Source: Candidatus Schekmanbacteria bacterium RIFCSPLOWO2_02_FULL_38_14 (GTDB lineage Bacteria; Schekmanbacteria; GWA2-38-11). Taken from it: 64,000 nt of DNA. The translations under genes and the position numbers were made by a program. The notes under the pieces are model-generated. The model made no database searches. It was not told the DNA's origin and saw only the letters and a program-made list of their open reading frames with translations. Positions 1 to 64,000 of this stretch are shown here, piece by piece (position 1 is the first letter of the stretch; every line of letters starts with the position of its first letter). Location of the stretch: positions 14,207-78,206 of the forward strand of contig MGDH01000018.1 of the NCBI GenBank assembly GCA_001790855.1, in the 5' to 3' direction.

Positions 1-412
1 TTGCTGTGTTTACAATAGGGGATGAAGGATTCCCGAGGCCATGGGAATAGGCAATTGAAGAAGCATCAACTGTGGCAACACTAAAAGAGGAAAGCTGAGG
101 ATAATCATCAGGTTTTTTATGGGTATTAATAAGTATCATGCCGCCTTTTTCCAGTCCCTCTGTTACATCAACGCTTTCAATCAGAGTAGAATGAAGGACT
201 ACTACATAGTCCGGCTCATACACACATGTGCGCAGTCTGATTGGTTCATCATCAATTCTGATAAAGGCTGCGACAGGCGCGCCTCTTCGCTCTATCCCAA
301 AAATGGGGAAGGACTGGACATGTCTTCCCTCATTGAACAAAGCCAATGAGAGGATTTTTGAAGCAACTACTGCTCCCTGTCCTCCCCTGCCATGAAATCT
401 GATTTCAATCAT
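1..412 (-). CDS. porG: 2-oxoacid (pyruvate):ferredoxin oxidoreductase gamma subunit, partial (N-terminal 137 aa; gene runs off left edge)
   Basis: Reverse-strand translation from ATG at 410-412 gives [61 protein letters not shown]...VNTA with no stop to position 2; classic POR gamma-subunit motifs (GRGGQG, ERRGAPV). Not in ORF track because it lacks an in-window stop. Confidence 0.8.
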
Positions 413-413
413 C

Positions 414-584
414 TTTTGTATCCAAATTTTGTTTTCAAAAATAATTATAAGTTCAAATGTCAAAATCCAAATTTCAAATGAAGTTCAAATTATTAAATGC
501 CAAAATATTCAATTTAGGCTTTAAACTTCCCCATTCATTTGAGCTTTGAGCTTTGGCATTTGACATTAGCTCCTCTACTGACCG
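414..584. repeat. AT-rich palindromic intergenic element, family A (caaat/aaatt-rich body, arms containing ttgagctttgagctttggcatttgacatt)
   Basis: Inverted-repeat organisation (aatgtcaaa ... tttgacatt). Related copies at 1927-2050, 15531-15668, 46211-46345, with short variants at 28135-28180 and 48670-48712. Confidence 0.6.
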
Positions 585-1196
585 TTACTCCTTCGGTGTA
601 TACAGCACCACCACTGCCTTGGGCTTAATATTTCCAATGCCGTTGAAAGCGTGAGGAATCTTGGAATCGAAACAAAGGCTGTCTCCTTTTTTCAAAGTAA
701 TTATTTCATTTTCCAGTTTATATTCAAGCTCGCCTTCAAGAAGAAAAAGGAACTCCTCTCCTTCGTGGCTTACAGGAGCAACCTCCTCTTCTATATTAAT
801 ATCAAATTCAACCAGAAAAGGCTGCATATGATTTTCTTTCCTGTGAGATGAAAGCATTTCATAGGAATAACTCAAAGGCATTGCCTTTCTCTGAGGCAGT
901 TTCCGTTCAACCTTTTTTCTCTCATTAACCCTGACTATATCAAATTTCCTGTCAGACCTCTCTTCACTGAAAAAATATACTATTTCAACACCCAAAGCCC
1001 TGGAAATCTTTAAAAGAGCCGGAATCGGAGGAGCAACCGTATCATCTTCTATCTGCGACAGCACAGTCTCTGAAAAACCTGTTTTCTCAGACAGTCCCTT
1101 TAAAGAAACTTCCCTGCTTTTTCTTAGCCCTTTTATTTTTTCTCCAATCTTTAAACCCCTTACCTCCTCTTTAGTATTCTTATTATCTAAAGCCAT
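585..1196 (-). CDS. XRE-family HTH transcriptional regulator with C-terminal cupin domain
   Basis: N-terminal HTH_3-like LKIGEKIKGLRKSREVSLKGLSEKTGFSETVLSQIE; C-terminal cupin-like fold (GDSLCFDSKIPHAFNGIGN). Confidence 0.75.
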   Translation of the reverse strand: MALDNKNTKEEVRGLKIGEKIKGLRKSREVSLKGLSEKTGFSETVLSQIEDDTVAPPIPALLKISRALGVEIVYFFSEERSDRKFDIVRVNERKKVERKLPQRKAMPLSYSYEMLSSHRKENHMQPFLVEFDINIEEEVAPVSHEGEEFLFLLEGELEYKLENEIITLKKGDSLCFDSKIPHAFNGIGNIKPKAVVVLYTPKE

Positions 1197-1359
1197 TTAA
1201 TGACTCCTTTAAGCTATAAGTTGGAGTGCAAAACAGAAAGTTAAAATTATTAGTTTTTTTAAAAAGCTTACAGCTAACAGAATTATTTTGATTTTGTCAT
1301 TTGCCACTTTATTAAGATTACCTTAGTTTTTTTGTCTGTTCAAGGAGTTTTCTTCACTG

Positions 1360-1641
1360 TCAAAATTTAATATCAAAGCCTTTGTACTCCCCTCTGTAAT
1401 CCTCCCATACAACTTCTACATCTGTTACTTTTGACAGCGAAGGGCCCTTTTTTAATCTAAGGATAAACTTTTCAATTTCTTTTTTCTCTCCCTCTGCAAC
1501 AGTTTCCACATTGCCATCGTAAAGGTTTTTTACATGTCCGTTTAATCCAAGGTTTGCTGCCTCTCTTACAGTAAAATAGCGGTAACCTACGCCTTGAACA
1601 AACCCCTTTACTACTGCCTTTATCCTGACCTTATCATTCAT
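1360..1641 (-). CDS. acyP: acylphosphatase
   Basis: 93 aa; VQGVGYRYFT...GHVKNLYDGNVE signature of the acylphosphatase family. Confidence 0.8.
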   Translation of the reverse strand: MNDKVRIKAVVKGFVQGVGYRYFTVREAANLGLNGHVKNLYDGNVETVAEGEKKEIEKFILRLKKGPSLSKVTDVEVVWEDYRGEYKGFDIKF

Positions 1642-1746
1642 AACCCAGAAAACCTTTTGACAAACCTATTGTGTTTAAGATAAAAAACAAAAACTTGATT
1701 AGATAAGAACTTTTTTGCTCTCTAAATTATCATATTTCGCTGTTAT

Positions 1747-1953
1747 ATGCAACTTAAAGAAAAATTTCGGAAAAGAAAAGCAAAATTAGGAGTAATCGGT
1801 CTTGGTTATGTCGGACTGCCTCTGTGCCTTGAAATGGCAAATGCAGGCTTTGATGTAACAGGAATTGATGTTGATAAAGAAAAGGTTAAGAAGATTAACA
1901 AAGGAATCTCATATATCTTAGATGCCAAAGTTCAAAGTCCAAATGCAAAATAA
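1747..1953 (+). pseudogene. N-terminal fragment of UDP-sugar (UDP-GlcNAc/UDP-glucose) 6-dehydrogenase, truncated after ~55 aa by a family-A palindromic element
   Basis: KLGVIGLGYVGLPLCLEMANAGFDVTGIDVDKEKVKKIN is the NAD-binding N-terminus of UDP-glucose/GDP-mannose dehydrogenases, normally ~430 aa. The ORF reads into repeat sequence (SPNAK*) and the epimerase gene starts at 2071, so no room for the body. Confidence 0.65.
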
Positions 1954-2050
1954 ATTTCAAATGATTAAATGCTAAAATGAATTAAAAATTAAATTTTGGA
2001 TTTTAGATTTCATTTGAACTTTGAGCTTTGACATTTGAATTTTTAATTAT
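1927..2050. repeat. AT-rich palindromic element family A copy (disrupts the dehydrogenase gene)
   Basis: caaatgcaaaataaatttcaaatg...tttgaactttgagctttgacatttgaat; same arms as 414-584 and 15531-15668. Confidence 0.6.
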
Positions 2051-2070
2051 TTTTCTTTAGAAGGAACATC

Positions 2071-3021
2071 ATGCAAAATTGTCTTATTGCCGGCGGAGCG
2101 GGTTTTATAGGTTCTAATCTCTGCAAAGAATTACTTGAGAGAGGACACTTTGTAAGGGTTCTTGATAATCTTTCAACAGGAAAGATTGAAAACATAAAGC
2201 CATTTATTAATAAGATCGAATTCATTCAGGGAGATTTAAGATCCGGAGATGATGTCAGAAAAGCCTGCTCGGAGGTTGATTACATATTCCACCAAGGAGC
2301 AATTCCTTCAGTCACAAGGTCTGTTCAGGACCCTATACCATCAAATGATTCCAATATTTCAGGCACATTAAATTTATTAATTGCTGCAAGGGAAGCAAAG
2401 GTAAAAAGATTTATTTTTGCAAGTTCCTCTTCTGTGTATGGTGATTCCCCTTCCCTTCCAAAGAAAGAGGATATGAAACCAAACCCCCTTTCCCCATACG
2501 CAATTACAAAACTCACAGGGGGATATTACTGCAAAGTATTTTTTTCCCTCTACGGGCTTGAAACAGTAGCTCTCAGGTACTTCAATGTCTTTGGTCCAAA
2601 TCAGGAACCAACATCCCCGTATTCAGGAGTCATATCAATATTTATAAAAAAGCTTCTTGAGAAAAATTCTCCCCTTGTTTACGGAAATGGAGAACAGTCA
2701 AGAGACTTCACCTTCGTAAAAAATGTTGTCCAAGCAAATATTTTTGCAGCAACTTCTCCTGATGCAGCAGGAAAAATCATCAATATCTCCTGCGGAGACA
2801 GAATTGATCTCAATAAAATGTTAGGACAGCTTAATAGAATTTTAAACTTGGATATAAAACCAACCTACATCGACCCGAGGCCCGGTGACATAATGCACTC
2901 TCGGGCTGACATCTCTCTTGCCAGAGAAATTTTAGGTTATAAACCCCTGGTCTCATTTGAAGATAGGTTACTTGAAACAGTCAGGTGGTATCAAGAAGAT
3001 AGAAAAGAAATAGACAATTGA
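2071..3021 (+). CDS. NAD-dependent epimerase/dehydratase, WbpP/TviC-like UDP-GlcNAc(A) 4-epimerase
   Basis: GGAGFIGSNLCKEL Rossmann motif; extended SDR with YxxxK; UDP-sugar 4-epimerase fold downstream of a UDP-sugar dehydrogenase remnant (TviB-TviC / WbpA-WbpP type arrangement). Confidence 0.75.
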   Translation: MQNCLIAGGAGFIGSNLCKELLERGHFVRVLDNLSTGKIENIKPFINKIEFIQGDLRSGDDVRKACSEVDYIFHQGAIPSVTRSVQDPIPSNDSNISGTLNLLIAAREAKVKRFIFASSSSVYGDSPSLPKKEDMKPNPLSPYAITKLTGGYYCKVFFSLYGLETVALRYFNVFGPNQEPTSPYSGVISIFIKKLLEKNSPLVYGNGEQSRDFTFVKNVVQANIFAATSPDAAGKIINISCGDRIDLNKMLGQLNRILNLDIKPTYIDPRPGDIMHSRADISLAREILGYKPLVSFEDRLLETVRWYQEDRKEIDN

Positions 3022-3127
3022 AATTCTGGCAGAACAGGCGCCTGCCTGCCGGCAGGCAGGTCTCGCCTGTCTGATAGGCAGGGTTTTCTAACCCTGCCAA
3101 ACTAATTTTCAGAAAAAAGGCAAAAGA

Positions 3128-4486
3128 ATGAATCCACAGATATTCAGGGAATATGACATAAGAGGGTTAGTTGATGTTGACTTGACTGAGGATATTGTTA
3201 CAAAAATAGGAGTTGGATTTGGTACATACATGGCAGTATCAGGTAAAAGAAAATTATCTGTTGGCTATGATATCAGGCTGAGTTCAGAGCGTTTTAAGGA
3301 TGCCCTCATCAAAGGGCTCACATCTGCTGGCTGCGATTGCATTAATATCGGAATGGTGCCAAGCCCTGTTCTTTATTTTTCCCTGTTTCATCTTGATGTT
3401 GACGGAGGTGTGATGATAACAGGCAGCCATAACCCTCCTGAGTTTAATGGACTGAAGCTATGCGATAACAAAACATCTCTTTATGGTGAAGAGATTCAGA
3501 GAGTCAGAAAAATCATCGAAGAAGGGAAATTCAGCAAAGGAAATGGAAATATCACTTCAAGAAATATAACTGAAGACTACATAGAGCTTATAAAAAATAA
3601 AATAAAGCTAAGAAGAAAGCTCAGGGTAGTTTTGGATGCAGGAAACGGAACAGCATCTTTAATAGCTCCAAAACTGATAAAAGGAATAGGCTGTGATGTA
3701 ACAGAGCTTTTCTGTGAACCTGATGGAAGATTCCCGAATCACCATCCTGACCCTACAGTTCCAAAATACCTGGAATCGCTCATTGCAACAGTAAAAAAAG
3801 AAAAAGCAGATGTTGGTATTGGGTATGACGGTGACGCTGATAGAATCGGTGTGATTGACGACAGGGGAGAAATAATATGGGGCGACCAGCTTCTTGTCAT
3901 ATTTTCAAGGGAAGTCCTGAAAAAAGGAAAAGCCCCTATTATCTTTGAAGTAAAATGCTCACAGGTGCTCAATGATGACATATTAAAACACGGAGGAATA
4001 CCAATAATGTGGAAGGCAGGGCATTCTCTTTTAAAGAGCAAGATGAAGGAAGAAAAATCTCCTCTTGGAGGTGAGATGAGCGGACATATGTTCTTTGCAG
4101 ATGGCTACTTTGGGTATGATGATGCAATCTATGCCTCATGCAGGCTTCTTGAAATCCTCTCAAATACAGATTTAAGGCTTTCTGAAATACTTAAAGACCT
4201 TCCAAAGATGTATAATACCCCTGAAATCCGTGTTAACTGCCCTGATGAAACAAAGTTCAGTGTTGTTGAAGATGTAAAAAAATATTTCAAGGAAAAATAT
4301 AAGACCATTGACATTGATGGTGTAAGAATAACCTTTGAAAACGGCTGGGGCCTTGTAAGGGCTTCAAACACACAGCCTGTTCTTGTCCTGAGGTTTGAAG
4401 CTGATTCCCAGAAGGCACTGGAAGAAATAAAAAAAATTGTCTTTGACAAACTGGCTCAGTATCCCGGAGTTTCAATCCCTGAATAA
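3128..4486 (+). CDS. phosphomannomutase/phosphoglucomutase (alpha-D-phosphohexomutase family)
   Basis: Active-site loop TGSHNPPEFNGLK, Mg loop GYDGDADR, sugar-binding GEMSGH; 452 aa. Confidence 0.85.
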   Translation: MNPQIFREYDIRGLVDVDLTEDIVTKIGVGFGTYMAVSGKRKLSVGYDIRLSSERFKDALIKGLTSAGCDCINIGMVPSPVLYFSLFHLDVDGGVMITGSHNPPEFNGLKLCDNKTSLYGEEIQRVRKIIEEGKFSKGNGNITSRNITEDYIELIKNKIKLRRKLRVVLDAGNGTASLIAPKLIKGIGCDVTELFCEPDGRFPNHHPDPTVPKYLESLIATVKKEKADVGIGYDGDADRIGVIDDRGEIIWGDQLLVIFSREVLKKGKAPIIFEVKCSQVLNDDILKHGGIPIMWKAGHSLLKSKMKEEKSPLGGEMSGHMFFADGYFGYDDAIYASCRLLEILSNTDLRLSEILKDLPKMYNTPEIRVNCPDETKFSVVEDVKKYFKEKYKTIDIDGVRITFENGWGLVRASNTQPVLVLRFEADSQKALEEIKKIVFDKLAQYPGVSIPE

Positions 4487-4510
4487 ATCTGATTTCTCTT
4501 ATAATTTTTT

Positions 4511-4585
4511 TCAAATTCCCCCCTTACCCCCCTTTTCCCTGCCTGCCGGTAGGCAAGTAAAAAAAAGGGGGATGGGGGGATTAAT
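4511..4585. repeat. composite palindromic element: family B (C6/G6 hairpin) with a family C core (CCTGCCTGCCGGTAGGCAAG) nested in the loop
   Basis: aaattccccccttaccccccttttccctgcctgccggtaggcaagtaaaaaaaagggggatggggggatt; the 108-aa ORF 4437-4763 is produced by this repeat and is not a gene. Confidence 0.6.
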
Positions 4586-4669
4586 TCCAATATTCCTTTG
4601 TATGGCCCTAAAACTTATGAAACTTACAATAATCCTAATCTCTGTAATCATATTAAACATACACAACAA

Positions 4670-7393
4670 CTATCTGGATTTAGAAAAAAAGGATTTCAAC
4701 AGCTCTGATGCCAAATCTCTGTATATGCTGAATTCAAGCAATTCTGCCACTATTTCCTTATAGGATTTCTCTCCTGAAACAAAGTCATATATCAGCTTAT
4801 ACAGCTTTTCGTTTCTCTGGGATATGTGGATAATTCCATCAATTATATGGTAATTTGTTGATATATTGCAGAGCCTTCTCATTAAAATTCCGTGATAATA
4901 ATCTTCAGTCAAATCCATGCACTTATAGGCATATTCTGAAAAAGCCTTTCTTGAGAATCCGTATCTGTGCATTACCAGGGCAGCCCTTATTCCTGTAATC
5001 ATTGCAACATTAATTCCCTGGCTCTTAAACGGCTTCATCCATCCTGTTGCATCCCCAACAATAACATAGCGGTGGCCATATGTGTTTTTTGCGGCAGAAG
5101 TCGGGAATCTTCCCGCATAGTAATTTAACTGGCTCTTGTCATATTCCGGAAGCAGCGATTTTACCTGCGGCTGGTTTAAAAAAAAGTCCATGTCAAGGGA
5201 TGTCACATTCTTTCCTGCTATGTTAATTATTATGTGGTCACCCTTTGGACCAATAGCACCAAATTCCACTGTTGGAAGAGATGAAAGAAGAAAGGCAAAG
5301 ATTGAGTCATTAAATTTTTTATTGATAAATTCCGGGTCTGTATGAATTTTCGTGATAAAAGTCTTAAGATAACCTTTAGGCCTTTTGTATGGATAAAAGT
5401 TAGCAGTTGCATGTTCAAACTGATTCAGCATTGCCTCATCAAGCCCAAACGCACCAACCACAGCATCTGCCCTGAAATACTGGCTCTCGCAGTAAATCCT
5501 CACTTCATCATTGTTTGCAGTCCTTACAAATTCAACTCCGCTTACCCTGCTGTTAACAACCTCTACGCCAGTCTCCCTTGCCTTATCAAGAAGAAACCGG
5601 TCAAACTCAACCCTGCGGACAGTGTAATACCTCTTATCCCTGTTTTTCTGGTCAAGAAAAATTTCTTTTCTGCCGGAGCGAAGGACATATCCCTTTATAG
5701 TCCGTTTTATAAGCTCTTCAGGAAGGCTTATGCCTAACTCTTTTACGAGACACTCTTCAACCTTAGGAGAAAGAATCCCCATGCACTGATTATAATGAAA
5801 ATTGAAATCCTTTCCTTCAAATATAACAACCCTTATATTCTTGTTCTCTTTCTGTGCTTCAAGAAGCAGTTTTATTGCACAGCTTGCGCCGCTTGGTCCT
5901 CCGCCGATTATTGCAATTGTTGTTCCGTTTTCAATAAATGGAGGTTTCTCTCTTCCTGTTTTTACTGACTTGGGCTGAGTTGCAAAACCCCTTCCGTCAA
6001 AATCATATTCAGAAGCTTTGTCAAAGTCGATTTCCTTAGGTTTTTCTCCGGAAAGTTTCCTTGAAATTTCACTGATTTTTTTTAAAAGCGTCTTTAAAAG
6101 CTGCCAGACAAGTGTAAGCTGAAGCCTCGGGTCTAACCCCTTCCAGAAGATTTTCTTGTAAGGCATTTCTCCTGTAAAGAGATACCACAGGGTTTTGCTG
6201 AAAAACCTGACCTTTGGGGCAAGCTTTTCCTGCTCAAAATTTGCTATTGAGAACTGAAGCTCAGAGAAAAATGGGTGTGATGCTGCAAACTCATTTACTT
6301 TAAAGAGAAATTTCCCAAACCGGTTATCAAAAGAAAACATTTTTCTGCATCTTGGATAATAATATTTCTTAAATGCTTCTTTTGAAACACCATGCCTGAT
6401 TGCACTTTCAGCAGCAAAAAGAGAAGTATAAATCGCAGACTCAATTCCATTCTTTAAATACCTGCTGTCACAGGCATCACCAACCATTACAAGCCGTTTA
6501 TAAAAAGGAACCTTTGCAGCAGTAACAGGAATCTTTGGATGGCAGTGGCAACTTATTCTCCAGCCCTCTGGCAGATAGGCGCGAACCTCCTTGTAATCCA
6601 AGACCTCTTCAAGGGCTTTTATCTTCACATGCTCGCCAATAGCGCTTATTGTAACAAACCTTCCTTTAGGCGTGAAGGCTACAAACTTAACATTCTTCTC
6701 GCCAAGGGTAAATATGTGTATCATATCCCTGTGCCTGTCTTTTATAAATCCGGGCTCCACTTCTATCTCTGCCTGACATGCATGCCATGTTTCAGGAGGG
6801 AAATATCCGAAATCCCATTTCTTTGAAAGCCTGCTGTTCACACCAAAAGCCCCGACAACAAGGTCAACCTCTTCTGTCTTTGTCCCTTCTCTTAATTTAA
6901 TTAATGGCTTTTCACTATCTCTATCAGAAAGAATAATATTTTCTACAAGCTCAGGAACATGGTTGGCTCCTGATTTTATTGCGTTATCAAGCAGATATTT
7001 ATCAAAGCTTACATACTCATCAACACAGGGTTTTGGAGTGATTCCCCTGAAAACAGTATAGATTGGAGAAAAAGGGTCCTGAGGTATTGCAACAACCCTT
7101 TTGTTAGAGTGGAATGCATAACCTTTTACCTCGTGCCTTATGACTTTTGTCCCAAGAGGCATCCCTTCATTTTCAAGCCTTCTGTAAAGGTTGCTTCCAA
7201 TGACTCCGGCACACATATTGCAGTCCTTTGGAAGGTGGGTTGCAAAAGTCTTGCGGTCATAGATGTCAACCTTCAAGGCAATTCCGGTTTCTCTTGCAAA
7301 TTTTAAAATGAAATGAGCAAAAAAGCTTCCTGCGGGTCCCCCTCCGATTACTGCAATCTTAGAGCCGTTTTGAAGTTTTGTGTAAGGTTCCAT
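4670..7393 (-). CDS. large FAD-dependent oxidoreductase with two tandem FAD/NAD(P)-binding domains (geranylgeranyl-reductase/FixC-like)
   Basis: Two dinucleotide-binding motifs (KIAVIGGGPAGSFFA near the N-terminus; TIAIIGGGPSGASCA near residue 485); 907 aa; CNMCAGV in the first domain. Confidence 0.55.
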   Translation of the reverse strand: MEPYTKLQNGSKIAVIGGGPAGSFFAHFILKFARETGIALKVDIYDRKTFATHLPKDCNMCAGVIGSNLYRRLENEGMPLGTKVIRHEVKGYAFHSNKRVVAIPQDPFSPIYTVFRGITPKPCVDEYVSFDKYLLDNAIKSGANHVPELVENIILSDRDSEKPLIKLREGTKTEEVDLVVGAFGVNSRLSKKWDFGYFPPETWHACQAEIEVEPGFIKDRHRDMIHIFTLGEKNVKFVAFTPKGRFVTISAIGEHVKIKALEEVLDYKEVRAYLPEGWRISCHCHPKIPVTAAKVPFYKRLVMVGDACDSRYLKNGIESAIYTSLFAAESAIRHGVSKEAFKKYYYPRCRKMFSFDNRFGKFLFKVNEFAASHPFFSELQFSIANFEQEKLAPKVRFFSKTLWYLFTGEMPYKKIFWKGLDPRLQLTLVWQLLKTLLKKISEISRKLSGEKPKEIDFDKASEYDFDGRGFATQPKSVKTGREKPPFIENGTTIAIIGGGPSGASCAIKLLLEAQKENKNIRVVIFEGKDFNFHYNQCMGILSPKVEECLVKELGISLPEELIKRTIKGYVLRSGRKEIFLDQKNRDKRYYTVRRVEFDRFLLDKARETGVEVVNSRVSGVEFVRTANNDEVRIYCESQYFRADAVVGAFGLDEAMLNQFEHATANFYPYKRPKGYLKTFITKIHTDPEFINKKFNDSIFAFLLSSLPTVEFGAIGPKGDHIIINIAGKNVTSLDMDFFLNQPQVKSLLPEYDKSQLNYYAGRFPTSAAKNTYGHRYVIVGDATGWMKPFKSQGINVAMITGIRAALVMHRYGFSRKAFSEYAYKCMDLTEDYYHGILMRRLCNISTNYHIIDGIIHISQRNEKLYKLIYDFVSGEKSYKEIVAELLEFSIYRDLASELLKSFFSKSR

Positions 7394-7480
7394 AAAAATG
7401 GGTCTTTTATTCTTAATATCTTTGCAAGAAACAGCTCTGTCAAGGGATTTCTATGAGGCTTCTGAAAAACCCGCCTCATG

Positions 7481-7572
7481 GTCATTGCGAGAAGCGTTAA
7501 CGACGTGGCAATCTCAAAAATGTCATTGTTATTAAAGAAATTGCCACCTGCCTGCGGTAGGCAGGCAATGAC
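7481..7572. repeat. palindromic element family D (GTCATTGCGAG ... CAGGCAATGAC termini) with a family C core inside
   Basis: gtcattgcgagaagcg...gtggcaatctcaaa...ccacctgcctgcggtaggcaggcaatgac. Related copies at 26227-26275, 29775-29891, 48509-48659 and 56028-56046 (partial). Confidence 0.55.
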
Positions 7573-7633
7573 AAAAAAGGAATTCTCGGACAGCCTGCTC
7601 TGCTGCGAGTTAGTTCATTTATATAACCATTTA

Positions 7634-8899
7634 TTAGTTCTCTATTCTGAATAACTCTTCTTTTAAGAATAACGAGAGCACTGCTGCCATTAGTGCGCAC
7701 AGGGAGAAGAAGATAAAGGCATTGCCATAAAAAATATTACCATTAGTTTTTGTTATTAGAAAGCCTGCAATTACCGGTGAAAGAAACGCGCCGCACTGGC
7801 CTATGAAATTACTGATTCCTGCAGCAGTTCCTACTATTTCTCTCGGATATCTTAACTGAATGAATGCAATAAAGGGGCCCCAGTTAAGATTTGCGAAGAA
7901 GCCAAGAAGGACAAAGAGTAAAATCAGCATTGATATATTTCCTGTCTGAATTTTTCCTATGGCATAAAGGCACGGTATGCAGCCTAAAAATGAGATAAGG
8001 AGAATCGGCTTTATTTTTCCATGAAAAACCTTGTCCATAAGATAGCCGCCAAGAATCTGTGAGGCTCCTCCTACTATAAAAGGTATGGCAGCTATTACTC
8101 CCATCTCCGCGATTTTAATTTTGTGCTGTTCATAGAGAAAAGATGAAATCCAAGTAGTGTTTCCCCAGAAAACCGCAAGGTTAAAAAAAAAGGCAATAGA
8201 GTAAAGCCAGAAAACAGAATCCTTCAGAATTGCCCCATAAACATTTTTTTTCTCTCCTGCAAGCGCCGGAAGAAGTCCTGAGCTGATATAGTCAAATTCA
8301 TTTTTTTCCAGTCTGCCAAGTTCATATGCCTGTTTTGGAGTGTTTATAATAAAATAATAGAGAAATATTATTCCGATTAGTCCGGGAATTGCCAGAAAGA
8401 AAAAAACATTTCTCCATCCAAATGATGCTGCAATCAGAGTGGCGACAATTGGAGCAACAGCAGGGCCCATGGTGAATGAAGTGCTGTATATCCCTGTAGC
8501 CCGTCCTTTTTCTTTTGTAGGAAACCAATCAGCGCATATTTTTAAGCTTGGAGTCCAGTGCTGACCTTCTCCCAGCCCAAGGGCAACTCTGATAAGAAGG
8601 AATTGTTTAAGGTTCTGAATAAGCCCTGTAACAAAGGTTACAACCGTAAAAGCAGATATGGCAATTGTCATCATTATTTTTGCGCCAAAACGGTCAGCCA
8701 TGTGACCTGCAAAGACCTGAGCAATAGCATAGGCAAGAAAGAAAATTGATGCAGCAAAACCGATTTCTGCATGGGTGAGGTGCAAGTCCTCTCTTATCAG
8801 AGGGAGAAGGGTTAAAACACTTATCCTGTCCCAGTAGTTTATGAAATAAAGAAGCCAGAGGGTAAAAAGTATCTTGTAACGAAATCTGCCGGTTTTCAT
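7634..8899 (-). CDS. MFS transporter
   Basis: 12-TM profile, MFS motif region (AGHMADRFGAKI); 4-nt overlap with upstream MFS gene suggests an operon. Confidence 0.8.
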   Translation of the reverse strand: MKTGRFRYKILFTLWLLYFINYWDRISVLTLLPLIREDLHLTHAEIGFAASIFFLAYAIAQVFAGHMADRFGAKIMMTIAISAFTVVTFVTGLIQNLKQFLLIRVALGLGEGQHWTPSLKICADWFPTKEKGRATGIYSTSFTMGPAVAPIVATLIAASFGWRNVFFFLAIPGLIGIIFLYYFIINTPKQAYELGRLEKNEFDYISSGLLPALAGEKKNVYGAILKDSVFWLYSIAFFFNLAVFWGNTTWISSFLYEQHKIKIAEMGVIAAIPFIVGGASQILGGYLMDKVFHGKIKPILLISFLGCIPCLYAIGKIQTGNISMLILLFVLLGFFANLNWGPFIAFIQLRYPREIVGTAAGISNFIGQCGAFLSPVIAGFLITKTNGNIFYGNAFIFFSLCALMAAVLSLFLKEELFRIEN

Positions 8900-10203
8900 T
8901 TCTTTATTTCCTTGTGATGAGGAATCTTTGACCAGTTTGAAAGTATATATATTATAACAAGAATATCACCTGCCCCTTTAAGCAGAAATGGCGTTGTAAA
9001 TCCTATATTGTCAAATAAGTAGCCTCCTATGAGGGCAAAAAACATTATCCCTATTGCTCCTGTTGTGTTGAATCCCCCAAGAACAGAACCTACAATTTCC
9101 TTTGGTGCCAGGTCTGCTGTCAGGGTTTGTGCGGCAATGGTCATTCCAGAAATTCCGAATCCAAGAAAAGTCATAAAAAGATAAATAAACGGCGAGAAAG
9201 GGGAAGAGAGAAACCCGAGTCCCAAATATGCTATGCCGCTTAGACCAAGGCACAGACAGAGAACGCTTTTCCTGCTCCATCTGTCAGTAAGATAACCAAA
9301 AAGCGGTGATGAGAGCGCTGCAAGAATCACATTGAAACCCATAACAGCAGAAGCAAGCGCTGTTGCAAATGCAGAGGTTTTGCCAAAATTCTGCGCTACC
9401 TTAACAGCCCATGTAATAAGAAAGAGCCCGAGAATTGACTGGTCAGCCCTTGCAGAAAAGGCGGAAACAAAGCATACCCGCAAACCAACGCTTTCCTTTG
9501 CGGCAGTAAGAACTCTTTTCCACTCCTTTTTTTCAAGCGAGTGATGAGGAGCCTTGCTTTTTGAAGTTCTATCTACTATGCCTGCAGCAACAACAGTGAA
9601 TCCAAGAACTCCGAGAATCGGTCCAAGATAGAAAAATTCCATAATTCCAACAAGCTGAGGAAGCCTTGAGAGGAAAATAAGGGAGATTACAGCTCCTAAT
9701 ATTCCAATAAGGTTTACTGCCCCCATCCCTTTCCCCCTGCTTTCAACAGAGGTATAGTCAGCAATCAGGGTTATGAGCTGAGGCCAGAGAAAAAGAAAAG
9801 CCAATGCATTTACCCCGCGCAGAATATATACAATTATTACAGGGTCAATTCCAAGTGATGCTGCTATTGAATTCGAGTATCCATAGACGAAGAACACGCT
9901 TCCAAAAAGGATATATCCTGTTGCCATCAGAATTTTTCTTCCAAACCTGTCTGAAAGGATTCCTATGTAGCCGACAAATGCAATGTTAACTATCTCCATA
10001 ATAATCTGGAGGTTGGCATTTATCTTTCCGTATGATGAAGGGTCAATTTTAATAACCTTCTCAAGCCAGATTGGCTGGATAATATGGAAAAGAGGGAGGA
10101 TTATATTGATAAGAAATGCTGCACAGATAAGGGACCAGAAGTTAACTGGCTTAAGACCTTCAGCAATTCTGACCCAGAGGGTTTTGTAACCAGATTTTGT
10201 CAT
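8896..10203 (-). CDS. MFS transporter (second, tandem)
   Basis: Hydrophobic 435-aa protein with MFS-like loop SDRFGRKILM; co-directional with the kinase and MFS genes. Confidence 0.75.
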   Translation of the reverse strand: MTKSGYKTLWVRIAEGLKPVNFWSLICAAFLINIILPLFHIIQPIWLEKVIKIDPSSYGKINANLQIIMEIVNIAFVGYIGILSDRFGRKILMATGYILFGSVFFVYGYSNSIAASLGIDPVIIVYILRGVNALAFLFLWPQLITLIADYTSVESRGKGMGAVNLIGILGAVISLIFLSRLPQLVGIMEFFYLGPILGVLGFTVVAAGIVDRTSKSKAPHHSLEKKEWKRVLTAAKESVGLRVCFVSAFSARADQSILGLFLITWAVKVAQNFGKTSAFATALASAVMGFNVILAALSSPLFGYLTDRWSRKSVLCLCLGLSGIAYLGLGFLSSPFSPFIYLFMTFLGFGISGMTIAAQTLTADLAPKEIVGSVLGGFNTTGAIGIMFFALIGGYLFDNIGFTTPFLLKGAGDILVIIYILSNWSKIPHHKEIKK

Positions 10204-10212
10204 TTTTAATCC

Positions 10213-11331
10213 TTATATATATTTAACAAAAAAATCTTTTAGCCCTTTCAGCTCTTCATATTTCTCAAGATTCTCCTTCACATATCTCAGTGTATCCGGG
10301 ATATACTGCAAATAGAAATCATTTCCTTTTCCCATTTTTTGAAAAGCAAATGTTCCTATGGCTTTAATGTTTCTCTGGACAGACATAAAATCAAATAATT
10401 TTCTAAACTCTTTTCTGTCTGTGTTGGTGCTGTAATGCTCATCAATCCTGAGAATATAATATTCTATAAGTCCATCCCTTAAAGAATCATCAAGAACCAC
10501 ATAAGAGTCCCTCAGCAGTGACGCAAGGTCATACTGGCAGAGTCCCATCCTTGCATCCTGAAAATCTACCATTGCAAGCTCATTGCCAACAACCATCAGG
10601 TTTCTTGAATGGTAATCCCTATGGGCAAAAACTCGTGGCTCTTGCGCAAGTTTCTGTGAAAGTTTTAAAAATTCATTATTTAAATTTATTAAATCATCAT
10701 TGCTGATTTCTGCCATAAGGAGACCTTCAAGGTAATGCTCTCTGAAAAAATTCAATTCAAACATAAATTTTTCAACATCGAATGACAGGGTAAAGGCTAT
10801 GCTTTTTGGCTTTTTTGGGATGGATGCTTTTACCTGCAAATGAACAAGAAGAGCAACTGCTTTTTCATAGAGGTTTTTTTTTCTTTTACCATCAAGAAAA
10901 GATAACCTCCTTTCCATAGTTTCATCACCCAGGTCCTCAAGCAAGAGGAATTTTTCATCTCCGTCAAAACCATATATCTCAGGAACCCTCAACCCTGATT
11001 TTTTCAGATGTTCCTGCACATCAATAAAGGAAAGATTTTTGCCTGAAAACCCTTCCTGCAGTTCCATTACAATTAATGACTTCTTTGCGCCTCCAGTTTT
11101 GTAGCTGTACCTGTAAAAAGAGCGGTCTGAAGCATCTCCTGGAAGTTTTTCAGTTTTCAGAGTCTCAATTTTCCCCTTATGGAGATTTTCAATAGCAAGC
11201 TTGATTTTCAAACTCATGGAAGGATTTATTTGTCCACAGACTTTTGTATTAATATAATCTTGAAGTTTATCTCTTTCCAATTGTAATTCAACTTGTTTTG
11301 AATTTATAAAAATATTTTTTTTATTATCCAT
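10213..11331 (-). CDS. APH/choline-kinase-family phosphotransferase
   Basis: Brenner motif HRDYHSRNLMV and VDFQDARMG (DFG-like) typical of the aminoglycoside phosphotransferase / ChoK / AmgK family; first gene of a kinase-MFS-MFS operon. Confidence 0.65.
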   Translation of the reverse strand: MDNKKNIFINSKQVELQLERDKLQDYINTKVCGQINPSMSLKIKLAIENLHKGKIETLKTEKLPGDASDRSFYRYSYKTGGAKKSLIVMELQEGFSGKNLSFIDVQEHLKKSGLRVPEIYGFDGDEKFLLLEDLGDETMERRLSFLDGKRKKNLYEKAVALLVHLQVKASIPKKPKSIAFTLSFDVEKFMFELNFFREHYLEGLLMAEISNDDLINLNNEFLKLSQKLAQEPRVFAHRDYHSRNLMVVGNELAMVDFQDARMGLCQYDLASLLRDSYVVLDDSLRDGLIEYYILRIDEHYSTNTDRKEFRKLFDFMSVQRNIKAIGTFAFQKMGKGNDFYLQYIPDTLRYVKENLEKYEELKGLKDFFVKYI

Positions 11332-11416
11332 AACTACACCTAACGACAGACATTACTCGCGAGTGTCCGAAGGGCGCAAGTTAGGTGCATGCCTTTATTA
11401 GATTTGCTTTTACATA

Positions 11417-12427
11417 CTAAATGATGTTGTCACTCTTTTTTCGATTACACTTCTCACACAGAAGTTCTATGTTTCTTGCAGTGTTACTTCCACCTTTTGA
11501 AACAGGTACCATATGGTCAAATTCTAACCTCTCTCGGCTTCCACATTTTACGCATGATCCATCATCACGTTTCCAGACGAATCTCTTTACTTCATCAGGA
11601 ATTCTTTGTCTATCAGGCTTTATACATTTCTCCTGAATAGGAATAGTATCATAGACCCTATCAATTAATTGTTCAGGTCTCCTCTTTATTAATTGTTCAA
11701 GTCTTCTCTTTCCATCTTTTTTTATAGAGAGTCCATGACTTGGCAGGATTGTATCAAAACTATAGTTCAACAACTTTGGTAGATTATCCCATGCCTTTTT
11801 GTAGGAAAAGCAAGACCATTCTGCTGAAAGGTTTAATTCCTCAGGTGCCATTTTAGGATTTAAAAGATTCTTCCCTAAAACTGTATCACCTGTAATAAGT
11901 ACCTTGTTTCGATAGAGCAAGCATATATTTCCTTTTGTATGCCCTTCAATGTGAATTATTCTTAAATCTTCATTAAAGAATTCATCATCTTTTAAACTGA
12001 TATCCACTTTACAGGGCGCAACATCAAAATGTTTTTGAAGCTCTTCAGGAACAAATTGAGGATTTGAAACCTTTTCTCTGCCTTCAATGAATGGTATGTC
12101 AGCGCTGTGTGCAGCAACAGGAACATTTAATTCTTCTTTAAGTTGGGCAAGGTTTCCTGTGTGGTCCCCATGGCAGTGAGTGCATATGATGACATCAACT
12201 TTGAACTTGTTTTTTTTCAAAAAGTTAAGGATTGTATGGTGAGAGCCCTTTTTAAAAAATTCAAATCCTCCTTCGCCAAAATTATATCCGTTTTTTGAAA
12301 GAAAATTCAAGACATCATTGTGCAATGGCTTTAGCCCGGTATCTACCAGTATCTTTTCAGACCCGTCTATATAAAATGCTTTTGTATTTGCCAGCTCAAT
12401 TTCATGGACACCATGAAAACTGTTCAT
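11417..12427 (-). CDS. fusion protein: N-terminal MBL-fold metallo-hydrolase plus C-terminal HNH endonuclease domain
   Basis: HCHGDHTGN (HxHxDH metal motif) near residue 85; C-terminal CVKCGSRERLEFDHMVPVSKGGSNTARNIELLCEKCN (HNH Cys4 and catalytic His). Confidence 0.7.
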   Translation of the reverse strand: MNSFHGVHEIELANTKAFYIDGSEKILVDTGLKPLHNDVLNFLSKNGYNFGEGGFEFFKKGSHHTILNFLKKNKFKVDVIICTHCHGDHTGNLAQLKEELNVPVAAHSADIPFIEGREKVSNPQFVPEELQKHFDVAPCKVDISLKDDEFFNEDLRIIHIEGHTKGNICLLYRNKVLITGDTVLGKNLLNPKMAPEELNLSAEWSCFSYKKAWDNLPKLLNYSFDTILPSHGLSIKKDGKRRLEQLIKRRPEQLIDRVYDTIPIQEKCIKPDRQRIPDEVKRFVWKRDDGSCVKCGSRERLEFDHMVPVSKGGSNTARNIELLCEKCNRKKSDNII

Positions 12428-12440
12428 TGCTCTCCCTCTT

Positions 12441-12478
12441 AAAAAATATCCCGTCCTGCAAAAAAATCAGGACGGGAT
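12441..12478 (-). terminator. rho-independent terminator (perfect 11-bp stem atcccgtcctg/caggacgggat) downstream of the 78-aa gene on the minus strand
   Basis: Stem-loop seen directly in sequence; reverse strand shows a T-run after the stem. Confidence 0.5.
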
Positions 12479-12522
12479 TATGTTTATATTCTTACTCTTA
12501 AATAATTGTTTTTCAACAATCA

Positions 12523-12759
12523 CTATTTTTTAATAAGAGGCTCAATTGATTTCATTGCCATAGCAAGAAAGGGCTTTGGTGTGATTTCCTTTACAACTTC
12601 AACAAGAATTTCAGGTGTTACTTTCCCGCCATCCCCGACTTTAGCAACAAGGGTTTCATTCGCTTTTTTTCTGGTCATTTCCTGAAAAGGTTTTGGTGAG
12701 CCGGAAATGAGTTTATCATAGATTTCTTTTGAGTTTCCTTCCCATGCGAATTCAGCCAT
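12523..12759 (-). CDS. small conserved hypothetical protein (78 aa)
   Basis: Clean ORF with its own terminator, co-directional with tusA-moeB; no confident family assignment. Confidence 0.4.
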   Translation of the reverse strand: MAEFAWEGNSKEIYDKLISGSPKPFQEMTRKKANETLVAKVGDGGKVTPEILVEVVKEITPKPFLAMAMKSIEPLIKK

Positions 12760-12935
12760 TTTTTTCCTCCTGTGTAAGGTTTTTTAATAAGTAATTAATG
12801 AAATTTGTTTTGATTATAATTATTATCAAAAAGTTGTCAAGGATGAAAAAAACATAAAAGCCGCCCTGATAATCAGAACGGCTTTTATGTTTTTATAAAA
12901 ACTCTCTCAGGTGAGAGAGAATGGCCCATAGTGTT

Positions 12936-13172
12936 TTATTGTTTGAGGATTATGAGACGAAAAACATCTCCATTTTGTTCAACTTTTAAAACCTTATGCC
13001 CTTCATCTGTAACTGACCTTGGAACATTTTTGATCGGCTCTCCATCTTTCAGAAAAACCTCTAAAATATCGCCTGCCTGAAGGGATTCAAGCTTAAGCTT
13101 GGTTTTCACAAAGGTCATCGGGCATGTTTCTCTGGTTATATCCAATGTTGCTGTAATGGAATATTCGTTCAT
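12936..13172 (-). CDS. tusA: TusA-like sulfur-carrier protein
   Basis: 78 aa with conserved CPxP motif (ETCPMTFVK) at the expected N-terminal position. Confidence 0.75.
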   Translation of the reverse strand: MNEYSITATLDITRETCPMTFVKTKLKLESLQAGDILEVFLKDGEPIKNVPRSVTDEGHKVLKVEQNGDVFRLIILKQ

Positions 13173-13292
13173 TGCTCTTTAAGATAACCCTCCTTTTCTG
13201 CTTTCCAGATATAATCTCTCTTTAAGTTTGTCAATTAGAATTTATCTGAGGGCTTAAAGGAACTCTACTTTAGAGACTTTTTCAAAGACATA

Positions 13293-14096
13293 TTATCTAA
13301 TCCCACAGAACTGTTCGTAGTCAATCAGCTCTTTTATTGATGGGTTTTCACCACAAATAGGGCAGGCAGGGTCTTTTCTTATCTTTAATTCTCTAAATTC
13401 CATATCCAAAGCATCATACATTAAAAGCCTTCCTGTTAAAGGCTCTCCGATTCCAAGTATGATTTTTATGGCTTCTATTGCCTGTATAATTCCAATTATT
13501 CCGGGAAGTACTCCTAATACCCCTGCTTCCTGGCAGCTTGGGACTGCTCCCGGAGGAGGTGGTTGAGGGTAAAGGCACCTGTAGCAAGGGCCATCAAAGG
13601 GTTTAAAGACTGTTGCCTGCCCTTCAAACCTGAAAATACTGCCGTGCACATTTGTCTTTTTTGCAAATACACAGGCATCATTCACAAGATAACGGGTTGG
13701 AAAGTTATCGCATCCGTCTAAAATCACATCATAGTCTTTAATAATTCCCATTATGTTTTTGGAATCTATTCTCTCTTTATATGTTATTACCTTAACATCG
13801 CTGTTTAGTTTGTTTATTGTTTCTTTTGCAGATTCTACTTTTGGTCTTCCCAAGTCAGTGGTGCTGTGGATTATTTGCCTCTGAAGATTGCTCAACTCAA
13901 CAACATCTCCGTCTATTATACCAATTTTTCCTATTCCTGCAGCTCCAAGATAATATGCTGACGGAGAGCCAAGCCCTCCTGCCCCGATAATCAGAACACT
14001 TGACTCAAGAAGCTTTTTCTGTCCCTTTCCGCCAACTTCAGGCAGGATTATATGACGGCTGTATCTTTCTATCTGTTCTTCAGAAAAATCAAACAT
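13293..14096 (-). CDS. moeB: MoeB/ThiF-family E1-like adenylyltransferase (molybdopterin/thiamine sulfur-carrier activation)
   Basis: GAGGLGSPSAYYLGAAGIGKIGIIDGDVVELSNLQRQ nucleotide-binding motif; C-terminal CxxC...CxxC zinc motif (CYRC ... CPIC). Confidence 0.8.
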   Translation of the reverse strand: MFDFSEEQIERYSRHIILPEVGGKGQKKLLESSVLIIGAGGLGSPSAYYLGAAGIGKIGIIDGDVVELSNLQRQIIHSTTDLGRPKVESAKETINKLNSDVKVITYKERIDSKNIMGIIKDYDVILDGCDNFPTRYLVNDACVFAKKTNVHGSIFRFEGQATVFKPFDGPCYRCLYPQPPPPGAVPSCQEAGVLGVLPGIIGIIQAIEAIKIILGIGEPLTGRLLMYDALDMEFRELKIRKDPACPICGENPSIKELIDYEQFCGIR

Positions 14097-14157
14097 TAAA
14101 AACTTACTCCAATAATTAGTCTATAGACCCACGCAACACAATATTATAAAGTAAAAA

Positions 14158-14206
14158 TCAAATCCCCCCTCGCCCCCCTTTAGCAAAGGGGGGTTGGGGG
14201 GATTTG
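14158..14206. repeat. palindromic element family B (AATCCCCCC-TCG-CCCCCC-TTTAGCAAA-GGGGGG-TTG-GGGGGATT)
   Basis: Perfect hairpin with palindromic loop; identical in sequence (reverse orientation) to the copy embedded in ppx at 15989-16033. Confidence 0.65.
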
Positions 14207-14472
14207 AACATTCAATTTATTTAACCTTTGACTTCTTTAAATTCATAAAAAATTGTTTTTGTCAAGGGCTTTTAACTCAATAAAAAAATAGGTCAAGCAA
14301 AGAAATTGAAAATGTATAGTAAGTGCAATTCCCACAGGTTGCTGCAGGGTTGGCAGGGTTGGCAAACGAATCTATAAAAACTGTTACTTGCATTTTGAGA
14401 TTTTCTGCAGTTTATTGGAGGAGCTTCAATTTATTTGACAATTGGATATTTTTCTGATAGCAAAATCTGAAT

Positions 14473-15528
14473 ATGGAAATGGTAGAAATGATAAAAGTTG
14501 GAATCATCGGAACATCGAGCCTGACATCAGGCGAGATTTTAAAAATTTTAATAAACCATCCAAAAGCAAAGCTTGCCTATCTTGAATCAGAACATTTTAC
14601 CGGGAAAAAGGTCTGGGAAGTCCATAAATTCTTAAAAGGAATTCTGGATTTGACTCTTAAGGCTTTTTCTGAAGAAGAGATTATTGAAAACTGCTCTGTG
14701 GTTTTTATTTCAAAGCAACATGACTATGCCTCAAAGATTTCAAGAAAATTGATTGAAAATGGAGTGAAAGTCATAGACCTTGGCGCTGATTTCAGGCTCA
14801 AGGATTGTAAGGAATATCAGAAATGGTATGGGGTTGACCACAAAGACCACGCTCTTGTTAAAATTGCAATTTACGGACTTCCTGAAATATATGGAAATAA
14901 AATCAAAAAGGCAATGCTTGTTGCAAATCCCGGGTGCTATCCAACAAGCATAATACTTGGCTGCAATCCTTTGGTTAAAAATGAATGGATTGACTTGAAG
15001 GATATAATTGTCAGTTCTTATTCTGGAATTTCAGGCGCAGGAAGGTTTGCAAAACCCGGAATGAATCTTTTTATGGACAACTACCGCAATCTTTTTCCTT
15101 ACAATGTGGCTTCTCACCGCCATACCCCTGAGATTGAACAGGAGCTTTCCGTAATTTCCGGAAGTTCAGTTAATCTGACATTTGTTCCCCATGTTGCACC
15201 TCTTGATAAGGGAATTTTAAGCACAATTTACTTGAAACCTGAAAAAAAATGCTCTGAGGATGAAATCAGGGAACTTTATAATGAAGCCTACAGGAAATGT
15301 CATTTTGTAAGGGTATATGGCAAAGGTGAATACCCTTCAACACTGAATGTGGTTGATACCAATTTCTGCGATATAGGGATAAAATATGACGAGCGCAGTA
15401 ATAGAATTATTGTAATTTCTGCAATTGATAATCTTGTAAAGGGAGCTGCAGGACAGGCTGTTCAGAATATGAATATTATGATGGGTATTGATGAAACAGA
15501 GGGATTGCCTGTTGGCAAAAAAATTTAA
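14473..15528 (+). CDS. argC: N-acetyl-gamma-glutamyl-phosphate reductase
   Basis: VGIIGTSSLTSGEIL N-terminus and catalytic MLVANPGCYPTS motif. Confidence 0.85.
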   Translation: MEMVEMIKVGIIGTSSLTSGEILKILINHPKAKLAYLESEHFTGKKVWEVHKFLKGILDLTLKAFSEEEIIENCSVVFISKQHDYASKISRKLIENGVKVIDLGADFRLKDCKEYQKWYGVDHKDHALVKIAIYGLPEIYGNKIKKAMLVANPGCYPTSIILGCNPLVKNEWIDLKDIIVSSYSGISGAGRFAKPGMNLFMDNYRNLFPYNVASHRHTPEIEQELSVISGSSVNLTFVPHVAPLDKGILSTIYLKPEKKCSEDEIRELYNEAYRKCHFVRVYGKGEYPSTLNVVDTNFCDIGIKYDERSNRIIVISAIDNLVKGAAGQAVQNMNIMMGIDETEGLPVGKKI

Positions 15529-15530
15529 AT

Positions 15531-15668
15531 AATAAGTTCAAATTTCAAAATCCAAAATTCAAAATCAAATAAGAGCTTCAAGTGATTATTTTTTCACTTA
15601 AACCTTTGAATCCCTGACACTCTGAACCCTTTTTTATTTGAACTTTGAGCTTTGGCATTTGACATTTT
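15531..15668. repeat. AT-rich palindromic element family A copy
   Basis: aataagttcaaatttcaaaatccaaaattcaaaatc ... ctttgaatccctgacactctgaaccc ... tttgaactttgagctttggcatttgacatttt. Confidence 0.6.
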
Positions 15669-16611
15669 ATATCATCTCCATCATTACACCATAGCGCAGC
15701 CCTCTTGTGCTCACATGTAGCTCATAGAATTTCAGATAGTTTATTATCTCTTCAAGAATAATAGCTCCAGCAATAATAACATCTGCTCTATCAGGTTCAA
15801 GACCTATTATCTTTTTCCTCTCATCCATGTCCTTTTTCTTCAAAACAGAAATAATTCTTTTTAAATTTTCACTTTTCAATTTCCAATTTTCAATTTTCAA
15901 CCTGTCATATCCTGGGATTTTCAGGTCTATCTGCGCAAGGGTGGTGACTGTTCCTGCAACTCCGATTAGAAGATTATCCTTGTTAGGCAAATCCCCCCAA
16001 CCCCCCTTTGCTAAAGGGGGGCGAGGGGGGATTTGCTTGAGATTATTTTTTATTGCTTCCCTTATATTTCTAACCTCATTTTCTTCTACAGGGTCTGATT
16101 TCAAGAACTTTTCTGTCAGTCTCACTGAGCCGATTTCAAGGCTTTTAGAATATTGAATTTTATCATCTGCTCCAAAAATTATTTCAGTGCTTCCTCCTCC
16201 AATATCTATGATTGTTGTATTAATACCTTTATCTTCTATTCCTGAAACTGCTCCAAGAAAAGAAAGCTCAGCTTCTTTTTTCCCTGATATTACTTCAACT
16301 ATTATATCTGTTTCATTTTTTACAAGATTTAAGAAGGCTGATGAGTTTTCTGCCATTCTTAAAGCGCTTGTTCCCACTACCTTGATATTTTCTGCTCCTG
16401 ATTTTTTGCACTTATCAATATAGTCCTTCAGAACGCTGAGGGTTTTTGTCATCGCTTCGTTTTTTATCAGTTTTGTATCATAAACCCCTTTGCCGATTCT
16501 TGTAACTTTTAAATCTTCGTGGATGGGTTCAATGTGTTTATTTTTATCAATTCTTCCTATTAATAATAAAACTGAGTTTGTTCCTATATCTATTGCACCA
16601 TAAGTTTTCAT
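15667..16611 (-). CDS. ppx: Ppx/GppA-family exopolyphosphatase / guanosine pentaphosphate phosphohydrolase
   Basis: MKTYGAIDIGTNSVLLLIG N-terminus and IGGGSTEII actin-like ATPase motifs; carries an in-frame family-B repeat insertion. Confidence 0.8.
   Translation of the reverse strand: MKTYGAIDIGTNSVLLLIGRIDKNKHIEPIHEDLKVTRIGKGVYDTKLIKNEAMTKTLSVLKDYIDKCKKSGAENIKVVGTSALRMAENSSAFLNLVKNETDIIVEVISGKKEAELSFLGAVSGIEDKGINTTIIDIGGGSTEIIFGADDKIQYSKSLEIGSVRLTEKFLKSDPVEENEVRNIREAIKNNLKQIPPRPPLAKGGWGDLPNKDNLLIGVAGTVTTLAQIDLKIPGYDRLKIENWKLKSENLKRIISVLKKKDMDERKKIIGLEPDRADVIIAGAIILEEIINYLKFYELHVSTRGLRYGVMMEMI
15989..16033. repeat. family-B palindromic element embedded in-frame inside ppx (encodes IPPRPPLAKGGWGDLP)
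   Basis: Reverse-complement translation checked by hand: atc ccc cct cgc ccc cct tta gca aag ggg ggt tgg ggg gat ttg cct gives IPPRPPLAKGGWGDLP inside the Ppx ORF. Confidence 0.7.
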
Positions 16612-16848
16612 AAGGTTACTTCAAAAATTAGTTTAATTATTTTTATTCTTGACTCTTGACTATCTTTTAGCTTGCATATATCAAATATGTTTTAAAAGAT
16701 TAAAGCAAAAAAGGATTTGTAGAAACAGACCTTAAGGTCTGTTGTCAACAGGTCTAAAGACCTGTTTCTACATTTTAAAAAACTTACTACTTACAGCTCA
16801 ATGCTTATAGCTTACAGCCATTAAAAGTCTTAAATCAAGGAGAAGTTT

Positions 16849-17904
16849 ATGAGTGAAGTTTTGAATAATAATAGTTTCATAAGCTCTATTGACAAAAGTA
16901 ACATGTACAGGGAACTGGATAATTTTCCAACAACTCTTTCTGAAAAAGTAGCTCTCTCACTTCCTAAAGAATACTCATCTGTTAAAAATATAATGATTGG
17001 CGGAATGGGTGGTTCAGGAATCTGTGGAGATATAATTCAGTCCCTTTTTCTTGAAAAAGCAGATGTGCCGGTTGAAGTAGTAAAAGACTACACCCTTCCA
17101 AAACATATAGGGCCAGACTCTTTGGTTATAGCAATCAGTTATTCAGGAAACACAGAAGAAACTCTTTCGCTTTATGATGAAGCCCGCAGGAGAAAATCAA
17201 AAATCATTGCTATCTCAAATGGCGGGGAATTAGAAGAAAAGGCAAGAAAAAATAAATGCCCTTTTATGAAAGTCAGGGACAGCCTTATGCCAAGGACAGC
17301 CCTCGGGCACCTTCTCAATCCGCTTTTTAACATAATCCTTAAACTTTTTCCAAAAGCATTACCTTACAAGGATATCCTTGAAGCTGAGAAAATCTTAAAA
17401 AAGCTTCAAGAAAAATATACCCTTTCATCTCTGGTTTCTGGAAACAGGGCAAAGGAGATTGCAAAGAGGGTTGAAGGTAAGAATATAATGATTTTTGGTT
17501 CTGAACAAATAACAAAGCCCGCAGTATTCCGTTTAAAGACTCAATTTAATGAGAATTCAAAACTTTCGGTCTATTATAACTTCTTTCCCGAACTTGGGCA
17601 TAATGAAATTATAGGGCTTGCAGATGACCCTGAGTCAAAAAAGAGTACAATAGTTGTATGTCTGCGTTCTTCTATGGAAAATCCTGAGCTTAAGAAATGT
17701 ATTGATGTAGCTCTGGAAATTATAAAACCAAAGGTTGGAAGCATTATAGAATTATGCGGAGAGGGGAAATCAAAACTGGCTCAGATGCTTTCTCTTATCT
17801 GTCTTGGTGACTGGACAAGCTATTATTTTGCAATTCTCAGAAAAGTTGACCCTACACCAGTGCCGTCAATCAATCAATTCAAGAGAATGAAGAAAGAGAG
17901 ATAA
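16849..17904 (+). CDS. bifunctional phosphoglucose/phosphomannose isomerase (SIS-domain, archaeal-type PGI/PMI)
   Basis: 351 aa; SIS motifs GGMGGSGICGDI and ISYSGNTEET; size and architecture of the PGI/PMI family. Confidence 0.7.
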   Translation: MSEVLNNNSFISSIDKSNMYRELDNFPTTLSEKVALSLPKEYSSVKNIMIGGMGGSGICGDIIQSLFLEKADVPVEVVKDYTLPKHIGPDSLVIAISYSGNTEETLSLYDEARRRKSKIIAISNGGELEEKARKNKCPFMKVRDSLMPRTALGHLLNPLFNIILKLFPKALPYKDILEAEKILKKLQEKYTLSSLVSGNRAKEIAKRVEGKNIMIFGSEQITKPAVFRLKTQFNENSKLSVYYNFFPELGHNEIIGLADDPESKKSTIVVCLRSSMENPELKKCIDVALEIIKPKVGSIIELCGEGKSKLAQMLSLICLGDWTSYYFAILRKVDPTPVPSINQFKRMKKER

Positions 17905-17923
17905 TTGGAAATTGAAAATTTAT

Positions 17924-18364
17924 TTACTTCTTTAATCTTTTGTACTTAATAACATCTCCAGATGGTGTACCGCCGATTGCATCTAAATACTGCATTTTAA
18001 TTCTGTTTTTCCCATTGCTTATAAGTGTTATTCTTACAAAATCACTTGGCGAACCAATTTGAGTGGCTCCTAAAATGGTAATATCAGCAGTTTTTTTGTT
18101 TTCGTTAACAGTTCCTGATGCATTTATTGTGGGAAGATCTACGCCATTATAATTTGTGTCTACTGTTCCTGAAATGTTATTTCCTTCCATTTTCAGAATG
18201 TAAACTATAATAATAGGCACTTGTTGATACTCAATGCTTGCTTCAAATTTTCCTGCAAAAGGTTTTTTTGGTTTGAATTTAAAATTTCCTCCTGCAAAGG
18301 CACTGCTGCAAACCAGAAACATTGGGATAAGAAAGATTAAGATTAGTAAACGCGACTTTTTCAT
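17924..18364 (-). CDS. secreted hypothetical protein (signal peptide)
   Basis: N-terminal signal MKKSRLLILIFLIPMFLVCSSAFAGG; no recognisable domain. Confidence 0.4.
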   Translation of the reverse strand: MKKSRLLILIFLIPMFLVCSSAFAGGNFKFKPKKPFAGKFEASIEYQQVPIIIVYILKMEGNNISGTVDTNYNGVDLPTINASGTVNENKKTADITILGATQIGSPSDFVRITLISNGKNRIKMQYLDAIGGTPSGDVIKYKRLKK

Positions 18365-18552
18365 TTTGAAAAACCTCCTTCTAAAAAGATTGTTGTAGAA
18401 TATTATGCAAAAATTATGCCAGAGTAATCTTGGAAATATTTAAGTTGCTAACTTCTTGAAAAAATAGAGTATGATCTCTTAAAACATTTCAATTGAGAAA
18501 ATAACTGAGATTGTAATGGTACAAAAATGAACATATCCGTTATATAACTAAC

Positions 18553-19857
18553 TTAAAATTTGTAACCAACACTCATTGAAACTATATTTGCATAGCTGTT
18601 GTATTTTGCATTGAACCTGAACATGTTATTGAATCCGACCCTTGCAGTCCGGGTTGAGGCTTCTTCAAAGAAGATAGCCATATTGGAAATATCAAACTTC
18701 CATTTTCCAAGCTTGTAGCCGAGTCCAAGGGTTACAGCGTGTTTGTCAGCATCAGGTACCATCGGGTCAAGACGGTTGTTAGGAACAGTGCTTGGGTCAT
18801 AAGCGTAACCTCCCCTTAGTGCCAGATTATTGTTTAACCTGTATTCAAGTCCTGCCCTGTAGGTTACTGTATCCTTCCACTGCTGGGAAATCTTTACGTT
18901 TTTCATCCTTTTATTCCTGAACTGAATTCTAAGTGTATCACTCCGCGACCAGCCTCTCCAGTCAATGTCAAACTCAGCAGTAAGATTTTTAGAGATATTG
19001 TAGGATACGCCTGCTAAAAGCTGCGGAGGCATTGTTATCTTTGTTCTTGCCCTGCTGTTAAATAATGTTGCATTTATAAGAGCTACTGTTGGACTGTTTG
19101 CACTGTTAGCTTTATTGAACTCTGTCCTTCCTGAATATCTTATTCTTATTGGAGACCTGTAGGACAGACCGATTTTTAGATTATCAGTAACGCTGTATAA
19201 CCCTCCGGCATTTATTCCTGCGCCACCCCCATCCCCTTTAAGTTTTGAATGTCCTTCTATTCCGGTCAAAGTTCCTGGAGTAAAGCCGGGTATGCTGGCT
19301 GCGGCAAGATTTTCATAAACAAGCCTGCTGTTCAATACTACGTCTGAGTATACTCCAATACCTCCAACTCCAATTGATAGATTTTTTGTTGGTTGCCATG
19401 CGATGACAGGATTAAAGAAAAAGGTTTTGAGCATCGCGTAAGTAACAATGTGTCTTCCGGGCCAGCCACTCTGCCAGTCTGATGCAAGGCCAAATGGCTG
19501 GTAAAAACCAAAACCTGTTGCAAACTTGTCATTTATTTTTCCTGTTACATAGAAATAACTTGGAGTGTCTAACCTGTCTTTTGTTGAGCTTTTATCACCG
19601 CCTCCGGATTTATTGTATGTAGTTTTTACAGTTACCAGATTAGTTCCCAAAGTCATATTGATTCCATCAAGCTGTGTGATTCCTGCCGGATTGTAGAATA
19701 TTGCAGATGGGTTGCTTGCCCTTGCAGCAAAGGCGCTTGCCCCACCCATTGCCTCTGCATCCTGCTCGCCAATAATAAAGCCATTGCCAAAGGAGGCAGA
19801 AGGGTGCAGAAATATAATGATTGCTAAAACAAAGAAACTTATCAGATATTTTTTCAT
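18553..19857 (-). CDS. outer-membrane transport protein, FadL/OmpP1/TodX family (hydrophobic-compound channel)
   Basis: Signal peptide; NPAGIT motif near N-terminus characteristic of FadL family; alternating beta-strand pattern; C-terminal aromatic residue (VGYKF). Confidence 0.7.
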   Translation of the reverse strand: MKKYLISFFVLAIIIFLHPSASFGNGFIIGEQDAEAMGGASAFAARASNPSAIFYNPAGITQLDGINMTLGTNLVTVKTTYNKSGGGDKSSTKDRLDTPSYFYVTGKINDKFATGFGFYQPFGLASDWQSGWPGRHIVTYAMLKTFFFNPVIAWQPTKNLSIGVGGIGVYSDVVLNSRLVYENLAAASIPGFTPGTLTGIEGHSKLKGDGGGAGINAGGLYSVTDNLKIGLSYRSPIRIRYSGRTEFNKANSANSPTVALINATLFNSRARTKITMPPQLLAGVSYNISKNLTAEFDIDWRGWSRSDTLRIQFRNKRMKNVKISQQWKDTVTYRAGLEYRLNNNLALRGGYAYDPSTVPNNRLDPMVPDADKHAVTLGLGYKLGKWKFDISNMAIFFEEASTRTARVGFNNMFRFNAKYNSYANIVSMSVGYKF

Positions 19858-20057
19858 GCTATTCCTTTCTTTTAGAATTCAAGTAAAGCAAACTTAATTC
19901 TTTATCTATGCAATTATTATGCCAACTCTTCCAATCCATTAAACTCTTGAAACCACAATAATAATACACTGTAAATTCTCATAGAGAAAGAAATATGTTA
20001 ATTTTATGTCGCTTTAATGTTCTTAGTGTACAGAAATGTAATGTTACTAATGATAGC

Positions 20058-23000
20058 TTAAAATGGCTGGATGATTTCCTTTTTCTTTTCCGCAAACCAT
20101 TTATATATGGTTGGCAGAACAAGCAATGTTAAAAGTGTTGATGATACCAGTCCGCCTACCACCACCGTTGCCAAAGGTCTCTGAATTTCAGAGCCTGGAC
20201 CTTGAGCAAAGAGCATGGGAATAAGTCCCATAATGGCTACAAAAGCTGTCATAAGCACAGGCCTTAAGCGTTTCTCACACCCTAAAGTTATAGCCTCTTC
20301 AATATTCAAACCTTCTTCCCTCAGCTTATTGATGTAAGAAACAAGGACTACGCCATTTAGAACTGCCACACCAAAAAGGGCAATGAAGCCAACTGATGCG
20401 GGGACACTTAAGTATTGTCCAGAAATAAAAAGACTTAGAATACCGCCTATCAGAGCAAGTGGGAGGTTTAAGATTATCAAAAGAGCGTATCTCATGGAGT
20501 TAAAAGTCGAGAATAGCAGAAAGAAGATAAGACCAATTGTCAGGGGAACAATAATCAAAAGCCTCTTCATAGCCCTCTGCTGATTTTCAAAAGTACCTCC
20601 CCATGTAATGTAATATTCAGGTGGAAGTTTTACCTGTTCTCTTATTTTCTCCTTTCCCTCCTGCACAAAACTCCCTATGTCTCTTCCTTCAACATTGCAT
20701 TCAATCACAACTCTCCTTTTGCTGTTTTCCCTACTTATTTGGACAGGACCTTCAGTAATTGAGATTTTGGCAAGCTGGGCAAGAGGAATATTAGCTCCAT
20801 TAGAAGCCTTCACCCCGTTAGAACGCCCCATCACTTGGGATGGGGATGAATCTAAAGCCCCGTCCTTTCTAACGGGGTTCACAAAAATATTACCAATCGC
20901 TTTAATGCTATTTCTTTTCTCTTCAGGAAACCTTAACACCACTGAAAACCTTTTATCTCCTTCAAAGACTTCTGTGGCAGCTTTTCCACCAATAGCAGTC
21001 TCAATTATTTCTTGAATATTTGCTACATTGATTCCATATCTTGCAATTTTCCTCCTATCTATATCTATTGTCAGGTAAGGCTGGCCAGCCACCTGTTCAA
21101 CTCTCAAGTCCCTAACTCCATCAACTTTAGCCATCACTCTTGCTATCTCCTCAGCTTTTTCTTTTAAAACTTCCATATCATCTCCAAAGAGTTTTATGGC
21201 AATCTGGGACTTTACTCCGGATATAAGCTCATCAACTCTCATTGCTATGGGCTGAGTGATATTAAGACCTATACCCGGAATCTTCTCAAGTTCTTCTCTA
21301 ATCTTTTCTATGAGTTCATTCTTAGTCCTTGCTGTTTTCCACTTCTCCCTTGGTTTAAGCCTTACAAAGGGGTCGCTCAAATTCGGCCCCATGGGGTCTG
21401 TGGCAATCTCAGGCGTTCCTATCCTTGATACAACTCCTTCAACTTCGGGAATATTGAGAAGCGCTTTCTGCACCTTTTTTTCTATCTCCACAGATTCTGT
21501 AAGAGAAATACTTGGAAGCCTTATAATCTGTGGCATGATAGTTCCTTCATCAAGGCTTGGTATGAATTCAGTGCCAAGAAAAGGGAATAGAGCAATGCTT
21601 CCTATCAGAAGAATCAAAGCAGCGGTTATAACCACCTTGGGATGTTTCATAACCCAACGGAGGAGAATAGTATAAGGTTTCTTTACCCAATGGATAATAA
21701 AACTTTCCTTCTCCTTCCCCGGTTTTAAGAATAAAAAACAGAGAACCGGTATTACAAAGATAGAAAGGATGAGGGATGAGAGAATAGCTATGACTACTGT
21801 AAAGGCTAAGGGTGAAAATATCTTTCCCTCCATTCCCTGAAGTGTCATGATGGGGATAAAGGTTAAGGCTATTATAAGTTCCCCAAAAAAACTGGGTTTC
21901 CTCACTTCAATCACAGCATTTAAAACTGTATGCAACTTATGTTTTGATGCCCCGGTTTCTGACAAATGCCTGTGGACATTTTCCACCTGGATGATGGCTG
22001 CATCCGCAATCATGCCTAAGGATATGGCAAGGCCTCCTAAAGACATAAGGTTTGCAGAAAGACCGAGCCTCTCCATTACGATAAAGGTTGCAAGAGTTGC
22101 AAGGGGCAAACTTAAGGCCACAACAAAGGCACCTCTTATGTCTCTCAAGAAGAGATATAGAACTATGATAATGAGAATACCACCCTCCTCAATGGCCCTT
22201 GTTACGGTTCCAATACATTTTTCAACAAGCTCAGTCCTGTCATAATAAGGCTTAATCTTTATCCCTCTCGGAAGAATACTGCTCTCATTTATTTCCTTTA
22301 CCTTTTCCTTAACCTTCGCTACTACATCCCTGCCGCTTCCTCCCTTTATCATCATGACAATCCCAGCAACAACCTCTCCCTTACCATCCTTCACAGTAGC
22401 ACCCTGCCTCGTCTCTGGACCAATCTTTACTTCAGCTACATCCTTAACAAAAATAGGTGTTCCTGCTTCTTCCCTGACAATGATATTTTCAATATCCTGA
22501 ATAGATTTGATAAGGCCAAAACCTTGAACTATATATCGCTCTGATGAGTGCTCGAGAATATTGCCTGCTGCATTTGTATTATTTTGAAGGACGGACTCAA
22601 AAATTTCCCTCAAGCTCAAGTCATATTTTCTCAGTTTGTCTGGATGGACAAGCACCTGATACTGCTTAACAAATCCTCCAAAAGCATTGACCTCTACAAC
22701 TTCTGGGATGGTTTTTAAGATGGGTCTTATAACCCAATCTTGAAGAGTTCTTAATCCCATAAGATCTTTTTCTGTGAAGTTGGGATTGCCTTCCTTTTCA
22801 AAGGTATACTGATAAATTTCTCCAAGAGCTGTCGATATTGGACCTAAGCTTGCCTCTATACCTTCAGGTAACTTCTCCTTAGCTTCAATTAATCTCTCAA
22901 GAACCAACTGCCTTGCAAAATAAATATCTACATCATCTTCAAAAACAATTGTTACGAGAGAGAGCCCGAATTTTGATAGGGAGCGAAGTTCGACAAGTCT

Positions 23001-23231
23001 TGGAAGTCCGCTCATTTGAACTTCTATAGGGAATGTTACAAATTTTTCAACTTCAATGGGAGAACGACCAGGAGATTCTGCTATGACCACAACCTGGATA
23101 TTTGTCACATCTGGGAAGGCATCAATGGGAAGCCTTTGGAAAGAATATATTCCAAAAACGGCTAACAAGATGACTCCGATTATTATAAGAAGCCTTTGCT
23201 CAAGGGCAAAAATGATTAACTTTTCAATCAT
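20058..23231 (-). CDS. czcA: heavy-metal efflux RND transporter, CzcA/CusA family
   Basis: 1057 aa, 12-TM RND architecture; N-terminus LPIDAFPDVTNIQVVVIAESPGRSPIEVEKFVTFPIE typical of HME-RND pumps. Confidence 0.85.
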   Translation of the reverse strand: MIEKLIIFALEQRLLIIIGVILLAVFGIYSFQRLPIDAFPDVTNIQVVVIAESPGRSPIEVEKFVTFPIEVQMSGLPRLVELRSLSKFGLSLVTIVFEDDVDIYFARQLVLERLIEAKEKLPEGIEASLGPISTALGEIYQYTFEKEGNPNFTEKDLMGLRTLQDWVIRPILKTIPEVVEVNAFGGFVKQYQVLVHPDKLRKYDLSLREIFESVLQNNTNAAGNILEHSSERYIVQGFGLIKSIQDIENIIVREEAGTPIFVKDVAEVKIGPETRQGATVKDGKGEVVAGIVMMIKGGSGRDVVAKVKEKVKEINESSILPRGIKIKPYYDRTELVEKCIGTVTRAIEEGGILIIIVLYLFLRDIRGAFVVALSLPLATLATFIVMERLGLSANLMSLGGLAISLGMIADAAIIQVENVHRHLSETGASKHKLHTVLNAVIEVRKPSFFGELIIALTFIPIMTLQGMEGKIFSPLAFTVVIAILSSLILSIFVIPVLCFLFLKPGKEKESFIIHWVKKPYTILLRWVMKHPKVVITAALILLIGSIALFPFLGTEFIPSLDEGTIMPQIIRLPSISLTESVEIEKKVQKALLNIPEVEGVVSRIGTPEIATDPMGPNLSDPFVRLKPREKWKTARTKNELIEKIREELEKIPGIGLNITQPIAMRVDELISGVKSQIAIKLFGDDMEVLKEKAEEIARVMAKVDGVRDLRVEQVAGQPYLTIDIDRRKIARYGINVANIQEIIETAIGGKAATEVFEGDKRFSVVLRFPEEKRNSIKAIGNIFVNPVRKDGALDSSPSQVMGRSNGVKASNGANIPLAQLAKISITEGPVQISRENSKRRVVIECNVEGRDIGSFVQEGKEKIREQVKLPPEYYITWGGTFENQQRAMKRLLIIVPLTIGLIFFLLFSTFNSMRYALLIILNLPLALIGGILSLFISGQYLSVPASVGFIALFGVAVLNGVVLVSYINKLREEGLNIEEAITLGCEKRLRPVLMTAFVAIMGLIPMLFAQGPGSEIQRPLATVVVGGLVSSTLLTLLVLPTIYKWFAEKKKEIIQPF

Positions 23232-23232
23232 C

Positions 23233-24474
23233 TTATTCTTCCTCCAATTCCGCTTTGAGAAGTTCTGATTTTAGATAAAAAGCTCCATCAGTGACCACAC
23301 TATCTCCGGCTTTAAGCCCTTTTAGAACTTGATAAAAACCATTTATTTCTTCTCCTACTTCTATTTCTCTTTTTTCAAAGGTATTGTTGCTCTTTGCAAT
23401 AAAGATAATTTTCTTTCCATCCTCCATCTGAATTGCTTTTTCAGACACAACCAACAACTCTGGGGACGATTTAGTTATAATCTGTACATCAGCAAACATT
23501 TCGGGTTTCAGAATCCCCCCATTCCCCCCTTTAAAATCCCCCTCAGCCCCCCTTTTCCAAAGGGGGGTGTGGGGGGATTCAGGGGGATTATCAATCTCAA
23601 TCCTTACTTTTGCCATACGGGTTGAAGCATCTACAATATCACTAATATAAGTGACTTTTCCTTTAAACTCTTCTTTAGGATAAGTTGAGACTTTAATATT
23701 TGCTTCCAACCCCTTTTCAACTGATGATATATCCTTCTCAGGAACATCAGCTATAACCCATAATCTTGATAAATCTATAATAGTAAAAAGCTGACTTGAA
23801 GACTCAATTACTTCTCCTAAAGTCAAGTTCCTTTCAACCACTGTTCCAGAAAACGGAGATCTTATTGACATTTGAGGATTGATTATGTGGGTTGAGGTCA
23901 ATCTTTCTATATCTTTATCACTTATTCCAAAAAGGTATAATTTCTCTTTAGAGGCTTGAAACTCTGCTTTGACATTTAAATACTCTGCCTCTCTCCGTTG
24001 AAACTCACCAAGTCCGATTGCTTTACCGTCAAAAAGCCTTTTTGCACGCTCATACCCCTTTTCAGCTACCCTCAAATTCGCTTCAAGTTTTAGAAAATTT
24101 GACTCTGCTTCTCCAAGTTCAGGACTGTCTATTGTGGCAAGGGCTTCACCTTTTTTAACCTCGTCACCAAGATTTACTTTTATCTCAATAACCCTTCCAG
24201 GTATTCTGCTTCCTATACGGGCAACTCTGTTTTCATCAGGCATTATTTTGCCAGGAAAATTATGAGAAAGGCTTAGTTTTTTTAATGTTACCTCTTCAAC
24301 TTTTATCCCTGCTATTTTTATAGAGGAAGGATCAAAATGAACTATATTTAGATTGGTATCTTGCTTGGTTACATTTTCTTTGTTCTCTTTTTTTGGAGAA
24401 CATGCGTTGAAAGTAAAAACACCAATTTGTAAAATTAAAATCATTAAAAGTAAATTAATCAGATTTTTTTTCAT
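23233..24474 (-). CDS. czcB: RND efflux membrane fusion protein (CzcB/HlyD family), with in-frame repeat insertion
   Basis: Lipoprotein-like N-terminus, coiled-coil hairpin, beta-barrel motif ...IEIDNP[insert]LKPEMFADVQI; family-B repeat at 23506-23583 encodes NPPESPHTPLWKRGAEGDFKGGNGGI in-frame. Confidence 0.8.
   Translation of the reverse strand: MKKNLINLLLMILILQIGVFTFNACSPKKENKENVTKQDTNLNIVHFDPSSIKIAGIKVEEVTLKKLSLSHNFPGKIMPDENRVARIGSRIPGRVIEIKVNLGDEVKKGEALATIDSPELGEAESNFLKLEANLRVAEKGYERAKRLFDGKAIGLGEFQRREAEYLNVKAEFQASKEKLYLFGISDKDIERLTSTHIINPQMSIRSPFSGTVVERNLTLGEVIESSSQLFTIIDLSRLWVIADVPEKDISSVEKGLEANIKVSTYPKEEFKGKVTYISDIVDASTRMAKVRIEIDNPPESPHTPLWKRGAEGDFKGGNGGILKPEMFADVQIITKSSPELLVVSEKAIQMEDGKKIIFIAKSNNTFEKREIEVGEEINGFYQVLKGLKAGDSVVTDGAFYLKSELLKAELEEE
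23506..23583. repeat. tandem family-B palindromic element embedded in-frame in czcB
   Basis: aatccccccattcccccctttaaaatccccctcagccccccttttccaaaggggggtgtggggggattc; hand translation of the reverse strand matches the ORF-track protein. Confidence 0.7.
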
Positions 24475-25712
24475 CTCAACTCTCCTCCAGCAAGTCTTTC
24501 CAAACGTGCTTTGCTTGAATTTCCCTCGAAGAGGGTCTGGTAATATTCAAAAGATACCTGCCTGTAAACTCGTTGGGCATCTAAGAAATCAATCAAACCG
24601 GATTCCCCTTCCACATATCTTAATTTTGCAATTCTCAAAGCCTCTTCCGCTTGTTTGAGAAGCCCTTTTTCAAAGATTTCTATCTGTTCAGAGGATATTT
24701 GATAGTTTTTAAGTTCTTCTGTGATAAGCCTTGAAAGCTCAATTTTAATTTGATTTAATTCCTCTTGTGCTTTTCTTTCCTCTGCAGAAGCTCTTGCTAT
24801 TGCTCCCTGATTTCTATTCCAGAGAGGAAGTGGTAGTGAGAAGCCAAAACCAAAAGACCTTTTATCTATTTCTCTTGCAAAAATAGTTTTTAGGGAAATG
24901 TCAGGAAAACGGTTATTCTTTTGAAAAGAAATATTATATTGCTGTTTCTGTAAGCCACTCTCCTTCTGGAGTAACAAAGGTTGTTTTTTATATGCAATGT
25001 TCAGAAGTGGATTAATTTCATATATTTCATAAGGTGCTTTTAGTTCACCTGAAACATCAAAGCCTTCTGGAAGAAATTTTCCTAAGAGGCTATTTAAATT
25101 TGATTTTGCAATAATAATTTTATTCTCTGCTTTCTTTAACTCTTTCTCAGCACGCAGAACTTCAACTTGGGCTTTTATCAATTCAAACTCTGGTGCCTCA
25201 CCTGACTCAACCCTTACCTTTACAGAAGTCAAAATTTTCTCTGAATCTGAAAGGTTTTCTTTTGTTAAAGTAAGCTCTTTTTCAAGTTTTAAAATTTCAT
25301 AGAAAGATGTTTTAACTTGAGAGGTCAAATCTAATTTGAACTCTTCCAGTTCAAGGGTTGCTATATCTACATCTTTTCCTGCAACTTTTTTTCTATAAAA
25401 CCTTTTTAAAGGCCATTCAAAGGGCTGGCTTAAGGTGAAGTTGTACTCCTTTCCTCTCTTACTTTCTCCTCCAAGTGCCCTTCCTCGCAAACCCTCTCCC
25501 TCTATTTCAGGATTTGGATATAGAGAGGCTTGAATTAAATCGCCCTGACTTGCGTCTACTCCTGCTTTAAAGGCTTTTAGCTGAGGATTTTCTTTAATGG
25601 CTATTTCAATCACTTCTTCAATGGGATAAAAATGGCTTTCTTCAAATGCATGAAGAAGGAAATTAAAAAGAGAAATTAAAACAACAAAGGTAATGATTAA
25701 AAAATTTTTCAC
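24471..25712 (-). CDS. czcC: outer-membrane efflux protein (TolC/CzcC family)
   Basis: Signal peptide, two-repeat OEP architecture, 4-nt overlap with czcB giving a czcCBA operon. Confidence 0.75.
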   Translation of the reverse strand: MKNFLIITFVVLISLFNFLLHAFEESHFYPIEEVIEIAIKENPQLKAFKAGVDASQGDLIQASLYPNPEIEGEGLRGRALGGESKRGKEYNFTLSQPFEWPLKRFYRKKVAGKDVDIATLELEEFKLDLTSQVKTSFYEILKLEKELTLTKENLSDSEKILTSVKVRVESGEAPEFELIKAQVEVLRAEKELKKAENKIIIAKSNLNSLLGKFLPEGFDVSGELKAPYEIYEINPLLNIAYKKQPLLLQKESGLQKQQYNISFQKNNRFPDISLKTIFAREIDKRSFGFGFSLPLPLWNRNQGAIARASAEERKAQEELNQIKIELSRLITEELKNYQISSEQIEIFEKGLLKQAEEALRIAKLRYVEGESGLIDFLDAQRVYRQVSFEYYQTLFEGNSSKARLERLAGGELR

Positions 25713-26316
25713 ACCTATTCCTTTCGCTACGAAAAATTAAAAGAAATTATTTGAAATTAAAAAATAGAATAGAAATTTAGAATTTTGGAGGTCTGTAAAG
25801 TAGATTGATTGAAATTGAAGGGATGAAGATGCAGTAGTAAATCGTAATTAATGAAATAAACAAATACAAGACAATTCCATTAGATAAAGGGATAAAACTT
25901 AAATTCAAACAGAAAGAACAGATATGGGAGTTAATATCAATTCCATATGGGCTTCCACATTCATCGCACAGAAAAAAGTCCACACAATATGCAAATAGAT
26001 ATAGAACTAGAAAAATTATTATCACTAAAAAATAAATCTTTTTCATATTGCTTTTTATAAATTATTAATTTTCTTTTTTGTCAAGACAAAAAATTGTGAG
26101 TGTAGTAAAATATTGCTTATGAAAGTCAATTCCTATATACTTCATTTGTACATCTCCTTTATTGTTTTTAATCAAGCAGTAGTTTATTCCATCTACTACT
26201 TCGAGGATCACAACTTTTTTATGTTATCATTGCGAGCTATGAGCTTGCCGCGTTGCTACTTTTCCCGCAACGACTAAGAGTAGTTTTTTCAGAGACTAAT
26301 ATATAAGGCATTAACA

Positions 26317-26880
26317 TTGAAGAAGCAGTCATGGAATGAAAAATATAGTGAAGATGAATATGCGTTAGGAATTGAGCCTGCGGAATTTCTTGTTGAGCAT
26401 ATTGGAAGGCTTACAAAAGGAAAAGCACTTGATATTGCAATGGGCGAGGGGAGGAATGCAGTTTATTTAACAAAGAAGGGTTATGAGGTAGACGGTGTTG
26501 AATTTTCAGAGGAGGGGATAAAAAAGGCATTAGCCCTTGCCCAAAAAAACAATGTTACTATCAATGCTATAAGGGCTGACCTTGAAAAACACGAGCATAG
26601 AATAGAAAAAGAGAAATATGATTTAATCTCCTGCTTTTATTATTTGCAGAGAGACTTGTTTCCGGAGATTAAGGAAGGATTAAAAAAAGGAGGGATGGTA
26701 ATCTGCCAGACCTTTACAACAGACAACCTGAAATACCAGCCCCACCCCAAAAACCCTGACCATGTATTGCAGCCAAATGAGCTTTTCAGGTATTTTCTTG
26801 ATTTGAGAATTATTTTTTACAGGGAATGTGTTTTGAATAACGAGACTGCTGTTGCAAGCATTATTGCGCAGAAGATATAG
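26317..26880 (+). CDS. class I SAM-dependent methyltransferase (TehB/TPMT-like)
   Basis: Motif I LDIAMGEGRNAVYL, acidic residue after beta-2 (VDGVEFSE); 187 aa. Confidence 0.6.
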   Translation: MKKQSWNEKYSEDEYALGIEPAEFLVEHIGRLTKGKALDIAMGEGRNAVYLTKKGYEVDGVEFSEEGIKKALALAQKNNVTINAIRADLEKHEHRIEKEKYDLISCFYYLQRDLFPEIKEGLKKGGMVICQTFTTDNLKYQPHPKNPDHVLQPNELFRYFLDLRIIFYRECVLNNETAVASIIAQKI

Positions 26881-26918
26881 TAAAAAGGTCTTAGGGTCAA
26901 GGGTCAAGGATGAAAAAT

Positions 26919-26966
26919 TAAATCCCTCCAGCCCCCCTTTGATAAAGGGGGGTAAGGGGGGATTTT
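26919..26966. repeat. family-B palindromic element (intergenic)
   Basis: aaatccctccagccccctttgataaaggggggtaaggggggattttt. Confidence 0.6.
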
Positions 26967-26993
26967 TCATAAAAGTAAAAGAGGTAAATTAAA

Positions 26994-27638
26994 ATGCAGA
27001 ATCTGAAATACTTAATAATTGATCTTGATAACACTATTTATCCTGAATCAGCAGGTGTGTTCAAGAAAGTTGACCAGAAGATAAATCGCTATCTTGAGGA
27101 AAAAATGGGGTTTTCAAGAGAAGAGGTTAATCCGCTGAGGCTTAGATATTATAAAGAATACGGCACAACACTCAGAGGACTTATGATTAACTATAAAATT
27201 GCTCCTGAAGACTATCTTGAATATGTACACAATATCAATATGAAAGAGCTTCTTTCAAAGGATACAAAACTTGATAAGGTATTGAAAGGCATTTCCATAG
27301 AAAAAGTTATTTTTACAAATGCCTCTAAGGCTCATGCTGAAAATGTTCTTAATACACTGGAAATCACGGATAATTTTGTTCGTATATTTGATATTGTTGC
27401 TATGGATTATCTGGCAAAACCTCACCCCGTAACATATGAAAAACTTCTAAATACGCTTGGGGTAAAAGGGGAAAGGTGTCTTTATTCTGATGATATTGAA
27501 ATAAACTTACAGCCGGCAAAAGAACTTGGCATGAAAACGGTTTTTGTCAGCAACAACGGATATGAGAAAAAGCCTTTTGTTGATTTTGTGATAAAAGAGA
27601 TTAGCGAGATTGGAAAGTTTTTTAGCTGTAAGCTATAA
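26994..27638 (+). CDS. HAD-superfamily hydrolase (pyrimidine 5'-nucleotidase-like)
   Basis: HAD motif I IIDLDNTIY at N-terminus; motif IV region SDD. Confidence 0.65.
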   Translation: MQNLKYLIIDLDNTIYPESAGVFKKVDQKINRYLEEKMGFSREEVNPLRLRYYKEYGTTLRGLMINYKIAPEDYLEYVHNINMKELLSKDTKLDKVLKGISIEKVIFTNASKAHAENVLNTLEITDNFVRIFDIVAMDYLAKPHPVTYEKLLNTLGVKGERCLYSDDIEINLQPAKELGMKTVFVSNNGYEKKPFVDFVIKEISEIGKFFSCKL

Positions 27639-28124
27639 GCTCTCTAATCCCTCAAACATCTTTTTGAGTGTCTTATATGTCTTGCTTATATGTTCAGGAA
27701 TGACTCTTACATCAGCAAGAACAGGCATAAAGTTAGTGTCGCCTTCCCATCTTGGTACTATATGGAGATGGACATGGTCTTTGATTCCGGCTCCTGCAAC
27801 TTTGCCAAGGTTTATTCCGACATTGAATCCATCAGGCTTAAAGGTTTTTTCAAGAATCTTTAAGCAGACTTGCATTGTTTCAAATATCTCCAGGCTTTCT
27901 TCCTTATTTGCTTCAGTAACATTACCAAAGTGTCTGTATGGGGCAATCATAATATGACCGTTGTTATATGGATAGAGATTCATGATTGCAAAACAGAGGT
28001 TTTTCCTCAGAAGAATCAGATTGTTTTCATCTTTATTTTCTTTTGATTTGTTGCAGAAAATGCATCCATTTTCTTTATTGTTCAGGATATAATCCATTCT
28101 CCACGGCGCCCATATGTTCTCCAA
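27633..28124 (-). CDS. HIT-family hydrolase
   Basis: Histidine-triad motif DHVHLHIVPRW; N-terminal Cys pair (CIFC). Confidence 0.75.
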   Translation of the reverse strand: MENIWAPWRMDYILNNKENGCIFCNKSKENKDENNLILLRKNLCFAIMNLYPYNNGHIMIAPYRHFGNVTEANKEESLEIFETMQVCLKILEKTFKPDGFNVGINLGKVAGAGIKDHVHLHIVPRWEGDTNFMPVLADVRVIPEHISKTYKTLKKMFEGLESL

Positions 28125-28176
28125 TACCAGTCTCCTTTTTTCTGAAAATTCTAAATTCTAATTTGGATTTAGAATT

Positions 28177-28626
28177 TTAATTTTTATGTTTATAATATTT
28201 CTCCATAAGCTCTTTCTGGAGGGAGTTCATTTTTTCTTCATCTTTCTTGTTATGATGGTCATAACCTAAAAGGTGAAGAACCCCATGGGTCAGCAGAAGC
28301 GTTACTTCTTTTTCAAGTGAATTCTTAAAGATTTTTGACTGAAGTTTAGCCATTTCCAAAGAGATTGCTATATCTCCCATTTCTTTTTCATTGCCTTCCT
28401 TTAGCTCTTTTTCCTGGTCTGCAGTAAATGCCAAAATATCAGTAGCACGGTTTATCTTGCGGTATCTTAGATTTAATTCTTTGATATATTCATTATTTAC
28501 AAGAACAATATTGAGGCTTGCCTTTTTTTCTCCAAGCTCGGCAAGAATATCATTTAAATGTTTTTTTAGTTTATTTGTATCTATTTTAAGATCAGTCTTG
28601 GAAATATTCTGGATGGTAATTTTCAT
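28177..28626 (-). CDS. ybeY: rRNA maturation endoribonuclease YbeY
   Basis: HGVLHLLGYDH zinc-binding motif; 149 aa; downstream of phoH as in many bacteria. Confidence 0.85.
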   Translation of the reverse strand: MKITIQNISKTDLKIDTNKLKKHLNDILAELGEKKASLNIVLVNNEYIKELNLRYRKINRATDILAFTADQEKELKEGNEKEMGDIAISLEMAKLQSKIFKNSLEKEVTLLLTHGVLHLLGYDHHNKKDEEKMNSLQKELMEKYYKHKN

Positions 28627-28667
28627 TTGGGTAATTCAAAATCCTATTCTTAACAGCCCATCAAACC

Positions 28668-29693
28668 CTAAAGTCCTTTTCCATTCTTGTTGTTTTCATA
28701 AGCCTTGATTATTTTTTTTATCAAATCGTGCCGTACCACGTCTTTTTCATCAAAGTAGACGAATTTAATATCCTCTATATCAGAAAGGATTTTCTGTGTT
28801 TCAATCAAACCAGAAGATTTTCCTTCTGGCAAATCAATTTGTGTAATATCTCCGGTAATTACTGCTTTTGAATTAGACCCTAACCTGGTTAAAAACATTT
28901 TCATCTGCTCAGAAGTAGTATTCTGAGCTTCATCAAGAATTACAAATGAATCGTTCAATGTTCTGCCTCTCATAAAAGCCAGAGGTGCAATCTCAATTGA
29001 ACCCCTCTCAACCAGATTTTCTATTTTTTCTTTATCAATCATTTCATATAAGGCATCATAAAGAGGACGCAGATAGGGGTGTACTTTTTCATACATATCC
29101 CCTGGCAGGAATCCGAGCCGTTCTCCTGCCTCTACTGCAGGTCTTGCTAAAATCAGACGGTTTACTTTTTTATTCATTAAAGCTGAAATAGCCATTGCCA
29201 TTGCAAGATAGGTTTTCCCTGTTCCTGCAGGACCTATTCCTATTACTATATCATAATTTTTGATTGCGTCTATGTATCTTTTCTGGTTGCTGCTTTTTGG
29301 TGAGATAGATTTCCTTAATGCCAAATGTATTTTTTCAAGAAAAACATCGTCTAAATCATCTTTAATGCTATCAGTGGCGGTGTGTGCAATGTGCCTGATG
29401 TTGGATTTGTTGATTTCTAAACCTTTTTCTGAAAGGTTATGCAGTTTTTTCAATGTATTGTATGCTCCATTGACAGGTTCCTCTTTTCCTCTTAGTAAAA
29501 CAGTCCTGCCTCTTGCAAATATTTTTATCTTATAGGTATCTTCCAGAAATCTGAGATGCTCATCAAGAATTCCGTAAAGAACTTTTAGATTGGTGCTTTC
29601 TCCAAAATTTATCTTCTTTTCAAAATCCACTATTTTACTTAGATTGCCTCCTTGAACCACTATTAATTTACAGAGATTTTCAATGTTTGTCAA
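28668..29693 (-). CDS. phoH: PhoH-family ATPase (PhoH/YbeZ)
   Basis: Walker A GPAGTGKTYLAMAMA; conserved phoH-ybeY gene order. Confidence 0.85.
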   Translation of the reverse strand: MTNIENLCKLIVVQGGNLSKIVDFEKKINFGESTNLKVLYGILDEHLRFLEDTYKIKIFARGRTVLLRGKEEPVNGAYNTLKKLHNLSEKGLEINKSNIRHIAHTATDSIKDDLDDVFLEKIHLALRKSISPKSSNQKRYIDAIKNYDIVIGIGPAGTGKTYLAMAMAISALMNKKVNRLILARPAVEAGERLGFLPGDMYEKVHPYLRPLYDALYEMIDKEKIENLVERGSIEIAPLAFMRGRTLNDSFVILDEAQNTTSEQMKMFLTRLGSNSKAVITGDITQIDLPEGKSSGLIETQKILSDIEDIKFVYFDEKDVVRHDLIKKIIKAYENNKNGKGL

Positions 29694-29774
29694 TTGGTAT
29701 TTAGGAGCTTTGGATTACACAGATTTCTATCAGTTTGCCGAAAAAGTGCCTTTTTGACCGGGATTGCGGAGTAA

Positions 29775-29891
29775 TGTCATTGCGAGCGAAGCGAAGCAAT
29801 CCAGACGAGATTACCACGAGCCGATAAATCGGCTCTAGTGAAATGACCCTTTGGGTCAGATTGCTTCAGGGCTAAAGCCCTTCGCAATGAC
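29775..29891. repeat. palindromic element family D (GTCATTGCGAGCGAAGCGAAGCAATCC ... GGCTAAAGCCCTTCGCAATGAC)
   Basis: 117-nt element with inverted termini and internal sub-hairpins (gagccgataaatcggctc; gaccctttgggtc). Confidence 0.55.
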
Positions 29892-30036
29892 GGGCGAGGA
29901 AACAGATATTTTTAAAAGGATTCCTTTCAAAAATCATTAGGTCTTGACACTGGATTGCCTTGTAAATATTATTAAAAAATCATAGGGTAAAAAAATTTAA
30001 GTATTCAAACCACATTAACCCCTTGAAGCAACTGAC

Positions 30037-31035
30037 ATGAAAGCAATGGTTTTAAAGTCTTGCAGTCCAATTGAGCAAAACCCATTGGTAGAAGCAGAAG
30101 TTTCTGTTCCTGTGCCAAATGAGAATGAGGTTCTTATTAATATTAAAGCCTGCGGGATATGCCATACTGACCTGCATATAATAGAGGGGGAACTCCCCTC
30201 AAGAAAGCTTCCATTGATTCCAGGGCATCAGATAGTTGGCGTTGTTGAAGGGATGGGTGAAAGGATTTCAAGATTTAAAAAAGGTGACAGGGTTGGTATT
30301 CCGTGGTTAAACTCTGTATGTGGAAAATGCAGTTTTTGCAAAAAAGGAAAGGAAAACCTCTGCGACAATATCAGCTTTACCGGCTACAATGTGAATGGAG
30401 GCTTTGCCCAGTATATTAGCATGAATGAAAGGTTTGCTTACCATATCCCTCAGGGATTTTCTGACCTTCAGGCAGCTCCTTTGCTCTGTGCAGGAGTAAT
30501 AGGGTATAGAGCATTTAGATTAAGCGAAATTAAAGAGGGTGAGCGACTTGCCCTTTATGGGTTTGGCGCTTCAGCGCATATTGTAATCCAGATGGCTGTT
30601 TTTGATGGAATTGAAGTTTATGTTTTTACAAGAAACAGGGAACACCAGAGGCTTGCAGAAAAATTAGGGGCATCATGGGTCGGAACTGCAAAGGATAAAC
30701 CTCCTTCATTTTTTGACAGCGCTATAATATTTGCTCCAGCAGGAGAACTGGTAACTGAGGCTCTATGGTATTTGCAGAAAGGCGGAACTATTGCGCTTGC
30801 AGGAATACATATGTCTCCAATCCCTGAGATGGATTATAATCTGGTCTATAATGAAAGAACTATAAGAAGCGTTGCAAACAGTACAAGGCAGGATGCTGAA
30901 GAACTTTTGAAAATTGCAGCAAAAATTCCAATTAAAACTGAGGTCGAGGTATTTCCTCTAAAAGATGCAAACCAAGCACTCCAGCACCTGAAGTACAGCA
31001 AAATTCAGGGCGCCGGAGTGTTGGAAATCCCTTAA
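30037..31035 (+). CDS. zinc-dependent alcohol dehydrogenase (MDR family)
   Basis: Catalytic Zn motif GICHTDLH, structural Zn Cys4 (CGKCSFCKKGKENLC), GxGxxG (GFGASAHI). Confidence 0.8.
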   Translation: MKAMVLKSCSPIEQNPLVEAEVSVPVPNENEVLINIKACGICHTDLHIIEGELPSRKLPLIPGHQIVGVVEGMGERISRFKKGDRVGIPWLNSVCGKCSFCKKGKENLCDNISFTGYNVNGGFAQYISMNERFAYHIPQGFSDLQAAPLLCAGVIGYRAFRLSEIKEGERLALYGFGASAHIVIQMAVFDGIEVYVFTRNREHQRLAEKLGASWVGTAKDKPPSFFDSAIIFAPAGELVTEALWYLQKGGTIALAGIHMSPIPEMDYNLVYNERTIRSVANSTRQDAEELLKIAAKIPIKTEVEVFPLKDANQALQHLKYSKIQGAGVLEIP

Positions 31036-31248
31036 CCCAAAAGTTATTGAGATATTGTAATTATAAATGATATCAAAATCTTTAATTCAATAACATATTG
31101 ACATATCATTATTATAAATTAAGATTCATATCAGAAATTTATACCTAATTATTATTATTAGAAAATTCTAACTAAAAAAGTAAAAGTAGCTAACAGATAC
31201 TCTCCTTAAATATAGGAAATTTACCTAAAAGTTTAAAACTATCAATAT

Positions 31249-32178
31249 ATGAATCGTAAAATCATTTTATTTATCATCCTGTTTCCATTTATCTTGGGGT
31301 TGATATTCTCCGGGTGTAAAAAAGAGGAAGAAACTTATAAAAAAGTTCGCCTTAATGTTAAAGAAACAGAAGAAAATAGTCCTGCTGCTAAACCTCAAAA
31401 AAAACCGCTTCGTATAGCAATAGCGCCTGTAATCTCGCCAAAAGAAAGTTTTAATGTTTATAGTGACTTAATAGAATATATTTCCAAAAAAGTTGGAAGG
31501 TTGCCGGTTTTTATTCAGGGCAGTAATTACGCTGAGATAAATAATTTAGTCAGATACAGGCATTGTGACGTTGCCTTTGTATGCGATTATGCTTATCTGC
31601 AAGGAAAAAAAGATTTTGGAATGGAAATATTAGTGGTTCCACAAGTGAATGGGAAGGCAAAATATCAATCTTATATTATAGTGCCAGAAAAAAGCACTAT
31701 TAAAAGTTTTTGGGAATTAGAAGGAAAAAGTTTTGCTTTTGCTGACCCTTTATCAAGTTCTGGATATCTGTATCCCAAATACTTACTAAAAAAGAATGGA
31801 AAAACGCCTGAAACTTTTTTCAGCAAGACTATTTTTACATATGGACATGATAATTCCATTGAAGCTGTTTCTCAAGGGCTTGTAGACGGAGCTGCTGTAG
31901 ATAGTTTGGTATACGACTTTATGGTTGCAAATAAAAAGACTTATAGAGTTAATGCAAAGATAGTTCATAAATCTCCTTTCTGGGCTTCACCACCAATAGT
32001 TATTCATCCTGCAATTAATCCTGAAACTCGCTCAATGTTGAAAAATGTTTTCCTCTCAATGCATGAGGATAAGGAAGGTAAATTAATTCTCCGCAGGCTT
32101 ATGATTGACAGATTTGTGGCACAGAAGGATAAAGCATACGATTCAATTAGAAAAATGGCAAACGAGATAGGTTACTAA
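31249..32178 (+). CDS. PhnD/SsuA-like periplasmic substrate-binding lipoprotein (sensor-associated)
   Basis: Lipoprotein signal (ILGLIFSGC); type-2 periplasmic-binding fold resembling phosphonate-binding PhnD; immediately upstream of a sensor kinase, a common arrangement for sensory PBPs. Confidence 0.6.
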   Translation: MNRKIILFIILFPFILGLIFSGCKKEEETYKKVRLNVKETEENSPAAKPQKKPLRIAIAPVISPKESFNVYSDLIEYISKKVGRLPVFIQGSNYAEINNLVRYRHCDVAFVCDYAYLQGKKDFGMEILVVPQVNGKAKYQSYIIVPEKSTIKSFWELEGKSFAFADPLSSSGYLYPKYLLKKNGKTPETFFSKTIFTYGHDNSIEAVSQGLVDGAAVDSLVYDFMVANKKTYRVNAKIVHKSPFWASPPIVIHPAINPETRSMLKNVFLSMHEDKEGKLILRRLMIDRFVAQKDKAYDSIRKMANEIGY

Positions 32179-32185
32179 AACGAAA

Positions 32186-33643
32186 GTGAAAAAAAATATA
32201 CTTTGGCTAAGGGAAAGAGTTCTCTCCGTTAGTATACGTATAAAAGTTATGGGGATTGCTTTAGGGATTGTTTTCCTTTTTGCATTAACCATTATTTTCC
32301 AAATAAGAGAGAGTTTTGAAAAAGAGTTAAGAGAGGAATTGAAAACAAGTGGCATTTTTATTGCTAAAGAAATGACTTCAAGAAGTTCAGGTTTTATCTT
32401 AACTCCCAACCAGTTTGCTCTTAATCTGCTAATAAAAAACATATTTGAAAATAATGAAAATGTAGAGTATGCTTTTATTTTGTCCTCTTCAAATGAAATC
32501 TTAGTCCATTCTTTTGAAAATGGTTTTCCAAAGGAACTCTTGGCAGTTAACAGGGTATCTCCTGGCAGTAAATTCCGTGTAGAGATGTTGGATACTGAAG
32601 AGGGAATTATAACTGACGTAGCTGTTCCTCTCTTTGGAGGAAAACTTGGAACTGTAAGAGTTGGGATGAATGAAAAACATTTGCGGAATAAGCTTAATGC
32701 CATCACTTTACAGATTTTAATCGTTACAGCCATAGTTTCCTTGTTAAGTATTGGCGCAGCCTCTCTCTTAACCATAGTATTAACAAGGCCAATTACTAAT
32801 CTTGTTAGTTTTGTAAATGCACTTGGGAAAGGTGATTTCGAACAGAGAGCGAGAATATGGGCTGATGATGAAATAGGAAAGCTAAGTAATGCTTTTAACG
32901 ATATGATTCAGAAATTGAAAAACTTCAAAACTGAATTAGAATTTAAAGAGGAAATGACGTCACAGCTTTTAAAAAAGGTTATTAATGCCCAGGAAGAAGA
33001 ACGTAAAAGGATTGCCCGGGAATTGCACGACCAAACCAGTCAGTCACTCACATCATTAATGATAGGATTAAAGATATTGAAGTCAGCTAAAACTCTGGAT
33101 GAAGTGACCAAGCGGTCTGATGATTTGCGGGAATTGACATCAAAGACACTGGAAGAAGTCCACGACCTTGCTATCCAATTAAGGCCTACAGTGCTGGATG
33201 ATATAGGACTGGATATTGCTTTACAAAAATATGTTGCAGACTATTCCATGAAATTCAATATAAAAGTGGATTATCATTCCATTGGTTTTGACTCTTTTCG
33301 TCTTCCAACTGAAATAGAGATAGTCATCTATAGAGTTGTTCAGGAAGCACTCGCCAACATTTTAAAACATTCAGAAGCAAGGAATGCGTGCCTGCTTTTG
33401 GAAAACAGAGGTAACTTACTGAAAGTAATCGTTGAAGATAACGGAAAAGGATTTGATGTAAGAAAAGTAATGAGTTCAGAGATTGATGGAAAACTTGGTT
33501 TGTTTGGAATGCAGGAAAGAATTAACTTAATAAGTGGAGATATTACTATTGAATCAACTCCGGGGAATGGAACTAATATATATATTACAGTTCCAATTGA
33601 TAAAAAACTATCATATGAAAAAGATAAAAATACTTTTAGTTGA
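32186..33643 (+). CDS. sensor histidine kinase (2 TM, periplasmic loop, HAMP, HisKA_3, HATPase_c; NarX/LiaS-like)
   Basis: HAMP segment after TM2; H-box RIARELHDQTSQSL; ATPase motifs (NG...GNGTNIY). Confidence 0.8.
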   Translation: MKKNILWLRERVLSVSIRIKVMGIALGIVFLFALTIIFQIRESFEKELREELKTSGIFIAKEMTSRSSGFILTPNQFALNLLIKNIFENNENVEYAFILSSSNEILVHSFENGFPKELLAVNRVSPGSKFRVEMLDTEEGIITDVAVPLFGGKLGTVRVGMNEKHLRNKLNAITLQILIVTAIVSLLSIGAASLLTIVLTRPITNLVSFVNALGKGDFEQRARIWADDEIGKLSNAFNDMIQKLKNFKTELEFKEEMTSQLLKKVINAQEEERKRIARELHDQTSQSLTSLMIGLKILKSAKTLDEVTKRSDDLRELTSKTLEEVHDLAIQLRPTVLDDIGLDIALQKYVADYSMKFNIKVDYHSIGFDSFRLPTEIEIVIYRVVQEALANILKHSEARNACLLLENRGNLLKVIVEDNGKGFDVRKVMSSEIDGKLGLFGMQERINLISGDITIESTPGNGTNIYITVPIDKKLSYEKDKNTFS

Positions 33644-34274
33644 TGACCATGCTGTTCTTCGCTCGGGATTAAAGCTTTTATTAAACGCACAACCAGATAT
33701 GGAAGTTTTAGACGAAGCAACAGATGGGTTGGAAGCAATAAATAAAGCTGTAAAACTCTTTCCAGACATTGTTTTAATGGATATATCTATGCCTGGTATC
33801 GGAGGTCTTGAAGCTGCAAAGCGAATCAAGGCAAAATGCCCTAAAACAAAGATTCTGGTTTTAACCATGCATGATGATGAAAAATATCTGGATGAGTTCC
33901 TGAGACATGGCGCTTCAGGGTATGTTGTAAAAAAGGCTGCAGATACAGAACTTACGGCTGCTATACGCGCTGTTAATAGAGGCGAAATAGCACTACACCC
34001 CGCTGTAACCAAAAAACTTATTAATAATTATCTAAATATTTCCTCGCCTTCCAAAAAGAAAAATGGACAGCATGACCATTTAAGTGAACGGGAGCAGCAG
34101 GTATTAAAACTTATAGTTCTCGGCCATACCAACAAGGAAATATCAGAAGCCCTGTTTATAAGCATAAAAACTGTAGAGACTCACAGAACAAGAATCTTGC
34201 AAAAGCTAAACCTGAACACAAGGGCTCAGCTTGTCCAGTATGCAATGGGAAAAGGTATTTTTAAAAAATCCTGA
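33615..34274 (+). CDS. response regulator, NarL/FixJ family (REC + LuxR-type HTH)
   Basis: MKKIKILLVDDH receiver start (I place the start at the internal Met, 29-nt overlap with the kinase); C-terminal LuxR HTH EISEALFISIKTVETHRTRILQKL. Confidence 0.8.
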   Translation: MKKIKILLVDDHAVLRSGLKLLLNAQPDMEVLDEATDGLEAINKAVKLFPDIVLMDISMPGIGGLEAAKRIKAKCPKTKILVLTMHDDEKYLDEFLRHGASGYVVKKAADTELTAAIRAVNRGEIALHPAVTKKLINNYLNISSPSKKKNGQHDHLSEREQQVLKLIVLGHTNKEISEALFISIKTVETHRTRILQKLNLNTRAQLVQYAMGKGIFKKS

Positions 34275-34445
34275 CAAACTCTTAAAACTTATTCTTTCAA
34301 AAACCAAGCCTGCTTTATCATGTTGTAAGGTTTTCCCCTACACAAAAATCAATGTTTTCCCCGATTGTAAATCTTCTGGTTCTCATATTATAAGTAATAA
34401 ATATGAAATAAAAAATCTCACTTTTCTTTTTATAAGGAATAAATT

Positions 34446-34949
34446 GTGGGGAAAATCCTATCTACTTTCTTTATTCTTGTTTTTATAGCTTCATTATTTT
34501 CATGCTTGAAAAGCTCAGAAGAATTACAACAGCCAATCAATTTTAATCACAAGAAACATATTGAGCAGGGAATTGAATGTGAAACCTGCCACATATACAT
34601 AAAAGAAGAAAGCTTTGCAGGACTTCCAGAGCTTCAAACCTGCCTCGACTGTCATGGGAGTCCTATAACAAAAAGCACTGAAGAGGAGAAGATAAGGAAT
34701 TTTGCAAAAAAGGGAATAAGTTTAGAATGGAAAAGAATATATAGGCTTCCTCAGCATGTATATTTCTCCCATAGAAGGCATGTAGCTTTTGCAAACTTAG
34801 AATGTCAAGTTTGTCATGGCGCAATTGGAGATGCTGTGAAGCCTCCAACAAAGCCTTTAAAGATTTTGATAATGAATGATTGCATAGATTGCCACAAGAG
34901 TTCCAAGAAAAGTAAGATAAGCGCTGATTGTATTGATTGTCATAAATAA
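34446..34949 (+). CDS. pentaheme c-type cytochrome (QrcA/ActA-like small periplasmic cytochrome)
   Basis: Signal peptide; five CxxCH (CETCH, CLDCH, CQVCH, CIDCH, CIDCH) in 167 aa. Confidence 0.8.
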   Translation: MGKILSTFFILVFIASLFSCLKSSEELQQPINFNHKKHIEQGIECETCHIYIKEESFAGLPELQTCLDCHGSPITKSTEEEKIRNFAKKGISLEWKRIYRLPQHVYFSHRRHVAFANLECQVCHGAIGDAVKPPTKPLKILIMNDCIDCHKSSKKSKISADCIDCHK

Positions 34950-34991
34950 AAAGATGATTACACAGATTATTTAGGAAGATTATACAGATTT

Positions 34992-37451
34992 ATGAAGAGA
35001 AGAAGATTTTTAAAGACATTGGGTGGAACATCAGCAGGGGTAGCACTCTCTTCTTGCACCAAGATAGAGAGTTTAAACAAAAAAATTGTAACTATAATTC
35101 CTGCAAAAGAAGAAGTAGTAGTTCCTAAAGGAGTAGAGAAATGGGTGATTTCATCATGTGGGCAATGCTCTGGAGGTTGCGGAATTAAGGTAAGACTTAT
35201 AAATGAAAGAGCTGTAAAAATTGATGGTAATCCACTGCATCCTGTAAACCAGGGAACCCTTTGTCCTAAAGGACAGTCAGGGTTACAGCTCCTTTATAAT
35301 CCAGACAGATTAAAAAGTCCTCTGAAAAGAAAAGGAAATAGGGGAGCAAATCAATGGAAAAAAATTAGCTGGGATGAGGCTGCTAAATTAGTGGTTGAAA
35401 AACTAAAAGAGATTCGAACAAATGGAAAAGCTCACCAACTAACTTTTCTATCAGGCGAATGTGGTGGTCTGATGAAAAGTTTGAGCAAAAGATTTTTAGA
35501 ATCATTCGGCTCCCCAAATTATTTTGATATTTCTGGTTCAATGGATGGTAATGACCAGGGGCCCTCAGACAGTCTTTTTGCAACTCAGGGTATCAGAAAA
35601 AATCCAGTCTATAATCTGGAAAAAACTAAATTAATTCTTTCCTTCGGCTCTAATTTTTTGGAATCTTTTTCATCTCCTGTACAGATTTCCCAGGCATATG
35701 GCTATTTCAGGAGAGAAAGGACAGGCTCAAGAGCCAAACTTATCCAAATAGACTCCAGGCTTTCAGTCACTGGCGCAAAAGCTGACGAATGGATTCCAAC
35801 AAACCCGGGCACATTAGGCGCTCTTGCACTGGGACTCGCTTATATAATTATAAAAGAGGACCTTTATGACAAGGATTTTATAGATGAAGACAGTTTTGGT
35901 TTTGAAGATTTCAAAGATGATAATGGCACATTACATCAAGGTTTTAAAAGAATGGTGCTTGATGAATATACATCCGGTGTAGTCTCCAAAATCACAGGAG
36001 TCTCAACAAATAATATAATAAGGCTTGCCAGAGAATTTGCCACAAATAAACCTGCTATTGCCATAAGTGATAAAATAGGAATATATGATCAGATAGCAAT
36101 TCATTGCCTCAATGCTTTATGCGGGAATATTGATGTTGAAGGAGGGGTTTTAGTACCTAGGGATGTCCCTCTTAAGAGCTTGCCTCCTTTTAAGCTTGAT
36201 GAGATCTCAAAAAAAGGCTTGTCAATGACAAGGGTCGACGGAAGTAACCCGGAGCAATCTTCTGTTTTTTTTAACCCTTTTAAATTTATTATAGAAGCAA
36301 ATGCAACAGGCAATCCCTATAAAATAGATGCCATTTTTATTTACAACTCAAATCCTTTATTTACTTATCCTGATAAAGAAAATTTGAAAAAATTCTTTGC
36401 AGAAATACCTTTCATCTTAAGTTTTTCCTCTTATCTTGATGAAACTTCAGAAATGGCTGATTTAATCTTACCAGATCACACCTATCTGGAAAAATGGGAA
36501 GATGTCCAGACAAACACCCTGAACGGATACCCTGTTTTAGGAATAAGACAACCTGTAGTCAGCAAAATTAATGATACCATGCACACTGGTGACTTTTTAC
36601 TGAAGGTTTCAAAAGAGATAGGGGGTCCGGTGGCGCAGGCTTTACCTTGGAATGATTTTAAAGATTTTCTTTCCTATAGCATTGAAGGAATTTACGAAAA
36701 TCAGAGTGGTAATATATTTGGACCAAAATTTGAAGAAGCATGGGTCCGCCTCCTTGAAAAAGGGGGATGGAGTATTCCTTTGCATTCATCTTTTGAAGAG
36801 TTCTGGAAAAAGGTATTAGAAAAGGGCGGCTGGTGGGATTCGATGTACTATTTTAATGAATGGAGCAGAATTTTTAATACCTTATCAGGAAAATTTGAAT
36901 TCTATTTTCAAACCCTGAAGAATGAGGTTGATAAAACAAAGGATGAAAGAAGAAAAGAGATATTTAAAATGTTAGGAGGGACTAAAGACAAAGGAAAAGA
37001 GGATAAAATATATATGCCCCATTATGAGGCAAAAGCAGAAACAAATGGAAAGAGTTATCCCTTTTATCTTAACGTCTATAAACTTATGTCGCTTTCAGGT
37101 TTAAATGTAACGAATCAGCCATGGCTTCAAGGAATTCTGGCAGTCAATGTTCCAATTAAATGGAATACATGGGTTGAAATAAATCCAGAAACTGCAAAGA
37201 AAATGGCTATATCTGAAGGAGACTTGGTTGTTGTAGAATCAATAAAAAGGAAAATAATTGTTTATGCTCATTTATATGAAGGTGCAATGCCTGAGGTAGT
37301 AAATATTCCTTTTGGGTTAGGGCATTCAGCAAATGGACGGTGGGCTAAAGATATAGGTAAGAATCCAGTTTCTATCCTGGAAGAATTTTCAGATCCGTTA
37401 ACTGGAAACTTCTTCAAAGATTACACACGGGTAAAAATCTATAAGGCTTAA
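34992..37451 (+). CDS. molybdopterin-oxidoreductase-family subunit, TAT-exported (PsrA/QrcB/ActB1-like)
   Basis: Twin-arginine signal MKRRRFLKTLGG; N-terminal CxxCxxxC...C FeS-0 motif (CGQCSGGCG...CPKG); 819 aa MopB fold. Confidence 0.8.
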   Translation: MKRRRFLKTLGGTSAGVALSSCTKIESLNKKIVTIIPAKEEVVVPKGVEKWVISSCGQCSGGCGIKVRLINERAVKIDGNPLHPVNQGTLCPKGQSGLQLLYNPDRLKSPLKRKGNRGANQWKKISWDEAAKLVVEKLKEIRTNGKAHQLTFLSGECGGLMKSLSKRFLESFGSPNYFDISGSMDGNDQGPSDSLFATQGIRKNPVYNLEKTKLILSFGSNFLESFSSPVQISQAYGYFRRERTGSRAKLIQIDSRLSVTGAKADEWIPTNPGTLGALALGLAYIIIKEDLYDKDFIDEDSFGFEDFKDDNGTLHQGFKRMVLDEYTSGVVSKITGVSTNNIIRLAREFATNKPAIAISDKIGIYDQIAIHCLNALCGNIDVEGGVLVPRDVPLKSLPPFKLDEISKKGLSMTRVDGSNPEQSSVFFNPFKFIIEANATGNPYKIDAIFIYNSNPLFTYPDKENLKKFFAEIPFILSFSSYLDETSEMADLILPDHTYLEKWEDVQTNTLNGYPVLGIRQPVVSKINDTMHTGDFLLKVSKEIGGPVAQALPWNDFKDFLSYSIEGIYENQSGNIFGPKFEEAWVRLLEKGGWSIPLHSSFEEFWKKVLEKGGWWDSMYYFNEWSRIFNTLSGKFEFYFQTLKNEVDKTKDERRKEIFKMLGGTKDKGKEDKIYMPHYEAKAETNGKSYPFYLNVYKLMSLSGLNVTNQPWLQGILAVNVPIKWNTWVEINPETAKKMAISEGDLVVVESIKRKIIVYAHLYEGAMPEVVNIPFGLGHSANGRWAKDIGKNPVSILEEFSDPLTGNFFKDYTRVKIYKA

Positions 37452-37465
37452 TCAAGAGGTATTTT

Positions 37466-38152
37466 ATGGCAAAATGGGGAATGGTTATAGATTTGGATAA
37501 ATGTACAGCCTGTCAAGCCTGCGTAGTTGCATGCCAGGCTGAAAACAACATTCCTATAGCAGGACCAAAAGAGACCCAGATGGGTAGGGCAATCCACTGG
37601 ATAGAACTAATATCTCATATAGAGGGGGAGTATCCTAACACCAAAATCAAGCTTATACCCAGACCCTGTTTCCATTGCGATGAACCCCCATGTATCAAGG
37701 TTTGTCCTGTAAGGGCTACTTATAAAAGCGAGGAAGAGGGAATAGTTGGACAGATATTCCCCAGGTGTATAGGCTGTCGTTACTGTACCACAGCATGTCC
37801 TTATACGGTACGGTATTTTAACTGGGAAAAACCCGAATGGCCGGAAATGATGAAAAACCTTCTTAATCCTGATGTATCAGTGAGGCCAAAAGGTGTTGTT
37901 GAGAAATGCAGTTTCTGCTATCACAGGCTGGTAAAGGCAAGAGAAAAAGCAAAAGCAGAAGGAAGAGATTTCTCTCCTGATGAATATATACCAGCATGTG
38001 TCCAAACATGTCCAAGCAAGGCAATGTATTTTGGTGATTTAAGCAATCCCAACAGTAAAGTCTCAATTCTGGCAAGAACCAACAGAGCTTTCAGAATTCT
38101 GGAAGATTTGGGAACAGAACCAAAGGTTATTTATCTCTCGGAAGGGGAATAG
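37466..38152 (+). CDS. 4Fe-4S ferredoxin-type electron-transfer subunit (PsrB/NrfC/QrcC-like)
   Basis: Four Cys clusters (CTACQACVVAC, CFHCDEPPCIKVCP, CIGCRYCTTACP, CSFC...C). Confidence 0.85.
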   Translation: MAKWGMVIDLDKCTACQACVVACQAENNIPIAGPKETQMGRAIHWIELISHIEGEYPNTKIKLIPRPCFHCDEPPCIKVCPVRATYKSEEEGIVGQIFPRCIGCRYCTTACPYTVRYFNWEKPEWPEMMKNLLNPDVSVRPKGVVEKCSFCYHRLVKAREKAKAEGRDFSPDEYIPACVQTCPSKAMYFGDLSNPNSKVSILARTNRAFRILEDLGTEPKVIYLSEGE

Positions 38153-38153
38153 G

Positions 38154-39488
38154 ATGGAGTTAAAGAACGCTAAAGTAAAAGATGAAGATCATATCCTCTT
38201 AGATCCAATCCTCAAAATAGGAAAGGGTTTTTATCTGACGGTAGTTATATTAGGGTCCTTTGTCCTGTTAGCAATTTATGCCTATATTACTCAATTCCAG
38301 AAAGGACTGGGGGTAACCGGATTAAATAGACCAACCTTCTGGGGAGTTTATATTACTAATTTTGTATTTTTCATAGGAATAAGCCATGCCGGCACTTTAA
38401 TATCAGCTATCCTGAGAATTGCTCAGGCTGAATGGAGAAGAGCAATTACAAGGTCTGCAGAAGTAATAACTGTTCTTGTTCTTTTCTTTGGAGTTGGGAA
38501 TATTCTGATTGATTTAGGAAGACCTGATAGGCTTTTTAATATGCTACTGTACGGCAGGTTTCAGTCACCACTCCTGTGGGATTTTGTTAGCATTTCAACC
38601 TATCTAACAGCAAGTACAATATACCTTTATCTTCCTTTAATTCCGGATATAGCCATTTTAAGAGATACTTCCGGCAAAAGAAAATGGCTATATAGTGTAT
38701 TAGCTTTAGGCTGGAAAGGAACAGAAAAGCAGCATCAAATTTTAGAAAAAGCCATAGCCATAATGGCAATATTAGTAATACCTATAGCAATTTCAGTTCA
38801 TACAGTGGTCTCTTTTGTTTTTGCAATGACAATTCAACCTATGTGGCATAGCGCAATTTTTGGCCCTTATTTTGTAGCAGGGGCGATATTTTCAGGTATT
38901 GCTGCTCTTATCATCGCCATGGCAATTATTAGAAAAGTTTATAAACTTGATAATTATCTGAAGGATATACATTTCAATAATCTGAGTCTCCTTTTGCTGG
39001 TAATGAGCTGTCTCTGGTTCTATTTTACATTCTGTGAATATATAACTGTCTTTTACGGCAGTGAACCAGTTCATTTAGCTGTCTTGTACTCTAAATTCAG
39101 CGGTGAATATGCCCTATATTTCTGGACTATGGTCGCAACCTGTTTTGTAATACCATTTTCTATCCTGTCAAACAGCAAGACCAGAACAATTACAGGTAGT
39201 GTAATAGCATCAATATCTGTAACCATTGGTATGTGGCTTGAACGTTTTACAATAGTTGTTCCAACCCTTGTTAATCCCAGACTCCCCTATGAGCGAGGCA
39301 TTTATCACCCAACATGGGTTGAGGCAGCTATAACAGCAGGCTCTCTCTCATTGTTCATTCTTCTATATATGATATTTACTAAGTTTTTCCCTATTGTATC
39401 TATCTGGGAAATAAAAGAGGGGAGAGAAAAAGGTGTAGCTGAGGTACAGGAGAGGATTAAAACTTACCTCCCTGGGTCTGAGACTTGA
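38154..39488 (+). CDS. NrfD/PsrC-family quinone-interacting integral membrane subunit (QrcD/ActC-like)
   Basis: 444 aa, ~10 TM helices; start overlaps upstream stop (translational coupling). Confidence 0.8.
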   Translation: MELKNAKVKDEDHILLDPILKIGKGFYLTVVILGSFVLLAIYAYITQFQKGLGVTGLNRPTFWGVYITNFVFFIGISHAGTLISAILRIAQAEWRRAITRSAEVITVLVLFFGVGNILIDLGRPDRLFNMLLYGRFQSPLLWDFVSISTYLTASTIYLYLPLIPDIAILRDTSGKRKWLYSVLALGWKGTEKQHQILEKAIAIMAILVIPIAISVHTVVSFVFAMTIQPMWHSAIFGPYFVAGAIFSGIAALIIAMAIIRKVYKLDNYLKDIHFNNLSLLLLVMSCLWFYFTFCEYITVFYGSEPVHLAVLYSKFSGEYALYFWTMVATCFVIPFSILSNSKTRTITGSVIASISVTIGMWLERFTIVVPTLVNPRLPYERGIYHPTWVEAAITAGSLSLFILLYMIFTKFFPIVSIWEIKEGREKGVAEVQERIKTYLPGSET

Positions 39489-39501
39489 AAAATATAAGGA
39501 G

Positions 39502-40731
39502 ATGTTTCAAATGGGATTTTTGAAATTAGTCTTTAGAAAATGGCGAATGAACTACAAGGTGTTCTTTTTAATATTAATCATATTTTCTTTTCTGCCATTA
39601 AATATTCATTCTGAGAAGAATACTAATCTTTTCCCTGAAAACCCTCTGGAAGGCTCGAAGATATTTGTGATTAAAGGTTGTGTAAAGTGTCATGCCATTA
39701 AGGGAGAGGGAGGAAATATAGGGGCAGATCTAGGCAAAGTCACCTTTAAAGATACATTGCTTGATATGGCAGGAATTATGTGGAACCATTTTCCGTTTAT
39801 GAGTGAAAAAATGGAGGAGGAGAAGATTGACTGGCCAAAGTTTTTAAGTGGGGAAATGGCAAGTCTAATAGGCTACCTTTATTATATAAATTATTTTGAT
39901 GAGCCAGGCAATACTAAAAAGGGAGAAAATTTATTTTCAGTAAAAGGGTGCGCGCAATGCCATGGCATAGAAAAAAAAGGTGGCAAACCAGGACCAAGTT
40001 TAAGTAAGTTTAAACGTGACTACTCACCAATCTTCATGGCACAAGCTATGTGGAATCATGGTTCTGAAATGGAGGCATCCATGAAGAAATTAGGGATTAA
40101 GAGACCTCAGTTTAATGATAAAGAGATGGCTGACCTATCTGCTTATATTAGAAAAGAAGCAAGAGGGGAAAAGAAGGGATATGGTTTTATGTTGCCTGGA
40201 AATCCAAAAGAGGGGAAACAACTTTTTAACAAAAAAGGATGCATACACTGTCATGCCATTTCAAATGAAGGTGGAAACATAGGGCCAGACCTTGGCAAAA
40301 AGGCAGAAGAGCTGCACAGGAGTCTAAATGAAGTAGCAGGCATTATGTGGAATCACTGGCCTAATATGTATAGAAAAATGATAGAGATGAGAATAGAGGT
40401 TCCAAGTTTTTCAGATAAAGAGATGGCAGACATAATAGCATATCTCTATTTTCTTGGATACTTTGATGAAAAAGGAGATATGAAAAAGGGGTCTATAATT
40501 TTCAATGAGAAGGGGTGTATTAAATGTCATTTTTTTGATGGAAAACAAATGATAGGGCCTGATTTGAGAAAATTATCTAATACTACTTCTTCCATAGAAG
40601 TTGTTACAGAGATGTGGAACCATGCCTCAAAGATGAAAAATAAAATGGCAGAGCTTAAAATCCAATGGCCCAAATTCAAAAAAGGCGAGGTAGCAGACCT
40701 TATGCAATATCTCAGGTCTTTAAAAAAATAA
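39502..40731 (+). CDS. tetra-domain c-type cytochrome (four class-I monoheme repeats, each with CxxCH...GG...MWNH)
   Basis: CVKCH, CAQCH, CIHCH, CIKCH each followed by GEGG/KGG and an MWNH motif ~25 residues later; N-terminal membrane anchor or signal. Confidence 0.75.
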   Translation: MFQMGFLKLVFRKWRMNYKVFFLILIIFSFLPLNIHSEKNTNLFPENPLEGSKIFVIKGCVKCHAIKGEGGNIGADLGKVTFKDTLLDMAGIMWNHFPFMSEKMEEEKIDWPKFLSGEMASLIGYLYYINYFDEPGNTKKGENLFSVKGCAQCHGIEKKGGKPGPSLSKFKRDYSPIFMAQAMWNHGSEMEASMKKLGIKRPQFNDKEMADLSAYIRKEARGEKKGYGFMLPGNPKEGKQLFNKKGCIHCHAISNEGGNIGPDLGKKAEELHRSLNEVAGIMWNHWPNMYRKMIEMRIEVPSFSDKEMADIIAYLYFLGYFDEKGDMKKGSIIFNEKGCIKCHFFDGKQMIGPDLRKLSNTTSSIEVVTEMWNHASKMKNKMAELKIQWPKFKKGEVADLMQYLRSLKK

Positions 40732-40854
40732 CAGGCTGCTTAATGTCATTTCTGCCTGCCTGTCGGCACCTGTCTGCCGCCTGACTGCCGTCAGGCAGGT
40801 CAGGCTGGGACAGGTAAGAGCAGGAATCCAAAAGCAAAGGAGGTTAATAATCTT

Positions 40855-41115
40855 TTGAATCAGCAGAGAGAAGTAATAAAAAATAAATCTGTAAATATTT
40901 TTCAATTACTGATGCTATTTGCTTTCTACTTGTTTGTTGGATCCATAATTGCCTTTGTTGTCAATGGAATTTATAATGCATTGGAAAATAATGATGCTTT
41001 TATGTATTCTATAGTTATAGGAGCAATAGTTATTCCTGTATTTTTGACTTTAACTATTCTGGTTACATTAGTTTTCTGGGTCATCGTGAGAGAAGGCAGG
41101 AAGGATATGAGGTAG
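40855..41115 (+). CDS. small 2-TM membrane protein (possible complex-associated subunit)
   Basis: 86-aa ORF with two hydrophobic helices between the two paralogous cytochrome genes; weak evidence only. Confidence 0.3.
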   Translation: MNQQREVIKNKSVNIFQLLMLFAFYLFVGSIIAFVVNGIYNALENNDAFMYSIVIGAIVIPVFLTLTILVTLVFWVIVREGRKDMR

Positions 41116-41120
41116 AGTTT

Positions 41121-42347
41121 ATGAAGAATCTAAAGAAAATTACCATCTATATGTTTTCAGTTTTTTTGATAGTAGGGTCATTATTAACCGTAGGAATAAA
41201 TGTTGTTTGCAGCACAGAAAAATACCTTTTGCCTGGAGATGCTAAAAAAGGGTGGCAGAGTTTTTTCACCAAAGGGTGCATCAAATGCCATTCTGTTTGG
41301 GGAGAGGGAGGTACAGCCGGTCCTAATCTTGGCATTACACCCTCTAAGCATTTGACTGAAGCAGAGCTTACAGCAGCCATGTGGAACCATGCTCCGGCAA
41401 TGTGGGAGAAAATGTTAGCAAAAGGGATAGATTTTAAAGCCATAAGCCAGGAAGAAATGGCTGATATATTCGCATTTCTCTACTTTATTAGATATATGGA
41501 TGAGCCAGGTAATAAGGAAAATGGAAAAGAGTTGCTGGCCACAAAAAAATGCACTAATTGCCATGCAATTCATGGAAAAGGAGGCAGAGTAGGGCCCGAG
41601 CTGACAAAATGGGGAACATATACTAATCCAATTCTGTGGGCGCAGATGATGTGGAATCATGCACCCCAGATGGAAGAGGAAATGAGGAACAGAGGAATAA
41701 CCTGGCCAATATTTGGTGAAAACGAGATGGTTGATATTATTGTTTATGTAAAGAGTGTCAGTAAATCGGGAGATAAAATTTTTATTTCACCAGGTGACTC
41801 AAAAGACGGTAAAATACTGTTTTCTAAAAAGGGTTGCAGCCATTGCCATTCTACCGAGACAGGTAGCAAAAAGGATGGACCAAATCTTGGAAGGGATTTA
41901 AGAAAAAAAGAATCTTTCCCAAGGACTATTACTCAGGTTGCAGGCCTTATGTGGAACCATTCTCCTGAAATGTGGAAAGAGATGAAAGAAAAGGGAATGA
42001 AGAGGCCAGAGCTCAATCCTCAAGAGATGGCAGATTTAATCGCATATCTTTTTTCTCTCCAATATTTTGATGAGCAAGGAAACAGAGAAAAAGGAGAAAA
42101 GGTATTTAAAGAAAAATATTGCATAAAGTGTCATACAGTGAATGGCAAAGGCGGTCTGAAAGGTCCTGACCTTAAGGAATGGCGCAGGCAGGTTTCGCCA
42201 ATTTCCATGGCGCAAGCTATGTGGAACCATGGTCCTTCAATGTTGGGAGAAATGAAAAAAATGGGCTTTAAATGGCCAAAGTTTGAAGGAAATGAGATAG
42301 TGGATTTGATGGAATATTTAAGAGAACTGGCTAATAAAACACTTTAA
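41121..42347 (+). CDS. tetra-domain c-type cytochrome, paralog of 39502-40731
   Basis: CIKCH, CTNCH, CSHCH, CIKCH with the same four-repeat layout and MWNH motifs; 408 vs 409 aa. Confidence 0.75.
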   Translation: MKNLKKITIYMFSVFLIVGSLLTVGINVVCSTEKYLLPGDAKKGWQSFFTKGCIKCHSVWGEGGTAGPNLGITPSKHLTEAELTAAMWNHAPAMWEKMLAKGIDFKAISQEEMADIFAFLYFIRYMDEPGNKENGKELLATKKCTNCHAIHGKGGRVGPELTKWGTYTNPILWAQMMWNHAPQMEEEMRNRGITWPIFGENEMVDIIVYVKSVSKSGDKIFISPGDSKDGKILFSKKGCSHCHSTETGSKKDGPNLGRDLRKKESFPRTITQVAGLMWNHSPEMWKEMKEKGMKRPELNPQEMADLIAYLFSLQYFDEQGNREKGEKVFKEKYCIKCHTVNGKGGLKGPDLKEWRRQVSPISMAQAMWNHGPSMLGEMKKMGFKWPKFEGNEIVDLMEYLRELANKTL

Positions 42348-42379
42348 GTTATATTATGTGAAAAAGGGAGGTTATTAAA

Positions 42380-43549
42380 ATGAAATATAAAAAACATTTT
42401 ATTTTCCTTATTTTTTTTCTCCTGCTTTATATTAATGTAATTTATGGATTTTCCAAGGATTGGCTGGAAAAGTTAAGTTCTGAATTTAAAGGACAAGAAT
42501 TTATCTCATCCAATATCTGTGGCAAATGTCATGTTGATATTTTCAAGTATTGGAAGAATTCTATGCATTCCCTCTCTTATCAAGACCCGATTTTTATGAA
42601 TGCGTATAAACAGGCTTTTTTCGATACTGACGGGAAGGCAAAAGAGTTTTGCCTTAGATGCCATGCCCCTATTGCTTACTATAGTAAAGACTTTGGATTC
42701 AAAAATGAAGTGAGCAAAGAGGGTATTACATGTGACTTCTGTCATTCTGTTTCTGGAATAGACCTGGATAATTTTAATCAACCTTATAAAGTTGAACCTA
42801 GTAAGACAAAATATGGTCCGCATAAGAATATGGAATCTCCGGTTCATATTACCAAGGCAACAAATTATTTTAGAAGATCTGAATTCTGTGCCGGCTGCCA
42901 TGAGCTTAAAGGAAAGAACGGAGTCAACATCATAAGTACTTACTCAGAGTGGAAAGAAGGGCCTTATTCCAAAAAAGGAATCCAATGTCAAAACTGCCAT
43001 ATGCCTTACGGTCCAGGCTCCATCGTTGACCAGAACCTAAAAAAGAGTGTGGTTAGAATGAATTTGCATGATGTCTCCGGAGGTCATTCAGTGGAACTTC
43101 TTGGTAAAGTAGCAAAGGTAGAAATTATAGAGCTTAAAAAGGGGGATGGAACTATTTCTGCCAAAGTTAAAGTAACAAATGTCAAATCCGGACACAAAAT
43201 ACCTACAGGCACCCCTACAAGAGAGTTGATTCTCAAAGTAACAGTAAAAAATTCCAAAGGGAATACACTGTGTCAAGACTCCAAAGTTATTAAAAAAACC
43301 TTGGCAGATGAGCAAAATAAAGAGCTCCTGACTGACAGCGATATTATTCTGAATGCAAATAGTATCTTGAGTGATAACCGGATTCCCCCAGGAGGCTCAA
43401 GAGAGTTTCTCTTTTCATTAGACTGCAATTTAAAAGGTGAATTTTTTGTTGAAGCATCGCTGATTTATATGTATAGACCTGAAATCACTACCTACGGGGA
43501 AATGTCAATTGATATGTCTAAGGATAGTAAAAAATTAGGTGTTAAATAG
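42380..43549 (+). CDS. pentaheme c-type cytochrome, periplasmic (389 aa)
   Basis: Signal peptide; CGKCH, CLRCH, CDFCH, CAGCH, CQNCH; C-terminal ~150 aa heme-free beta-rich region. Confidence 0.75.
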   Translation: MKYKKHFIFLIFFLLLYINVIYGFSKDWLEKLSSEFKGQEFISSNICGKCHVDIFKYWKNSMHSLSYQDPIFMNAYKQAFFDTDGKAKEFCLRCHAPIAYYSKDFGFKNEVSKEGITCDFCHSVSGIDLDNFNQPYKVEPSKTKYGPHKNMESPVHITKATNYFRRSEFCAGCHELKGKNGVNIISTYSEWKEGPYSKKGIQCQNCHMPYGPGSIVDQNLKKSVVRMNLHDVSGGHSVELLGKVAKVEIIELKKGDGTISAKVKVTNVKSGHKIPTGTPTRELILKVTVKNSKGNTLCQDSKVIKKTLADEQNKELLTDSDIILNANSILSDNRIPPGGSREFLFSLDCNLKGEFFVEASLIYMYRPEITTYGEMSIDMSKDSKKLGVK

Positions 43550-43672
43550 AAAAGATTTAATATTTTTTTAAAAATTTGATTTATAAAAGAAGTTTAATAA
43601 AGATAAAGACATCAGGCAATAATAGGAATAAAGTTCTTATTTTAACAATATAAAAAATAAAAGGAGGAGATT

Positions 43673-44245
43673 ATGAGAAAAAGAACAGCCTTGGTTTTTG
43701 TGTTTATATTTTTCTCTTTAATTTTAATTAGTAAAGTTCCAGGCGAAGAGACAAAATATAATTACATGGGTGTATTTAAATGCAAGACCTGCCATGCAAA
43801 TGTAAAGCTTGGTGGAACTGAGCATCAGGTATGGGAAAAAAGTGCCCATTCAAAGGCATACCAGACTTTGGCAAGTGAAAAAGCTAAAGCAAAGGCAAAG
43901 GAGCGGGGCATTGATGATCCTCAGAAGAGTGAGAAATGCTATAAGTGTCATGTGACAGGCTATGGGGTTGATAAAAGCAGATTTGATAAAAAGTTTAAAA
44001 TTGAAGATGGTATTCAGTGTGAAGAGTGCCATGGTCCTGGAGAGGGTTATTATCCCCGGTTTGTGATGCAGAAAAGAGATGAGTCAATAAAGAAGGGTTT
44101 GATAATTCCAGATGAAAAGGTATGTGTTAAGTGCCATAATGAAGAGAGCCCTTTTTATAAAAAATTTAATTTCAAAGAATTTTTTGCAAAGATGGATCAC
44201 AAGGGCCTTGGAACAAGTAAAGTAGGAGGAGGGAGTAAGAAGTAG
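43673..44245 (+). CDS. tetraheme c-type cytochrome (190 aa)
   Basis: Signal peptide; CKTCH, CYKCH, CEECH, CVKCH; own RBS aggagg upstream. Confidence 0.75.
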   Translation: MRKRTALVFVFIFFSLILISKVPGEETKYNYMGVFKCKTCHANVKLGGTEHQVWEKSAHSKAYQTLASEKAKAKAKERGIDDPQKSEKCYKCHVTGYGVDKSRFDKKFKIEDGIQCEECHGPGEGYYPRFVMQKRDESIKKGLIIPDEKVCVKCHNEESPFYKKFNFKEFFAKMDHKGLGTSKVGGGSKK

Positions 44246-44298
44246 GGTAGAGGCAGGTCTCCTGACCTGCCATTTTCAAAGCAAAAAAATTTAATTCT

Positions 44299-46203
44299 AT
44301 GAATGAAAAGAAATACAAAGTAGAGATTCCAGATTTAGAATATTACCAGCGTGTAATTAATTGCCAGTATGCCTGTCCAGTTAAAACTGCTGCTGGAAGC
44401 TATGTTACTGCAATTACAGATAGGGAATATGAAAAGGCTTATGATTTTGCAAGAATGCCAAATCCCTTTGTTTATGTCTGTGGAAGGATATGTGACCATC
44501 CATGTGAAACAGCCTGCAGGCGTGGTGCTATTGATGAGCCAATAGCAATATGCGCCCTTAAGAGAACAGCCACTGACCACCATAATTTGAGTTTAGGTCA
44601 TTGGCTAGGCTTGCCTCTTGAAAAGAAAAGAGAGGAAAAGGTAGCTGTTATTGGCGCAGGACCAGCAGGTTTATCAGCAGCCAATGATTTAGCAAGGCTC
44701 GGTTATCAGGTTACTGTTTTTGAAGCATCACCTGTCGCTAGTGGAATGTTATATCTTGGTCTGCCAGGTTATCGCCTGCCAAGAGATATAATCAAATTAG
44801 AGGTTGATTCCATATTAAACCTTGGGGTTGAGCTTAAGACAAATACTCCTTTGGGTGAAGGGTTGAATTTAGAGGATTTAAAGAGGCAAAAATATAAGGC
44901 AATTTTTATTGCTACAGGATGCACAAAAAGCAGGGATTTAAATATAGAAGGAGCTAATCTTGACGGGGTCTTAAAGGGTGTTGATTTTCTCTTAAACATT
45001 AACCTCGGTTATAGGGTTGAACTTGGGAAGAGGGTCATTGTAATTGGTGGTGGAAATGTGGCAATGGATGTGGCTCGTTCAGCTATCAGAAAAGGAACAG
45101 AGCTTGAATCTTTAAGCCCTGAGGAGATGAAAGATGCTTTGGAAAAGGCAAGAAAGGCATTACAGCAATTGGTTGAGAGTGAAGAGGAGAGAGAAAAGGA
45201 GATGCACATTGCAATGGATGTTGCAAGGTTAGCTCTGAGAAAAGGGGCAAAGGATGTGCATTTAGTCTGCCTTGAATCAAGAGAAGAGATGCCTGCCCAT
45301 GCTTGGGAGACAGAAGAAGCATTCGCAGAGGGGATTGTGTTTCATAATAGACTCGGGCCAAAAAGGATTTTAGGAAGAGATGGAAAGGTTACAGGCATTG
45401 AGACCATTAGATGCTCGTCGGTTTTTGATAGTGAGCATAGATTTAATCCAACCTTTATCAAAGGGACAGAAGAATTTATTGAGGCTGATTCAATTATTTT
45501 GGCTATTGGCCAGGCAGCAGATATCTCTTTTTTCAAGAAAGAGGATGGCATTTCAATAACTCGCCAGGGTTTGATAGAAGTTAATCCTGACACCCTCGCA
45601 ACAACAGCAGATGGAATTTATGCAGGTGGAGATATAGCTTTTGGGCCAAGAAATGTTATTGCAGCAATTGCAGATGGACAGAAGGCTGCAAGGTCAATTG
45701 ACTCTTATTTAAGAGGAGAGAGCAAGAAAAGGATTCGGGCAAGAATGGCAGTGATTAAGGATCATAAGATGCATGAAGGATATGAGAGAATCAAAAGGCA
45801 GAAAATGCCTACATTGCCACTTAATAGAAGGATTGGCATTGCTGAGGTAGAATTAGGTTTTTCTGATGAACAGGCAATAGAAGAAGGGAAGCGATGCCTC
45901 AGATGCAATATAAATACAGTCTTTAATGGTAATAAATGTATCCTGTGTGGTGGGTGTGTAGATATATGTCCTGAATATTGCTACAGAATGGCAAAAATTG
46001 AAGAGTTAGAAGAGAATGAGGTTCTTGAAAAGTTAGTTGAAGCAAGATATGGCATTTCTTTTGAAAAATTAAAAAGTGAAAGTGGTTTAAACAGGGCTAT
46101 GATAAAGGATGAAGAGAAATGCATTAGATGCGGCCTATGTGCTGAGCGCTGCCCTACTGGTGCTATTACTATGGAGCTTTTTGAATATAGTGAAAGGATT
46201 TAA
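44299..46203 (+). CDS. NfnB/GltD/SudA-like FAD- and NAD(P)-binding iron-sulfur oxidoreductase with C-terminal 2x[4Fe-4S] ferredoxin domain
   Basis: N-terminal Cys cluster (CQYACP...C), FAD motif VAVIGAGPAGLSAANDLARLGYQVTVFE, second Rossmann VIVIGGGNVAMDVA, C-terminal CILCGGCVDICP and CIRCGLCAERCP. Confidence 0.75.
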   Translation: MNEKKYKVEIPDLEYYQRVINCQYACPVKTAAGSYVTAITDREYEKAYDFARMPNPFVYVCGRICDHPCETACRRGAIDEPIAICALKRTATDHHNLSLGHWLGLPLEKKREEKVAVIGAGPAGLSAANDLARLGYQVTVFEASPVASGMLYLGLPGYRLPRDIIKLEVDSILNLGVELKTNTPLGEGLNLEDLKRQKYKAIFIATGCTKSRDLNIEGANLDGVLKGVDFLLNINLGYRVELGKRVIVIGGGNVAMDVARSAIRKGTELESLSPEEMKDALEKARKALQQLVESEEEREKEMHIAMDVARLALRKGAKDVHLVCLESREEMPAHAWETEEAFAEGIVFHNRLGPKRILGRDGKVTGIETIRCSSVFDSEHRFNPTFIKGTEEFIEADSIILAIGQAADISFFKKEDGISITRQGLIEVNPDTLATTADGIYAGGDIAFGPRNVIAAIADGQKAARSIDSYLRGESKKRIRARMAVIKDHKMHEGYERIKRQKMPTLPLNRRIGIAEVELGFSDEQAIEEGKRCLRCNINTVFNGNKCILCGGCVDICPEYCYRMAKIEELEENEVLEKLVEARYGISFEKLKSESGLNRAMIKDEEKCIRCGLCAERCPTGAITMELFEYSERI

Positions 46204-46210
46204 GCAGAAG

Positions 46211-46345
46211 GGTTCGAGGATTCGAGGGTTCAAATGAAAATCAAAGTTTAAAAATAAAAAATTAAAATTTTGGTATTTGAATTTTGATATTTGATTTTTA
46301 TTTCACTTGAACCCTTGACACCTAGACCCCTTGAACCCTTTTTTG
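46211..46345. repeat. palindromic element, family A variant with GC-rich arms (gggttcgagg...cttgaaccc)
   Basis: gggttcgaggattcgagggttcaaatg...ttcacttgaacccttgacacctagaccccttgaaccc; arms match those of 15531-15668. Confidence 0.55.
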
Positions 46346-46355
46346 AGGTTAACTA

Positions 46356-46829
46356 ATGTCTAAAGACGAAAAAATAGAGGAAATTTCACGTAGATATTTT
46401 TTAGCAGCAGGATGGTCATCTCTTGGCATTATTATGGCTGGCTCAGCCGGTGCAAGCATTCGCTTCTTGCTCCCCAATGTTCTTTTTGAGCCTCCAACTT
46501 CTTTTAGAATTGGAAAGCCTGAAGACTATGCTGATGGTTCAGTAAATTTTTTTCCTGAGAGAAAGATCTTTGTAATTAAAAAAGAGAATGGAATTTTTCA
46601 AACTATCTCTGCAGTATGCACTCATCTACGTTGTATTGTGAAATGGTCAGAGACAAACAAGAATTTTGAGTGCCCCTGCCATGGAAGTATATTTGATGGG
46701 AAAGGCAGAATTATTGGTGGACCTGCTCCAACACCACTTGACTGGTATGAGATAACACTTGGAGAGGATGGTAAATTGTTCATAGATACTATGAAAGTTG
46801 TGGATAGCGGATATTATTTAAAGGTATAA
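46356..46829 (+). CDS. Rieske [2Fe-2S] iron-sulfur subunit of a cytochrome bc-type complex
   Basis: TAT-like RRYFLAAG; CTHLRC...CPCHGS Rieske boxes. Confidence 0.85.
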   Translation: MSKDEKIEEISRRYFLAAGWSSLGIIMAGSAGASIRFLLPNVLFEPPTSFRIGKPEDYADGSVNFFPERKIFVIKKENGIFQTISAVCTHLRCIVKWSETNKNFECPCHGSIFDGKGRIIGGPAPTPLDWYEITLGEDGKLFIDTMKVVDSGYYLKV

Positions 46830-46987
46830 AACATTTCTCCTCATCCTTTATCCTTCTCCCCATAGGGGAGAAGGCAGGTTGAGGGGGAGAAGAAAAACAT
46901 TCAACCCCAGAAGGGGTTTCCCACAGGAAATTGTGGGAGAGAATAAGAGGGACGACAGAGACGTCGTTCCCTACATGATAGGATAAT

Positions 46988-48472
46988 ATGGGGAATATAT
47001 TAAGCAAGTGGACTGAAAGAATTACACAAAACAGAATCTGGAAATCAATTTTCAGACATGGCTATCCTGATACAGAGCTTAATCAATCCCTTGTCATGTA
47101 TACCAATCTTTTTCTTCATATTCAACCTGTAAAGGTTCATAAAAATGTTTTAAGACCATCATATACCTTAAGCCTTGGTTTGATCTCTTTTATACTATTT
47201 CTTGTCCTTGTAATAACAGGGATATATTTAATGTTCTATTATGTCCCTTCAGTTGACAGGGCTTACAATGATATGAAGGAGCTTCAATTTGTTGTCTCCT
47301 TTGGCATATTTTTGAGAAACCTGCACCGATGGTCAGCTCATGGAATGGTGGCTGCAGTATTTTTACATATGTGCAGGGTTTTCTATACGGCTTCTTATAA
47401 ACCTCCAAGAGAATTTAACTGGGTCTTAGGAGTTATACTTTTAATAGTGACATTTGGTTTAAGTTTTACAGGCTATCTTCTTCCCTGGGACCAGCTTGCT
47501 TTCTGGGCAATTACAGTGGGTACAAGCATTGCCAGCTATGCACCAATTATTGGGCAGAAACTACGCTATTTTCTGTTAGGTGGGAATATTGTTGGGCAGA
47601 ATGCTCTTTTGCGGTTTTACGTTCTCCACTGCGTTGTTCTGCCATCAGTTGCTGCTGTCTTAATAGGAATACATTTCTGGCGGATAAGAAAGGATGGAGG
47701 GTTATCAAAGCCTGCAGAAAAATTAAAACAAGAAGAAAAGTTTGAAGAGCTGCAGGAAGAAGGGCTTTCCCCAAAAGGAACAAGTAAGACTTATGGTTTA
47801 ATGGAACTTGTAAAAGGTGCTACTATTCCTGTAGAACAGGAGCCCGAGAATGAGATAATGTCATGGCCACATTTGATCTTTAGAGAGTTCCTTGTCGCCA
47901 TAGTTGTTTTAGTAGTGCTTATTGCTATTTCCTTATTTTTTAATGCACCTCTTGAGGAGCTTGCAAATCCTTCAGAGCCTCCGAATCCAGCAAAGGCTCC
48001 ATGGTATTTCTTAGGACTTCAGGAGCTTGTATCTTATTCAGCCTTTATAGGAGGTGTAATTACACCTTTTCTTGTTGTTTTTGCGCTCCTGATGGCAATA
48101 CCTTATATAGATTACAGAGCAGAAGATGTGGGGATATGGTTTTCCTCTAAGAAGGGTCGTTTAATAGCATTAATTACAGCAACCCTGACATTAATAAGTA
48201 TTCCTGTCTTGATTTTTCTTAATATGAAATACGGGATTAGAGTTTTCTACCCTGATGCTCCTTCAATTCTTGTGGATTTGATAAATCCTGGAACAATTCT
48301 GATTGGAGTTACAGCAGTTATCTCAATTATTATAGGGGTCCGCACTAAGTCATGGAGGTTAGCTGCCATGATGATATTTACCTCCTTTGTAACTGGTTTT
48401 ATTGTGTTGACTGTTATTGGAACATTATTCAGGGGTCCTAACTGGGAGTTTGTTTTCCCATGGAAAGGATAA
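46988..48472 (+). CDS. cytochrome b (fused b6 + subunit-IV-like, 494 aa) of bc-type complex
   Basis: Conserved cytochrome b N-terminus ([12 protein letters not shown] ... [10 protein letters not shown]) and C-terminal PEWY-region equivalent ([10 protein letters not shown]); additional C-terminal TM helices. Confidence 0.85.
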
Positions 48473-48508
48473 AAAAATATATAGGAGTCTGTCAGAGAAC
48501 CCTTTTTT

Positions 48509-48659
48509 GTCATTGCGAGCGACTCCCTCGATATTGCTCGGGACAGGCTCCGGGAGCGTGGCAATCTCAAATCCCCCTATATCCCCCTTTTCCCTGCCTG
48601 CCGGTAGGCAAGTAAAGGGGGAGAAAAGAGGGATTGCTTTGGATTCGCCTCGCAATGAC
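48509..48659. repeat. nested palindromic element ~150 nt: family D termini, then GCAATCTC/GAGGGATTGC, then family B C-runs, then family C core
   Basis: gtcattgcgagcgactccc...gtggcaatctcaaatccccctatatcccccttttccctgcctgccggtaggcaagtaaagggggagaaaagagggattgctttggattcgcctcgcaatgac. Confidence 0.6.
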
Positions 48660-48713
48660 AAGAAAACTCATATTATTTAGAATTTCGAATTTAGGATTTT
48701 AGATTTTAAATAC

Positions 48714-49808
48714 ATGGTTAAATATTTTACATTTTTTAGTATTATTCTCCTGGTCTTTTTTTCTCTTGCCATCTTTAAGGATTATGATAGAGAGTGGAAG
48801 GATTTCCAGAAGAGGTTCTACGAGATTGAATCAGAGAGAGGAAAAAACGCTGAAGAGAAAAAAGTGATAAGAAATACTCCTTTGAGAATAAAACAGATAG
48901 TGTTAGAGGATTTGAATAGAGTTGATAGGTGCACAACCTGCCATCTCGGAATGGAATATGAGAAAAAGTCTTACAAAAAGAATCCATATAAGTCTCATCC
49001 CGACCCAACAATGCATCCCTTTGATCAATTTCCCTTTGATAGATTTGGATGCACCATCTGCCATGAAGGGCAGGGAAGAGCTACTACAAAGGATGATGCC
49101 CATGGTGATGTGGATTTCTGGGATAAGACCATGCTAAGGGGTATTTATCTGCAAGCCTCATGTCTAAAATGTCATGATGACCCTGACCTTAAGGGTGCTG
49201 AGATTGCAATGAAAGGGAAAAAACTTTTTGAGGAAAATGACTGCTATGAGTGTCATAAAGTAGGAGATAAAGGAGAAAGTGTAGGACCTGAGCTTACAAA
49301 GGAAGGATTAAAGACAAAACACCATTTTGATTTTACCCGTGTAAAGGGCAAGCACACTATTGCTAACTGGCAATTCGAGCATCTAAAAAATCCGGAAGCA
49401 GTTGTTCCTGATTCAGTGATGCCAAATTTGGAACTCAGTGATGAAGATGCAAGAGCCTTGACTATATATCTCTTAAGCCTTACTGATGAAAAGGTGCCAG
49501 AAGAATACATAGCGTCTCTAAAAAGAGGTCCTATCCTTGCATTAAGTAGAAAAGTTACAAAGCCTGAGATGAGTCCAGGTGAAAAGCTTTATATAGAGAT
49601 GAACTGCTATTACTGCCATAAGATAAAAGGGGAAGGAGGTGATGGAGCACCTGATTTAACTGGAGTTGGCGCAAGGCATGATGAAGATTGGCTTATAAAA
49701 CATTTTGACACTCCGCGGTCAATAAGTCCTCATTCTTTTATGCCTGACTATAAACTTACACCCGAGGAGATAAAGGCTCTGACAGATTTTATGTTGACTT
49801 TGAAATAG
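48714..49808 (+). CDS. pentaheme c-type cytochrome associated with the Rieske/cyt b genes (C-terminal class-I monoheme domain)
   Basis: N-terminal TM anchor; CTTCH, CTICH, CLKCH, CYECH, CYYCH; C-terminal CYYCHKIKGEGGDGAPDL...FMPDY typical class-I cytochrome c. Confidence 0.75.
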   Translation: MVKYFTFFSIILLVFFSLAIFKDYDREWKDFQKRFYEIESERGKNAEEKKVIRNTPLRIKQIVLEDLNRVDRCTTCHLGMEYEKKSYKKNPYKSHPDPTMHPFDQFPFDRFGCTICHEGQGRATTKDDAHGDVDFWDKTMLRGIYLQASCLKCHDDPDLKGAEIAMKGKKLFEENDCYECHKVGDKGESVGPELTKEGLKTKHHFDFTRVKGKHTIANWQFEHLKNPEAVVPDSVMPNLELSDEDARALTIYLLSLTDEKVPEEYIASLKRGPILALSRKVTKPEMSPGEKLYIEMNCYYCHKIKGEGGDGAPDLTGVGARHDEDWLIKHFDTPRSISPHSFMPDYKLTPEEIKALTDFMLTLK

Positions 49809-49840
49809 CTATGAGACAAAGGTTTTCATAAAACAATCAA

Positions 49841-50000
49841 GCCCAGAAGGGCTTTTCCACAGTTTTATGTGGGAGAGCCTTTTTAGGCTCGATAGCGAAG
49901 AAAAAAATAAGGAGGTGATGAGACAAGCTACATAGTAAGGGAAAGAGTTTAGATTTAAATTCTGTTAGCTACCGGATATATTTAAGAAAAAGGAGGAACT
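49841..50000 (+). promoter_or_regulatory. conserved leader/promoter module (copy 1): GCCC-AGAA-GGGC hairpin, CCACAG-TTTTAT-GTGGGAG hairpin, GAGCC-TTTTT-AGGCTC hairpin, A-rich tract, TTTAGATTTAAATTCTGTTAGCTACCGGATATATTTAAG, AGGAGG RBS
   Basis: Near-identical ~140-nt block recurs at 53010-53149 upstream of the next gene; hairpins and a TTGAAT/TTTAAA-17nt-ATATAT promoter-like spacing seen in sequence. Confidence 0.45.
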
Positions 50001-52790
50001 ATGATTGAAGAAGTATTTTTGATACTGAAAAGAAAATGGTTTATATGTGCATTGGCTTTTCTTTTTGCCATTTCAGCATCCTATGTTTTTGAGAAAGAAG
50101 CCAGTGCAGCAAAAACTTATAACATAGTGGTTAAGATAAAGTCAAATAAAGCCACTAACAGAACAGGCGTAGCGGTAGAGGTCACAGGAGGAGATTTAAC
50201 AACACCCAAGACTGCTACAACGAAAAAAACAGGTATTGTAAAGTTTACAAAACTTGCTAAAGGAACTTACACTGTTACTCCTGCAAAGGAAGGCTATACC
50301 TTTGACCCTGAATCAAAGCCTGTTACATTTGCAACAAGGAGAACAGTAAATGTTGTTTTTAAGTCAACAGAGGTTGTAATTCCTGTTACTGAAGAGGCTA
50401 TAACTCTGTCAACATCTGCAAACGGGACTCACTTTGCTGCGGGTGAGAAACCAATAATCACCATTTCTCTGCCCGACCTGTCCAGCCGCAGTGACTATTC
50501 GCAGCTACGCCTGGTGGTTTATGGTCCACAGGAAACGACCAAGACTAAAACAGCGGTGAATCTGCTCAATGCGTCCACTGACCGTTCCTTAGCTAACACG
50601 GGCCCGCATCACTACATTGACCTCGTTACAGACACCAATGTTCAGCTCAATGATAATATTCTGACCTATACGCTCCAGCCAATCACAGATGAAGAAGCAG
50701 GGACATACACAGCAAGTTTGTGGGCTGTTTTGAAAGATGACCCTTCTGTGCAGTCGTTCCCGCTTGCTGATTTCCAGATTGGAACAGCTACTGCTGAGAC
50801 GCAAATAGTAGAGAGGGAAAATTGTTCTGTCTGCCATAAGGGTGCTGATAGCGGGAAATATTACTTCCATCACATAGATCCTCGTACCGCCGGTTCATCT
50901 GGATACCCATCAATTGACTCGTGGGCAGTGAGAACGTGCAAGAGCTGCCATAACACAGATGGCTATGCAGCATACACTGATCCCGCTAATCCCTCTGCCA
51001 CTGATGGCTCTAATAAAATTCCGGATCCGATTGTAAAGCGTGTACATGGTGTTCATATGGGAGAGGAGTTAAAGAACGCGCTCAACACTGACGCGACGAC
51101 AGGTATTTTCAAAAACTACACAAGTGTGGTATTTCCTGCAAATGTCAAGAACTGCACTATGTGTCACGTGGATGATAAATGGAAGACCACACCTTCACGT
51201 CTTGCTTGTGGCGCCTGCCATGATAATATCTGGTTTGGTGATCCGGCAGCCCTTCCTTCAGGACAAGAGGCACATCCTGGTTTACAACAGGATAGCGATA
51301 CCGGATGCTCTACCTGCCACCCTGCAGATGGTTCATGGACCAAGGGTTCGGCACCTGCACCCATTTCAACGGTTCACAAGGTTGATTCGCCAGCTTACAA
51401 GTATACTGTAGAGATTAGCCTAAGCGCACCGGCAAATGAGACTCACTATGTTGCGGGCGAGGCGCCTCAGGTAACAATAACAATCAAAGATGCTACCACT
51501 GGTGCCACAATTGACCCGAACACGCTAACAGAGACCGCCTTCAGCCGTGCCTCTCTCTACGTCTCCGGCCCGCGTGAAAATACAAAACCTGTGCTTACCA
51601 CCTCGGCCAAGGGCCTTGGAGCCGTCCGTGCTTTGGCGACGAACAGCAAGGATGGACCCTGGGATCTGTCAGGCGACCCTACCTTTATCATTGGCATTGA
51701 CGGTACCTCCCGCACGGTAACGGCTGCGGCAAGTAATTTCGCAAATCCGGCAGCTGCGACCCAGGCAGAGGTCATTACATGGCTGAAAAAGGCGCTTCCT
51801 GATGGCATTGGCGATGTGGCGACAGTCTCTGCGTCTGGCACAACAAAAGTCACGATTAAAAGCAATACCAGAGGCTCGACATCCAAGGTCGAGATCTTTG
51901 CAAGTTCAGTTGCAACGGCTATGGGGTGGACCGTTGGTGCGAAAACCCCTACACCTCGTTCCTATGCCAGCAATGACTTCCGCGTCCGCAAAGATTCTTT
52001 TGATGAGGATCCGAAGGTGAGTCGTTCCACCACTGCAGTTACGTACCAGTTAGACGATGTTGCCGGTCTGACCTCAGGCACCTATACTGCTTTTGCCCAG
52101 ATGAGTCCGACATCTGGTTTTGGCGGCTCGGCGGTGGTCAATTTCCAAGTGGGTGGGGCTACAGAAGAAAAGAAGGTTGCTACAAACTGTACCAATTGCC
52201 ATGGTGATACAACAATGCACAGCACCTCCTTATCAGTGCCATTCAATCCAGACATCTGCAAGAACTGCCACGATTACAATCGTGAGGGGACTGGATATGG
52301 TTGGGCCGGCGCTCCCCCGACCGGAACGAACGGGACCTCAACGAGCGGCTGGAGCGGTTTTGGTGCCAAGCCCTTATCAAGCAGAATCCACGGTGTTCAC
52401 CGCGGTCGTTATCTGGAGCATCCTGAGGATGTAAAACCACTGTATAGGCTCGTAAGCGGGGTTGCCACGTATTGGCCTGAATACGATTTCTCTGAAGTGA
52501 TTTTCCCTCAGGATATAAGAAACTGCACCAAGTGTCACAGCGCCGATACGACCGGGACTTGGAAGACAGAACCATCTCGGTTAGCCTGTCTTGCCTGCCA
52601 CGACAACGATGAGGCAACTACCCACGGTAATCTGATGACGTATGATACGACACCTACAGATCCATGGAGCGGTGATGAGATAGAGACATGTGTTGTGTGT
52701 CATGGTTCTGGTAGGGACTTTTCTCCTGACAAGGTGCACAATATCTCGAGTCCCTATAAGCCACCGTATCTACGAGAGCCTGCAGAGTAA
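50001..52790 (+). CDS. large secreted decaheme c-type cytochrome (929 aa), mosaic composition
   Basis: Signal/anchor N-terminus, beta-sandwich N-domain. Ten CxxCH sites: CSVCH, CKSCH, CTMCH, CGACH, CSTCH, CTNCH, CKNCH, CTKCH, CLACH, CVVCH. Internal duplicated module (CxxCH...WKT.PSRLAC.ACHDN occurs twice). Bases ~50420-52790 are ~55% GC vs ~33% elsewhere. Confidence 0.8.
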   Translation: MIEEVFLILKRKWFICALAFLFAISASYVFEKEASAAKTYNIVVKIKSNKATNRTGVAVEVTGGDLTTPKTATTKKTGIVKFTKLAKGTYTVTPAKEGYTFDPESKPVTFATRRTVNVVFKSTEVVIPVTEEAITLSTSANGTHFAAGEKPIITISLPDLSSRSDYSQLRLVVYGPQETTKTKTAVNLLNASTDRSLANTGPHHYIDLVTDTNVQLNDNILTYTLQPITDEEAGTYTASLWAVLKDDPSVQSFPLADFQIGTATAETQIVERENCSVCHKGADSGKYYFHHIDPRTAGSSGYPSIDSWAVRTCKSCHNTDGYAAYTDPANPSATDGSNKIPDPIVKRVHGVHMGEELKNALNTDATTGIFKNYTSVVFPANVKNCTMCHVDDKWKTTPSRLACGACHDNIWFGDPAALPSGQEAHPGLQQDSDTGCSTCHPADGSWTKGSAPAPISTVHKVDSPAYKYTVEISLSAPANETHYVAGEAPQVTITIKDATTGATIDPNTLTETAFSRASLYVSGPRENTKPVLTTSAKGLGAVRALATNSKDGPWDLSGDPTFIIGIDGTSRTVTAAASNFANPAAATQAEVITWLKKALPDGIGDVATVSASGTTKVTIKSNTRGSTSKVEIFASSVATAMGWTVGAKTPTPRSYASNDFRVRKDSFDEDPKVSRSTTAVTYQLDDVAGLTSGTYTAFAQMSPTSGFGGSAVVNFQVGGATEEKKVATNCTNCHGDTTMHSTSLSVPFNPDICKNCHDYNREGTGYGWAGAPPTGTNGTSTSGWSGFGAKPLSSRIHGVHRGRYLEHPEDVKPLYRLVSGVATYWPEYDFSEVIFPQDIRNCTKCHSADTTGTWKTEPSRLACLACHDNDEATTHGNLMTYDTTPTDPWSGDEIETCVVCHGSGRDFSPDKVHNISSPYKPPYLREPAE

Positions 52791-52811
52791 ATAAAGCAAG
52801 GTGGATTCGTT

Positions 52812-52856
52812 AACAAGCCTATTCCCGATGGGGGGGGGTAGGCTTGTTATTTTATC
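52812..52856 (+). terminator. rho-independent terminator after the decaheme gene (aacaagcct...aggcttgtt + T-run)
   Basis: 9-bp stem, G-run loop, followed by attttat. Confidence 0.5.
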
Positions 52857-53009
52857 AAATATTTCTAATTAGCCATATGAGATATTATAGGAGGAAGAGA
52901 TAAAGGTTCTGATTAAATAGAGGTTGACTTTGAAATAGGTATAGGCTAAAAGTTTTTGCAAAATAATCGGCCCCACAGAAGGGGCCTCCCCTGCCTGCGG
53001 TAGGCAGGC

Positions 53010-53149
53010 ACAGTTTTATGTGGGAGCGCCTTTCAAGGCTCGATATAGAAAAGAAAAAAATGGAAAGGGGTGATGCAATAGAATAGATAAAAACTGGAGA
53101 AGGTTAGATTTGAATTCTGTTAGCTACCGAATATATTTAAGGAGGATAT
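53010..53149 (+). promoter_or_regulatory. conserved leader/promoter module (copy 2), paralogous to 49841-50000
   Basis: cacagttttatgtgggagcgcctttcaaggctcgata...ttagatttgaattctgttagctaccgaatatatttaaggagg atg; a family-C palindrome is inserted just upstream (52988-53011). Confidence 0.45.
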
Positions 53150-54679
53150 ATGAAGAGAAATTTATTTTTGACGACAATTTTCGTAGGAGTGTTTATCTCC
53201 TCGATTCTTTCCTTTTCCTATGCCACTGCTAAGGGGAAACCAGGAAAGAAGCCAACGGTTATAAGCATAACCCCGAAAACAGGAGCACAAGGGGAACCCC
53301 TTGATGTAACTATAAAAGGAAAGAATTTTGTTGACACACCTACTGTTAGTTTAGGCGCAGGGATAACTGTGAATGGAGTTGAGTTTGTCTCAGCGACAAA
53401 GTTAACTGCAAACATCACTATTGCCTCAGATGCTAAGATAGGACCAAAACCTGTAACTGTTACTAATCCTGATGGGAAAAAAAGCCAGGCAAAGAAAATT
53501 TTCAAGGTTAAGAAAAGCACATTACCTCAGGCTGATATAATTGCTAAAAAGGTAACAGATGAACCAGGTGAGGCTGATTGGGCAAAAATATCTGGTTCAT
53601 TAATCCAGACAACAGGCAACCCAGCAACTGGAGGACATGGTGCTCTCGGTGAAGAGAATCTCGTTGCAGTAAAGCTTCAGGCATCTCATGACAGCACAAA
53701 TATCTTCATGAGATTTGAATGGGATGACTCAACCCAGAATAACACCCATGAGGTCTGGACATATAGTGCAAGCAGTAGCACATGGTCTAAAGCTGGCAAT
53801 GAGGACAGAATTCTTATTGCATGGCCAATTACAGACGTTGCTGGCAGAGAGGGAAAAACTTTTCAGGAGATTGGATGTGCAATGCTCTGCCACCTGAAGG
53901 ATGCAAATGACCCAACTAAAACTAAGATTGTGCCTAACACCACTGACGCAGTCAATGATTGTTCAGTTTGCCATCCAAATTCTTCAGGTAAAGATACAAC
54001 CTTTGTCCATGTATTACCTACATCAGCTCAAACTTGTATTAGCTGCCATGCTGATAGGGAGATTGAAGAGATTGCTGATATGGGTTCACCTTCTGGTGGT
54101 GCCTTTGACATCTGGCACTGGAAAGCTGGAAGAAGCGATGGTATAGGACTTGCTGAGGACCAGGAAGCATCTGACGGCAAACTTCGAACAAATGATGGTG
54201 CAGGGCTTACAAGCAATAACGATGGTCCTGCTGGATTCACGGACAGGCCAAAATATATCTGGACTGCTGCTTCAGGTAAAGGAGCTTCTCCTGTAACAGA
54301 GATAATAAAGAATAGCGAGATCGCATCCCTTAAGGCTTCAAATTACCTTGCTGAGATAAATGCTACTGATGGGAAATATTATCTTAGCAATGGAACAACT
54401 GAAGAAGTTCTAGGGGATGGTGCGCAAGTGAGGAGAAGAATCCTTAAGGATGGAACCAATATTACAGAGCCTGGCAATGGAGATATCAAGGCATCAAGCG
54501 GCTATTTAGACGGAAAATGGACAGTAGTACTTAAGAGAAAACTCAATACTACTGACACTAAAGACTATGTGTTCAAAACAGGTGAAACTGATATAAACTA
54601 CTTTGGATTTGCTGTCACTGACAACAGCGGGAACAGCCATAAAGCAAAGGCTTTGCTGAAATTGAGGTTTGGGCAGTAA
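53150..54679 (+). CDS. secreted IPT/TIG-domain protein with c-type heme motifs (one CX3CH plus two CxxCH)
   Basis: Signal peptide. N-terminal IPT/TIG-like Ig domain (VISITPKTGAQGEPLDVTIKGKNF). Heme motifs GCAMLCH (verified on DNA: tgt gca atg ctc tgc cac), CSVCH, CISCH. Confidence 0.65.
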   Translation: MKRNLFLTTIFVGVFISSILSFSYATAKGKPGKKPTVISITPKTGAQGEPLDVTIKGKNFVDTPTVSLGAGITVNGVEFVSATKLTANITIASDAKIGPKPVTVTNPDGKKSQAKKIFKVKKSTLPQADIIAKKVTDEPGEADWAKISGSLIQTTGNPATGGHGALGEENLVAVKLQASHDSTNIFMRFEWDDSTQNNTHEVWTYSASSSTWSKAGNEDRILIAWPITDVAGREGKTFQEIGCAMLCHLKDANDPTKTKIVPNTTDAVNDCSVCHPNSSGKDTTFVHVLPTSAQTCISCHADREIEEIADMGSPSGGAFDIWHWKAGRSDGIGLAEDQEASDGKLRTNDGAGLTSNNDGPAGFTDRPKYIWTAASGKGASPVTEIIKNSEIASLKASNYLAEINATDGKYYLSNGTTEEVLGDGAQVRRRILKDGTNITEPGNGDIKASSGYLDGKWTVVLKRKLNTTDTKDYVFKTGETDINYFGFAVTDNSGNSHKAKALLKLRFGQ

Positions 54680-54876
54680 GAACAATCAACTGTGAGAGAG
54701 CCTTTCCCTGCCTACTGCAGGCAGGCTCGATAAATATTTTCTGGATTAAAGCCGTCAGGGAAAAATTCTCTGACGGCTTTAATATTTGCAATGAAAAATA
54801 AATCTGATATATAAAGTAAAATTTTTAAATCTTGTAGGAAAGACTTTTAGACTCGATGAATATTTTTTGATTAAAC

Positions 54877-55803
54877 CTATTTCCCCTGCTGCTTAGCCAT
54901 TGCAGCTTTTACCGCAGGGACTGCTTTTTTAACAAAGTCAGAAACGTGCTGGAATTCTATACCAAAAATATCCTTTATTCCTTTGTGGTCAAGGATTGTG
55001 TCATTCATAAAGTCCTTAATCTGTTCAGCAGTGAAGAATGACTTCTGCGGATTTGCTTTTACCATTTCAATTAACTGCTCCTTTGAAACACCCTCTGTAT
55101 AGTTTGCCTTTATGCCTGCCTCTTTTGCAATCATATTGAGGAGGTCTCCCTGCGTAATGCAGTCTGGTCCGCCAATCTCAAGGCTTTTGTTTGCTGACTT
55201 TGGATTTGTGAGTGCATCTACCATGCATTTTGCAAGGTCAACATGGGAGAGAGGATTCATGTGGAAGGTCACCGGTCCAAAGGGCCATTTGGCTGCTTCA
55301 CCCATTTTCAATACATTTGGGACATGGAAGAACTGGAAATCCTTGAACATTCCTGATGGTTTAAAAATCGTATAACCGATTCCTGAATTTCTGATTGTCT
55401 CCTCAGACTGGTGTTTTGCCATGTACATGTCAGATACGGATTGTGGACCAACTCCGACTGCTGTTACATGAATTATTTTTTTTACTCCATTTTTCTTTGC
55501 CACTTCCACAAGATTATTTACTCCTGTAAGCTCCACATCCTCATATTTCCGTCCTTTTTTAATTTCACCAGGAGTGAGTCTTATTGAAATAATAAGCGCA
55601 TCTATTCCCTTCATGGCAGGTTCAAGAGAAGTCTTGTCAAGAATATCTCCTTCAAAAAATTCTATTTTGCTTTTTGCTTCTCCCAGTTTGTCCCTGTTAG
55701 AAGTGCTTCTTACCAGCGCTCTTACCTTGTGCCCTTTTGCCACAGCAATTTTTGCTGCTTCAGAACCAACATCTCCTGTTGCGCCTATGACTAAAATATT
55801 CAT
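54877..55803 (-). CDS. NmrA-like / atypical SDR NAD(P)-binding protein
   Basis: MNILVIGATGDVGSEAAKIAVAKGHKVRALVRS Rossmann N-terminus; 308 aa. Confidence 0.7.
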   Translation of the reverse strand: MNILVIGATGDVGSEAAKIAVAKGHKVRALVRSTSNRDKLGEAKSKIEFFEGDILDKTSLEPAMKGIDALIISIRLTPGEIKKGRKYEDVELTGVNNLVEVAKKNGVKKIIHVTAVGVGPQSVSDMYMAKHQSEETIRNSGIGYTIFKPSGMFKDFQFFHVPNVLKMGEAAKWPFGPVTFHMNPLSHVDLAKCMVDALTNPKSANKSLEIGGPDCITQGDLLNMIAKEAGIKANYTEGVSKEQLIEMVKANPQKSFFTAEQIKDFMNDTILDHKGIKDIFGIEFQHVSDFVKKAVPAVKAAMAKQQGK

Positions 55804-55917
55804 ATATTAATCCTCCTGAGAATTCGTTGTAATTGTTTTTGATTGATTACCTTAGTAATTTTTGTTTATAGGATAAAGGTATTTTCATGTCAATTGGAAA
55901 GGCATCTTATCAGGTTG

Positions 55918-56046
55918 ACCGAGAATCTCAAATCCCCCTCTATTCCCCTTTTCCCTGCCTGCCGGCAGGCAAGTAATGGGGGAGAAAAGAGAGATTGCTT
56001 TGTCGCCTGCCTGCGGTAGGCAGGCTTTGCTCCTCGCAATGACATT
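55918..56046. repeat. composite palindromic element (family B C-runs + two family C cores + family D right terminus)
   Basis: gaatctcaaatccccctctattccccttttccctgcctgccggcaggcaagtaatgggggagaaaagagagattgctttgtcgcctgcctgcggtaggcaggctttgctcctcgcaatgac; ORF 55885-56127 is produced by it. Confidence 0.6.
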
Positions 56047-56059
56047 GTCGGGGAGATTG

Positions 56060-58267
56060 TTATTCTGGTTTTTCTGTCCAGAAGCAGATTGAATAAGTAT
56101 GCTTTGTGCTTTGTGATGTGACGTCAACTTTGATTTTCTTTTTTTCTGACTGTTGAAGTGAAAAATCTATTGCTATGATTTTTTCTGAATGGGGCAACAC
56201 TTTAACTGAACCTTGTCTGATGCCCAATTCTTCAGGATAAATATTGTAAATATAGTTTTCTTCAATATCAGCATGGTTTTTTATAGAAAAAGAAAATCTG
56301 TTTTTTTCATTTTTAATAATTATTGGAAGGAGAGTGGTTGTTTTATTATTGAAAGTCTCCGCAGGAGAAAGAAAAGAAGAAATATTCTGCCTTGCAGCTT
56401 GAAGCGGTTTTGGAACTGGATTGCTTTTATCAGTTTCAACAAACACTGTATCTTGTAAATCTGTTTTCAGGTATTTCTTGGCTCCTGATATCCGGAAATA
56501 GACTTCTGTTTTGTTAAATGCAAATGATTTGCCTGTCAAAGAGTCCAGAGAAATCTGTTTAAGTCTTAGCGGAAACGGCGAACTCTCTTCGTATGGATAA
56601 AAGAATATAACAATATTGCCATTATCATAAATTCTACTGATTGATTCTGATGATTCAAGTCTTGAATGAAACTCCGGGTCTTTCCCGGTAAACCTGCGGC
56701 TCATCTCCCTGTAAGTGTAATATATCCTGTCATCAGTTTCATGTGAAGGAACAACAAAAAACCTTATAAAATATTTTCTCGCAGTCTCCTCAACATCTCC
56801 CCTTATCATTCTGATTCCATCTGAGAGTTCAAGGTCTCTGAAGTTGTATGCCTCAAATCCCATTAAATTTGCAAATGGGGCGTTTTCATAGACAAGCAGG
56901 GAATCAGGGCTTTCAGGAATAAATTTTATTGCCTGAATATAACTGTTTATCCATCCGGTTAAATCTTTGGTCCTCCAATAGGTGTACCTGATGCTGTAGA
57001 ATATAATCATTAAAATCAGAATTGAGGTTCCTGTATATGAAAATAGATTACTCTGAAATAACGATTTTGAGTTCAATGCCTTTGTTATGAGCAAAGAAGG
57101 GAGTGCCATTAGCAGGTATGATATGGAAACATAAAAGGTCATTTTCAGGATTCCGTCTAAGTTCTCAAGAGGAGTGTTAAAAGGACCTGTGAATTTTAAG
57201 AATAGATAAAATATACTTCCAAGAACAAGAGTTAATATTAAAAAGGGGCTATGATGTTGAGAAGAACTATTGAAAACAGAGTCAATGGCAACAGCCATAA
57301 TAATACACATCATCGGAACTGCAGGCATGAGGATTCTCGGGAAATGATGCCCCGGATTTATTATCGCAAGAATTATGTAGGAAAGAGAAAAAACAAGAAC
57401 CAGCAGGTTTGGGATATAAATTTTTTTATTACTGAATGATATGTAAATAAAAAAAACAAATGACGGGAGAAAAATGAAATAGATTAATGAATAGTAATCA
57501 CAGATATTTGACCACAAACCACGGTAGAAATACTCCATTGATTGAAGCCATGCAGGCATTCCAAAGTCTCTGAAAAAATATATGCCGAGTTTATTTATGC
57601 GGTAGGCAAAGAAGGGAAGAAGGAATAAAACTGAAGAAATTAAAAAAACAGAAAGGTTTTTGCTCAGGAAATCTGTTTTCTCTTTCTTTTTAAGCTTAAT
57701 AATTAAATCTATAAGGAGCCAGACAAAAATTCCAATAACGATTGCCATTGAAAATGTCCTGAAGAAGAAGGCAAGGGACGCAGTAATTCCTGCAAGAACA
57801 GCAAAAGAAAATTTCTCTTTCTCTATGCTTATCAGCAGGAGAAGGGCTGAGGAGATTATTAAAAGAGATGTATATGTGTATCCCTTGCACAGATATGAGA
57901 AGATTACATGGAGAGGGAAGATAGCCAGGAAAGTGGAAGACAGAAATGCTACCCGCGGATTATAAGCTTTTATGCAAAAAATGTAGGTTATAATGATTGT
58001 GATAAGCGCAACAAGGGATTCAAGAATTTTACCAACGACTAAATGCTCACCTGTGAAGCGGTAGATAAAACCCAAAATTATTCCTGCAAGACTCGAGTCT
58101 ATGCTGATCTTTCCTGTATAGGCGAATTGCCGTGCATTTAAAAGAATTACTGCCCCGTCAGTTTCTATCAGGGGTGTGCTTAAGGAATAAAAAAACCTTA
58201 TAATTCCTCCAAGGAGGAGAGGGATAACAAGAGGAAAATAAATATAAGATTTATTTGAAGTCATCAA
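56060..58267 (-). CDS. GT-C superfamily membrane glycosyltransferase (ArnT/PMT-like, GT39/GT83-type) with C-terminal soluble domain
   Basis: 735 aa, ~12 N-terminal TM helices with first periplasmic loop acidic motif region (ETDGAV), large C-terminal extracytoplasmic domain. Confidence 0.5.
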   Translation of the reverse strand: MMTSNKSYIYFPLVIPLLLGGIIRFFYSLSTPLIETDGAVILLNARQFAYTGKISIDSSLAGIILGFIYRFTGEHLVVGKILESLVALITIIITYIFCIKAYNPRVAFLSSTFLAIFPLHVIFSYLCKGYTYTSLLIISSALLLLISIEKEKFSFAVLAGITASLAFFFRTFSMAIVIGIFVWLLIDLIIKLKKKEKTDFLSKNLSVFLISSVLFLLPFFAYRINKLGIYFFRDFGMPAWLQSMEYFYRGLWSNICDYYSLIYFIFLPSFVFFIYISFSNKKIYIPNLLVLVFSLSYIILAIINPGHHFPRILMPAVPMMCIIMAVAIDSVFNSSSQHHSPFLILTLVLGSIFYLFLKFTGPFNTPLENLDGILKMTFYVSISYLLMALPSLLITKALNSKSLFQSNLFSYTGTSILILMIIFYSIRYTYWRTKDLTGWINSYIQAIKFIPESPDSLLVYENAPFANLMGFEAYNFRDLELSDGIRMIRGDVEETARKYFIRFFVVPSHETDDRIYYTYREMSRRFTGKDPEFHSRLESSESISRIYDNGNIVIFFYPYEESSPFPLRLKQISLDSLTGKSFAFNKTEVYFRISGAKKYLKTDLQDTVFVETDKSNPVPKPLQAARQNISSFLSPAETFNNKTTTLLPIIIKNEKNRFSFSIKNHADIEENYIYNIYPEELGIRQGSVKVLPHSEKIIAIDFSLQQSEKKKIKVDVTSQSTKHTYSICFWTEKPE

Positions 58268-59564
58268 ATATCAGTTTAGTCGCTTTTCTGCCAAGGTCAA
58301 TACTGTTTGAGATGGTCCTGTCATCAGGGTGAAGCTGTGATGAGTCTGTCATGTATAAGCCTTTGACAGGAGTTTTTATATCAGGCATAACTTTTGAAAA
58401 ACCGACTTCACATATAGGCTGGGCATATTTGTCCCTGAATACATACGCAGATTTTATATCTTTTTCCTTAAAATCACTCCTTATTGTATGGAGGTATTCT
58501 GTGTACTGAGATATGATTTTTTTATCATCCCATGAGAATCTTTCATCAGTAGAAGGAAGATACTGGGGCAGATATATTATTTTCCCGCCGTTCAGAAAAG
58601 TACAAGGATTCAGATTGGTATATTCTATGACACCTGCAAGACTTATTCTCCTGTCATTGATATTAAGCCAGAAGGTTTCAGTCAGGGGCTTTTCAGTTTT
58701 CATAAGCACACAAACTACTCCTATGGAGTCGATCTTTTTCAGGTTTCCCCAATATGTTCCGGCAAGGGATGGCAGGAGGTTCAAAAAAACAGGGGAAGGC
58801 GCAGTTGATATAACAGCATCAAATTCTGTTATCTGAGAATCTATCTTGATTCCTTTTAGTGATAGAGCAGAGGATAACTCTATTCCGGTTGCTGCAGTTC
58901 CTTTGATTATCTCTCCGCCCTTGTTGATTATTTCTTTCTCAAGCTTATCTATGAGGGTTTTTGTCCCGCCTTCAAGATAACCAAGGGTTTCTTTCTGTGT
59001 AATCCTGCTTCTTGATTTCCCTATGCGGTGTATCCTTGCCCACATCCATGCAGCAGAGAGGTTTGAGGCATAAGCTCCGAATTTAAGTCTTATAAGAGGC
59101 TCATGAAGAATCTCATAAACATTTTTTCCAAATTTTGATATAAGCCATTCAGGGGATGGAATATTTTCAATATCCTTCCAGTCGTCAGCATTTCTACTTT
59201 TTATTTCCATGAGCGCAAACCCAAACTTTAACTTTTCAACCAGTGTAAGGTATGGAAATTTTAAGAGGTCAAATGGACTTCCAAACGGGTAGAGTTTCCC
59301 ATCATAAAAAAGCCCCATCTTTGTTTTTATCCATTTCAGCCTGTTTTTAAGCCCTAATTCTTCAAGCAGAGGAAAAAGAGGGTCATCACCGAGGCAGACA
59401 AAATGGTAATATCTTTCTATAAACCCGTTATCCAACGGAAAAGAACTTGCAAGTCCTCCGAGGACAGGGTTTTTTTCAAAGAGAGTTACTTTAATCCCTT
59501 TTTTCGAAAGCTCATATGCTGATGACAGACCAGCAACTCCTCCGCCAATTATACCTACTTTCAA
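58251..59564 (-). CDS. FAD-dependent oxidoreductase (amine oxidase / phytoene desaturase / protoporphyrinogen oxidase superfamily)
   Basis: MKVGIIGGGVAGLSSAYELSKKGIKVTLFEKNPVLGGLASS dinucleotide-binding motif; 17-nt overlap with downstream GT gene. Confidence 0.65.
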   Translation of the reverse strand: MKVGIIGGGVAGLSSAYELSKKGIKVTLFEKNPVLGGLASSFPLDNGFIERYYHFVCLGDDPLFPLLEELGLKNRLKWIKTKMGLFYDGKLYPFGSPFDLLKFPYLTLVEKLKFGFALMEIKSRNADDWKDIENIPSPEWLISKFGKNVYEILHEPLIRLKFGAYASNLSAAWMWARIHRIGKSRSRITQKETLGYLEGGTKTLIDKLEKEIINKGGEIIKGTAATGIELSSALSLKGIKIDSQITEFDAVISTAPSPVFLNLLPSLAGTYWGNLKKIDSIGVVCVLMKTEKPLTETFWLNINDRRISLAGVIEYTNLNPCTFLNGGKIIYLPQYLPSTDERFSWDDKKIISQYTEYLHTIRSDFKEKDIKSAYVFRDKYAQPICEVGFSKVMPDIKTPVKGLYMTDSSQLHPDDRTISNSIDLGRKATKLIFDDFK

Positions 59565-59654
59565 TTCTGAATAACCTTTACCTTTCGTTTTTTGTCTGAA
59601 AATGCGGGGTTAGAAAGTCCCGCCTATAAATTTAATCTGTGTAATCTTGTCCTA

Positions 59655-61046
59655 TCAATCAACAAACAGATAATCCCATCCTCTTTTCAAGATAGATTTA
59701 AAATGCTTGGGAGTTTTTATCTCAGAAAGCATTTTTAAAAGTATTTTAGGCCTTAGATGAAATGATAAAAAAGCCTTTCTCTGAAATTTTTTAATCTCCT
59801 TTTTTGATATTCCTTTTGGAGAATATGGAACCTTAGAATAAAATAAAGATTCCCATTGGATGTTACCTATTTCTTTGCTTTGCTGCAACTCTTCAGTAGC
59901 TTCAGTTCCCGGAAGAGGCAGAAAATTGGCAAAGTGGGCTCTTTTAAGCTTTAATTTTTTTGCAAATTTAATTGTTGCTTCTATATCCTCTTTTGTTTCT
60001 GCAGGATAGCCTATGATAAAAAAACCGCTCGGCTCAAGCCCCACTTCATTTATCAAATTGACCTTTTCCTCGATTAATTTCAGGCTCAGTTCCTTTTTCA
60101 TGTGGTCAAGGACTCTCTGCGAGCCTGATTCAATCCCGACAGTAAAAGCATATGCTCCTGTTTCTTTCATAAGCATAAGCATTTCACGGTCAAGGGTATT
60201 GAGCCTCAAGCCATTCGGGAAGGTGTAGCTTATATTCATTTTTCTTTCTTTTACTCCGTCACAGAACTCTTTGACTCTGTTTTTGTAGAGATTGAACATA
60301 TCGTCAATTATGTGGAATTCTCTGATTCCATAGTCATTATACAAAAGTTCCATCTCGTCCAGCACATTTTTAATATTCCTCAACCTTAATTTCCTTCCCA
60401 TATTGGTATATGAGGCACAGAAGGTGCAGTGGTACGGGCAACCCCTTGATGTGCTGATAGGTGCTATTGGAAAATTTTTATAAAAAGCCCCCTGAGGGTT
60501 GTCAGGATAGGTGTCTGGCTTCAGTAAATCCCATGCAGGGAACTCAAGGGAGTCCAAATCCTCTATGAATTTTCTTTCATTAACCTGTATTTTATTCCCG
60601 TCTTTCCAGATTAAACCCGGAATGTCTTTGAATGCAATATCTTCACTATTTAAAGTTTTTTTCAGCAAGAGCGGAAGATTTTCTTCTCCCTCTCCCCAAA
60701 CTCCGTAATCTGCCTTATCAAGCTCTTTCAGAACTTTTTCTCTTGTTGTTGAGACATGAGCGCCCCCAATGATTATAATAGTGTCAGGATTTGATTTCCT
60801 GACAATTTCTATTGATTGCTTAACTCTGCCAAAATCAAAGGAGAAGACCTGAAACCCTACGATTTTTGGTTTTTCTTTTCTTATAAAATTTTCAAAATCT
60901 TTAAAACTGAATTTTTCCTTTATGCAATCAAGGATTGAAATATCAGAGAAACCATTTTTTCTGAGAGCACTGGCTAAATATCCCAGCCCGATTGGCGGGA
61001 CAACATAATGAGTGTTGCTTATAGGGGTTACAAGCAGAATCTGCAT
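59655..61046 (-). CDS. B12-binding-domain radical SAM protein
   Basis: N-terminal cobalamin-binding Rossmann-like region; CPYHCTFCA (CxxxCxxC) radical SAM cluster motif. Confidence 0.8.
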   Translation of the reverse strand: MQILLVTPISNTHYVVPPIGLGYLASALRKNGFSDISILDCIKEKFSFKDFENFIRKEKPKIVGFQVFSFDFGRVKQSIEIVRKSNPDTIIIIGGAHVSTTREKVLKELDKADYGVWGEGEENLPLLLKKTLNSEDIAFKDIPGLIWKDGNKIQVNERKFIEDLDSLEFPAWDLLKPDTYPDNPQGAFYKNFPIAPISTSRGCPYHCTFCASYTNMGRKLRLRNIKNVLDEMELLYNDYGIREFHIIDDMFNLYKNRVKEFCDGVKERKMNISYTFPNGLRLNTLDREMLMLMKETGAYAFTVGIESGSQRVLDHMKKELSLKLIEEKVNLINEVGLEPSGFFIIGYPAETKEDIEATIKFAKKLKLKRAHFANFLPLPGTEATEELQQSKEIGNIQWESLFYSKVPYSPKGISKKEIKKFQRKAFLSFHLRPKILLKMLSEIKTPKHFKSILKRGWDYLFVD

Positions 61047-61312
61047 TTATTTGATTTATTAAATTATATCTTTCTTGTTTTTAATTAGTTTTCTTTTTCA
61101 ATTTTTTTTATTGCTTTGCTTAGAGTTGCTTAGAGTAGTATAATGAGTGTGTAAACAATCTGCAATAACTTTTGGTGAGTATTAAGAACCGGCACCTTTA
61201 TTTGAGGTTTAAACTATATAAGAGCTTTTGATAAGCTCCGAAAAGTTACCGAATTAGTGAGCATTAACAACCGTCCCCTTTGAAATTCTTTTAAAACTTC
61301 CAGATTATTGCC

Positions 61313-61993
61313 CTACTGAGAGACTGTGGTAAAATGTATAACCCGGCTAGTAATCATATCATTACCATTGCCGTCAGTATCTTTTGTTTCCAGACGCAGC
61401 TCATATTCAGTACCTGACTGAAGCGGGCTATCTAAAAAATCCAGCGATGTATCGCCTGTTGACAGCTCAAATTTCTCCTCCTCCAGACCCTCAGCTTTGA
61501 TATAGAGAATCAAGCCATCTATGCCACTCAAAGAACTCCATTTAATCTCAGGAGTTAAAGAAACATCTGTGTCATTGTCCTGAGGGGAGGTGATGTCAGG
61601 GGTAGGTGGAAAATCGTGGATGACACCTACCTGAAGATTTCCATACTGCTTTGGATAGAGAATAATCTGATATTTCCCTTCAGGATACTTTCGCACAAAT
61701 TCTTCCTTGCTCAGCCCATCAGCTTTCAGATTGATAGCGAAGTCATTAAAATTAAATGTATTTTTTAAAACCATTGTTTTACCGGTTGGAAGCCTCAACA
61801 GGGCTTTTTGCAGTTTCTTCGTATCCTCAGTAGCAAGCTGGAACTCAATTGCATATTCCTCTTTTGTGGGGTAAACATATTTGTAATGGTCAATACCCCA
61901 TTTTATCTCTTCTTTAGCTACAAGCTCAGTATTTAAAAGACCTGTCAGGAAAAGAAAAACCACGACAAAAGCTATTACAAAATTTTTTCTCAT
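61313..61993 (-). CDS. secreted hypothetical protein with C-terminal Ig/FN3-like region
   Basis: Signal peptide MRKNFVIAFVVVFLFLTGLLNTELVA; no catalytic motifs. Confidence 0.4.
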   Translation of the reverse strand: MRKNFVIAFVVVFLFLTGLLNTELVAKEEIKWGIDHYKYVYPTKEEYAIEFQLATEDTKKLQKALLRLPTGKTMVLKNTFNFNDFAINLKADGLSKEEFVRKYPEGKYQIILYPKQYGNLQVGVIHDFPPTPDITSPQDNDTDVSLTPEIKWSSLSGIDGLILYIKAEGLEEEKFELSTGDTSLDFLDSPLQSGTEYELRLETKDTDGNGNDMITSRVIHFTTVSQ

Positions 61994-62307
61994 AATTTTT
62001 CTCTCTCCTATTATAATTAAGATATAAACTTAGTTTCAGATATATTCCTTTCAAAGGGTTTGATTACAGTCATAATTTAATTTAGTATAATCCTAAAAAA
62101 AAGTGTAAGTCAATAATTAATTAAAGGGGACTAAGGGGACGGTTCTCTTTTTCAGTTGATATGGCTATGATATGATGATAATTAGAAACTCATAAAAAAA
62201 AGAGAACCGTCCCCTTTAGTCCTAAGTTTACAATTAATATGGTCCTCTTCATGAAATATTCTTTAATTAGGTAGGAAAACGGTCCTCTTATTTAAACCAC
62301 ATAATTA

Positions 62308-62565
62308 TTAAGAGACTTGGCTTTCTTTTATTTTTTCCATGTAGGAATAAAGAAAATCAGGACAAAAATCTGCACCTGTATCCCAAACTATTGTTCCAAG
62401 TTGTTTGTCTATACGAAAATTTTTAAATTTTTTTAAACTATTTAAAGGTTCGAAAACTTCTCCATAGAGAAATTTTTTGAAATCAATCCTTTTTTTCTTA
62501 CCATTTTCAAATTCTATTTCTATGATGTATTCTTTTATATAAAGTGCATTTTTTACTTCATGCAT
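62308..62565 (-). CDS. DUF2442-family small protein
   Basis: 85 aa; sequence pattern typical of DUF2442, encoded directly downstream of a DUF4160 gene as in the known paired arrangement. Confidence 0.6.
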   Translation of the reverse strand: MHEVKNALYIKEYIIEIEFENGKKKRIDFKKFLYGEVFEPLNSLKKFKNFRIDKQLGTIVWDTGADFCPDFLYSYMEKIKESQVS

Positions 62566-62577
62566 TTTACTCCTCCC

Positions 62578-62838
62578 TTATTCTAAAGGTTCTATACGGA
62601 ATAAAGGTTTGTGTTCCTGAGCAAGTTTCCATTCTTTCCTTAACTCATTTCGATGTAGAAATGCCCACTCAAGGACAAGAGAGATTACCCTTCTTGACAA
62701 TTTCCCTTCTAATATCTGCAAATCTTCAATAGAAAATTTTGCTTTATATTTTCCATATATTGCATGGAAATGTGGTGGATGATGATCATCATAAAACATT
62801 GCAATAATTATCCCAAAGAACTCACTTATTTTAGGCAT
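62578..62838 (-). CDS. DUF4160-family small protein
   Basis: 86 aa, MPKISEFFGIIIAMFYDDHHPPHFHAIYG is the hallmark N-terminus of DUF4160. Confidence 0.6.
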   Translation of the reverse strand: MPKISEFFGIIIAMFYDDHHPPHFHAIYGKYKAKFSIEDLQILEGKLSRRVISLVLEWAFLHRNELRKEWKLAQEHKPLFRIEPLE

Positions 62839-63579
62839 TGTGAATTAGTTTTGTATAAATTGCAGAGAATCTTTTCAAAACGGAATTTTATAAAAATTTT
62901 TATTTGAAATATATTTTACTTAAAAACTTTATAATGTAAAGGAAAAGATGACTTACTATTCATTCCTTTAATTCAAAGCCAAGATTGAATCCTGTTGTAG
63001 AATCATCAAAAGGAATTGCTGAGGGGTTTTTTACTTATGCACATGGTATTATCTTGCCGGTACATTTCCGACAAATTTCCGATAAAATATACGCCCCCCC
63101 ACGGTTGGAAGTATCAGCCACAATCAGCCAACCGTCATCTGTCCATTTCTTGCTTAACCCCGAAGGGGTGACATAAACCCTATTTCTTTCTCAGTGTTCT
63201 CTGTCTGCCTGCCGGCAGGCAGGTGTCTCTGTGGTGAAAAATTATTTGGTTCTAAGCAAGACCTTATTATGATTCCTGGGAACTTTTTATTTGAGGTAGT
63301 TGCTGAAAGAAGCATGGTGAATTGAAGTGAAAAGTAACTTTTGAGAAGAAGCAAAAAGAGACGGGATTAGTGAGGGAGGACGACCCTTCCTTTATTCTCT
63401 TCTTGATTTCGCTTGTCGCGGTATAAAAACCTCTAATCTTAACTCGTCATCAATTGTAAAGTGTTCTTATTCAACAACGTCCCTCTTCTTTCCAACTTTC
63501 AATCTAATCGGTTTTGTCTTCGCTATATAATAAGTGCGCGTCGTGCTTTTGCGTGTTAGGCGAAGTGCCGTTGATGTAA

Positions 63580-64000
63580 TCATTTCACTTTCTTGAACAG
63601 ACAGTAAACAAATTCCTGTATCGTATTAAATGGTGTTGTGTGATGTTCAACCTGACTTGACATGAGACTAAAGGCGTCTCCAAGAGTCCGTTGAAGGGAA
63701 GTCGGATCGTAGCGTACAATCTCAAGACCGCTGCACTTAAGCGGGCCATTAGGGCCAAAGGTCGCGATGATGACAAAACCACCCCGGCGAACGCTGGTCT
63801 CCATTGACTTGCAGTATCCTTTGCGCTCATTTTCCCGTACCAGAAAGTGAAATACTGCTCGGTCATGCCAAACATCAAAACTGGATTCCGATAGATCAAC
63901 CGCAGTAATATCGCCAAGAACCCATTTGACGGAATCGGCTCGGGAAGCGAGTCGGTTTTTAGAGTACTCTAATGCTTGCGCTGAAATGTCCAAAACAGTG
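63580..64000 (-). CDS. class I SAM-dependent methyltransferase, partial (C-terminal part; gene start beyond right edge)
   Basis: Protein fragment has post-motif-I features (VLGDITAVDL, DVWHDRAVFHFL, FVIIATFG); region is ~50% GC, unlike most of the window. Confidence 0.5.
   Translation of the reverse strand, partial: TVLDISAQALEYSKNRLASRADSVKWVLGDITAVDLSESSFDVWHDRAVFHFLVRENERKGYCKSMETSVRRGGFVIIATFGPNGPLKCSGLEIVRYDPTSLQRTLGDAFSLMSSQVEHHTTPFNTIQEFVYCLFKKVK

What the first reader, a model, noticed from the sequence alone, without database searches (positions are those of the whole stretch)
43673..49808. Rieske/cytochrome b genes accompanied by an NfnB/GltD-like NAD(P)-binding flavo-FeS subunit and multiheme cytochromes
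A 634-aa FAD/NAD(P)-binding protein with an N-terminal FeS cluster and a C-terminal double-[4Fe-4S] ferredoxin domain sits directly between a tetraheme cytochrome and the Rieske gene. It is followed by cytochrome b and a membrane-anchored pentaheme cytochrome. Canonical bc1/b6f operons have no flavoprotein. From memory (not verified), comparable non-canonical Rieske/cyt b clusters with an NAD(P) oxidoreductase subunit and multiheme cytochromes were reported in anammox planctomycetes and proposed to couple quinol oxidation to NAD(P)+ reduction. This locus looks like a member of that poorly characterised class, in a different genomic and compositional background.
Basis: partly seen in the sequence, partly recalled or inferred. 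Interest (0 to 1): 0.8.

Follow-up and report, generated by a model that had tools for sequence, protein, structure and literature searches.

The report
Flavoprotein-bearing Rieske/cytochrome b complex outside anammox
An uncultured groundwater bacterium (Candidatus Schekmanbacteria) carries a relative of respiratory complex III with an added NAD-binding flavoprotein, previously described only in anammox bacteria; close relatives occur in more than ten other phyla, so the proposed trick of making NAD(P)H directly from quinol may be widespread.

Summary
There is a tetrahaem c554-like cytochrome, a 634-aa NfnB/GltD-type FeS flavoprotein, a Rieske protein, a fused cytochrome b6/subunit-IV protein and a membrane-anchored pentahaem cytochrome, all on the + strand.

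The subunits compared are homologous to the Kuenenia Kustd1480-1485 complex: flavoprotein 39% identity over its full length, cytochrome b 54%, SUIV part 45%, multihaem c 31%. The Rieske protein's best solved relatives are Kuste4569 and Kustd1480. His44 of cytochrome b aligns with the His62 proposed to bind an extra haem b in Kuenenia.

The window comes from Candidatus Schekmanbacteria, not from an anammox organism. Flavoprotein-Rieske-cytochrome b linkage held in every member of the window's clade examined, and in 4 of 4 loci chosen through cytochrome b alone. These loci span more than ten phyla, and two also carry a cbb3 oxidase.

Differences from the anammox type:
- No haem cN cysteine.
- An NAD-type "CLES" motif instead of the NADP-type "YRR".
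- A 50-aa insert in the flavoprotein.
- Fused cytochrome b and a different gene order.

The function, menaquinol bifurcation to NAD+ and a high-potential acceptor, is inferred and has not been shown. A REP-like hairpin followed by a U-run lies between the flavoprotein and Rieske genes.

The parts
43673..44245 (+). Secreted tetrahaem c554-type cytochrome (190 aa). Candidate p-side electron carrier of the complex.
   Evidence: PF13435 E 5e-20. 4 CXXCH motifs and an N-terminal signal-like segment. A 40%-identical homolog sits directly upstream of the flavoprotein in L003. A c554-like gene is also in the Kuste4569-type locus L085.
44299..46203 (+). Cytoplasmic NfnB/GltD-type FeS flavoprotein (634 aa). 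It has an N-terminal two-cluster domain, FAD and NAD(H) Rossmann domains with a 50-aa insert (residues 254-303), a linker carrying an RCLxC motif, and a C-terminal 2x[4Fe-4S] ferredoxin domain.
   Evidence: Pfam and NCBIfam hits. Best PDB hits are 9bov/9bp5 NfnABC, 9n5u, 4ylf NfnB and 5jca. 39% identity over the full length to the Kuenenia Kustd1483 ortholog. C22, C26, C65, C69, C73, C533, C536 and both CxxCxxCxxxCP motifs are conserved. 'VCLES' stands where NfnB and Kuenenia have 'YRR'. No signal peptide or TM segment.
46204..46355 (+). Flavoprotein-Rieske spacer. It is occupied by a copy of a dispersed AT-rich/palindromic intergenic repeat that folds into a long hairpin followed by UUUUUU. 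It may act as an attenuator or mRNA-stability element.
   Evidence: Sequence. Fold -49.9 kcal/mol, z -6.6. Repeat copies at 15583-15635 and 1982-2019. In L001, L002, L003 and L088 the two genes overlap by 8 nt instead. The consensus terminator scan found nothing here.
46356..46829 (+). Rieske [2Fe-2S] subunit (157 aa), Tat-type N-terminus/anchor, Ser-Phe signature.
   Evidence: PF00355. Best PDB hits are 9rk4 (Kuste4569, E 7e-24) and 9rk3 (Kustd1480, E 5e-21), ahead of b6f Rieske proteins. CTHLRC and CPCHGSIF boxes and SRRYFL.
46830..46987 (+). Rieske-cytochrome b spacer with four stable hairpins.
   Evidence: Fold -69.5 kcal/mol, z -6.6. No + strand terminator-like site in the scan.
46988..48472 (+). 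Fused cytochrome b6-like (4 TM) plus SUIV-like (5 TM) subunit (494 aa). It has an APWY-type Qo motif and a conserved N-terminal extension carrying invariant His44. The haem cN cysteine is absent (Ser62).
   Evidence: Pfam. b6 alignment: Cys35 corresponds to Ser62 and the four His are conserved. His44 aligns with Kuenenia His62 and is invariant in 24 of 24 sequences. The AKAPWYF motif is present in 24 of 24. 9 TM helices by hydropathy and by a low-confidence AF2 model.
48563..48641 (.). Copy of a second dispersed palindromic repeat, in the cytochrome b - cytochrome c spacer.
   Evidence: Family D4: 94% identical to 55924-56002, with a third copy at 4508-4586.
48714..49808 (+). Membrane-anchored pentahaem cytochrome c (364 aa) with C-terminal class-I/FixO-like domains. 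It takes the place of cytochrome f/c1.
   Evidence: 5 CXXCH motifs and an N-terminal hydrophobic helix. Pfam Cytochrom_C, FixO and Cytochrome_CBB3. Homologs lie downstream of cytochrome b in nearly all related loci. 31% identity over 329 aa to the Kuenenia 946-aa multihaem subunit.
34446..39488 (+). Context: four genes resembling QrcABCD, a CISM-type cytochrome c:menaquinone oxidoreductase. They are a pentahaem c7-like cytochrome, a Tat-exported molybdopterin-family subunit with an FS0 motif, a 4Fe-4S subunit and an NrfD-type membrane subunit.
   Evidence: Best NCBIfam hits are QrcA, QrcB and QrcC; the NrfD-type membrane subunit's best hit is DsrP (132 bits), with QrcD only a weak third (41 bits). 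All are below cut-off. Pfam. Tat motif and CxxCxxxC...C. The same module lies directly upstream of the flavoprotein in L001 and L002.
39502..43549 (+). Context: two paralogous tetrahaem class-I cytochromes c (409 and 408 aa) and a pentahaem cytochrome (389 aa).
   Evidence: Internal repeats D1-D3. Homologs of the class-I cytochromes are in the L001 cluster.
50001..52790 (+). Context: OmcA/MtrC-like decahaem cytochrome (929 aa) with raised GC (0.45-0.48). It is bracketed by a duplicated ~230-nt flank and followed by the only strong + strand terminator (52811-52849).
   Evidence: TIGR03507 184 bits, cut-off 209. 10 CXXCH motifs. GC profile. Repeats D8, D9 and D14. Terminator.
53150..54679 (+). 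Context: secreted EB_dh (haem-b-binding) plus TIG domain protein.
   Evidence: PF09459 E 4e-27. An EB_dh protein is also present in the L001 cluster.

Best explanation
The five genes encode a Rieske/cytochrome b complex with a cytoplasmic NfnB-like FeS flavoprotein docked on its n-side. It is homologous, in each subunit compared, to the Kuenenia Kustd1480-1485 complex.

Proposed mechanism (inferred, following Kartal et al. as summarised in PMC12954380):
1. Menaquinol is oxidised at an APWY-type Qo site and its two electrons are split.
2. One electron goes to the mid/high-potential Rieske cluster. It passes on to the membrane-anchored pentahaem cytochrome and soluble multihaem cytochromes, and ends at a high-potential acceptor.
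3. The other electron goes to haem bP, then haem bN, then an extra haem b held between the two His44 of the cytochrome b dimer.
4. From there it passes through four FeS clusters of the flavoprotein to FAD, which reduces NAD+ in the cytoplasm. The motif predicts NAD+ rather than NADP+.

There is no haem cN, and a Q cycle is probably not run. The upstream Qrc-like module would feed the menaquinol pool from periplasmic cytochromes.

What is shown: gene content, homology, conserved ligands and conserved synteny. What is inferred: physical assembly, the extra haem, the direction of electron flow and the identity of the high-potential acceptor.

My confidence that this is a true homolog of the anammox flavoprotein-R/b complexes is about 0.9. 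My confidence in the bifurcating NAD+-reducing direction is about 0.45-0.5.
For: Homology to the Kuenenia complex:
- Flavoprotein 39%, cytochrome b 54%, SUIV part 45%, multihaem c 31%.
- The Rieske protein's best solved relatives are Kuste4569 and Kustd1480.
- The flavoprotein's best PDB relative is the same NfnABC entry (9bov/9bp5) that the Kuenenia study found for Kuste4570.

Conserved electron-path residues:
- His44 aligns with Kustd1481 His62, the proposed ligand of the novel haem b, and is invariant in 24 of 24 flavoprotein-linked cytochromes b.
- R234/K235 correspond to Kustd1481 R266/K267, proposed to neutralise that haem's propionates. They are invariant among the 26 fused cytochrome b sequences aligned, and the IRKDG motif is kept in the other loci, with one K-to-Q exception.
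- The flavoprotein Arg617 before the last Cys-Pro is conserved as R or K in 21 of 21.
- Fifteen conserved Cys fit four FeS clusters with one non-Cys ligand, as modelled in Kuenenia.

Topology:
- The flavoprotein has no export signal.
- The Rieske protein has a twin-arginine motif.
- The cytochromes c have signal or anchor segments.

Synteny:
- All 19 loci with a window-type or full-length R/b-type flavoprotein carry Rieske and cytochrome b adjacent on the same strand.
- 4 of 4 loci chosen via cytochrome b alone carry the flavoprotein.
- 8-nt gene overlaps occur in L001, L002, L003 and L088.

Potential and acceptor:
- The Rieske Ser-Phe signature matches Kustd1480, measured at +335 mV. Kao & Hunte predict 'Mid+' for this signature.
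- Two relatives embed a cbb3 oxidase in the cluster, which supplies an obvious high-potential sink.
Against: - No biochemical demonstration of quinol:NAD(P)+ activity exists for any member, including Kuenenia.
- Kao & Hunte argue that APWY-type complexes run in reverse.
- The organism belongs to a lineage reported as a putative sulfite/sulfate reducer. No high-potential terminal acceptor is evident in the window.
- By my estimate, the acceptor must lie above about +300 mV once membrane potential is counted. Fe(III) oxides at neutral pH would not suffice.
- Haem cN, part of the Kuenenia model's path, is absent here.
- The extra haem b is an AlphaFold3 prediction in the literature. It is not an observed cofactor.
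- The flavoprotein-Rieske spacer has a hairpin plus U6 that could uncouple transcription.
- My AF2 model of cytochrome b is of low confidence, with mean pLDDT 62 and about 50-60 in the N-terminal extension.
Confidence: 0.5

Rival explanations
1. Same complex, opposite direction. NADH enters through the flavoprotein and the b haems. Together with electrons from a high-potential periplasmic donor arriving via the cytochromes c and the Rieske protein, it reduces menaquinone at the Qo site. This would be confurcation, that is, reverse operation for lithotrophic electron uptake.
For: [quoted passage not shown] The window's cluster is rich in periplasmic and possibly extracellular multihaem cytochromes, including an OmcA/MtrC-like decahaem protein.
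Against: - It consumes NADH to make quinol, which is wasteful unless quinol is limiting.
- A Qrc-like quinone reductase is already encoded next door.
- The relatives linked to a cbb3 oxidase fit forward flow to O2 better.
- The Kuenenia authors judged NAD(P)H-to-quinone flow unlikely.
Confidence: 0.2
2. The flavoprotein is an n-side electron input to the b haems, as FNR is proposed to be for b6f in cyclic flow. NADH would reduce quinone at an n-side site, or pass electrons across the membrane to periplasmic cytochromes. No bifurcation would be involved.
For: - The cofactor chain FAD, 4 FeS, haem b, bN and bP is reversible in principle.
- DsrL, which has the same architecture, oxidises and reduces NAD(P) at measurable rates.
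- The conserved IRKDGG region at the n-side is retained.
Against: - There is no haem cN, and no evidence for an intact Qn site.
- The Rieske subunit and the Qo motif are strictly conserved. A simple NADH dehydrogenase or transmembrane wire would not need them.
Confidence: 0.15
3. The flavoprotein is an independent soluble enzyme, such as DsrL-like NAD(P)H:acceptor oxidoreductase or an Nfn/GltD paralog. It merely neighbours an otherwise ordinary menaquinol:cytochrome c reductase.
For: - DsrL has the identical domain order, and Schekmanbacteria are reported to carry DsrL-2.
- Architecture-sharing relatives at 27-38% identity are not R/b-linked: L015 (MvhD fusion), L031, L055 and L073.
- The hairpin plus U6 lies between the flavoprotein and Rieske genes in the window.
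Against: - Linkage is conserved in 19 of 19 plus 4 of 4 loci across more than ten phyla, despite four different gene orders. The flavoprotein is found first, between Rieske and cytochrome b, between cytochrome b and SUIV, and after cbb3 genes.
- 8-nt translational-coupling overlaps occur.
- Window-type flavoproteins form one clade, apart from the DsrL-like ones.
- No dsr genes lie in the 64-kb window.
- In Kuenenia all subunits co-migrate (ref. 9 cited in PMC12954380).
- No NfnA partner gene is present.
Confidence: 0.05

Closest known systems
Kuenenia stuttgartiensis Kustd1480-1485 Rieske/cytochrome b complex ('R/b-2')
   Same: - Same subunit set: Rieske, b6-like cytochrome b, 5-TM SUIV-like part, NfnB-like FeS flavoprotein and multihaem cytochrome c.
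- 31-54% identity in the four subunits compared pairwise.
- Ser-Phe Rieske signature.
- His62 corresponds to His44, and R266/K267 to R234/K235.
- Identical AKAPWYF Qo motif.
   Different: - Gene order: Kuenenia has Rieske, cytochrome b, a small ORF, flavoprotein, SUIV and multihaem c. The window has flavoprotein, Rieske, cytochrome b-SUIV and cytochrome c.
- Cytochrome b and SUIV are fused here.
- The haem cN cysteine is replaced by Ser62.
- 'CLES' replaces the NADP-type 'YRR'.
- 50-aa insert in the NAD domain.
- Pentahaem 364-aa protein rather than a 946-aa multihaem subunit.
- Non-anammox host with no anammoxosome.
- The flavoprotein falls in a different NJ clade.
Kuenenia Kuste4569-4574 complex ('R/b-3', with HAO-like octahaem subunit)
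   Same: - The Rieske protein's best PDB hit is Kuste4569 (9rk4).
- The flavoprotein is adjacent to the Rieske gene.
- A c554-like multihaem gene is in the cluster.
   Different: - No HAO-like octahaem protein here.
- The Rieske protein has Ser-Phe, not Ser-Tyr.
- The only locus fetched (L085) is frameshifted, so the comparison is partial.
Cytochrome b6f complex
   Same: - Cytochrome b is most similar to b6 among canonical complexes (E 2e-43).
- The four His ligands are present.
- b6/SUIV organisation.
- b6f-like Rieske fold family.
   Different: - No cytochrome f.
- No haem cN cysteine.
- APWY instead of PEWY.
- SUIV part with 5 rather than 3 TM helices.
- About 27 extra N-terminal residues carrying His44.
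- A flavoprotein subunit.
'APWY clade' of cytochrome b (Kao & Hunte 2014), including the Geobacter ExtP/ExtQ (selenite/tellurite-reduction operon) b-type cytochromes, whose NCBIfam models are the window's best hits
   Same: - APWY Qo motif with a Mid+/high-type Rieske protein.
- Best NCBIfam hits are ExtP (273 bits, cut-off 290) and ExtQ.
   Different: - The paper describes that clade without reference to a flavoprotein partner.
- I did not test whether flavoprotein-less members keep His44.
NfnB / Bfu-type NfnABC large subunit and DsrL
   Same: - Fer4_20 two-cluster domain plus FAD and NAD(P) Rossmann domains.
- DsrL also has the ~100-aa linker and the C-terminal 2x[4Fe-4S] ferredoxin domain.
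   Different: - No NfnA partner and no dsr context.
- The first two Cys of the NfnB distal cluster are missing at the N-terminus. An invariant RCLxC sits in the linker instead.
- Genetically tied to Rieske and cytochrome b.
Qrc complex (QrcABCD) of sulfate reducers, for the upstream module
   Same: - Same four-subunit layout.
- Best NCBIfam hits are QrcA, QrcB and QrcC; for the membrane subunit QrcD is only a weak third hit after DsrP.
   Different: - All scores are below the equivalog cut-offs.
- The molybdopterin-family subunit keeps an FS0 Cys motif. A catalytic Psr/Phs/Arr-like enzyme is therefore not excluded.

Membership tests
Anammox-type flavoprotein-bearing Rieske/cytochrome b complex (Kustd1480-85 / Kuste4569-74) | Rieske, b6-type cytochrome b and SUIV-like genes clustered with an NfnB/GltD-like FeS flavoprotein gene homologous to Kustd1483/Kuste4570 | tested here: met
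   39% identity over residues 5-632, E 4e-146. Same best PDB relative, 9bov/9bp5.
Anammox-type flavoprotein-bearing Rieske/cytochrome b complex (Kustd1480-85 / Kuste4569-74) | Multihaem cytochrome c in place of cytochrome f/c1 | tested here: met
   Pentahaem and membrane-anchored. 31% identity over 329 aa to the Kuenenia multihaem subunit, E 4e-49.
Anammox-type flavoprotein-bearing Rieske/cytochrome b complex (Kustd1480-85 / Kuste4569-74) | SUIV-like part with five TM helices | tested here: met
   Five hydrophobic segments at 290-482. AF2 helices 293-317, 352-374, 388-415, 434-453 and 456-480, in a low-confidence model.
Anammox-type flavoprotein-bearing Rieske/cytochrome b complex (Kustd1480-85 / Kuste4569-74) | N-terminal His of cytochrome b (His62/His43) proposed to ligate an extra inter-monomer haem b, with nearby basic residues | tested here: met
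   His44 aligns with His62 and R234/K235 with R266/K267. Invariant in 24 of 24. The presence of the haem itself is not testable here.
Anammox-type flavoprotein-bearing Rieske/cytochrome b complex (Kustd1480-85 / Kuste4569-74) | Haem cN (covalent Cys on cytochrome b, Glu axial ligand) | tested here: not met
   b6 Cys35 and Kuenenia Cys80 correspond to Ser62 in the window. The Cys is kept in only 3 of 24 linked cytochromes b.
Anammox-type flavoprotein-bearing Rieske/cytochrome b complex (Kustd1480-85 / Kuste4569-74) | High-potential Rieske cluster (> +300 mV measured in Kuenenia) | tested here: inconclusive
   The sequence signature CPCHGS-I-F (Ser-Phe, as in Kustd1480) and both disulfide Cys are present. 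The potential was not measured.
Anammox-type flavoprotein-bearing Rieske/cytochrome b complex (Kustd1480-85 / Kuste4569-74) | NADP-type YRR motif in the flavoprotein (present in the Kuenenia ortholog) | tested here: not met
   The window has V-C-L-E-S at that position. YRR occurs only in Kuenenia and two Limnocylindria loci.
Anammox-type flavoprotein-bearing Rieske/cytochrome b complex (Kustd1480-85 / Kuste4569-74) | Flavoprotein physically part of the membrane complex; quinol-dependent NAD(P)+ reduction | not testable with these tools
   Only indirect support: conserved synteny, gene overlaps in relatives, and co-migration reported for Kuenenia.
APWY clade of cytochrome b (Kao & Hunte 2014) | Qo motif A-P-W-Y with a Mid+/high-type Rieske partner | tested here: met
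   [15 protein letters not shown]. Ser-Phe Rieske signature. Definition taken.
Canonical cytochrome b6f / bc1 | PEWY/PDWY Qo motif, cytochrome f or c1, Qn/Qi site (haem cN in b6f), no flavoprotein | tested here: not met
   APWY motif, pentahaem c, no haem cN Cys, flavoprotein present.
DsrL (criteria of PMC7596348) | Domain order: N-terminal 2x[4Fe-4S], FAD with embedded NAD(P) domain, ~100-aa linker, C-terminal 2x[4Fe-4S] | tested here: met
DsrL (criteria of PMC7596348) | Functional and genomic association with dsrAB/dsr genes | tested here: not met
   No dsr genes lie in the 64-kb window. The gene is tied to Rieske and cytochrome b in all clade members. DsrL-like loci L055 and L073 cluster elsewhere in the tree. 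The rest of the genome was not examined.
NfnAB transhydrogenase | NfnB large subunit paired with an NfnA (FAD/[2Fe-2S]) subunit | tested here: not met
   There is an NfnB-like core, but no NfnA-like gene in the cluster.
Qrc complex (upstream module 34446-39488) | QrcA-D equivalog-level matches | tested here: inconclusive
   Best hits for three subunits but below cut-offs: QrcA 104/180, QrcB 310/440, QrcC 316/400. For the membrane subunit QrcD scores only 41/570 and DsrP is the best hit.

The most novel reading that the evidence does not exclude
The window is one example of a large and so far undescribed main clade of flavoprotein-bearing Rieske/cytochrome b complexes.

Features of this clade:
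- No haem cN.
- An NAD-type motif in the flavoprotein.
- A His44-ligated inter-monomer haem b.

It occurs in Acidobacteriota, Nitrospirota, Verrucomicrobiota, Planctomycetota, Chlamydiota, Actinomycetota and several candidate phyla.

It would act as a modular quinol-bifurcating NAD+ reductase whose exergonic branch is exchangeable:
- cbb3 oxidase in some lineages.
- HAO-like protein in the separate anammox branch of the family.
- Multihaem or OmcA-like cytochromes in Schekmanbacteria.

In Schekmanbacteria it would work with a Qrc-like quinone reductase as a pmf-independent route from periplasmic electron donors to cytoplasmic NADH.
Probability: 0.35. Interest if true: 0.8.

Novelty: new variant of a known kind. 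Interest (0 to 1): 0.6.

Why it matters
Whether a Rieske/cytochrome b complex can use quinol-based bifurcation to reduce NAD(P)+ has been an open proposal for more than a decade, and it rests on slow-growing anammox enrichments.

Two points follow from this work.

- **The module is not tied to anammox chemistry.** The same module, with the same candidate extra-haem ligand, occurs in many non-anammox phyla. In some lineages it is wired to a cbb3 oxidase.
- **New test systems and predictions.** It points to alternative organisms and to natural variants: haem cN present or absent, YRR versus CLES. It also gives concrete predictions, namely a third haem b per dimer axis, NAD+ specificity, and dependence on a high-potential acceptor.

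If the mechanism holds, many anaerobes and microaerophiles would have a way of making NADH from the quinone pool that does not run through complex I. This would change redox-balance models for uncultured lineages.

If the mechanism fails, the conserved flavoprotein still marks an uncharacterised mode of operation of one of the best-studied respiratory enzymes.

Tried and rejected
- **Incomplete genome scan.** The synteny survey is therefore a sample and not a census, and it did not return the Kuenenia loci.
- **Route to the Kuenenia loci.** I obtained them indirectly. I used the PDB Rieske fragments as a profile and then look-up of encoding contigs.
- **L085 unusable for full comparison.** This Kuste4569-type locus is a frameshifted long-read contig. 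It was usable only through tblastn.
- **L015 is not an exception to linkage.** It has 39% identity and no Rieske gene. It is a different architecture, fused to an MvhD-like C-terminal domain.
- **No clean identity threshold for linkage.** L031 is 38% identical to the Kuenenia flavoprotein and L015 is 38.5% identical to the window's. Neither is R/b-linked. Clade membership in a rough NJ tree is the better criterion, but that tree is distance-based and carries no support values.
- **Terminator scan incomplete.** The consensus scan found nothing in the three internal spacers. Folding showed a long REP-like hairpin followed by U6, which the scan's loop limit misses.
- **Rfam.** No family matched in 34000-55000.
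- **AF2 of cytochrome b.** Mean pLDDT was only 62. I used it only for helix counting and ran no fold search.
- **Literature.** Searches found the flavoprotein-R/b complex discussed only for anammox bacteria. ten Brink et al. 2013 (BBA) is not held, so prior mention elsewhere cannot be excluded.
- **His44 specificity untested.** I did not test whether His44 is specific to flavoprotein-linked members or general to the APWY clade, for example Geobacter ExtP. No flavoprotein-less APWY sequence was retrieved.
- **Magnetotactic affiliation dropped.** The MamH-like transporter hit is below cut-off, and exact protein matches give Schekmanbacteria.

Full report
**1. The observation**

The five ORFs are present at exactly the stated coordinates on the + strand.

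- 43673-44245 is a 190-aa cytochrome of the c554 family (Pfam E 5e-20). It has four CXXCH motifs and a signal-like N-terminus.
- 44299-46203 is a 634-aa protein with three parts:
  - a Fer4_20 two-cluster domain at residues 21-95;
  - Pyr_redox_2 FAD/NAD(P) Rossmann domains (E 4e-35);
  - a C-terminal ferredoxin domain with two CxxCxxCxxxCP motifs.
  
  It has no signal peptide or TM segment.
- 46356-46829 is a Rieske protein with CTHLRC and CPCHGSIF boxes and a twin-arginine motif, SRRYFL.
- 46988-48472 is a 494-aa cytochrome b (E 2.7e-43). It contains both a b6-like half and a subunit-IV-like half.
- 48714-49808 has five CXXCH motifs and an N-terminal hydrophobic anchor.

**2. Organism and setting**

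Ten window proteins match exactly proteins of Candidatus Schekmanbacteria MAGs from the Rifle aquifer. The MAGs are RIFCSPLOWO2_02_FULL_38_14, RIFCSPLOWO2_12_FULL_38_15 and GWA2_38_9. There the flavoprotein is annotated 'hypothetical protein' and the cytochrome b 'cytochrome B6'. The host is therefore not an anammox planctomycete. Schekmanbacteria have been listed among carriers of reductive-type dsrAB and DsrL-2 (PMC7596348).

The cluster lies inside a 20-kb run of 15 co-directional genes, 34446-54679.

- Upstream are four genes whose best NCBIfam matches are QrcA, QrcB and QrcC (DsrP for the NrfD-type membrane subunit, with QrcD a weak third hit). All scores are below the equivalog cut-offs. 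The molybdopterin-family subunit keeps a Tat signal and an FS0 cysteine motif.
- Next come two paralogous tetrahaem class-I cytochromes and a pentahaem cytochrome.
- Downstream are an OmcA/MtrC-like decahaem cytochrome and an EB_dh/TIG protein.
- A periplasmic binding protein, a sensor kinase and a LuxR-type response regulator precede the array.
- The rest of the window is ordinary housekeeping.

**3. Homology to the anammox complexes**

PMC12954380 describes Kuste4569-4574 and Kustd1480-1485 as follows:

- They are b6f-like complexes with a putative NAD(P) oxidoreductase on the n-side.
- They have a five-helix SUIV-like subunit and multihaem cytochromes.
- Their Rieske potentials are +303 and +335 mV.
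- They have an AlphaFold3-predicted extra haem b, bound between the two His43/His62 of the cytochrome b dimer.

I fetched a Kuenenia sp. Kustd1480-type locus (L084) and a Kuste4569-type locus (L085). The comparisons gave these results.

- The window flavoprotein is 39% identical to the Kustd1483 ortholog over residues 5-632 (E 4e-146). The only large difference is a 50-residue insert, 254-303.
- Cytochrome b is 54% identical. Window His44 falls exactly on Kuenenia His62, and R234/K235 fall on R266/K267.
- The SUIV part is 45% identical and has the identical string [15 protein letters not shown].
- The pentahaem cytochrome is 31% identical over 329 residues to the 946-aa Kuenenia multihaem subunit.
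- Among all solved structures, the window Rieske protein is closest to 9rk4 (Kuste4569) and 9rk3 (Kustd1480), ahead of the b6f Rieske proteins.

**4. Is the linkage conserved?**

Starting from the flavoprotein:

- The two close relatives looked up individually have flavoprotein, Rieske, cytochrome b and cytochrome c in that order. The first two genes overlap by 8 nt. One of them (L001) also shares the Qrc-like module, the class-I cytochromes and an EB_dh protein.
- A scan of one genome per species returned 80 loci.
- Every locus with a full-length R/b-type flavoprotein has Rieske and cytochrome b directly downstream. This covers L004-L014, L016, L017, L021, L022 and L076.
- The taxa are Acidobacteriota (Terracidiphilus, Bryobacteraceae, Chloracidobacterium, Acidiferrum), Eisenbacteria, Abyssobacteria, Waddliaceae, Planctomycetota, Actinomycetota and Limnocylindria.
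- The shorter GltD/NfnB-like hits from Clostridia, Collinsella, Bacteroidia and others have none.

Starting from cytochrome b alone:

All four carry the flavoprotein in the cluster.
- In L088 (Nitrospirae) the gene order is the same as in the window.
- In L087 the cluster lies next to NuoF/NuoG-like and molybdopterin genes.
- In L086 and L089 (Verrucomicrobiae) the order is Rrf2, Rieske, cytochrome b, cytochrome c, CcoN, CcoO, two small ORFs, flavoprotein. A cbb3-type oxidase is thus embedded in the cluster.

Linkage survives at least four different gene orders. This argues for a functional tie and not for inherited adjacency.

Architecture-sharing relatives exist that are not linked:

- L015 is an MvhD-fused form.
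- L031 is an alphaproteobacterial protein.
- L055 and L073 are DsrL-like proteins next to DsrO/DsrP-like genes.

In a rough NJ tree the window-type flavoproteins form one clade. The Kuenenia and Limnocylindria proteins form a separate clade, and the DsrL-like proteins fall elsewhere. The tree is distance-based and has no support values.

**5. Anatomy relevant to mechanism**

Cytochrome b:

- The four canonical haem-b histidines (H113, H127, H214, H229) are invariant.
- The Qo motif is AKAPWYF in 24 of 24 linked sequences. This places the protein in the 'APWY clade' of Kao & Hunte 2014. That clade pairs with Mid+/high-type Rieske proteins, and no member has been characterised.
- The Rieske signature is Ser-Phe, as in Kustd1480. 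23 of 25 linked Rieske proteins have the Ser.
- The b6 Cys35 that binds haem cN is Ser62 in the window. Only Kuenenia and the two Limnocylindria loci keep the cysteine.
- An N-terminal extension about 27 residues longer than in b6 carries the motif W-x-S-[IV]-[FV]-R-x(19)-[FL]-L-H. His44 is invariant in it.
- Hydropathy gives nine TM helices, four plus five. An AF2 model agrees, but its mean pLDDT is only 62.

Flavoprotein:

- Conserved cysteines are C22, C26, C65, C69, C73, C533 and C536, plus the eight of the two ferredoxin motifs.
- The first two cysteines of the NfnB distal cluster are absent at the N-terminus. An invariant R-C-L-x-C sits in the C-terminal linker. I infer that it completes that cluster.
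- K88 stands where NfnB has Glu117. This matches the 'three Cys plus a buried lysine' cluster described for Kuenenia.
- This gives four clusters, the number modelled between the extra haem and FAD in Kuenenia.
- The residue before the last Cys-Pro (R617) is R or K in 21 of 21 sequences. By position it corresponds to or neighbours Kustd1483 Arg550, which is proposed to contact the haem propionates.
- The NADP-selective Y-R-R of NfnB is present in the Kuenenia and Limnocylindria proteins. In the window it is C-L-E-S, and in the rest of the clade it is x-L-E. An acidic residue at this position is the usual mark of NAD(H) preference. That rule is established knowledge about Rossmann folds; I did not test it here.

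The three loci that keep the haem cN cysteine are the same three that keep YRR. This suggests two subtypes.

**6. Most likely mechanism**

The parts list, the topology and the conserved ligands fit the model proposed for Kuenenia.

- Menaquinol is oxidised at Qo.
- One electron goes to the Rieske cluster and on to the c-type cytochromes.
- The other crosses the membrane through bP and bN to the His44 haem, then through four FeS clusters to FAD, and reduces NAD+.

My own estimate of the energetics is an inference. With menaquinone near -75 mV and NAD+ at -320 mV, the low-potential electron must also move against the membrane potential. The high-potential branch must therefore end above roughly +300 mV.

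- This fits O2 in the cbb3-linked relatives, and nitrite in Kuenenia.
- It leaves the acceptor in Schekmanbacteria open. The OmcA-like decahaem protein hints at an extracellular oxidant. Fe(III) oxides at neutral pH would be too weak.

The adjacent Qrc-like module could refill the menaquinol pool from periplasmic cytochromes.

Nothing here shows assembly, the extra haem or the direction of flow. I put about 0.9 on true homology with the anammox complexes and about 0.45-0.5 on the bifurcating NAD+-reducing direction.

Rivals:

- Reverse (confurcating) operation, as Kao & Hunte suggest for APWY complexes: about 0.2.
- Flavoprotein as an n-side NADH input without bifurcation: about 0.15.
- An unrelated DsrL-like enzyme that is merely adjacent: about 0.05, because of the synteny evidence.

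**7. Co-transcription**

- In the window the flavoprotein and Rieske genes are 152 nt apart. In L001, L002, L003 and L088 they overlap by 8 nt.
- The spacer is filled by a copy of a dispersed intergenic repeat, with other copies at 15583-15635 and 1982-2019.
- That copy folds into a hairpin of -49.9 kcal/mol (z -6.6) ending in six U, just before the GAGG ribosome-binding site of the Rieske gene.
- The Rieske-cytochrome b spacer has four hairpins (-69.5 kcal/mol). The cytochrome b-cytochrome c spacer holds another repeat family, 94% identical to 55924-56002.
- The consensus scan finds no + strand terminator in these spacers. The only strong one is at 52811-52849, after the decahaem gene.
- I read the long gaps as repeat insertions into an operon. 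Attenuation at 46345 cannot be excluded without RNA data.

**8. Novelty**

- In the literature I could search, the flavoprotein-bearing complex is discussed only for anammox bacteria. One relevant review is not held.
- The window's complex is a clear homolog that differs in one cofactor (no haem cN), in predicted nucleotide specificity, in gene fusion and order, and in host biology.
- It belongs to what appears to be the larger and undescribed branch of the family.
- I rate it a new variant of a known kind, bordering on a new member.
- Interest is moderate to high. The locus itself is not strange once the anammox precedent is known. Its wide distribution and the cbb3-linked forms make an old and untested proposal more general and easier to test.

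Noticed in passing
window 46204-46355, 48563-48641, 15583-15635, 1982-2054, 4508-4586, 55924-56002; also 3042, 40752, 40781, 63205: Several families of dispersed palindromic or AT-rich intergenic repeats (REP/MITE-like) populate the genome. Examples are 'CTGCCTGCCGGCAGGCAGG' (7 copies) and 'AAATCCCCCC...GGGGGGATTT' (4 copies). Copies sit inside the R/b cluster spacers and explain the unusually long gaps.
   Followed up: partly
window 49764-49986 vs 52894-53141; gene 50001-52790: About 230 nt, comprising the 3' end of the pentahaem gene and the following spacer, is duplicated after the OmcA/MtrC-like decahaem gene at 73-84% identity. That gene has a higher GC content (0.45-0.48) than its neighbours (~0.39). 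It looks like an insertion between the pentahaem and EB_dh genes.
   Followed up: partly
L086 6516-13335 and L089 6525-14421: In two relatives, one of them from Verrucomicrobiae, the cluster reads Rrf2, Rieske, cytochrome b, cytochrome c, CcoN, CcoO, two small ORFs, flavoprotein, DsbD-like. A cbb3-type oxidase is thus embedded between the R/b genes and the flavoprotein.
   Followed up: partly
L084, L021, L022 versus all other linked loci: The haem cN cysteine in cytochrome b and the NADP-type YRR motif in the flavoprotein co-occur in Kuenenia and in two Limnocylindria loci. Both are absent everywhere else. This suggests two subtypes of the complex.
   Followed up: partly
window 45061-45252 (flavoprotein residues ~254-320): The NAD-domain helix is duplicated internally ('AMDVARSAIRKG' and 'AMDVARLALRKG'), flanking a Glu/Lys-rich ~50-aa insert. 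The insert length varies across the clade. It is absent in Kuenenia, Nitrospirae L088 and Waddliaceae L014.
   Followed up: partly
window 45895-45906 (flavoprotein R532-C536): An invariant R-C-L-x-C motif resembles the start of the NfnB/GltD N-terminal cluster domain, but here it lies in the C-terminal linker. The two equivalent N-terminal cysteines are missing. This may be a permuted ligand set for the distal [4Fe-4S] cluster.
   Followed up: no
window 20058-23231 (- strand): The public records name this protein 'cytochrome-c peroxidase'. It is a full-length AcrB/RND transporter (PF00873, E 5e-302), flanked by genes for a membrane-fusion protein and an outer-membrane factor. This is a likely misannotation.
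   Followed up: yes
window 8896-10203 (- strand): An MFS transporter whose best NCBIfam hits are the magnetosome transporters MamH (276 bits, cut-off 300) and MamZ. No other magnetosome genes were seen in the window.
   Followed up: no
window 39502-40731 and 41121-42347: Two adjacent ~408-aa tetrahaem class-I cytochromes are paralogs built from internally repeated units (repeat families D1-D3, D7, D15). They are separated by a 390-nt spacer with two palindromic repeats and an 86-aa ORF without Pfam hits.
   Followed up: no
L015 6780-8855: In a Planctomycetes MAG, a 691-aa relative of the flavoprotein (38.5% identity) carries an extra C-terminal Cys-rich domain that looks MvhD-like (my reading of the sequence, not tested) and has no R/b neighbours. 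It shows the same flavoprotein core recruited to a different partner.
   Followed up: partly
window 4670-7393 (- strand): A 907-aa protein has a geranylgeranyl-reductase family domain only in residues ~493-811. The N-terminal ~490 residues have no match in the NCBIfam scan.
   Followed up: no

Follow-up and report, generated by a model that had tools for sequence, protein, structure and literature searches.

Nested REP-like palindromes in a Schekmanbacteria respiratory gene cluster, with two families that span many phyla and often lie in frame in genes

The closest systems described so far are the CGTC-tagged REPs, a superfamily that includes dRS3 of Neisseria and RPE-4 and RPE-6 of Rickettsia and that was surveyed by Di Nocera, De Gregorio & Rocco (2013, PMC3733652). 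As set out in the sections of that survey cited here, each unit carries an unpaired terminal CGTC motif, which may vary to TGTC or CCTC, a stem of 8-9 bp starting with complementary A-T residues, a loop of 4-5 nt and an unpaired 3-nt tail with the consensus CCA, and most units are arranged as inverted dimers (PMC3733652). The same sections report CGTC-type REPs from five phyla and give no transposase known to mobilise them (PMC3733652). They also describe the RPEs of R. conorii as palindromic repeats that lie in frame in coding genes, where the loop peptides are tolerated by the protein fold (PMC3733652).

Here we analysed a window of 64,000 nt, by which we mean the whole stretch of Schekmanbacteria DNA under study, and found nested REP-like palindromes that are of a known kind; of their four families (A to D), B and D span many phyla as well as phages and often occur in frame in genes. 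The focal element occupies the spacer between the cyt b gene (46988-48472) and the cyt c gene (start at 48714), and it is made up as follows.

48503..48665, no strand: whole focal hairpin, consisting of the D-bounded composite and a T6/A-rich extension of the outer stem
48509-48659: D-bounded core of the hairpin, 151 nt
48509..48568, plus strand: D left unit, with TGTC tag, GTCATTGCGAG, GC-rich insert of 41 nt, GCAAT and CTC as tail
48569..48635: B hairpin in the central loop of the D dimer, AAATCCCCC-TATAT-CCCCCTTTT ... AAAGGGGGAGAAAAGAGGGATT
48594..48612: C1-type palindrome CTGCCTGCCGGTAGGCAAG inside the loop of B
48632..48659, minus strand: D right unit, inverted, GATTGC-TTTGGATTCGC-CTCGCAATGAC
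48673..48712: separate AT-rich hairpin (TATTTAGAATTTCGAATTTAGGATTTTAGATTTTAAATA) abutting the cyt c start codon, by sequence not family A

The hairpin begins 31 nt past the cyt b stop codon and its 3' edge at 48665 lies 49 nt from the cyt c start, the corresponding distances for the D-bounded core being 36 and 54 nt. GTCATTGCGAG at 48509-48519 returns as its exact reverse complement at 48649-48659, and the left and right D units form an inverted dimer of GTCATTGCGAG...GCAATC units with the tags outermost. The 41-nt insert of the left unit folds into small hairpins of its own, and the architecture of this unit matches that of 175 D units of other genomes. The concentric order of D outside B outside C, which had been proposed for 48509-48659, was borne out, and the same nesting of C in B recurs at 4539 and 55955. 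Perfect hairpins of about 150 nt had also been proposed between the cytochrome genes, and a 151-nt hairpin does exist, but it is imperfect and multibranched. Its outer-stem arms (48503-48519 and 48649-48665, 17 nt) are 94% complementary and those of the B hairpin (23 nt) 74%, with a degenerate outer G-run, while perfect pairing is limited to the 11-bp D termini and the T6/A-rich extension. The predicted RNA fold is multibranch, with an MFE of -76.9 kcal/mol and a z of -6.76 (DNA z -6.79).

The elements found elsewhere in the window are given below by family.

414..570: family A, long AT-rich hairpin with 7-nt periodic arms (TTTGAGC TTTGAGC TTTGGCA TTTGACA)
1927-2045: other A copy
15531-15666: other A copy
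46204-46345: A-like copy
4516..4586: B hairpin with C1 nested in its loop, convergent spacer
14160..14205: simple B hairpin, divergent spacer
26920..26965: simple B hairpin between two same-strand genes
15989..16034, minus strand: B hairpin in frame within a Ppx/GppA phosphatase gene (15667-16611, minus)
23506..23580, minus strand: B composite (full B and an extra arm) in frame within an HlyD-type membrane-fusion gene (23233-24474, minus)
3036..3100: perfect C1 palindrome CCTGCCTGCCGGCAGGCAGG with two further GC-rich hairpins
40752-40803: other C copy
54707-54725: other C copy
63205-63227: other C copy
52990..53008: C2 palindrome CCTGCCTGCGGTAGGCAGG
7481..7572: D dimer with a C2 palindrome (7547-7565) within its right half
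29776..29891: D dimer of canonical form, divergent spacer, GTCATTGCGAGCGAAGCGAAGCAATCCAG ... TTCGCAATGAC
26226..26290: D-like element, degenerate, ATCATTGCGAG ... GCAACGAC
55924..56043: sister composite, with B(C) at 55929-55996, an extra C2 palindrome at 56006-56024 and a right D terminus, CTCGCAATGAC, at 56033-56043

The sister composite is 94% identical to the focal element over 79 nt (55924-56002 against 48563-48641); D-bounded nesting had been read at 55918-56046 as well, and here the right D terminus is intact but the left one is missing or degenerate. The four families of the original prediction all proved to be well above dinucleotide-shuffle expectation, the matches in the window against the shuffle means being 19 vs 0.24 for B arms, 7 vs 0.43 for D termini, 8 vs 0 for C2 and 3 vs 0 for A arms. 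Family C, which had been taken as one palindrome with variants, is a real repeat but splits into two subtypes, C1 (20 nt, CCTGCCTGCCGGCAGGCAGG) and C2 (19 nt, CCTGCCTGCGGTAGGCAGG), and the A copies claimed at 28135 and 48670 turned out to be short AT-rich hairpins without the signature arms. The proposed density of more than 25 copies in 64 kb agrees with our count of about 26 when nested units are counted separately. An element in nearly every spacer is more than we found, as A-D occur in 17 of the 34 spacers of at least 60 nt and some strong hairpin in about 25 of them. The simple B hairpin at 14160-14205 and the intragenic copy at 15989-16034 are exact reverse complements, and complete inverted dimers are present at three of the five D loci. 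Dimers of the GTAG type, separate from A-D, were seen at 16718-16772 and 46950-46976. Searches of the window for tRNA and tmRNA found none, and Rfam covariance models gave no match in it at gathering score, with nothing but sub-threshold, microRNA-like hairpin noise at the focal site and nothing but a tRNA at 17 D-bearing loci. When the literature was searched for D, B and C as literal sequences, nothing came up or only unrelated primers.

Family B had been described as intergenic, and this applies to five of the seven copies listed in the window, but those at 15989 and 23506 lie in frame inside genes. The copy in the Ppx gene makes a 15-residue insert, encoding IPPRPPLAKGGWGDL in a surface loop, that is missing from the Aquifex Ppx structures 2j4r and 1t6c, from the homologues P0003 and P0004 and from more distant homologues. 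In the HlyD-type adaptor the composite adds 21 residues and the insert falls between residues 267 and 268 of ZneB, and both reading frames remain open across their inserts. The 70-nt composite of the HlyD gene is also found in two other organisms (contigs L386 and L315), in different sequence contexts; the frame that holds it in L315 is a GAF-GGDEF protein, and neither contig has any similarity to the window beyond these 70 nt. Among the matches listed, long open frames contain 23 of 85 B copies. Other genes with B in frame encode RecG, a UvrD-like helicase, GatB, TatD and a P-type ATPase, and when ten B-bearing frames were checked against Pfam, seven had domains that either lie to each side of the insert or extend across it.

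The hairpins could primarily serve the respiratory operon as RNA or DNA structures, kept by selection as terminators, attenuators, insulators or barriers to 3'-exonucleases, in which case their repetition would reflect a shared functional design. The very stable predicted fold is in keeping with this, as are the position soon after a stop codon within a multi-gene cytochrome cluster and the presence of a stable hairpin in four of the other five orthologous contigs (counted as distinct spacer versions, three of the other four); in the sections of two papers cited here, moreover, the REPs of E. coli and CGTC and GTAG REPs are said to lie mostly downstream of ORFs and to be able to stabilise mRNA (PMC3733652; PMC5082802). 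However, each lineage has a different occupant between cyt b and cyt c. The window and contig L253 have D(B(C)), L252 has B only, L251 has A only and L413 an unrelated palindrome, and in L414 and L415 the spacer is 49 nt without a hairpin, the orthologous cyt c genes of this comparison being 86-88% identical in nucleotide sequence. Furthermore, in the same operon of L252 the two spacers upstream measure 6 and 4 nt, against hairpin-filled spacers of 152 and 158 nt in the window. Families A-D are common to sister Schekmanbacteria, at other positions. The comparisons of filled and empty sites between species are at 86-89% identity, and insertion and deletion are not formally separable at each site.

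Elements are also carried by all five divergent spacers of the window. Other copies are part of the reading frames of genes, in which a terminator would do damage, and the B copies inside genes argue against efficient termination. A terminator role, which had been suggested, found no support for the focal element, which is not among the terminator-like sites predicted. The sequence that follows it, AAGAAAACTC (plus strand) or AAAAAAGGG (minus strand), has no T-run in either direction, and the T6 run precedes the hairpin. The focal element is not conserved at its position among orthologous operons and is no conserved regulatory part of the respiratory operon, and selection for such a part is an unlikely explanation of the repeats. 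The further suggestion of a role in RNA stability or as an insulator is plausible: if transcribed, the focal element should form a very stable RNA hairpin and could, as a by-product, slow 3'-5' decay of the upstream Rieske/cyt b segment in the manner of E. coli REPs.

Family D was found by genome scan at at least 120 loci, the hosts among the matches listed including Pseudomonadota, Bacteroidota, Chloroflexota, Nitrospirota, Planctomycetota, Cyanobacteriota, Bacillota, Patescibacteria, Zixibacteria and others, and it is present on plasmids and in phage contigs, also within a portal gene. The left unit of the dimer at 29776 is identical to the commonest D unit in other phyla. The base that precedes the D termini of the window is T (48508, and on the reverse strand 48660, 7573 and 56044), C (reverse 29892) or G (7480), and 175 D units of other genomes mostly have C (51%) or T (42%) ahead of GTC. 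The tail is CTC in the focal unit and CCA in the 29776 copy, as against 35% CTC and 34% CCA in other genomes. Pairing within the unit is confined to the 5 bp of ATTGC/GCAAT, the stem beginning ATT...AAT, and the segment from GCGAG to GCAATC, 41 nt long in the focal left unit, is 7-34 nt in units of other genomes. Where D units neighbour each other in other genomes, 33 of 40 pairs are inverted with the tags outside.

MITE-like proliferation had been put forward for these repeats, and the evidence agrees with it as regards mobile DNA (near-identical copies, ortholog turnover, a precise filled and empty paralogous site, in-frame intragenic copies, and occurrence in many phyla, plasmids and phages), but not as regards MITEs in the strict sense, with no target-site duplication seen, no related transposase found and units of 19-46 nt. 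Classical MITEs would be deletion derivatives of DDE insertion sequences that move by cut-and-paste, with the GTCATTGCGAG termini as their terminal inverted repeats, and the D-bounded elements do have 11-bp perfect terminal inverted repeats, a length of 92-151 nt and variable internal cargo. The target-site duplications that this would entail were looked for, but no direct repeats lie beside any D copy. At the C2 palindrome (52990-53008), comparison with the paralogous leader that lies upstream of gene 50001, whose empty site is near 49857, shows a precise insertion of 18 nt; the two leaders align at 81% identity with one 18-nt gap, and the flanks of the insertion hold no duplication of 2 nt or more. 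B and C units, at 19-46 nt, are too small for MITEs, and the sections of the published survey cited here link no transposase to CGTC repeats (PMC3733652), all of which makes a classical MITE origin very improbable. A transposase of the IS256/Mutator family (L084) was considered as an autonomous partner of D and rejected, having unrelated terminal repeats of its own, GGTRATTAGTACCCTAATGGTTGA. Because L084 sits with these repeats between two D dimers, D is its target and not its ends; in a search that was not exhaustive, it was the sole insertion sequence seen beside D units.

The repeats would not need to be mobile at all if slippage and template switching on low-complexity tracts had created them locally, over and over, their likeness being due to convergence or gene conversion. 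The periodic arms (C6-N3-C6, (CCTG)2 and the 7-8-nt periods of A) speak for this origin, as low-complexity tracts favour slippage and the 'perfecting' of hairpins. Yet B copies have non-repetitive features in common, namely flanking CAAAT/ATTTG and a TTT-N4-AAA loop, and a fixed length, exactly 41 nt in 104 of the 130 matches listed from a metagenome scan; their host contigs, among the matches listed, range from 36 to 69% GC, and it was from this range that the taxonomic breadth of B was judged. In viral contigs a relaxed pattern for B gave five matches and the strict pattern (six-base runs and a 4-nt loop) none. Moreover, D units share the 11-mer and GCAATC across many phyla, the identical 70-nt composite stands in unrelated genes, and the 18-nt C2 unit is whole in one paralogue only. 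We consider repeated local origin to be highly unlikely. K-turn and G-quadruplex readings of D and B, made from the sequence alone, were dropped for want of fit or of a test.

Five other contigs from independent NCBI, ENA and Logan assemblies are 99.87-100% identical to the window without gaps, and contigs of the same species (those with an identical cyt b protein) match it at 99.87-100% over up to 21 kb, with no gap at any element. Because the same-species contigs show no insertion polymorphism, it was sought in relatives at 86-98% identity, and nothing in the same-species contigs shows ongoing movement on short time scales. The same sequence was recovered in independent assemblies and the focal element is therefore no assembly artefact: an error of assembly or binning, such as chimeric joins at low-complexity sequence, can practically be dismissed, for although two Logan contigs stop right at 48590, in the centre of the palindrome, the other independent NCBI and ENA contigs read through it at 99.87-99.99% without gaps, and the Ppx and HlyD frames are open through their inserts.

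The reading that we prefer, with a probability of roughly 0.7, is that A-D are non-autonomous mobile palindromes of the REP/REPIN/RPE kind and that the focal element is a BIME-like mosaic of them. It starts from what was observed, that is the anatomy, the excess over chance, the turnover among orthologs, the precise filled and empty site, the in-frame copies and the wide distribution. The outer layer of the focal mosaic is an inverted dimer of CGTC/TGTC-tagged REP-like units (D), with a C-run/G-run hairpin of 41-46 nt (B) as the middle layer in the loop of the dimer and a palindrome of 19-20 nt (C) as the inner layer in the loop of B. The units would multiply as DNA, probably via single-stranded hairpin intermediates, by means of a putative enzyme supplied in trans, presumably with a ssDNA or HUH-type mechanism; no transposase or RAYT was found among the ORFs of the 64-kb window. 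Insertion would leave no target-site duplication, and copies would persist wherever their cost is small: in spacers, inside the apical loop of a hairpin that is already there, or, in frame, in the surface loops of proteins. Loops may be preferred as targets, and survival in the apical loops of hairpins already present would account for the concentric nesting, composites once formed being copied as whole units. The presence of B and D in many phyla, in phages and on plasmids points to horizontal spread; alternatively, a conserved function or a conserved binding protein could keep the B and D sequences alike across phyla.

A bolder version, which we offer as tentative and rather doubtful, is that B, C and D are minimal mobile DNAs that are new as such. 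They may be pan-bacterial, carried between phyla by phages and plasmids, and may be compatible with translation in two of three frames. They may insert without target duplication, preferably into apical hairpin loops and coding sequence for surface loops, and their mover may be a widely conserved enzyme, perhaps one of housekeeping or phage origin that acts on ssDNA, rather than a dedicated transposase. If this version were true, it would give a general answer to how CGTC-type REPs move and would account for thousands of Pro/Gly-rich 'PPxPPLxKGGxGG' loops in annotated proteins.

Such elements matter in practice, as the hairpins break assemblies (contigs ending at 48590), give rise to false small ORFs and lengthen genuine proteins of many uncultivated bacteria by Pro/Gly-rich loops, and their recognition would lead to cleaner annotation. 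A lineage with at least four co-resident families also offers material for work on mechanism, including triple nesting, filled and empty sites, compact relatives that lack the elements, and phage-borne copies.

Among known systems, Rho-independent terminators resemble B and the focal element in their GC-rich stem, and simple B copies are flanked by AAA and TTT. Unlike terminators, however, the focal element lacks a T-run on its downstream side, B offers no more than about three T residues, and copies lie inside genes and in divergent spacers. Bacterial MITEs such as Correia/NEMIS share with A-D a non-autonomous nature, terminal inverted repeats, hairpin transcripts and a location in many spacers and, for some, in frame, but A-D differ in having no target-site duplication, no parental insertion sequence and far smaller units. 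REP/REPIN/BIME and RPE are thus the better analogues. B is likened to the RPEs by its in-frame organisation and not by sequence, both inserting loop peptides into proteins (for B, Ppx, the HlyD-type adaptor and the five gene products named above); it differs from them in its length of 41-46 nt (RPE-1 is longer), its GC-rich C/G runs and its occurrence in contigs of very different GC and not in one genus.

With the REPs/BIMEs of E. coli and with REPINs the focal mosaic has in common short palindromic units, inverted pairs that make larger hairpins, and mosaics in spacers, and A-D further share the lack of target duplication, the role of target for an insertion sequence (L084) and possible mRNA-stabilising side effects. 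The differences from REPIN/RAYT systems are that A-D have no GTAG tag, that RAYT is absent from the 64-kb window and that nesting reaches three levels. Br-REP1 and Br-REP2 of Bradyrhizobium (PMC5082802) have sequences different from those of the A-D families. REPINs are described, in the accounts drawn on here, as vertically inherited and lineage-specific, whereas B and D cross phyla and phages, and their identity across phyla contrasts with that view of REP-type repeats.

It is the CGTC REP superfamily, as portrayed in the cited sections of the survey, that D most plainly calls to mind: the (C/T)GTC tag, the AT(T) start of the stem and the predominance of inverted dimers are alike, as are a mostly intergenic location with some intragenic copies and occasional nesting in other palindromes. 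The short tail, CCA in some units and CTC in others, may be a further likeness, and no transposase was found linked to D in the 64-kb window. In contrast to that superfamily, D has a perfect stem of 5 bp (ATTGC/GCAAT) and a variable insert of 7-41 nt that often pairs with itself. Neither GTCATTGCGAG nor ATTGCGAG appears in the text or supplements of PMC3733652, and D is likened to the superfamily by tag, stem start and dimers, with no family assigned. To the five phyla reported there, D adds Chloroflexota, Nitrospirota, Planctomycetota, Cyanobacteriota, Bacillota, Patescibacteria and Zixibacteria, as well as phages.

The 241-nt spacer that separates a cytochrome b gene from a multihaem cytochrome c gene belongs to the uncultivated groundwater organism Candidatus Schekmanbacteria bacterium RIFCSPLOWO2_02_FULL_38_14 / _12_FULL_38_15 (~37% GC), and both genes lie in one same-strand cluster with genes for a molybdopterin oxidoreductase, NrfD, a Rieske protein and several cytochromes c. 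The sequence is real: independently made NCBI, ENA and Logan assemblies supply five other contigs that encode the same cytochrome b, and these match the window without gaps at 99.87-100% identity. Two Logan contigs end at 48590, the palindrome centre, as expected of a dispersed repeat. The element is organised as follows:

46988-48472: cytochrome b gene
48509-48568: left D unit, GTCATTGCGAG (48509-48519), a 41-nt GC-rich insert and GCAATCTC
Between the D units: B hairpin AAATCCCCC-TATAT-CCCCCTTTT ... AAAGGGGGAGAAAAGAGGGATT, arms 74% complementary
Inside the loop of B: family C palindrome CTGCCTGCCGGTAGGCAAG
48632-48659: right D unit, GATTGC-TTTGGATTCGC-CTCGCAATGAC, ending in CTCGCAATGAC (48649-48659)
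48714-49808: multihaem cytochrome c gene

The D termini form an exact inverted pair, lengthened by T6 and A-rich tracts. Fold prediction for the 163-nt stretch gave -76.9 kcal/mol as RNA and -41.5 kcal/mol as DNA (z -6.8 for each), with a multibranch, imperfect structure in place of the perfect hairpin originally proposed. At 48655-48683 and 56039-56066 the right D terminus (ATGACA) coincides with the -35 hexamer in matches to sigma-70-like promoters, a consensus match only.

Each of the four families proposed in the original prediction was found well above shuffled expectation in the window (D terminus, 7 matches against a shuffle mean of 0.43; B arm, 19 against 0.24; C2, 8 against 0; A arm, 3 against 0), and a repeat finder recovered them independently. 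Some details required revision: family C splits into 20-nt and 19-nt subtypes (C1 and C2), the supposed A copies at 28135 and 48670 are without family A arms, and the composite at 55918, described as D outside B outside C, has lost its left D terminus. The repeat finder showed this sister composite to be 94% identical to the focal one over 79 nt (55924-56002). By our own count from the fold list, 34 spacers measure 60 nt or more; an A-D element occupies 17 of these and some strong hairpin ~25, so that "nearly every" is an overstatement.

Three further features of the window were noted beside these families. A very long near-perfect hairpin outside families A-D (AAAGGGGACTAAGGGGACGGTTCTCTTTTT ... 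AAAAAGAGAACCGTCCCCTTTAGTCC, 62095-62215) lies in the spacer adjoining a DUF4160/DUF2442 gene pair (62308-62838). Two mutually similar ~408-residue cytochrome c genes (39502-40731 and 41121-42347) contain internal repeats spaced 270-300 nt, which are duplicated haem-binding modules with no relation to the palindromes, and a metallo-beta-lactamase-fold protein (11417-12427) carries an HNH endonuclease domain at its C-terminus.

The orthologous cytochrome b-cytochrome c spacer was compared in six versions from related Schekmanbacteria, whose cytochrome c genes share 86-88% nucleotide identity:

Window and sister contig L253 (cytochrome b 98% identical): D(B(C))
Sister contig L252: simple B within AT-rich arms
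Sister contig L251: family A element
Sister contig L413: palindrome unrelated to the others
Sister contigs L414 and L415: 49 nt, hairpin-free

The two upstream spacers measure 6 and 4 nt in L252, as against 152 and 158 nt, hairpin-filled, in the window, and A, B, C and D were found at other places on the sister contigs. Within the window, the ~240-nt leaders (49750-50000 and 52880-53149) upstream of the large cytochrome gene at 50001 and the EB_dh-domain gene at 53150 are 81% identical and differ by a single clean 18-nt gap, the C2 palindrome 52990-53008; no target duplication was found at its edges in the alignment. Taken together, the orthologous spacers and the paralogous leaders show that whole units were gained and lost, with no sign of target duplication. 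The two leaders also share hairpins and a conserved box, TTAGATTT(A/G)AATTCTGTTAGCTACCG(G/A)ATATATTTAAG, and may represent a shared regulatory leader. At another site, an orphan ~48-codon N-terminal fragment of a UDP-glucose/ManNAc dehydrogenase-like gene (1780-1925; KLGVIGLGYVGLPLCLEMANAGFDVTGIDVDKEKVKKINKGISYILDA) stops exactly at the start of the A element 1927-2045, a junction which suggests deletion or rearrangement at the repeat.

Two B copies, taken as intergenic in the original prediction, sit within genes. One (15989-16034), in a Ppx/GppA phosphatase gene, encodes IPPRPPLAKGGWGDL and matches, exactly but in reverse complement, the intergenic B at 14160-14205, 1.8 kb away. These residues are absent from the solved Aquifex Ppx, from homologues of 62% (P0003) and 60% (P0004) identity and from more distant ones. 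In the closer relatives P0002 (68%) and P0005 (65%) this loop holds different hairpins of the C-rich/G-rich type. The second (23506-23580) adds 21 residues to a HlyD-type adaptor between positions 267 and 268, adjacent in ZneB. Its 70-nt composite consists of a full B and one additional arm and recurs in two other organisms in different sequence contexts, on contigs with no further similarity to the window; in one of these, L315, the frame holding it encodes a GAF-GGDEF protein. Composites are thus copied as units.

Family B is widespread in metagenomes, where a relaxed pattern gave at least 130 matches, 104 of the 130 listed being exactly 41 nt (consensus aaaTCCCCC(C)-N3-5-(C)CCCCCTTT-N4-AAAGGGGG(G)-N3-5-GGGGGAttt). 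The contigs span 36 to 69% GC among the matches listed which, judged from the GC range alone, implies very different host organisms, and in ~8% of these matches a further hairpin or B copy occupies the loop or lies beside the element. Of the 85 listed copies flanked on each side by 300 nt or more, 23 fall within open frames reaching at least 60 codons each way; in-frame copies encode (I/N/S)PPxPP(L/F)xKGGxGG. A Pfam check of 10 such frames placed domains flanking or spanning the insert in seven (MetH-like, two TatD, UvrD-like helicase-nuclease, RecG, GatB and P-type ATPase), on one side only in two and nowhere in one. The 3-nt spacers within the two arms are often non-complementary in the metagenome loci L293-L412, and belong to a few recurring "alleles" (TCG/CGA, CAA/TTG) that are variously combined, as though copies had exchanged arms. 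The perfect 20-nt C1 palindrome was found in 35 stretches of viral contigs, with up to four copies per stretch; by a rough estimate, chance would give well under one such occurrence in all.

Family D was sought in one genome per species with the pattern GTCATTGCGAG-N5-35-GCAATC, giving at least 120 loci. Hosts among the matches listed include Bradyrhizobium, Novosphingobium, Solimonas, Pedobacter, Hymenobacter, Flavobacterium, Nostoc, Microcoleus and Oscillospiraceae, together with Chloroflexota, Nitrospirota, Planctomycetota, Patescibacteria, Zixibacteria and others, and D is present on plasmids of Novosphingobium, Methylosinus and Methylocystis. The 120 loci listed hold 175 units, with complete inverted pairs in 50, a clustering far above chance (~0.003 extra matches expected in 0.86 Mb). 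A typical dimer of 74-99 nt is predicted to fold into an outer stem and an inner GAAGCAATCC stem, with a small, variable hairpin in each unit. The pattern was also matched in a viral-contig collection. Among the matches listed there, the IMG/VR contig L204 (6.6 kb) represents a genuine phage head module and bears eight D units, including a dimer (4709-4779) in frame within the portal ORF (3846-5330, minus strand). Tandem neighbours are the commonest arrangement in the viral loci listed (21 of 43), and in some genomes and viral contigs D units form short tandem arrays with periods of ~37-54 nt, not inverted dimers (L015 1372-1506, L145 11383-11520, L200 2670-2856).

The proliferation of repeats sensed in the original prediction is therefore real, and families A-D fit non-autonomous palindromic mobile DNA of the REP/REPIN/RPE kind, here a BIME-like mosaic. 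The units would insert by a single-stranded, HUH-type or similar route, which is favoured by the lack of target duplication, the 19-46-nt unit size, the hairpin form and residence in hairpin loops; no transposase lies within the 64-kb window. GTAG-tagged REP-type units at 16718-16772 and 46950-46976 (one an inverted dimer, TGTAGAAACAGACCTTAAGGTCTGTTG / CAACAGGTCTAAAGACCTGTTTCTACA, the other a single unit, GGGACGACAGAGACGTCGTTCCCTACA), with similar units in L251 (TGTAGGGATAGGTCTTTAGACCTATCC), indicate that GTAG- and CGTC-type repeats coexist in this genome, a hint of a possible RAYT gene in another part of it.

Among other readings, the example of E. coli REPs makes it plausible that the hairpin would have a secondary effect on mRNA decay. 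The MITE proposal fails in the strict sense, as neither target duplication nor a parent insertion sequence was seen. Termination as a primary role fails since there is no U-tract, copies occur within genes and in divergent spacers, and the element is not conserved at its site; no T-run lies 3' of the focal hairpin on either strand, the hairpin is absent from the terminator-scan listing, and elements occupy 3/3 convergent and 5/5 divergent spacers of the window and are not limited to 3' ends. The one transposase found beside D units, of the IS256/Mutator family in a Patescibacteria MAG (L084; element 555-1845, ORF 665-1591 minus strand), was ruled out as the parent of D, having its own terminal repeats (GGTRATTAGTACCCTAATGGTTGA) and sitting exactly between two D dimers (...CTCGCAATG | IS | CATTGCGAG...); D is thus its insertion target, as REPs are for other insertion sequences.

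The GTAG- and CGTC-tagged REP superfamilies were defined by Di Nocera et al. 2013 (PMC3733652). CGTC repeats have the tag CGTC, TGTC or CCTC, a stem of 8-9 bp beginning with A-T pairs, a loop of 4-5 nt and a CCA tail; they mostly form inverted dimers, are sometimes intragenic (Rickettsia RPE-4/-6) or occasionally nested in other palindromes, and lack a dedicated transposase (PMC3733652). Family D resembles them in the base before GTC (C 51%, T 42%) and its dimer organisation, and its tail is CCA or CTC. Its 5-bp stem and long variable insert do not fit the published stem and loop lengths, and its literal strings are not in the text or supplements of that paper; D is therefore classed as a variant form in the CGTC-tagged superfamily rather than assigned to any of its four families. 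The B and C sequences had no match among the papers searched. The elements are of a known kind, that of REP-like mosaics, and D falls inside a published superfamily. Novelty lies in the host phylum, in nesting three levels deep, in the unnamed families B and C, which range across phyla and phages, and in the high in-frame fraction of B.

Follow-up and report, generated by a model that had tools for sequence, protein, structure and literature searches.

The window, a 64,000-nt stretch of a Candidatus Schekmanbacteria contig, carries a Rieske/cytochrome b operon whose distal subunit, c364, is a 364-aa multihaem c-type cytochrome. Two further genes follow on the same strand: that of an MtrC/OmcA-like multihaem cytochrome of 929 aa, and then that of a 509-aa haem protein (EB509) which combines TIG and EB_dh domains (Table 1); as stated in the initial annotation, their products are unrelated. 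The 929-aa gene is chimeric: a low-GC3 N-terminal part, comprising a signal and a prealbumin-like module and reaching to ~50400, is followed by a GC3-rich body (GC3 of 0.25 versus 0.52), and the same N-terminal module is joined to an unrelated body in the relative L014. The terminator-like hairpin behind this gene is kept behind the orthologous gene in L098, and the stretch 3' of the EB_dh gene is conserved behind EB_dh in L016 and L017.

Table 1. Features of the distal part of the Rieske/cytochrome b operon, in window positions
Feature	Position	Strand	Basis or detail
Third REP-like unit (lacking the last hairpin), between Rieske and cytochrome b genes	46900..46954	+	nhmmer E=7e-14
c364, 364-aa multihaem c-type cytochrome	48714..49808	+	Pfam Cytochrom_C, FixO, Cytochrome_CBB3
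REP-like unit, copy A	49835..49897	+	nhmmer E=5.8e-20
Unique leader, copy A	49898..50000	+	leader HMM E=6e-28
MtrC/OmcA-like multihaem cytochrome, 929 aa	50001..52790	+	Pfam
Intrinsic-terminator-like hairpin after 929-aa gene	52811..52855	+	16-bp stem, then TTTTAT
Dead c364-tail remnant (EEIKVLIK*RLTLK*), first part of copy B	52894..52938	+	36/45 identical to 49764-49808
REP-like unit, copy B, split by palindrome insert	52965..53046	+	nhmmer E=2.3e-9
Unique leader, copy B	53047..53149	+	leader HMM E=4e-24
TIG + EB_dh haem protein gene, 509 aa	53150..54679	+	Pfam; 2 CXXCH motifs; ethylbenzene-dehydrogenase-gamma-like
Degenerate REP unit with palindrome insert and terminator-like hairpin (54745-54783)	54686..54783	+	nhmmer E=0.02

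Upstream of both distal genes lies a collinear repeat of ~240 bases composed of a gene tail and a spacer (copy A, 49764-50003; copy B, 52894-53152), for which BLAST aligned 49764-49986 with 52894-53141 (E=2.8e-29). The locus had originally been described as two near-identical leaders of ~140 bp. A shared repeat is indeed present, but over that shorter interval the copies are identical in 114 of 150 aligned columns (76%), and the repeat reaches ~95 nt further upstream, into the final 45 nt of the c364 ORF, where copy A begins (49764-49808). Identity between the copies is mosaic, amounting to 89% in the hairpin block, 92% in the 3' block, 67% in the middle and 53% in the spacer. For the 32-nt block GATTTRAATTCTGTTAGCTACCGRATATATTT there are exactly two occurrences, versus none expected from shuffles, and CACAGNNNNNTGTGGGAG is present at 46922, 49858 and 53009; the third copy reported upstream of cytochrome b was recovered as a partial one (46894-46941, 81% over 48 nt, BLAST E=1.6e-7). 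The spacing given as AGGAGG-N(5-7)-ATG is in fact AGGAGG-N4-ATG in both copies. Because the layout is identical across independent assemblies, six of them covering both copies and four further ones copy A alone, it is not an assembly artefact.

The three hairpins constitute one ~60-nt REP-like dispersed extragenic unit and not a feature of the leader. In copy A they are GCCCAGAAGGGC (49841-49852), CCACAG..TGTGG (49857-49873) and GAGCC..GGCTC (49875-49890), with a single long hairpin as the alternative fold; copy B is interrupted by a 19-nt palindrome, CCTGCCTGCGGTAGGCAGG (52990-53008), of the itself dispersed family D16, and its second hairpin, GCGCC...GGCTC, has lost one pair. An nhmmer search of the 64-kb window found three clear copies and a weak one, all in the bc operon and all on the + strand. 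Further units occupy at least seven sites in L014 and at least five in L017, including spacers beside NrfD, rotamase and unknown genes, and comprise minus-strand copies in L014 (1680-1753, 11160-11196 and 20194-20298) and a tandem array in L017 (1879-2199). That relatives have the unit at many further intergenic positions and in either orientation contradicts the earlier view of three conserved hairpins belonging to the leader. The initial annotation had also noted that copies at unrelated sites would indicate a mere repeat family: such dispersal applies to the hairpin part, with the unique leader confined to positions upstream of two gene types. Across ten REP-like copies the stems are kept, with 90.6% of cells paired versus 25-50% in slid controls, and the unit has a covariation score of 0.206 (versus 0.142), a level that 2 of 500 shuffles reached, with four pairs changed on both sides; in L010 one of the three hairpins is without its loop.

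The remainder of each spacer, a purine-rich unique leader of ~110 nt, behaves differently from the hairpin unit: the leader HMM matches eight sites only, each directly upstream of a multihaem cytochrome or EB_dh gene, and gives no match at the third REP-like unit, where the unique leader is absent. Copy A is ordered as an A-tract, an extended SD-like block, TAAGGAGGTGATG (49908-49920), a variable middle, a conserved block (49947-49986) containing the invariant core AATTCTGTTAGCTACC (49958-49973), and the RBS AAGGAGG (49990-49996). The corresponding elements of copy B are the SD-like block AAAGGGGTGATG (53064-53075), the conserved block (53102-53141) with its core (53113-53128), and the RBS AAGGAGG (53139-53145). 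The core AAYTCTGTTAGCTACC is invariant over 13 consecutive positions in six lineages, in an alignment whose middle segments are 25-50% alike between leader types; pairwise identity of the middle is 50% between copies A and B, 91% between copy A and L017, 87% between copy A and L014, and 76% between copy B and L016. Both the portability of the module and its conservation in related genomes, the latter a check proposed with the original description, are borne out by the relatives, where the leader is kept and precedes either EB_dh (L016, L017) or a multihaem cytochrome (L010, L014, L098, L099); the window has both. An integron attC cassette is not indicated: the core holds GTTAGCT, one mismatch from GTTRRRY, and reading of the leader sequence disclosed no inverse core (RYYYAAC).

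Comparison with relatives is the source of the structure of the module, of the slot that it borders and of the steps by which its two copies were joined. In L016 a 239-nt spacer is all that separates c364 from EB_dh, no cytochrome gene intervening, and copy B matches this arrangement over its full length (E=5e-58); L010, L014, L098 and L099 have c364, the leader and a multihaem cytochrome, and in the distant relative L013 the operon ends at c364. L016 and L014 each carry a single leader copy, and the contigs of L010, L098 and L099 end before a second one could show. Because the window has both layouts of the relatives in series, copy B is read from sequence as a recombination scar. Its first 45 nt match the tail of c364 and contain a premature in-frame stop with no ORF upstream, the intact counterpart being found in L016. 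The post-gene sequence of L098 matches the window only up to ~52904, and a junction with microhomology lies at ~52895-52905; which way the joining went, and by what mechanism, is deduced from a few short contigs. Nucleotide identity of c364 is 84-89% between lineages and 97-99% within the L010/L098/L099 group. Copies A and B are alleles that have drifted apart and did not arise by a fresh duplication. The gene-tail remnant and the recombination junction within the repeat had been overlooked in the initial annotation.

Promoter-like hexamers with 9 of 12 matching positions occur in both leaders, as TTTAAA-17-TATATT in copy A (49954-49982) and TTGAAT-16-TATATT in copy B (53110-53137). In the scan, each is the sole promoter-like site of its spacer, at the homologous position in both copies; the scan as a whole returned no excess over shuffles (33 sites versus 28.3 +/- 5.7 expected). 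These forms correct the sigma70-like TTGAAT-17nt-ATATAT arrangement proposed earlier. The -10 hexamer is kept in L010, L098 and L099, reads TATCTT in L014 and TATTTC in L017, and is lost in L016 through a 3-nt deletion, and a start ~7 nt past the -10 would, in copy B and L016, land within the conserved Shine-Dalgarno sequence. A sigma70 reading of the hexamers is therefore possible but weak. EB509 requires a start signal of its own, because a strong terminator separates the 929-aa gene from copy B, and the ~125 extra nt that lie between conserved block and RBS in L017 fit a promoter rather than an SD-sequestering structure. A promoter spacer as highly conserved as this one would be unusual and would require a binding protein. 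A promoter at the 3' block would also leave the conservation of the upstream SD-like block unexplained.

Taken as a whole, the locus is probably best explained by a composite intergenic module, a recombinational joining and expression signals in the leader. The module consists of the last 45 nt of c364, a REP-like unit and an unstructured ~110-nt leader with a strong RBS, and it forms the fixed left border of a variable slot that ends the Rieske/cytochrome b operon in this Candidatus Schekmanbacteria lineage; the slot holds an EB_dh haem protein in some relatives and an MtrC-like multihaem cytochrome in others. A fragment of one allelic type, comprising the c364 tail, leader and EB_dh, appears to have recombined in just past the terminator of the cytochrome gene at microhomology, leaving two diverged leaders in series and a dead gene-tail remnant. 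REPs stabilise mRNA segments upstream of them, and we infer for the REP hairpins here at most a generic transcript-end or mRNA-stabilising role. The best reading of the leader is a shared expression module, formed by an internal promoter/operator and an RBS, that would supply expression signals to whichever gene comes next. These signals most likely include an internal promoter of approximate form TTTAAA/TTGAAT-16/17-TATATT, with the core AAYTCTGTTAGCTACC in its spacer as a putative protein-binding site, and leader homology may in addition permit cassette exchange through recombination.

The main competing account, which retains a lesser but real chance of being correct, dispenses with a promoter and lets the module act on read-through operon mRNA, giving the distal gene an expression level of its own. 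REP hairpins would keep 3' exonucleases off the c364 segment that precedes them, endonucleases would enter at the A-rich single-stranded tract, and the extended SD-like block AAGGAGGUGAUG, ~80 nt before the start codon, would hold a 30S subunit and block 5'-to-3' decay in the manner of STAB-SD. All six lineages keep this block, which agrees with the canonical anti-SD complement at 12 of 13 positions; it lies 2 nt from its AUG/GUG, too close for efficient initiation, and the mini-ORFs after it, of 1 to 10 codons, are not conserved. The leader RNA is unstructured, with the true SD mostly unpaired and the REP hairpins immediately upstream. However, with the 16-bp-stem terminator and its T-run before copy B, read-through into EB509 should be low, the invariant core AAYTCTGTTAGCTACC is left unexplained, and the documented STAB-SD cases come from Firmicutes with RNase J. 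The STAB-SD of Bacillus thuringiensis cryIIIA, as referred to in PMC3997798 (Agaisse & Lereclus 1996, ref 106 therein), resembles the present case in its conserved SD-like sequence within an untranslated leader, here TAAGGAGGTGATG at 81 nt before the ATG, with the stabilising role drawn by analogy and the host belonging to another phylum. It is improbable that the duplication is a neutral recombination by-product whose blocks look conserved through recent shared ancestry or gene conversion. The organisms compared are indeed all closely related (c364 identity between lineages of 84-89%) and the mosaic leader types show frequent recombination; yet 13 core positions are invariant in six lineages and both gene contexts where the middle is 25-50% alike between leader types, and the core outlasts indels on its flanks, among them the insertion of 125 nt in L017.

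The original suggestion of a cis-regulatory RNA structure, in the form of a riboswitch, attenuator or protein-binding leader co-regulating the distal haem-protein genes, is very unlikely. Whole spacers do fold better than shuffles (z of -3.1, -2.9 and -4.6), but the gain is due to dispersed elements, namely the REP unit and inserted palindromes, and the unique leader stays at shuffled level (z of +1.4, -0.65, -0.2, +2.6 and -1.8). In the RNAalifold prediction the most conserved pair of blocks, GGAGGUGAU and GUUAGCUACC, forms a helix with only two substitutions, both A-to-G and both keeping the pairs; the consensus for the unique leader reaches -4.8 kcal/mol with no compensatory pairs and pair counts equal to those of shuffles, a comparison of low power given six independent sequences from close relatives, and 22-32% of shuffled partners do as well as the -6.7 kcal/mol duplex of blocks 2 and 4. 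An Rfam cmscan of 46000-54000 (E<=1) returned sub-threshold chance matches to eukaryotic miRNA/snoRNA models only, the distance from core to SD varies from ~10 to ~150 nt, and even the hairpin unit has dispensed with one loop in L010. A further proposal makes the core the operator of an XRE-HTH/cupin regulator encoded at 585-1196 (minus strand), with HTH_3 and Cupin_2 domains: the 13-mer AATTCTGTTAGCT recurs exactly at 1272-1284 (-), 76 nt upstream of the start of the regulator gene, and with at most one mismatch the window holds four matches versus 0.30 expected. This assignment is extremely unlikely, as L100, recovered from the metagenome that also gave L014, has an orthologous regulator (75% aa identity) with no such motif upstream, and L014 does keep the leader core; in addition, the site has no convincing dyad symmetry and there is one extra site only.

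An extension of the shared expression module has a small chance of being true: the leader may be a lineage-specific 'docking' module that combines a shared expression signal with recombination homology for swapping terminal electron-transfer cassettes where the Rieske/cytochrome b operon ends, the core AAYTCTGTTAGCTACC being a regulator site. The cassettes would comprise MtrC-like multihaem cytochromes, whose bodies can be exchanged, together with EB_dh haem proteins, and a newly docked one would come at once under the same control. Independently of this extension, the locus illustrates how a respiratory operon of an uncultured phylum gains and exchanges distal haem-protein modules behind a conserved leader, with leader recombination stacking or swapping them, which is useful to annotators of extracellular-electron-transfer or bc-complex clusters in metagenome-assembled genomes. 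The feature itself is of an ordinary kind and introduces no new class of mechanism; the cassette swapping is mildly interesting. A caution for annotation is that conspicuous conserved hairpins 5' of genes can be dispersed REP-like repeats and not regulatory RNAs.

Several known systems resemble parts of the locus. Like the REP/BIME elements of E. coli and Pseudomonas, the hairpin unit is an imperfect palindromic extragenic sequence of ~60 nt that recurs across many spacers, with tandem arrays and either orientation seen in relatives, carries compensatory stem changes and lies at the 3' ends of genes inside operons; unlike them, it has an unrelated sequence, is built of three small hairpins into which a second palindrome can be inserted, and is limited in the 64-kb window to 3-4 copies within a single operon. 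A second parallel is with MITE-like repeats, among them the Correia elements (CREE) of Neisseria, that bring promoters or processing sites next to unrelated genes; the repeat described here likewise lies directly upstream of unrelated genes and may add promoter-like hexamers. In contrast to such elements, it showed neither terminal inverted repeats nor a target-site duplication, and the promoter-like unique leader is not dispersed: it occupies one chromosomal slot, with the second copy obtained via segmental recombination that included a gene tail. The closest parallel in layout is offered by promoter capture and segmental-duplication scars in mosaic operons, with which the locus shares collinear copies, a truncated gene fragment, simpler layouts in relatives and microhomology; it differs in that its copies, with segment identities of 50-92%, are diverged alleles and not a recent in-situ duplication, which therefore points to exchange between related lineages.

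The window, which comes from Candidatus Schekmanbacteria MAGs of Rifle groundwater, carries the repeat among the last genes of a respiratory operon (see table), and the three proteins around it are identical to OGL50251-OGL50253 and sibling entries. The genes behind the two copies had been called unrelated haem-protein genes, and correctly so, as the 929-aa multihaem cytochrome (MHC) and the 509-aa ethylbenzene-dehydrogenase-gamma-like (EB_dh) protein share similarity at the CXXCH level only. The repeated stretch is itself real and far above chance: copies A and B, which precede these two genes, align with E=2.8e-29 (BLAST), and one 32-nt block occurs exactly twice in the window, where none is expected. 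The two-copy arrangement is base-for-base the same in six independent assemblies, and four others cover copy A only. The near-identity described in the initial annotation, however, was overstated: over the interval that it delimited the copies are 76% identical, and their similarity is mosaic: the hairpin block reaches 89% and the 3' block 92%, against 67% and 53% elsewhere. The repeat also begins ~95 nt further upstream than annotated, within the coding sequence of c364, the 364-aa multihaem cytochrome gene whose end, GAGGAGATAAAGGCTCTGACAGATTTTATGTTGACTTTGAAATAG, recurs in copy B as GAAGAGATAAAGGTTCTGATTAAATAGAGGTTGACTTTGAAATAG (36/45 identical, no gaps); this remnant has a premature stop and no ORF ahead of it. 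Taken as a whole, the feature is best read as a recombination-duplicated intergenic module that contains a REP-like repeat and probably serves expression, and it belongs to known kinds of element.

Positions of the features in window coordinates, unless a contig is named
Feature	Position	Length	Remark
c554-like cytochrome		190 aa	Operon gene 1 in listed order (Pfam)
NAD(P)-oxidoreductase/Fe-S protein		634 aa	Operon gene 2 (Pfam)
Rieske		157 aa	Operon gene 3 (Pfam)
Cytochrome b		494 aa	Operon gene 4 (Pfam)
c364, multihaem c-type cytochrome	48714-49808	364 aa	Operon gene 5 (Pfam)
MtrC/OmcA-like multihaem cytochrome	50001-52790	929 aa	Operon gene 6 (Pfam)
TIG+EB_dh haem protein (EB509)	53150-54679	509 aa	Operon gene 7 (Pfam)
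Copies A and B, aligned part	49764-49986; 52894-53141
c364-tail remnant	52894-52938		In copy B
Inserted palindrome	52990-53008	19 nt	In copy B; member of another dispersed family
REP-like unit	46900-46954; 49835-49897; 52976-53046		Unit HMM
Stretch with the SD-like block	49908-49926; 53064-53081; L010 about 2388-2405
Terminator	52811-52855		16-bp stem and T-run
Family D4	4508-4586; 48563-48641; 55924-56002		Dispersed
Family D5	14160; 15989; 23535; 26920		Dispersed; C6/G6 palindromes
Family D16	7541-7566; 52984-53009; 56000-56025		Dispersed
Exact 13-mer AATTCTGTTAGCT	1272-1284 (-)		Same as leader core
XRE-HTH + cupin regulator gene	585-1196 (-)
Families D1-D3, D6, D14	39670-42300		Internal repeats of c-type cytochrome domains
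Genes with the N-terminal module	L014 11414-13735; 17236-19578
Leader insertion	L017 148-284	~125 nt	Between conserved block and EB_dh RBS

Together the three small hairpins make up a single unit of ~60 nt, a further weak copy of which follows the EB_dh gene. In two contigs from relatives, L014 and L017, the same HMM located it at no fewer than seven and five sites respectively, on both strands, in tandem arrays and adjoining unrelated genes. Across ten copies, 90.6% of the pair cells in the stems are paired, and in four pairs both sides have changed. Such pairing and dispersal are typical of REP-like elements, which the unit resembles as a dispersed hairpin unit with stems kept across those copies. 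What had been described as three conserved hairpins of the leader is thus one dispersed element occurring at many unrelated sites, and in the related contig L010 one of the three has lost its loop. The palindrome CCTGCCTGCGGTAGGCAGG may sit within or beside the unit. Several further dispersed palindromic families (D4, D5, D16) fill the spacers of the genome; the cytochrome b-c364 spacer measures 241 nt in the window versus 49 nt in L010, owing to palindromic-repeat insertion in the window.

Downstream of the REP-like unit lies a unique leader of ~110 nt, running from CTCGATA to the start codon. It comprises an A-tract, then a Shine-Dalgarno-like block of extended length, (A/T)AAGGAGGTGATG, ~80 nt ahead of the start, then a variable middle and a conserved block. 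The core of the conserved block, AAYTCTGTTAGCTACC, also written AATTCTGTTAGCTACC, shows no variation across the six lineages; after it come an AT-rich stretch and AAGGAGGA-N3-ATG. In A and B alike, 4 nt separate the SD from the ATG, not the 5-7 nt first reported. A leader HMM matched eight sites, all directly upstream of cytochrome or EB_dh genes and none elsewhere. The proposal of a portable leader is upheld by this placement before MHC or EB_dh genes, and the leader is conserved in related genomes; that the duplicate is a neutral recombination scar appears less likely. In every leader an ATG or GTG comes no more than 2 nt after the SD-like block and opens a very short ORF. L010, L098 and L099 have ATG-TAG, copy B and L016 encode MQ*, copy A and L017 encode MRQAT*, and the ORF of L014 has 10 codons. 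Coincidence may account for this, or else start-stop or mini-ORF behaviour; an upstream mini-ORF was rejected, since neither length (1-10 codons) nor sequence is conserved and a mere 2 nt lie between SD and AUG.

A structured RNA, the initial annotation's cis-regulatory option, is also among the less likely explanations. Whole-spacer folding gave z-scores of -2.9 to -4.6 because REP-like units and palindromes are present; the unique leader gave +1.4, -0.65, -0.2, +2.6 and -1.8, with a true SD that is mostly unpaired in per-sequence folding. RNAalifold on six independent leader versions returned no compensatory pairs, pair counting across the leader was negative for structure, the duplex between the two conserved blocks was no better than with shuffled partners, and an Rfam scan of 46-54 kb of the window found nothing relevant. 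The unique leader is unstructured as RNA, and a regulatory RNA structure is not borne out. We favour, with clear weaknesses, an internal promoter that would hold a protein-binding site, the core, within its spacer, together with the RBS. Each spacer has a single promoter-like site, at a homologous position (TTTAAA-17-TATATT in A, TTGAAT-16-TATATT in B), and the core-to-RBS distance varies from ~10 to 150 nt among leaders, which suits a DNA-level element. A strong terminator lies between the 929-aa gene and copy B, so EB509 needs its own start signal, and its transcription would begin within the copy B leader; this, too, favours the promoter. The sigma70-like reading first offered is possible but weak: L016 and L017 have not retained the -10 hexamer, transcription starting 7 nt past the -10 would truncate the SD of copy B, and the promoter scan as a whole is not enriched. 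The strongest alternative to the promoter is a module acting at the mRNA level, in which REP hairpins would act as 3' stabilisers beside a STAB-SD-like 5' stabiliser, a precedent for which is cited in PMC3997798. Readings of the core as a sigma54, ECF, FNR/CRP, IHF, dif or attC site were compared by eye only, and none fits. The L017 insertion carries an extended -10-like TGGTATATT that lies in a small hairpin and could act as a substitute promoter.

The exact 13-mer near the window's start lies 76 nt upstream of the XRE-cupin regulator gene, with a direct repeat, CTGTTAG/CTGTAAG, after it. The leader core as operator of this regulator was rejected, as the 13-mer is not kept upstream of the orthologue on contig L100.

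Exact protein look-up retrieved contigs of relatives that bear homologues of c364 or EB_dh, and these yielded six independent leader versions. In L016 (c364 84% identical to the window in nucleotides), a 239-nt spacer leads to the EB_dh gene with no cytochrome between; L010, L098 and L099 (87-89%) have the leader and then the 929-aa cytochrome orthologue. L014 (86%) has the leader before a 773-aa cytochrome that matches the 929-aa protein in its first ~121-129 residues only, and the next gene is a rotamase, not EB_dh. In L017, whose contig lacks c364, the leader precedes EB_dh, and in L013 (Vicinamibacterales; 57% aa) c364 is the last gene of the operon. A c364-alignment search of the genome contig collection gave one locus, that of L013; the metagenome collection gave 80 loci, all at most 48% identical and none from Schekmanbacteria, which were left out of the comparisons. 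A pattern scan for the conserved leader block had no matches in either collection, from both of which the lineage is apparently absent; L014 (JGI 3300010938) contains the pattern despite the lack of exact matches in the metagenome collection. Given these varied layouts, the slot after c364 is variable, with the leader as its constant left border, and such a cassette-swapping slot is the most interesting aspect of the locus.

The window has two slot occupants in series. Copy B aligns end to end with the L016 spacer region, including the intact c364 tail of L016 (E=5e-58). Middle-segment identities are 91% between copy A and L017, 87% between copy A and L014, 76% between copy B and L016, and only 50% between A and B; by segment, each copy is closer to a leader from another contig than to its partner, and which gene comes next does not predict the type of leader. 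The L098 cytochrome gene has the same terminator after it as in the window, and the sequence beyond matches to about 52904 and then diverges, near a GA(G/A)GA..ATAAAGG common to the window and the c364 tail. A c364-tail remnant sought after the L098 gene scored at null level. In the simplest history, recombination between diverged alleles would have placed a c364-tail/leader/EB_dh fragment just past the cytochrome gene terminator. A Logan contig (SRR3989338, L007) matches window 3040-4561 and 48567-50722, joining a phosphoglucomutase gene directly to c364 within a D4 repeat; either the assembly is chimeric at the repeat, or recombination between repeats has deleted 44 kb in this variant.

The 929-aa gene is chimeric in composition: its first ~400 nt, encoding a signal peptide and a prealbumin/CarboxypepD_reg-like domain, have a GC3 of 0.25, resembling neighbouring genes, and the haem-rich body has 0.52; the L098 orthologue has a like contrast. 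In L014 the N-terminal module (~70% aa identity) is joined to a cytochrome body of unrelated sequence, and another gene on that contig bears the module as well, which suggests that cytochrome bodies are swapped behind a conserved leader and N-terminal module. A TIG domain forms the N-terminal part of the EB_dh-family protein, whose EB_dh region contains two CXXCH motifs (DCSVCH and TCISCH), so the protein may bind haem c besides the family-typical haem b. Upstream of the operon, the D1-D3, D6 and D14 repeats lie in two adjacent cytochrome c genes of ~400 aa.
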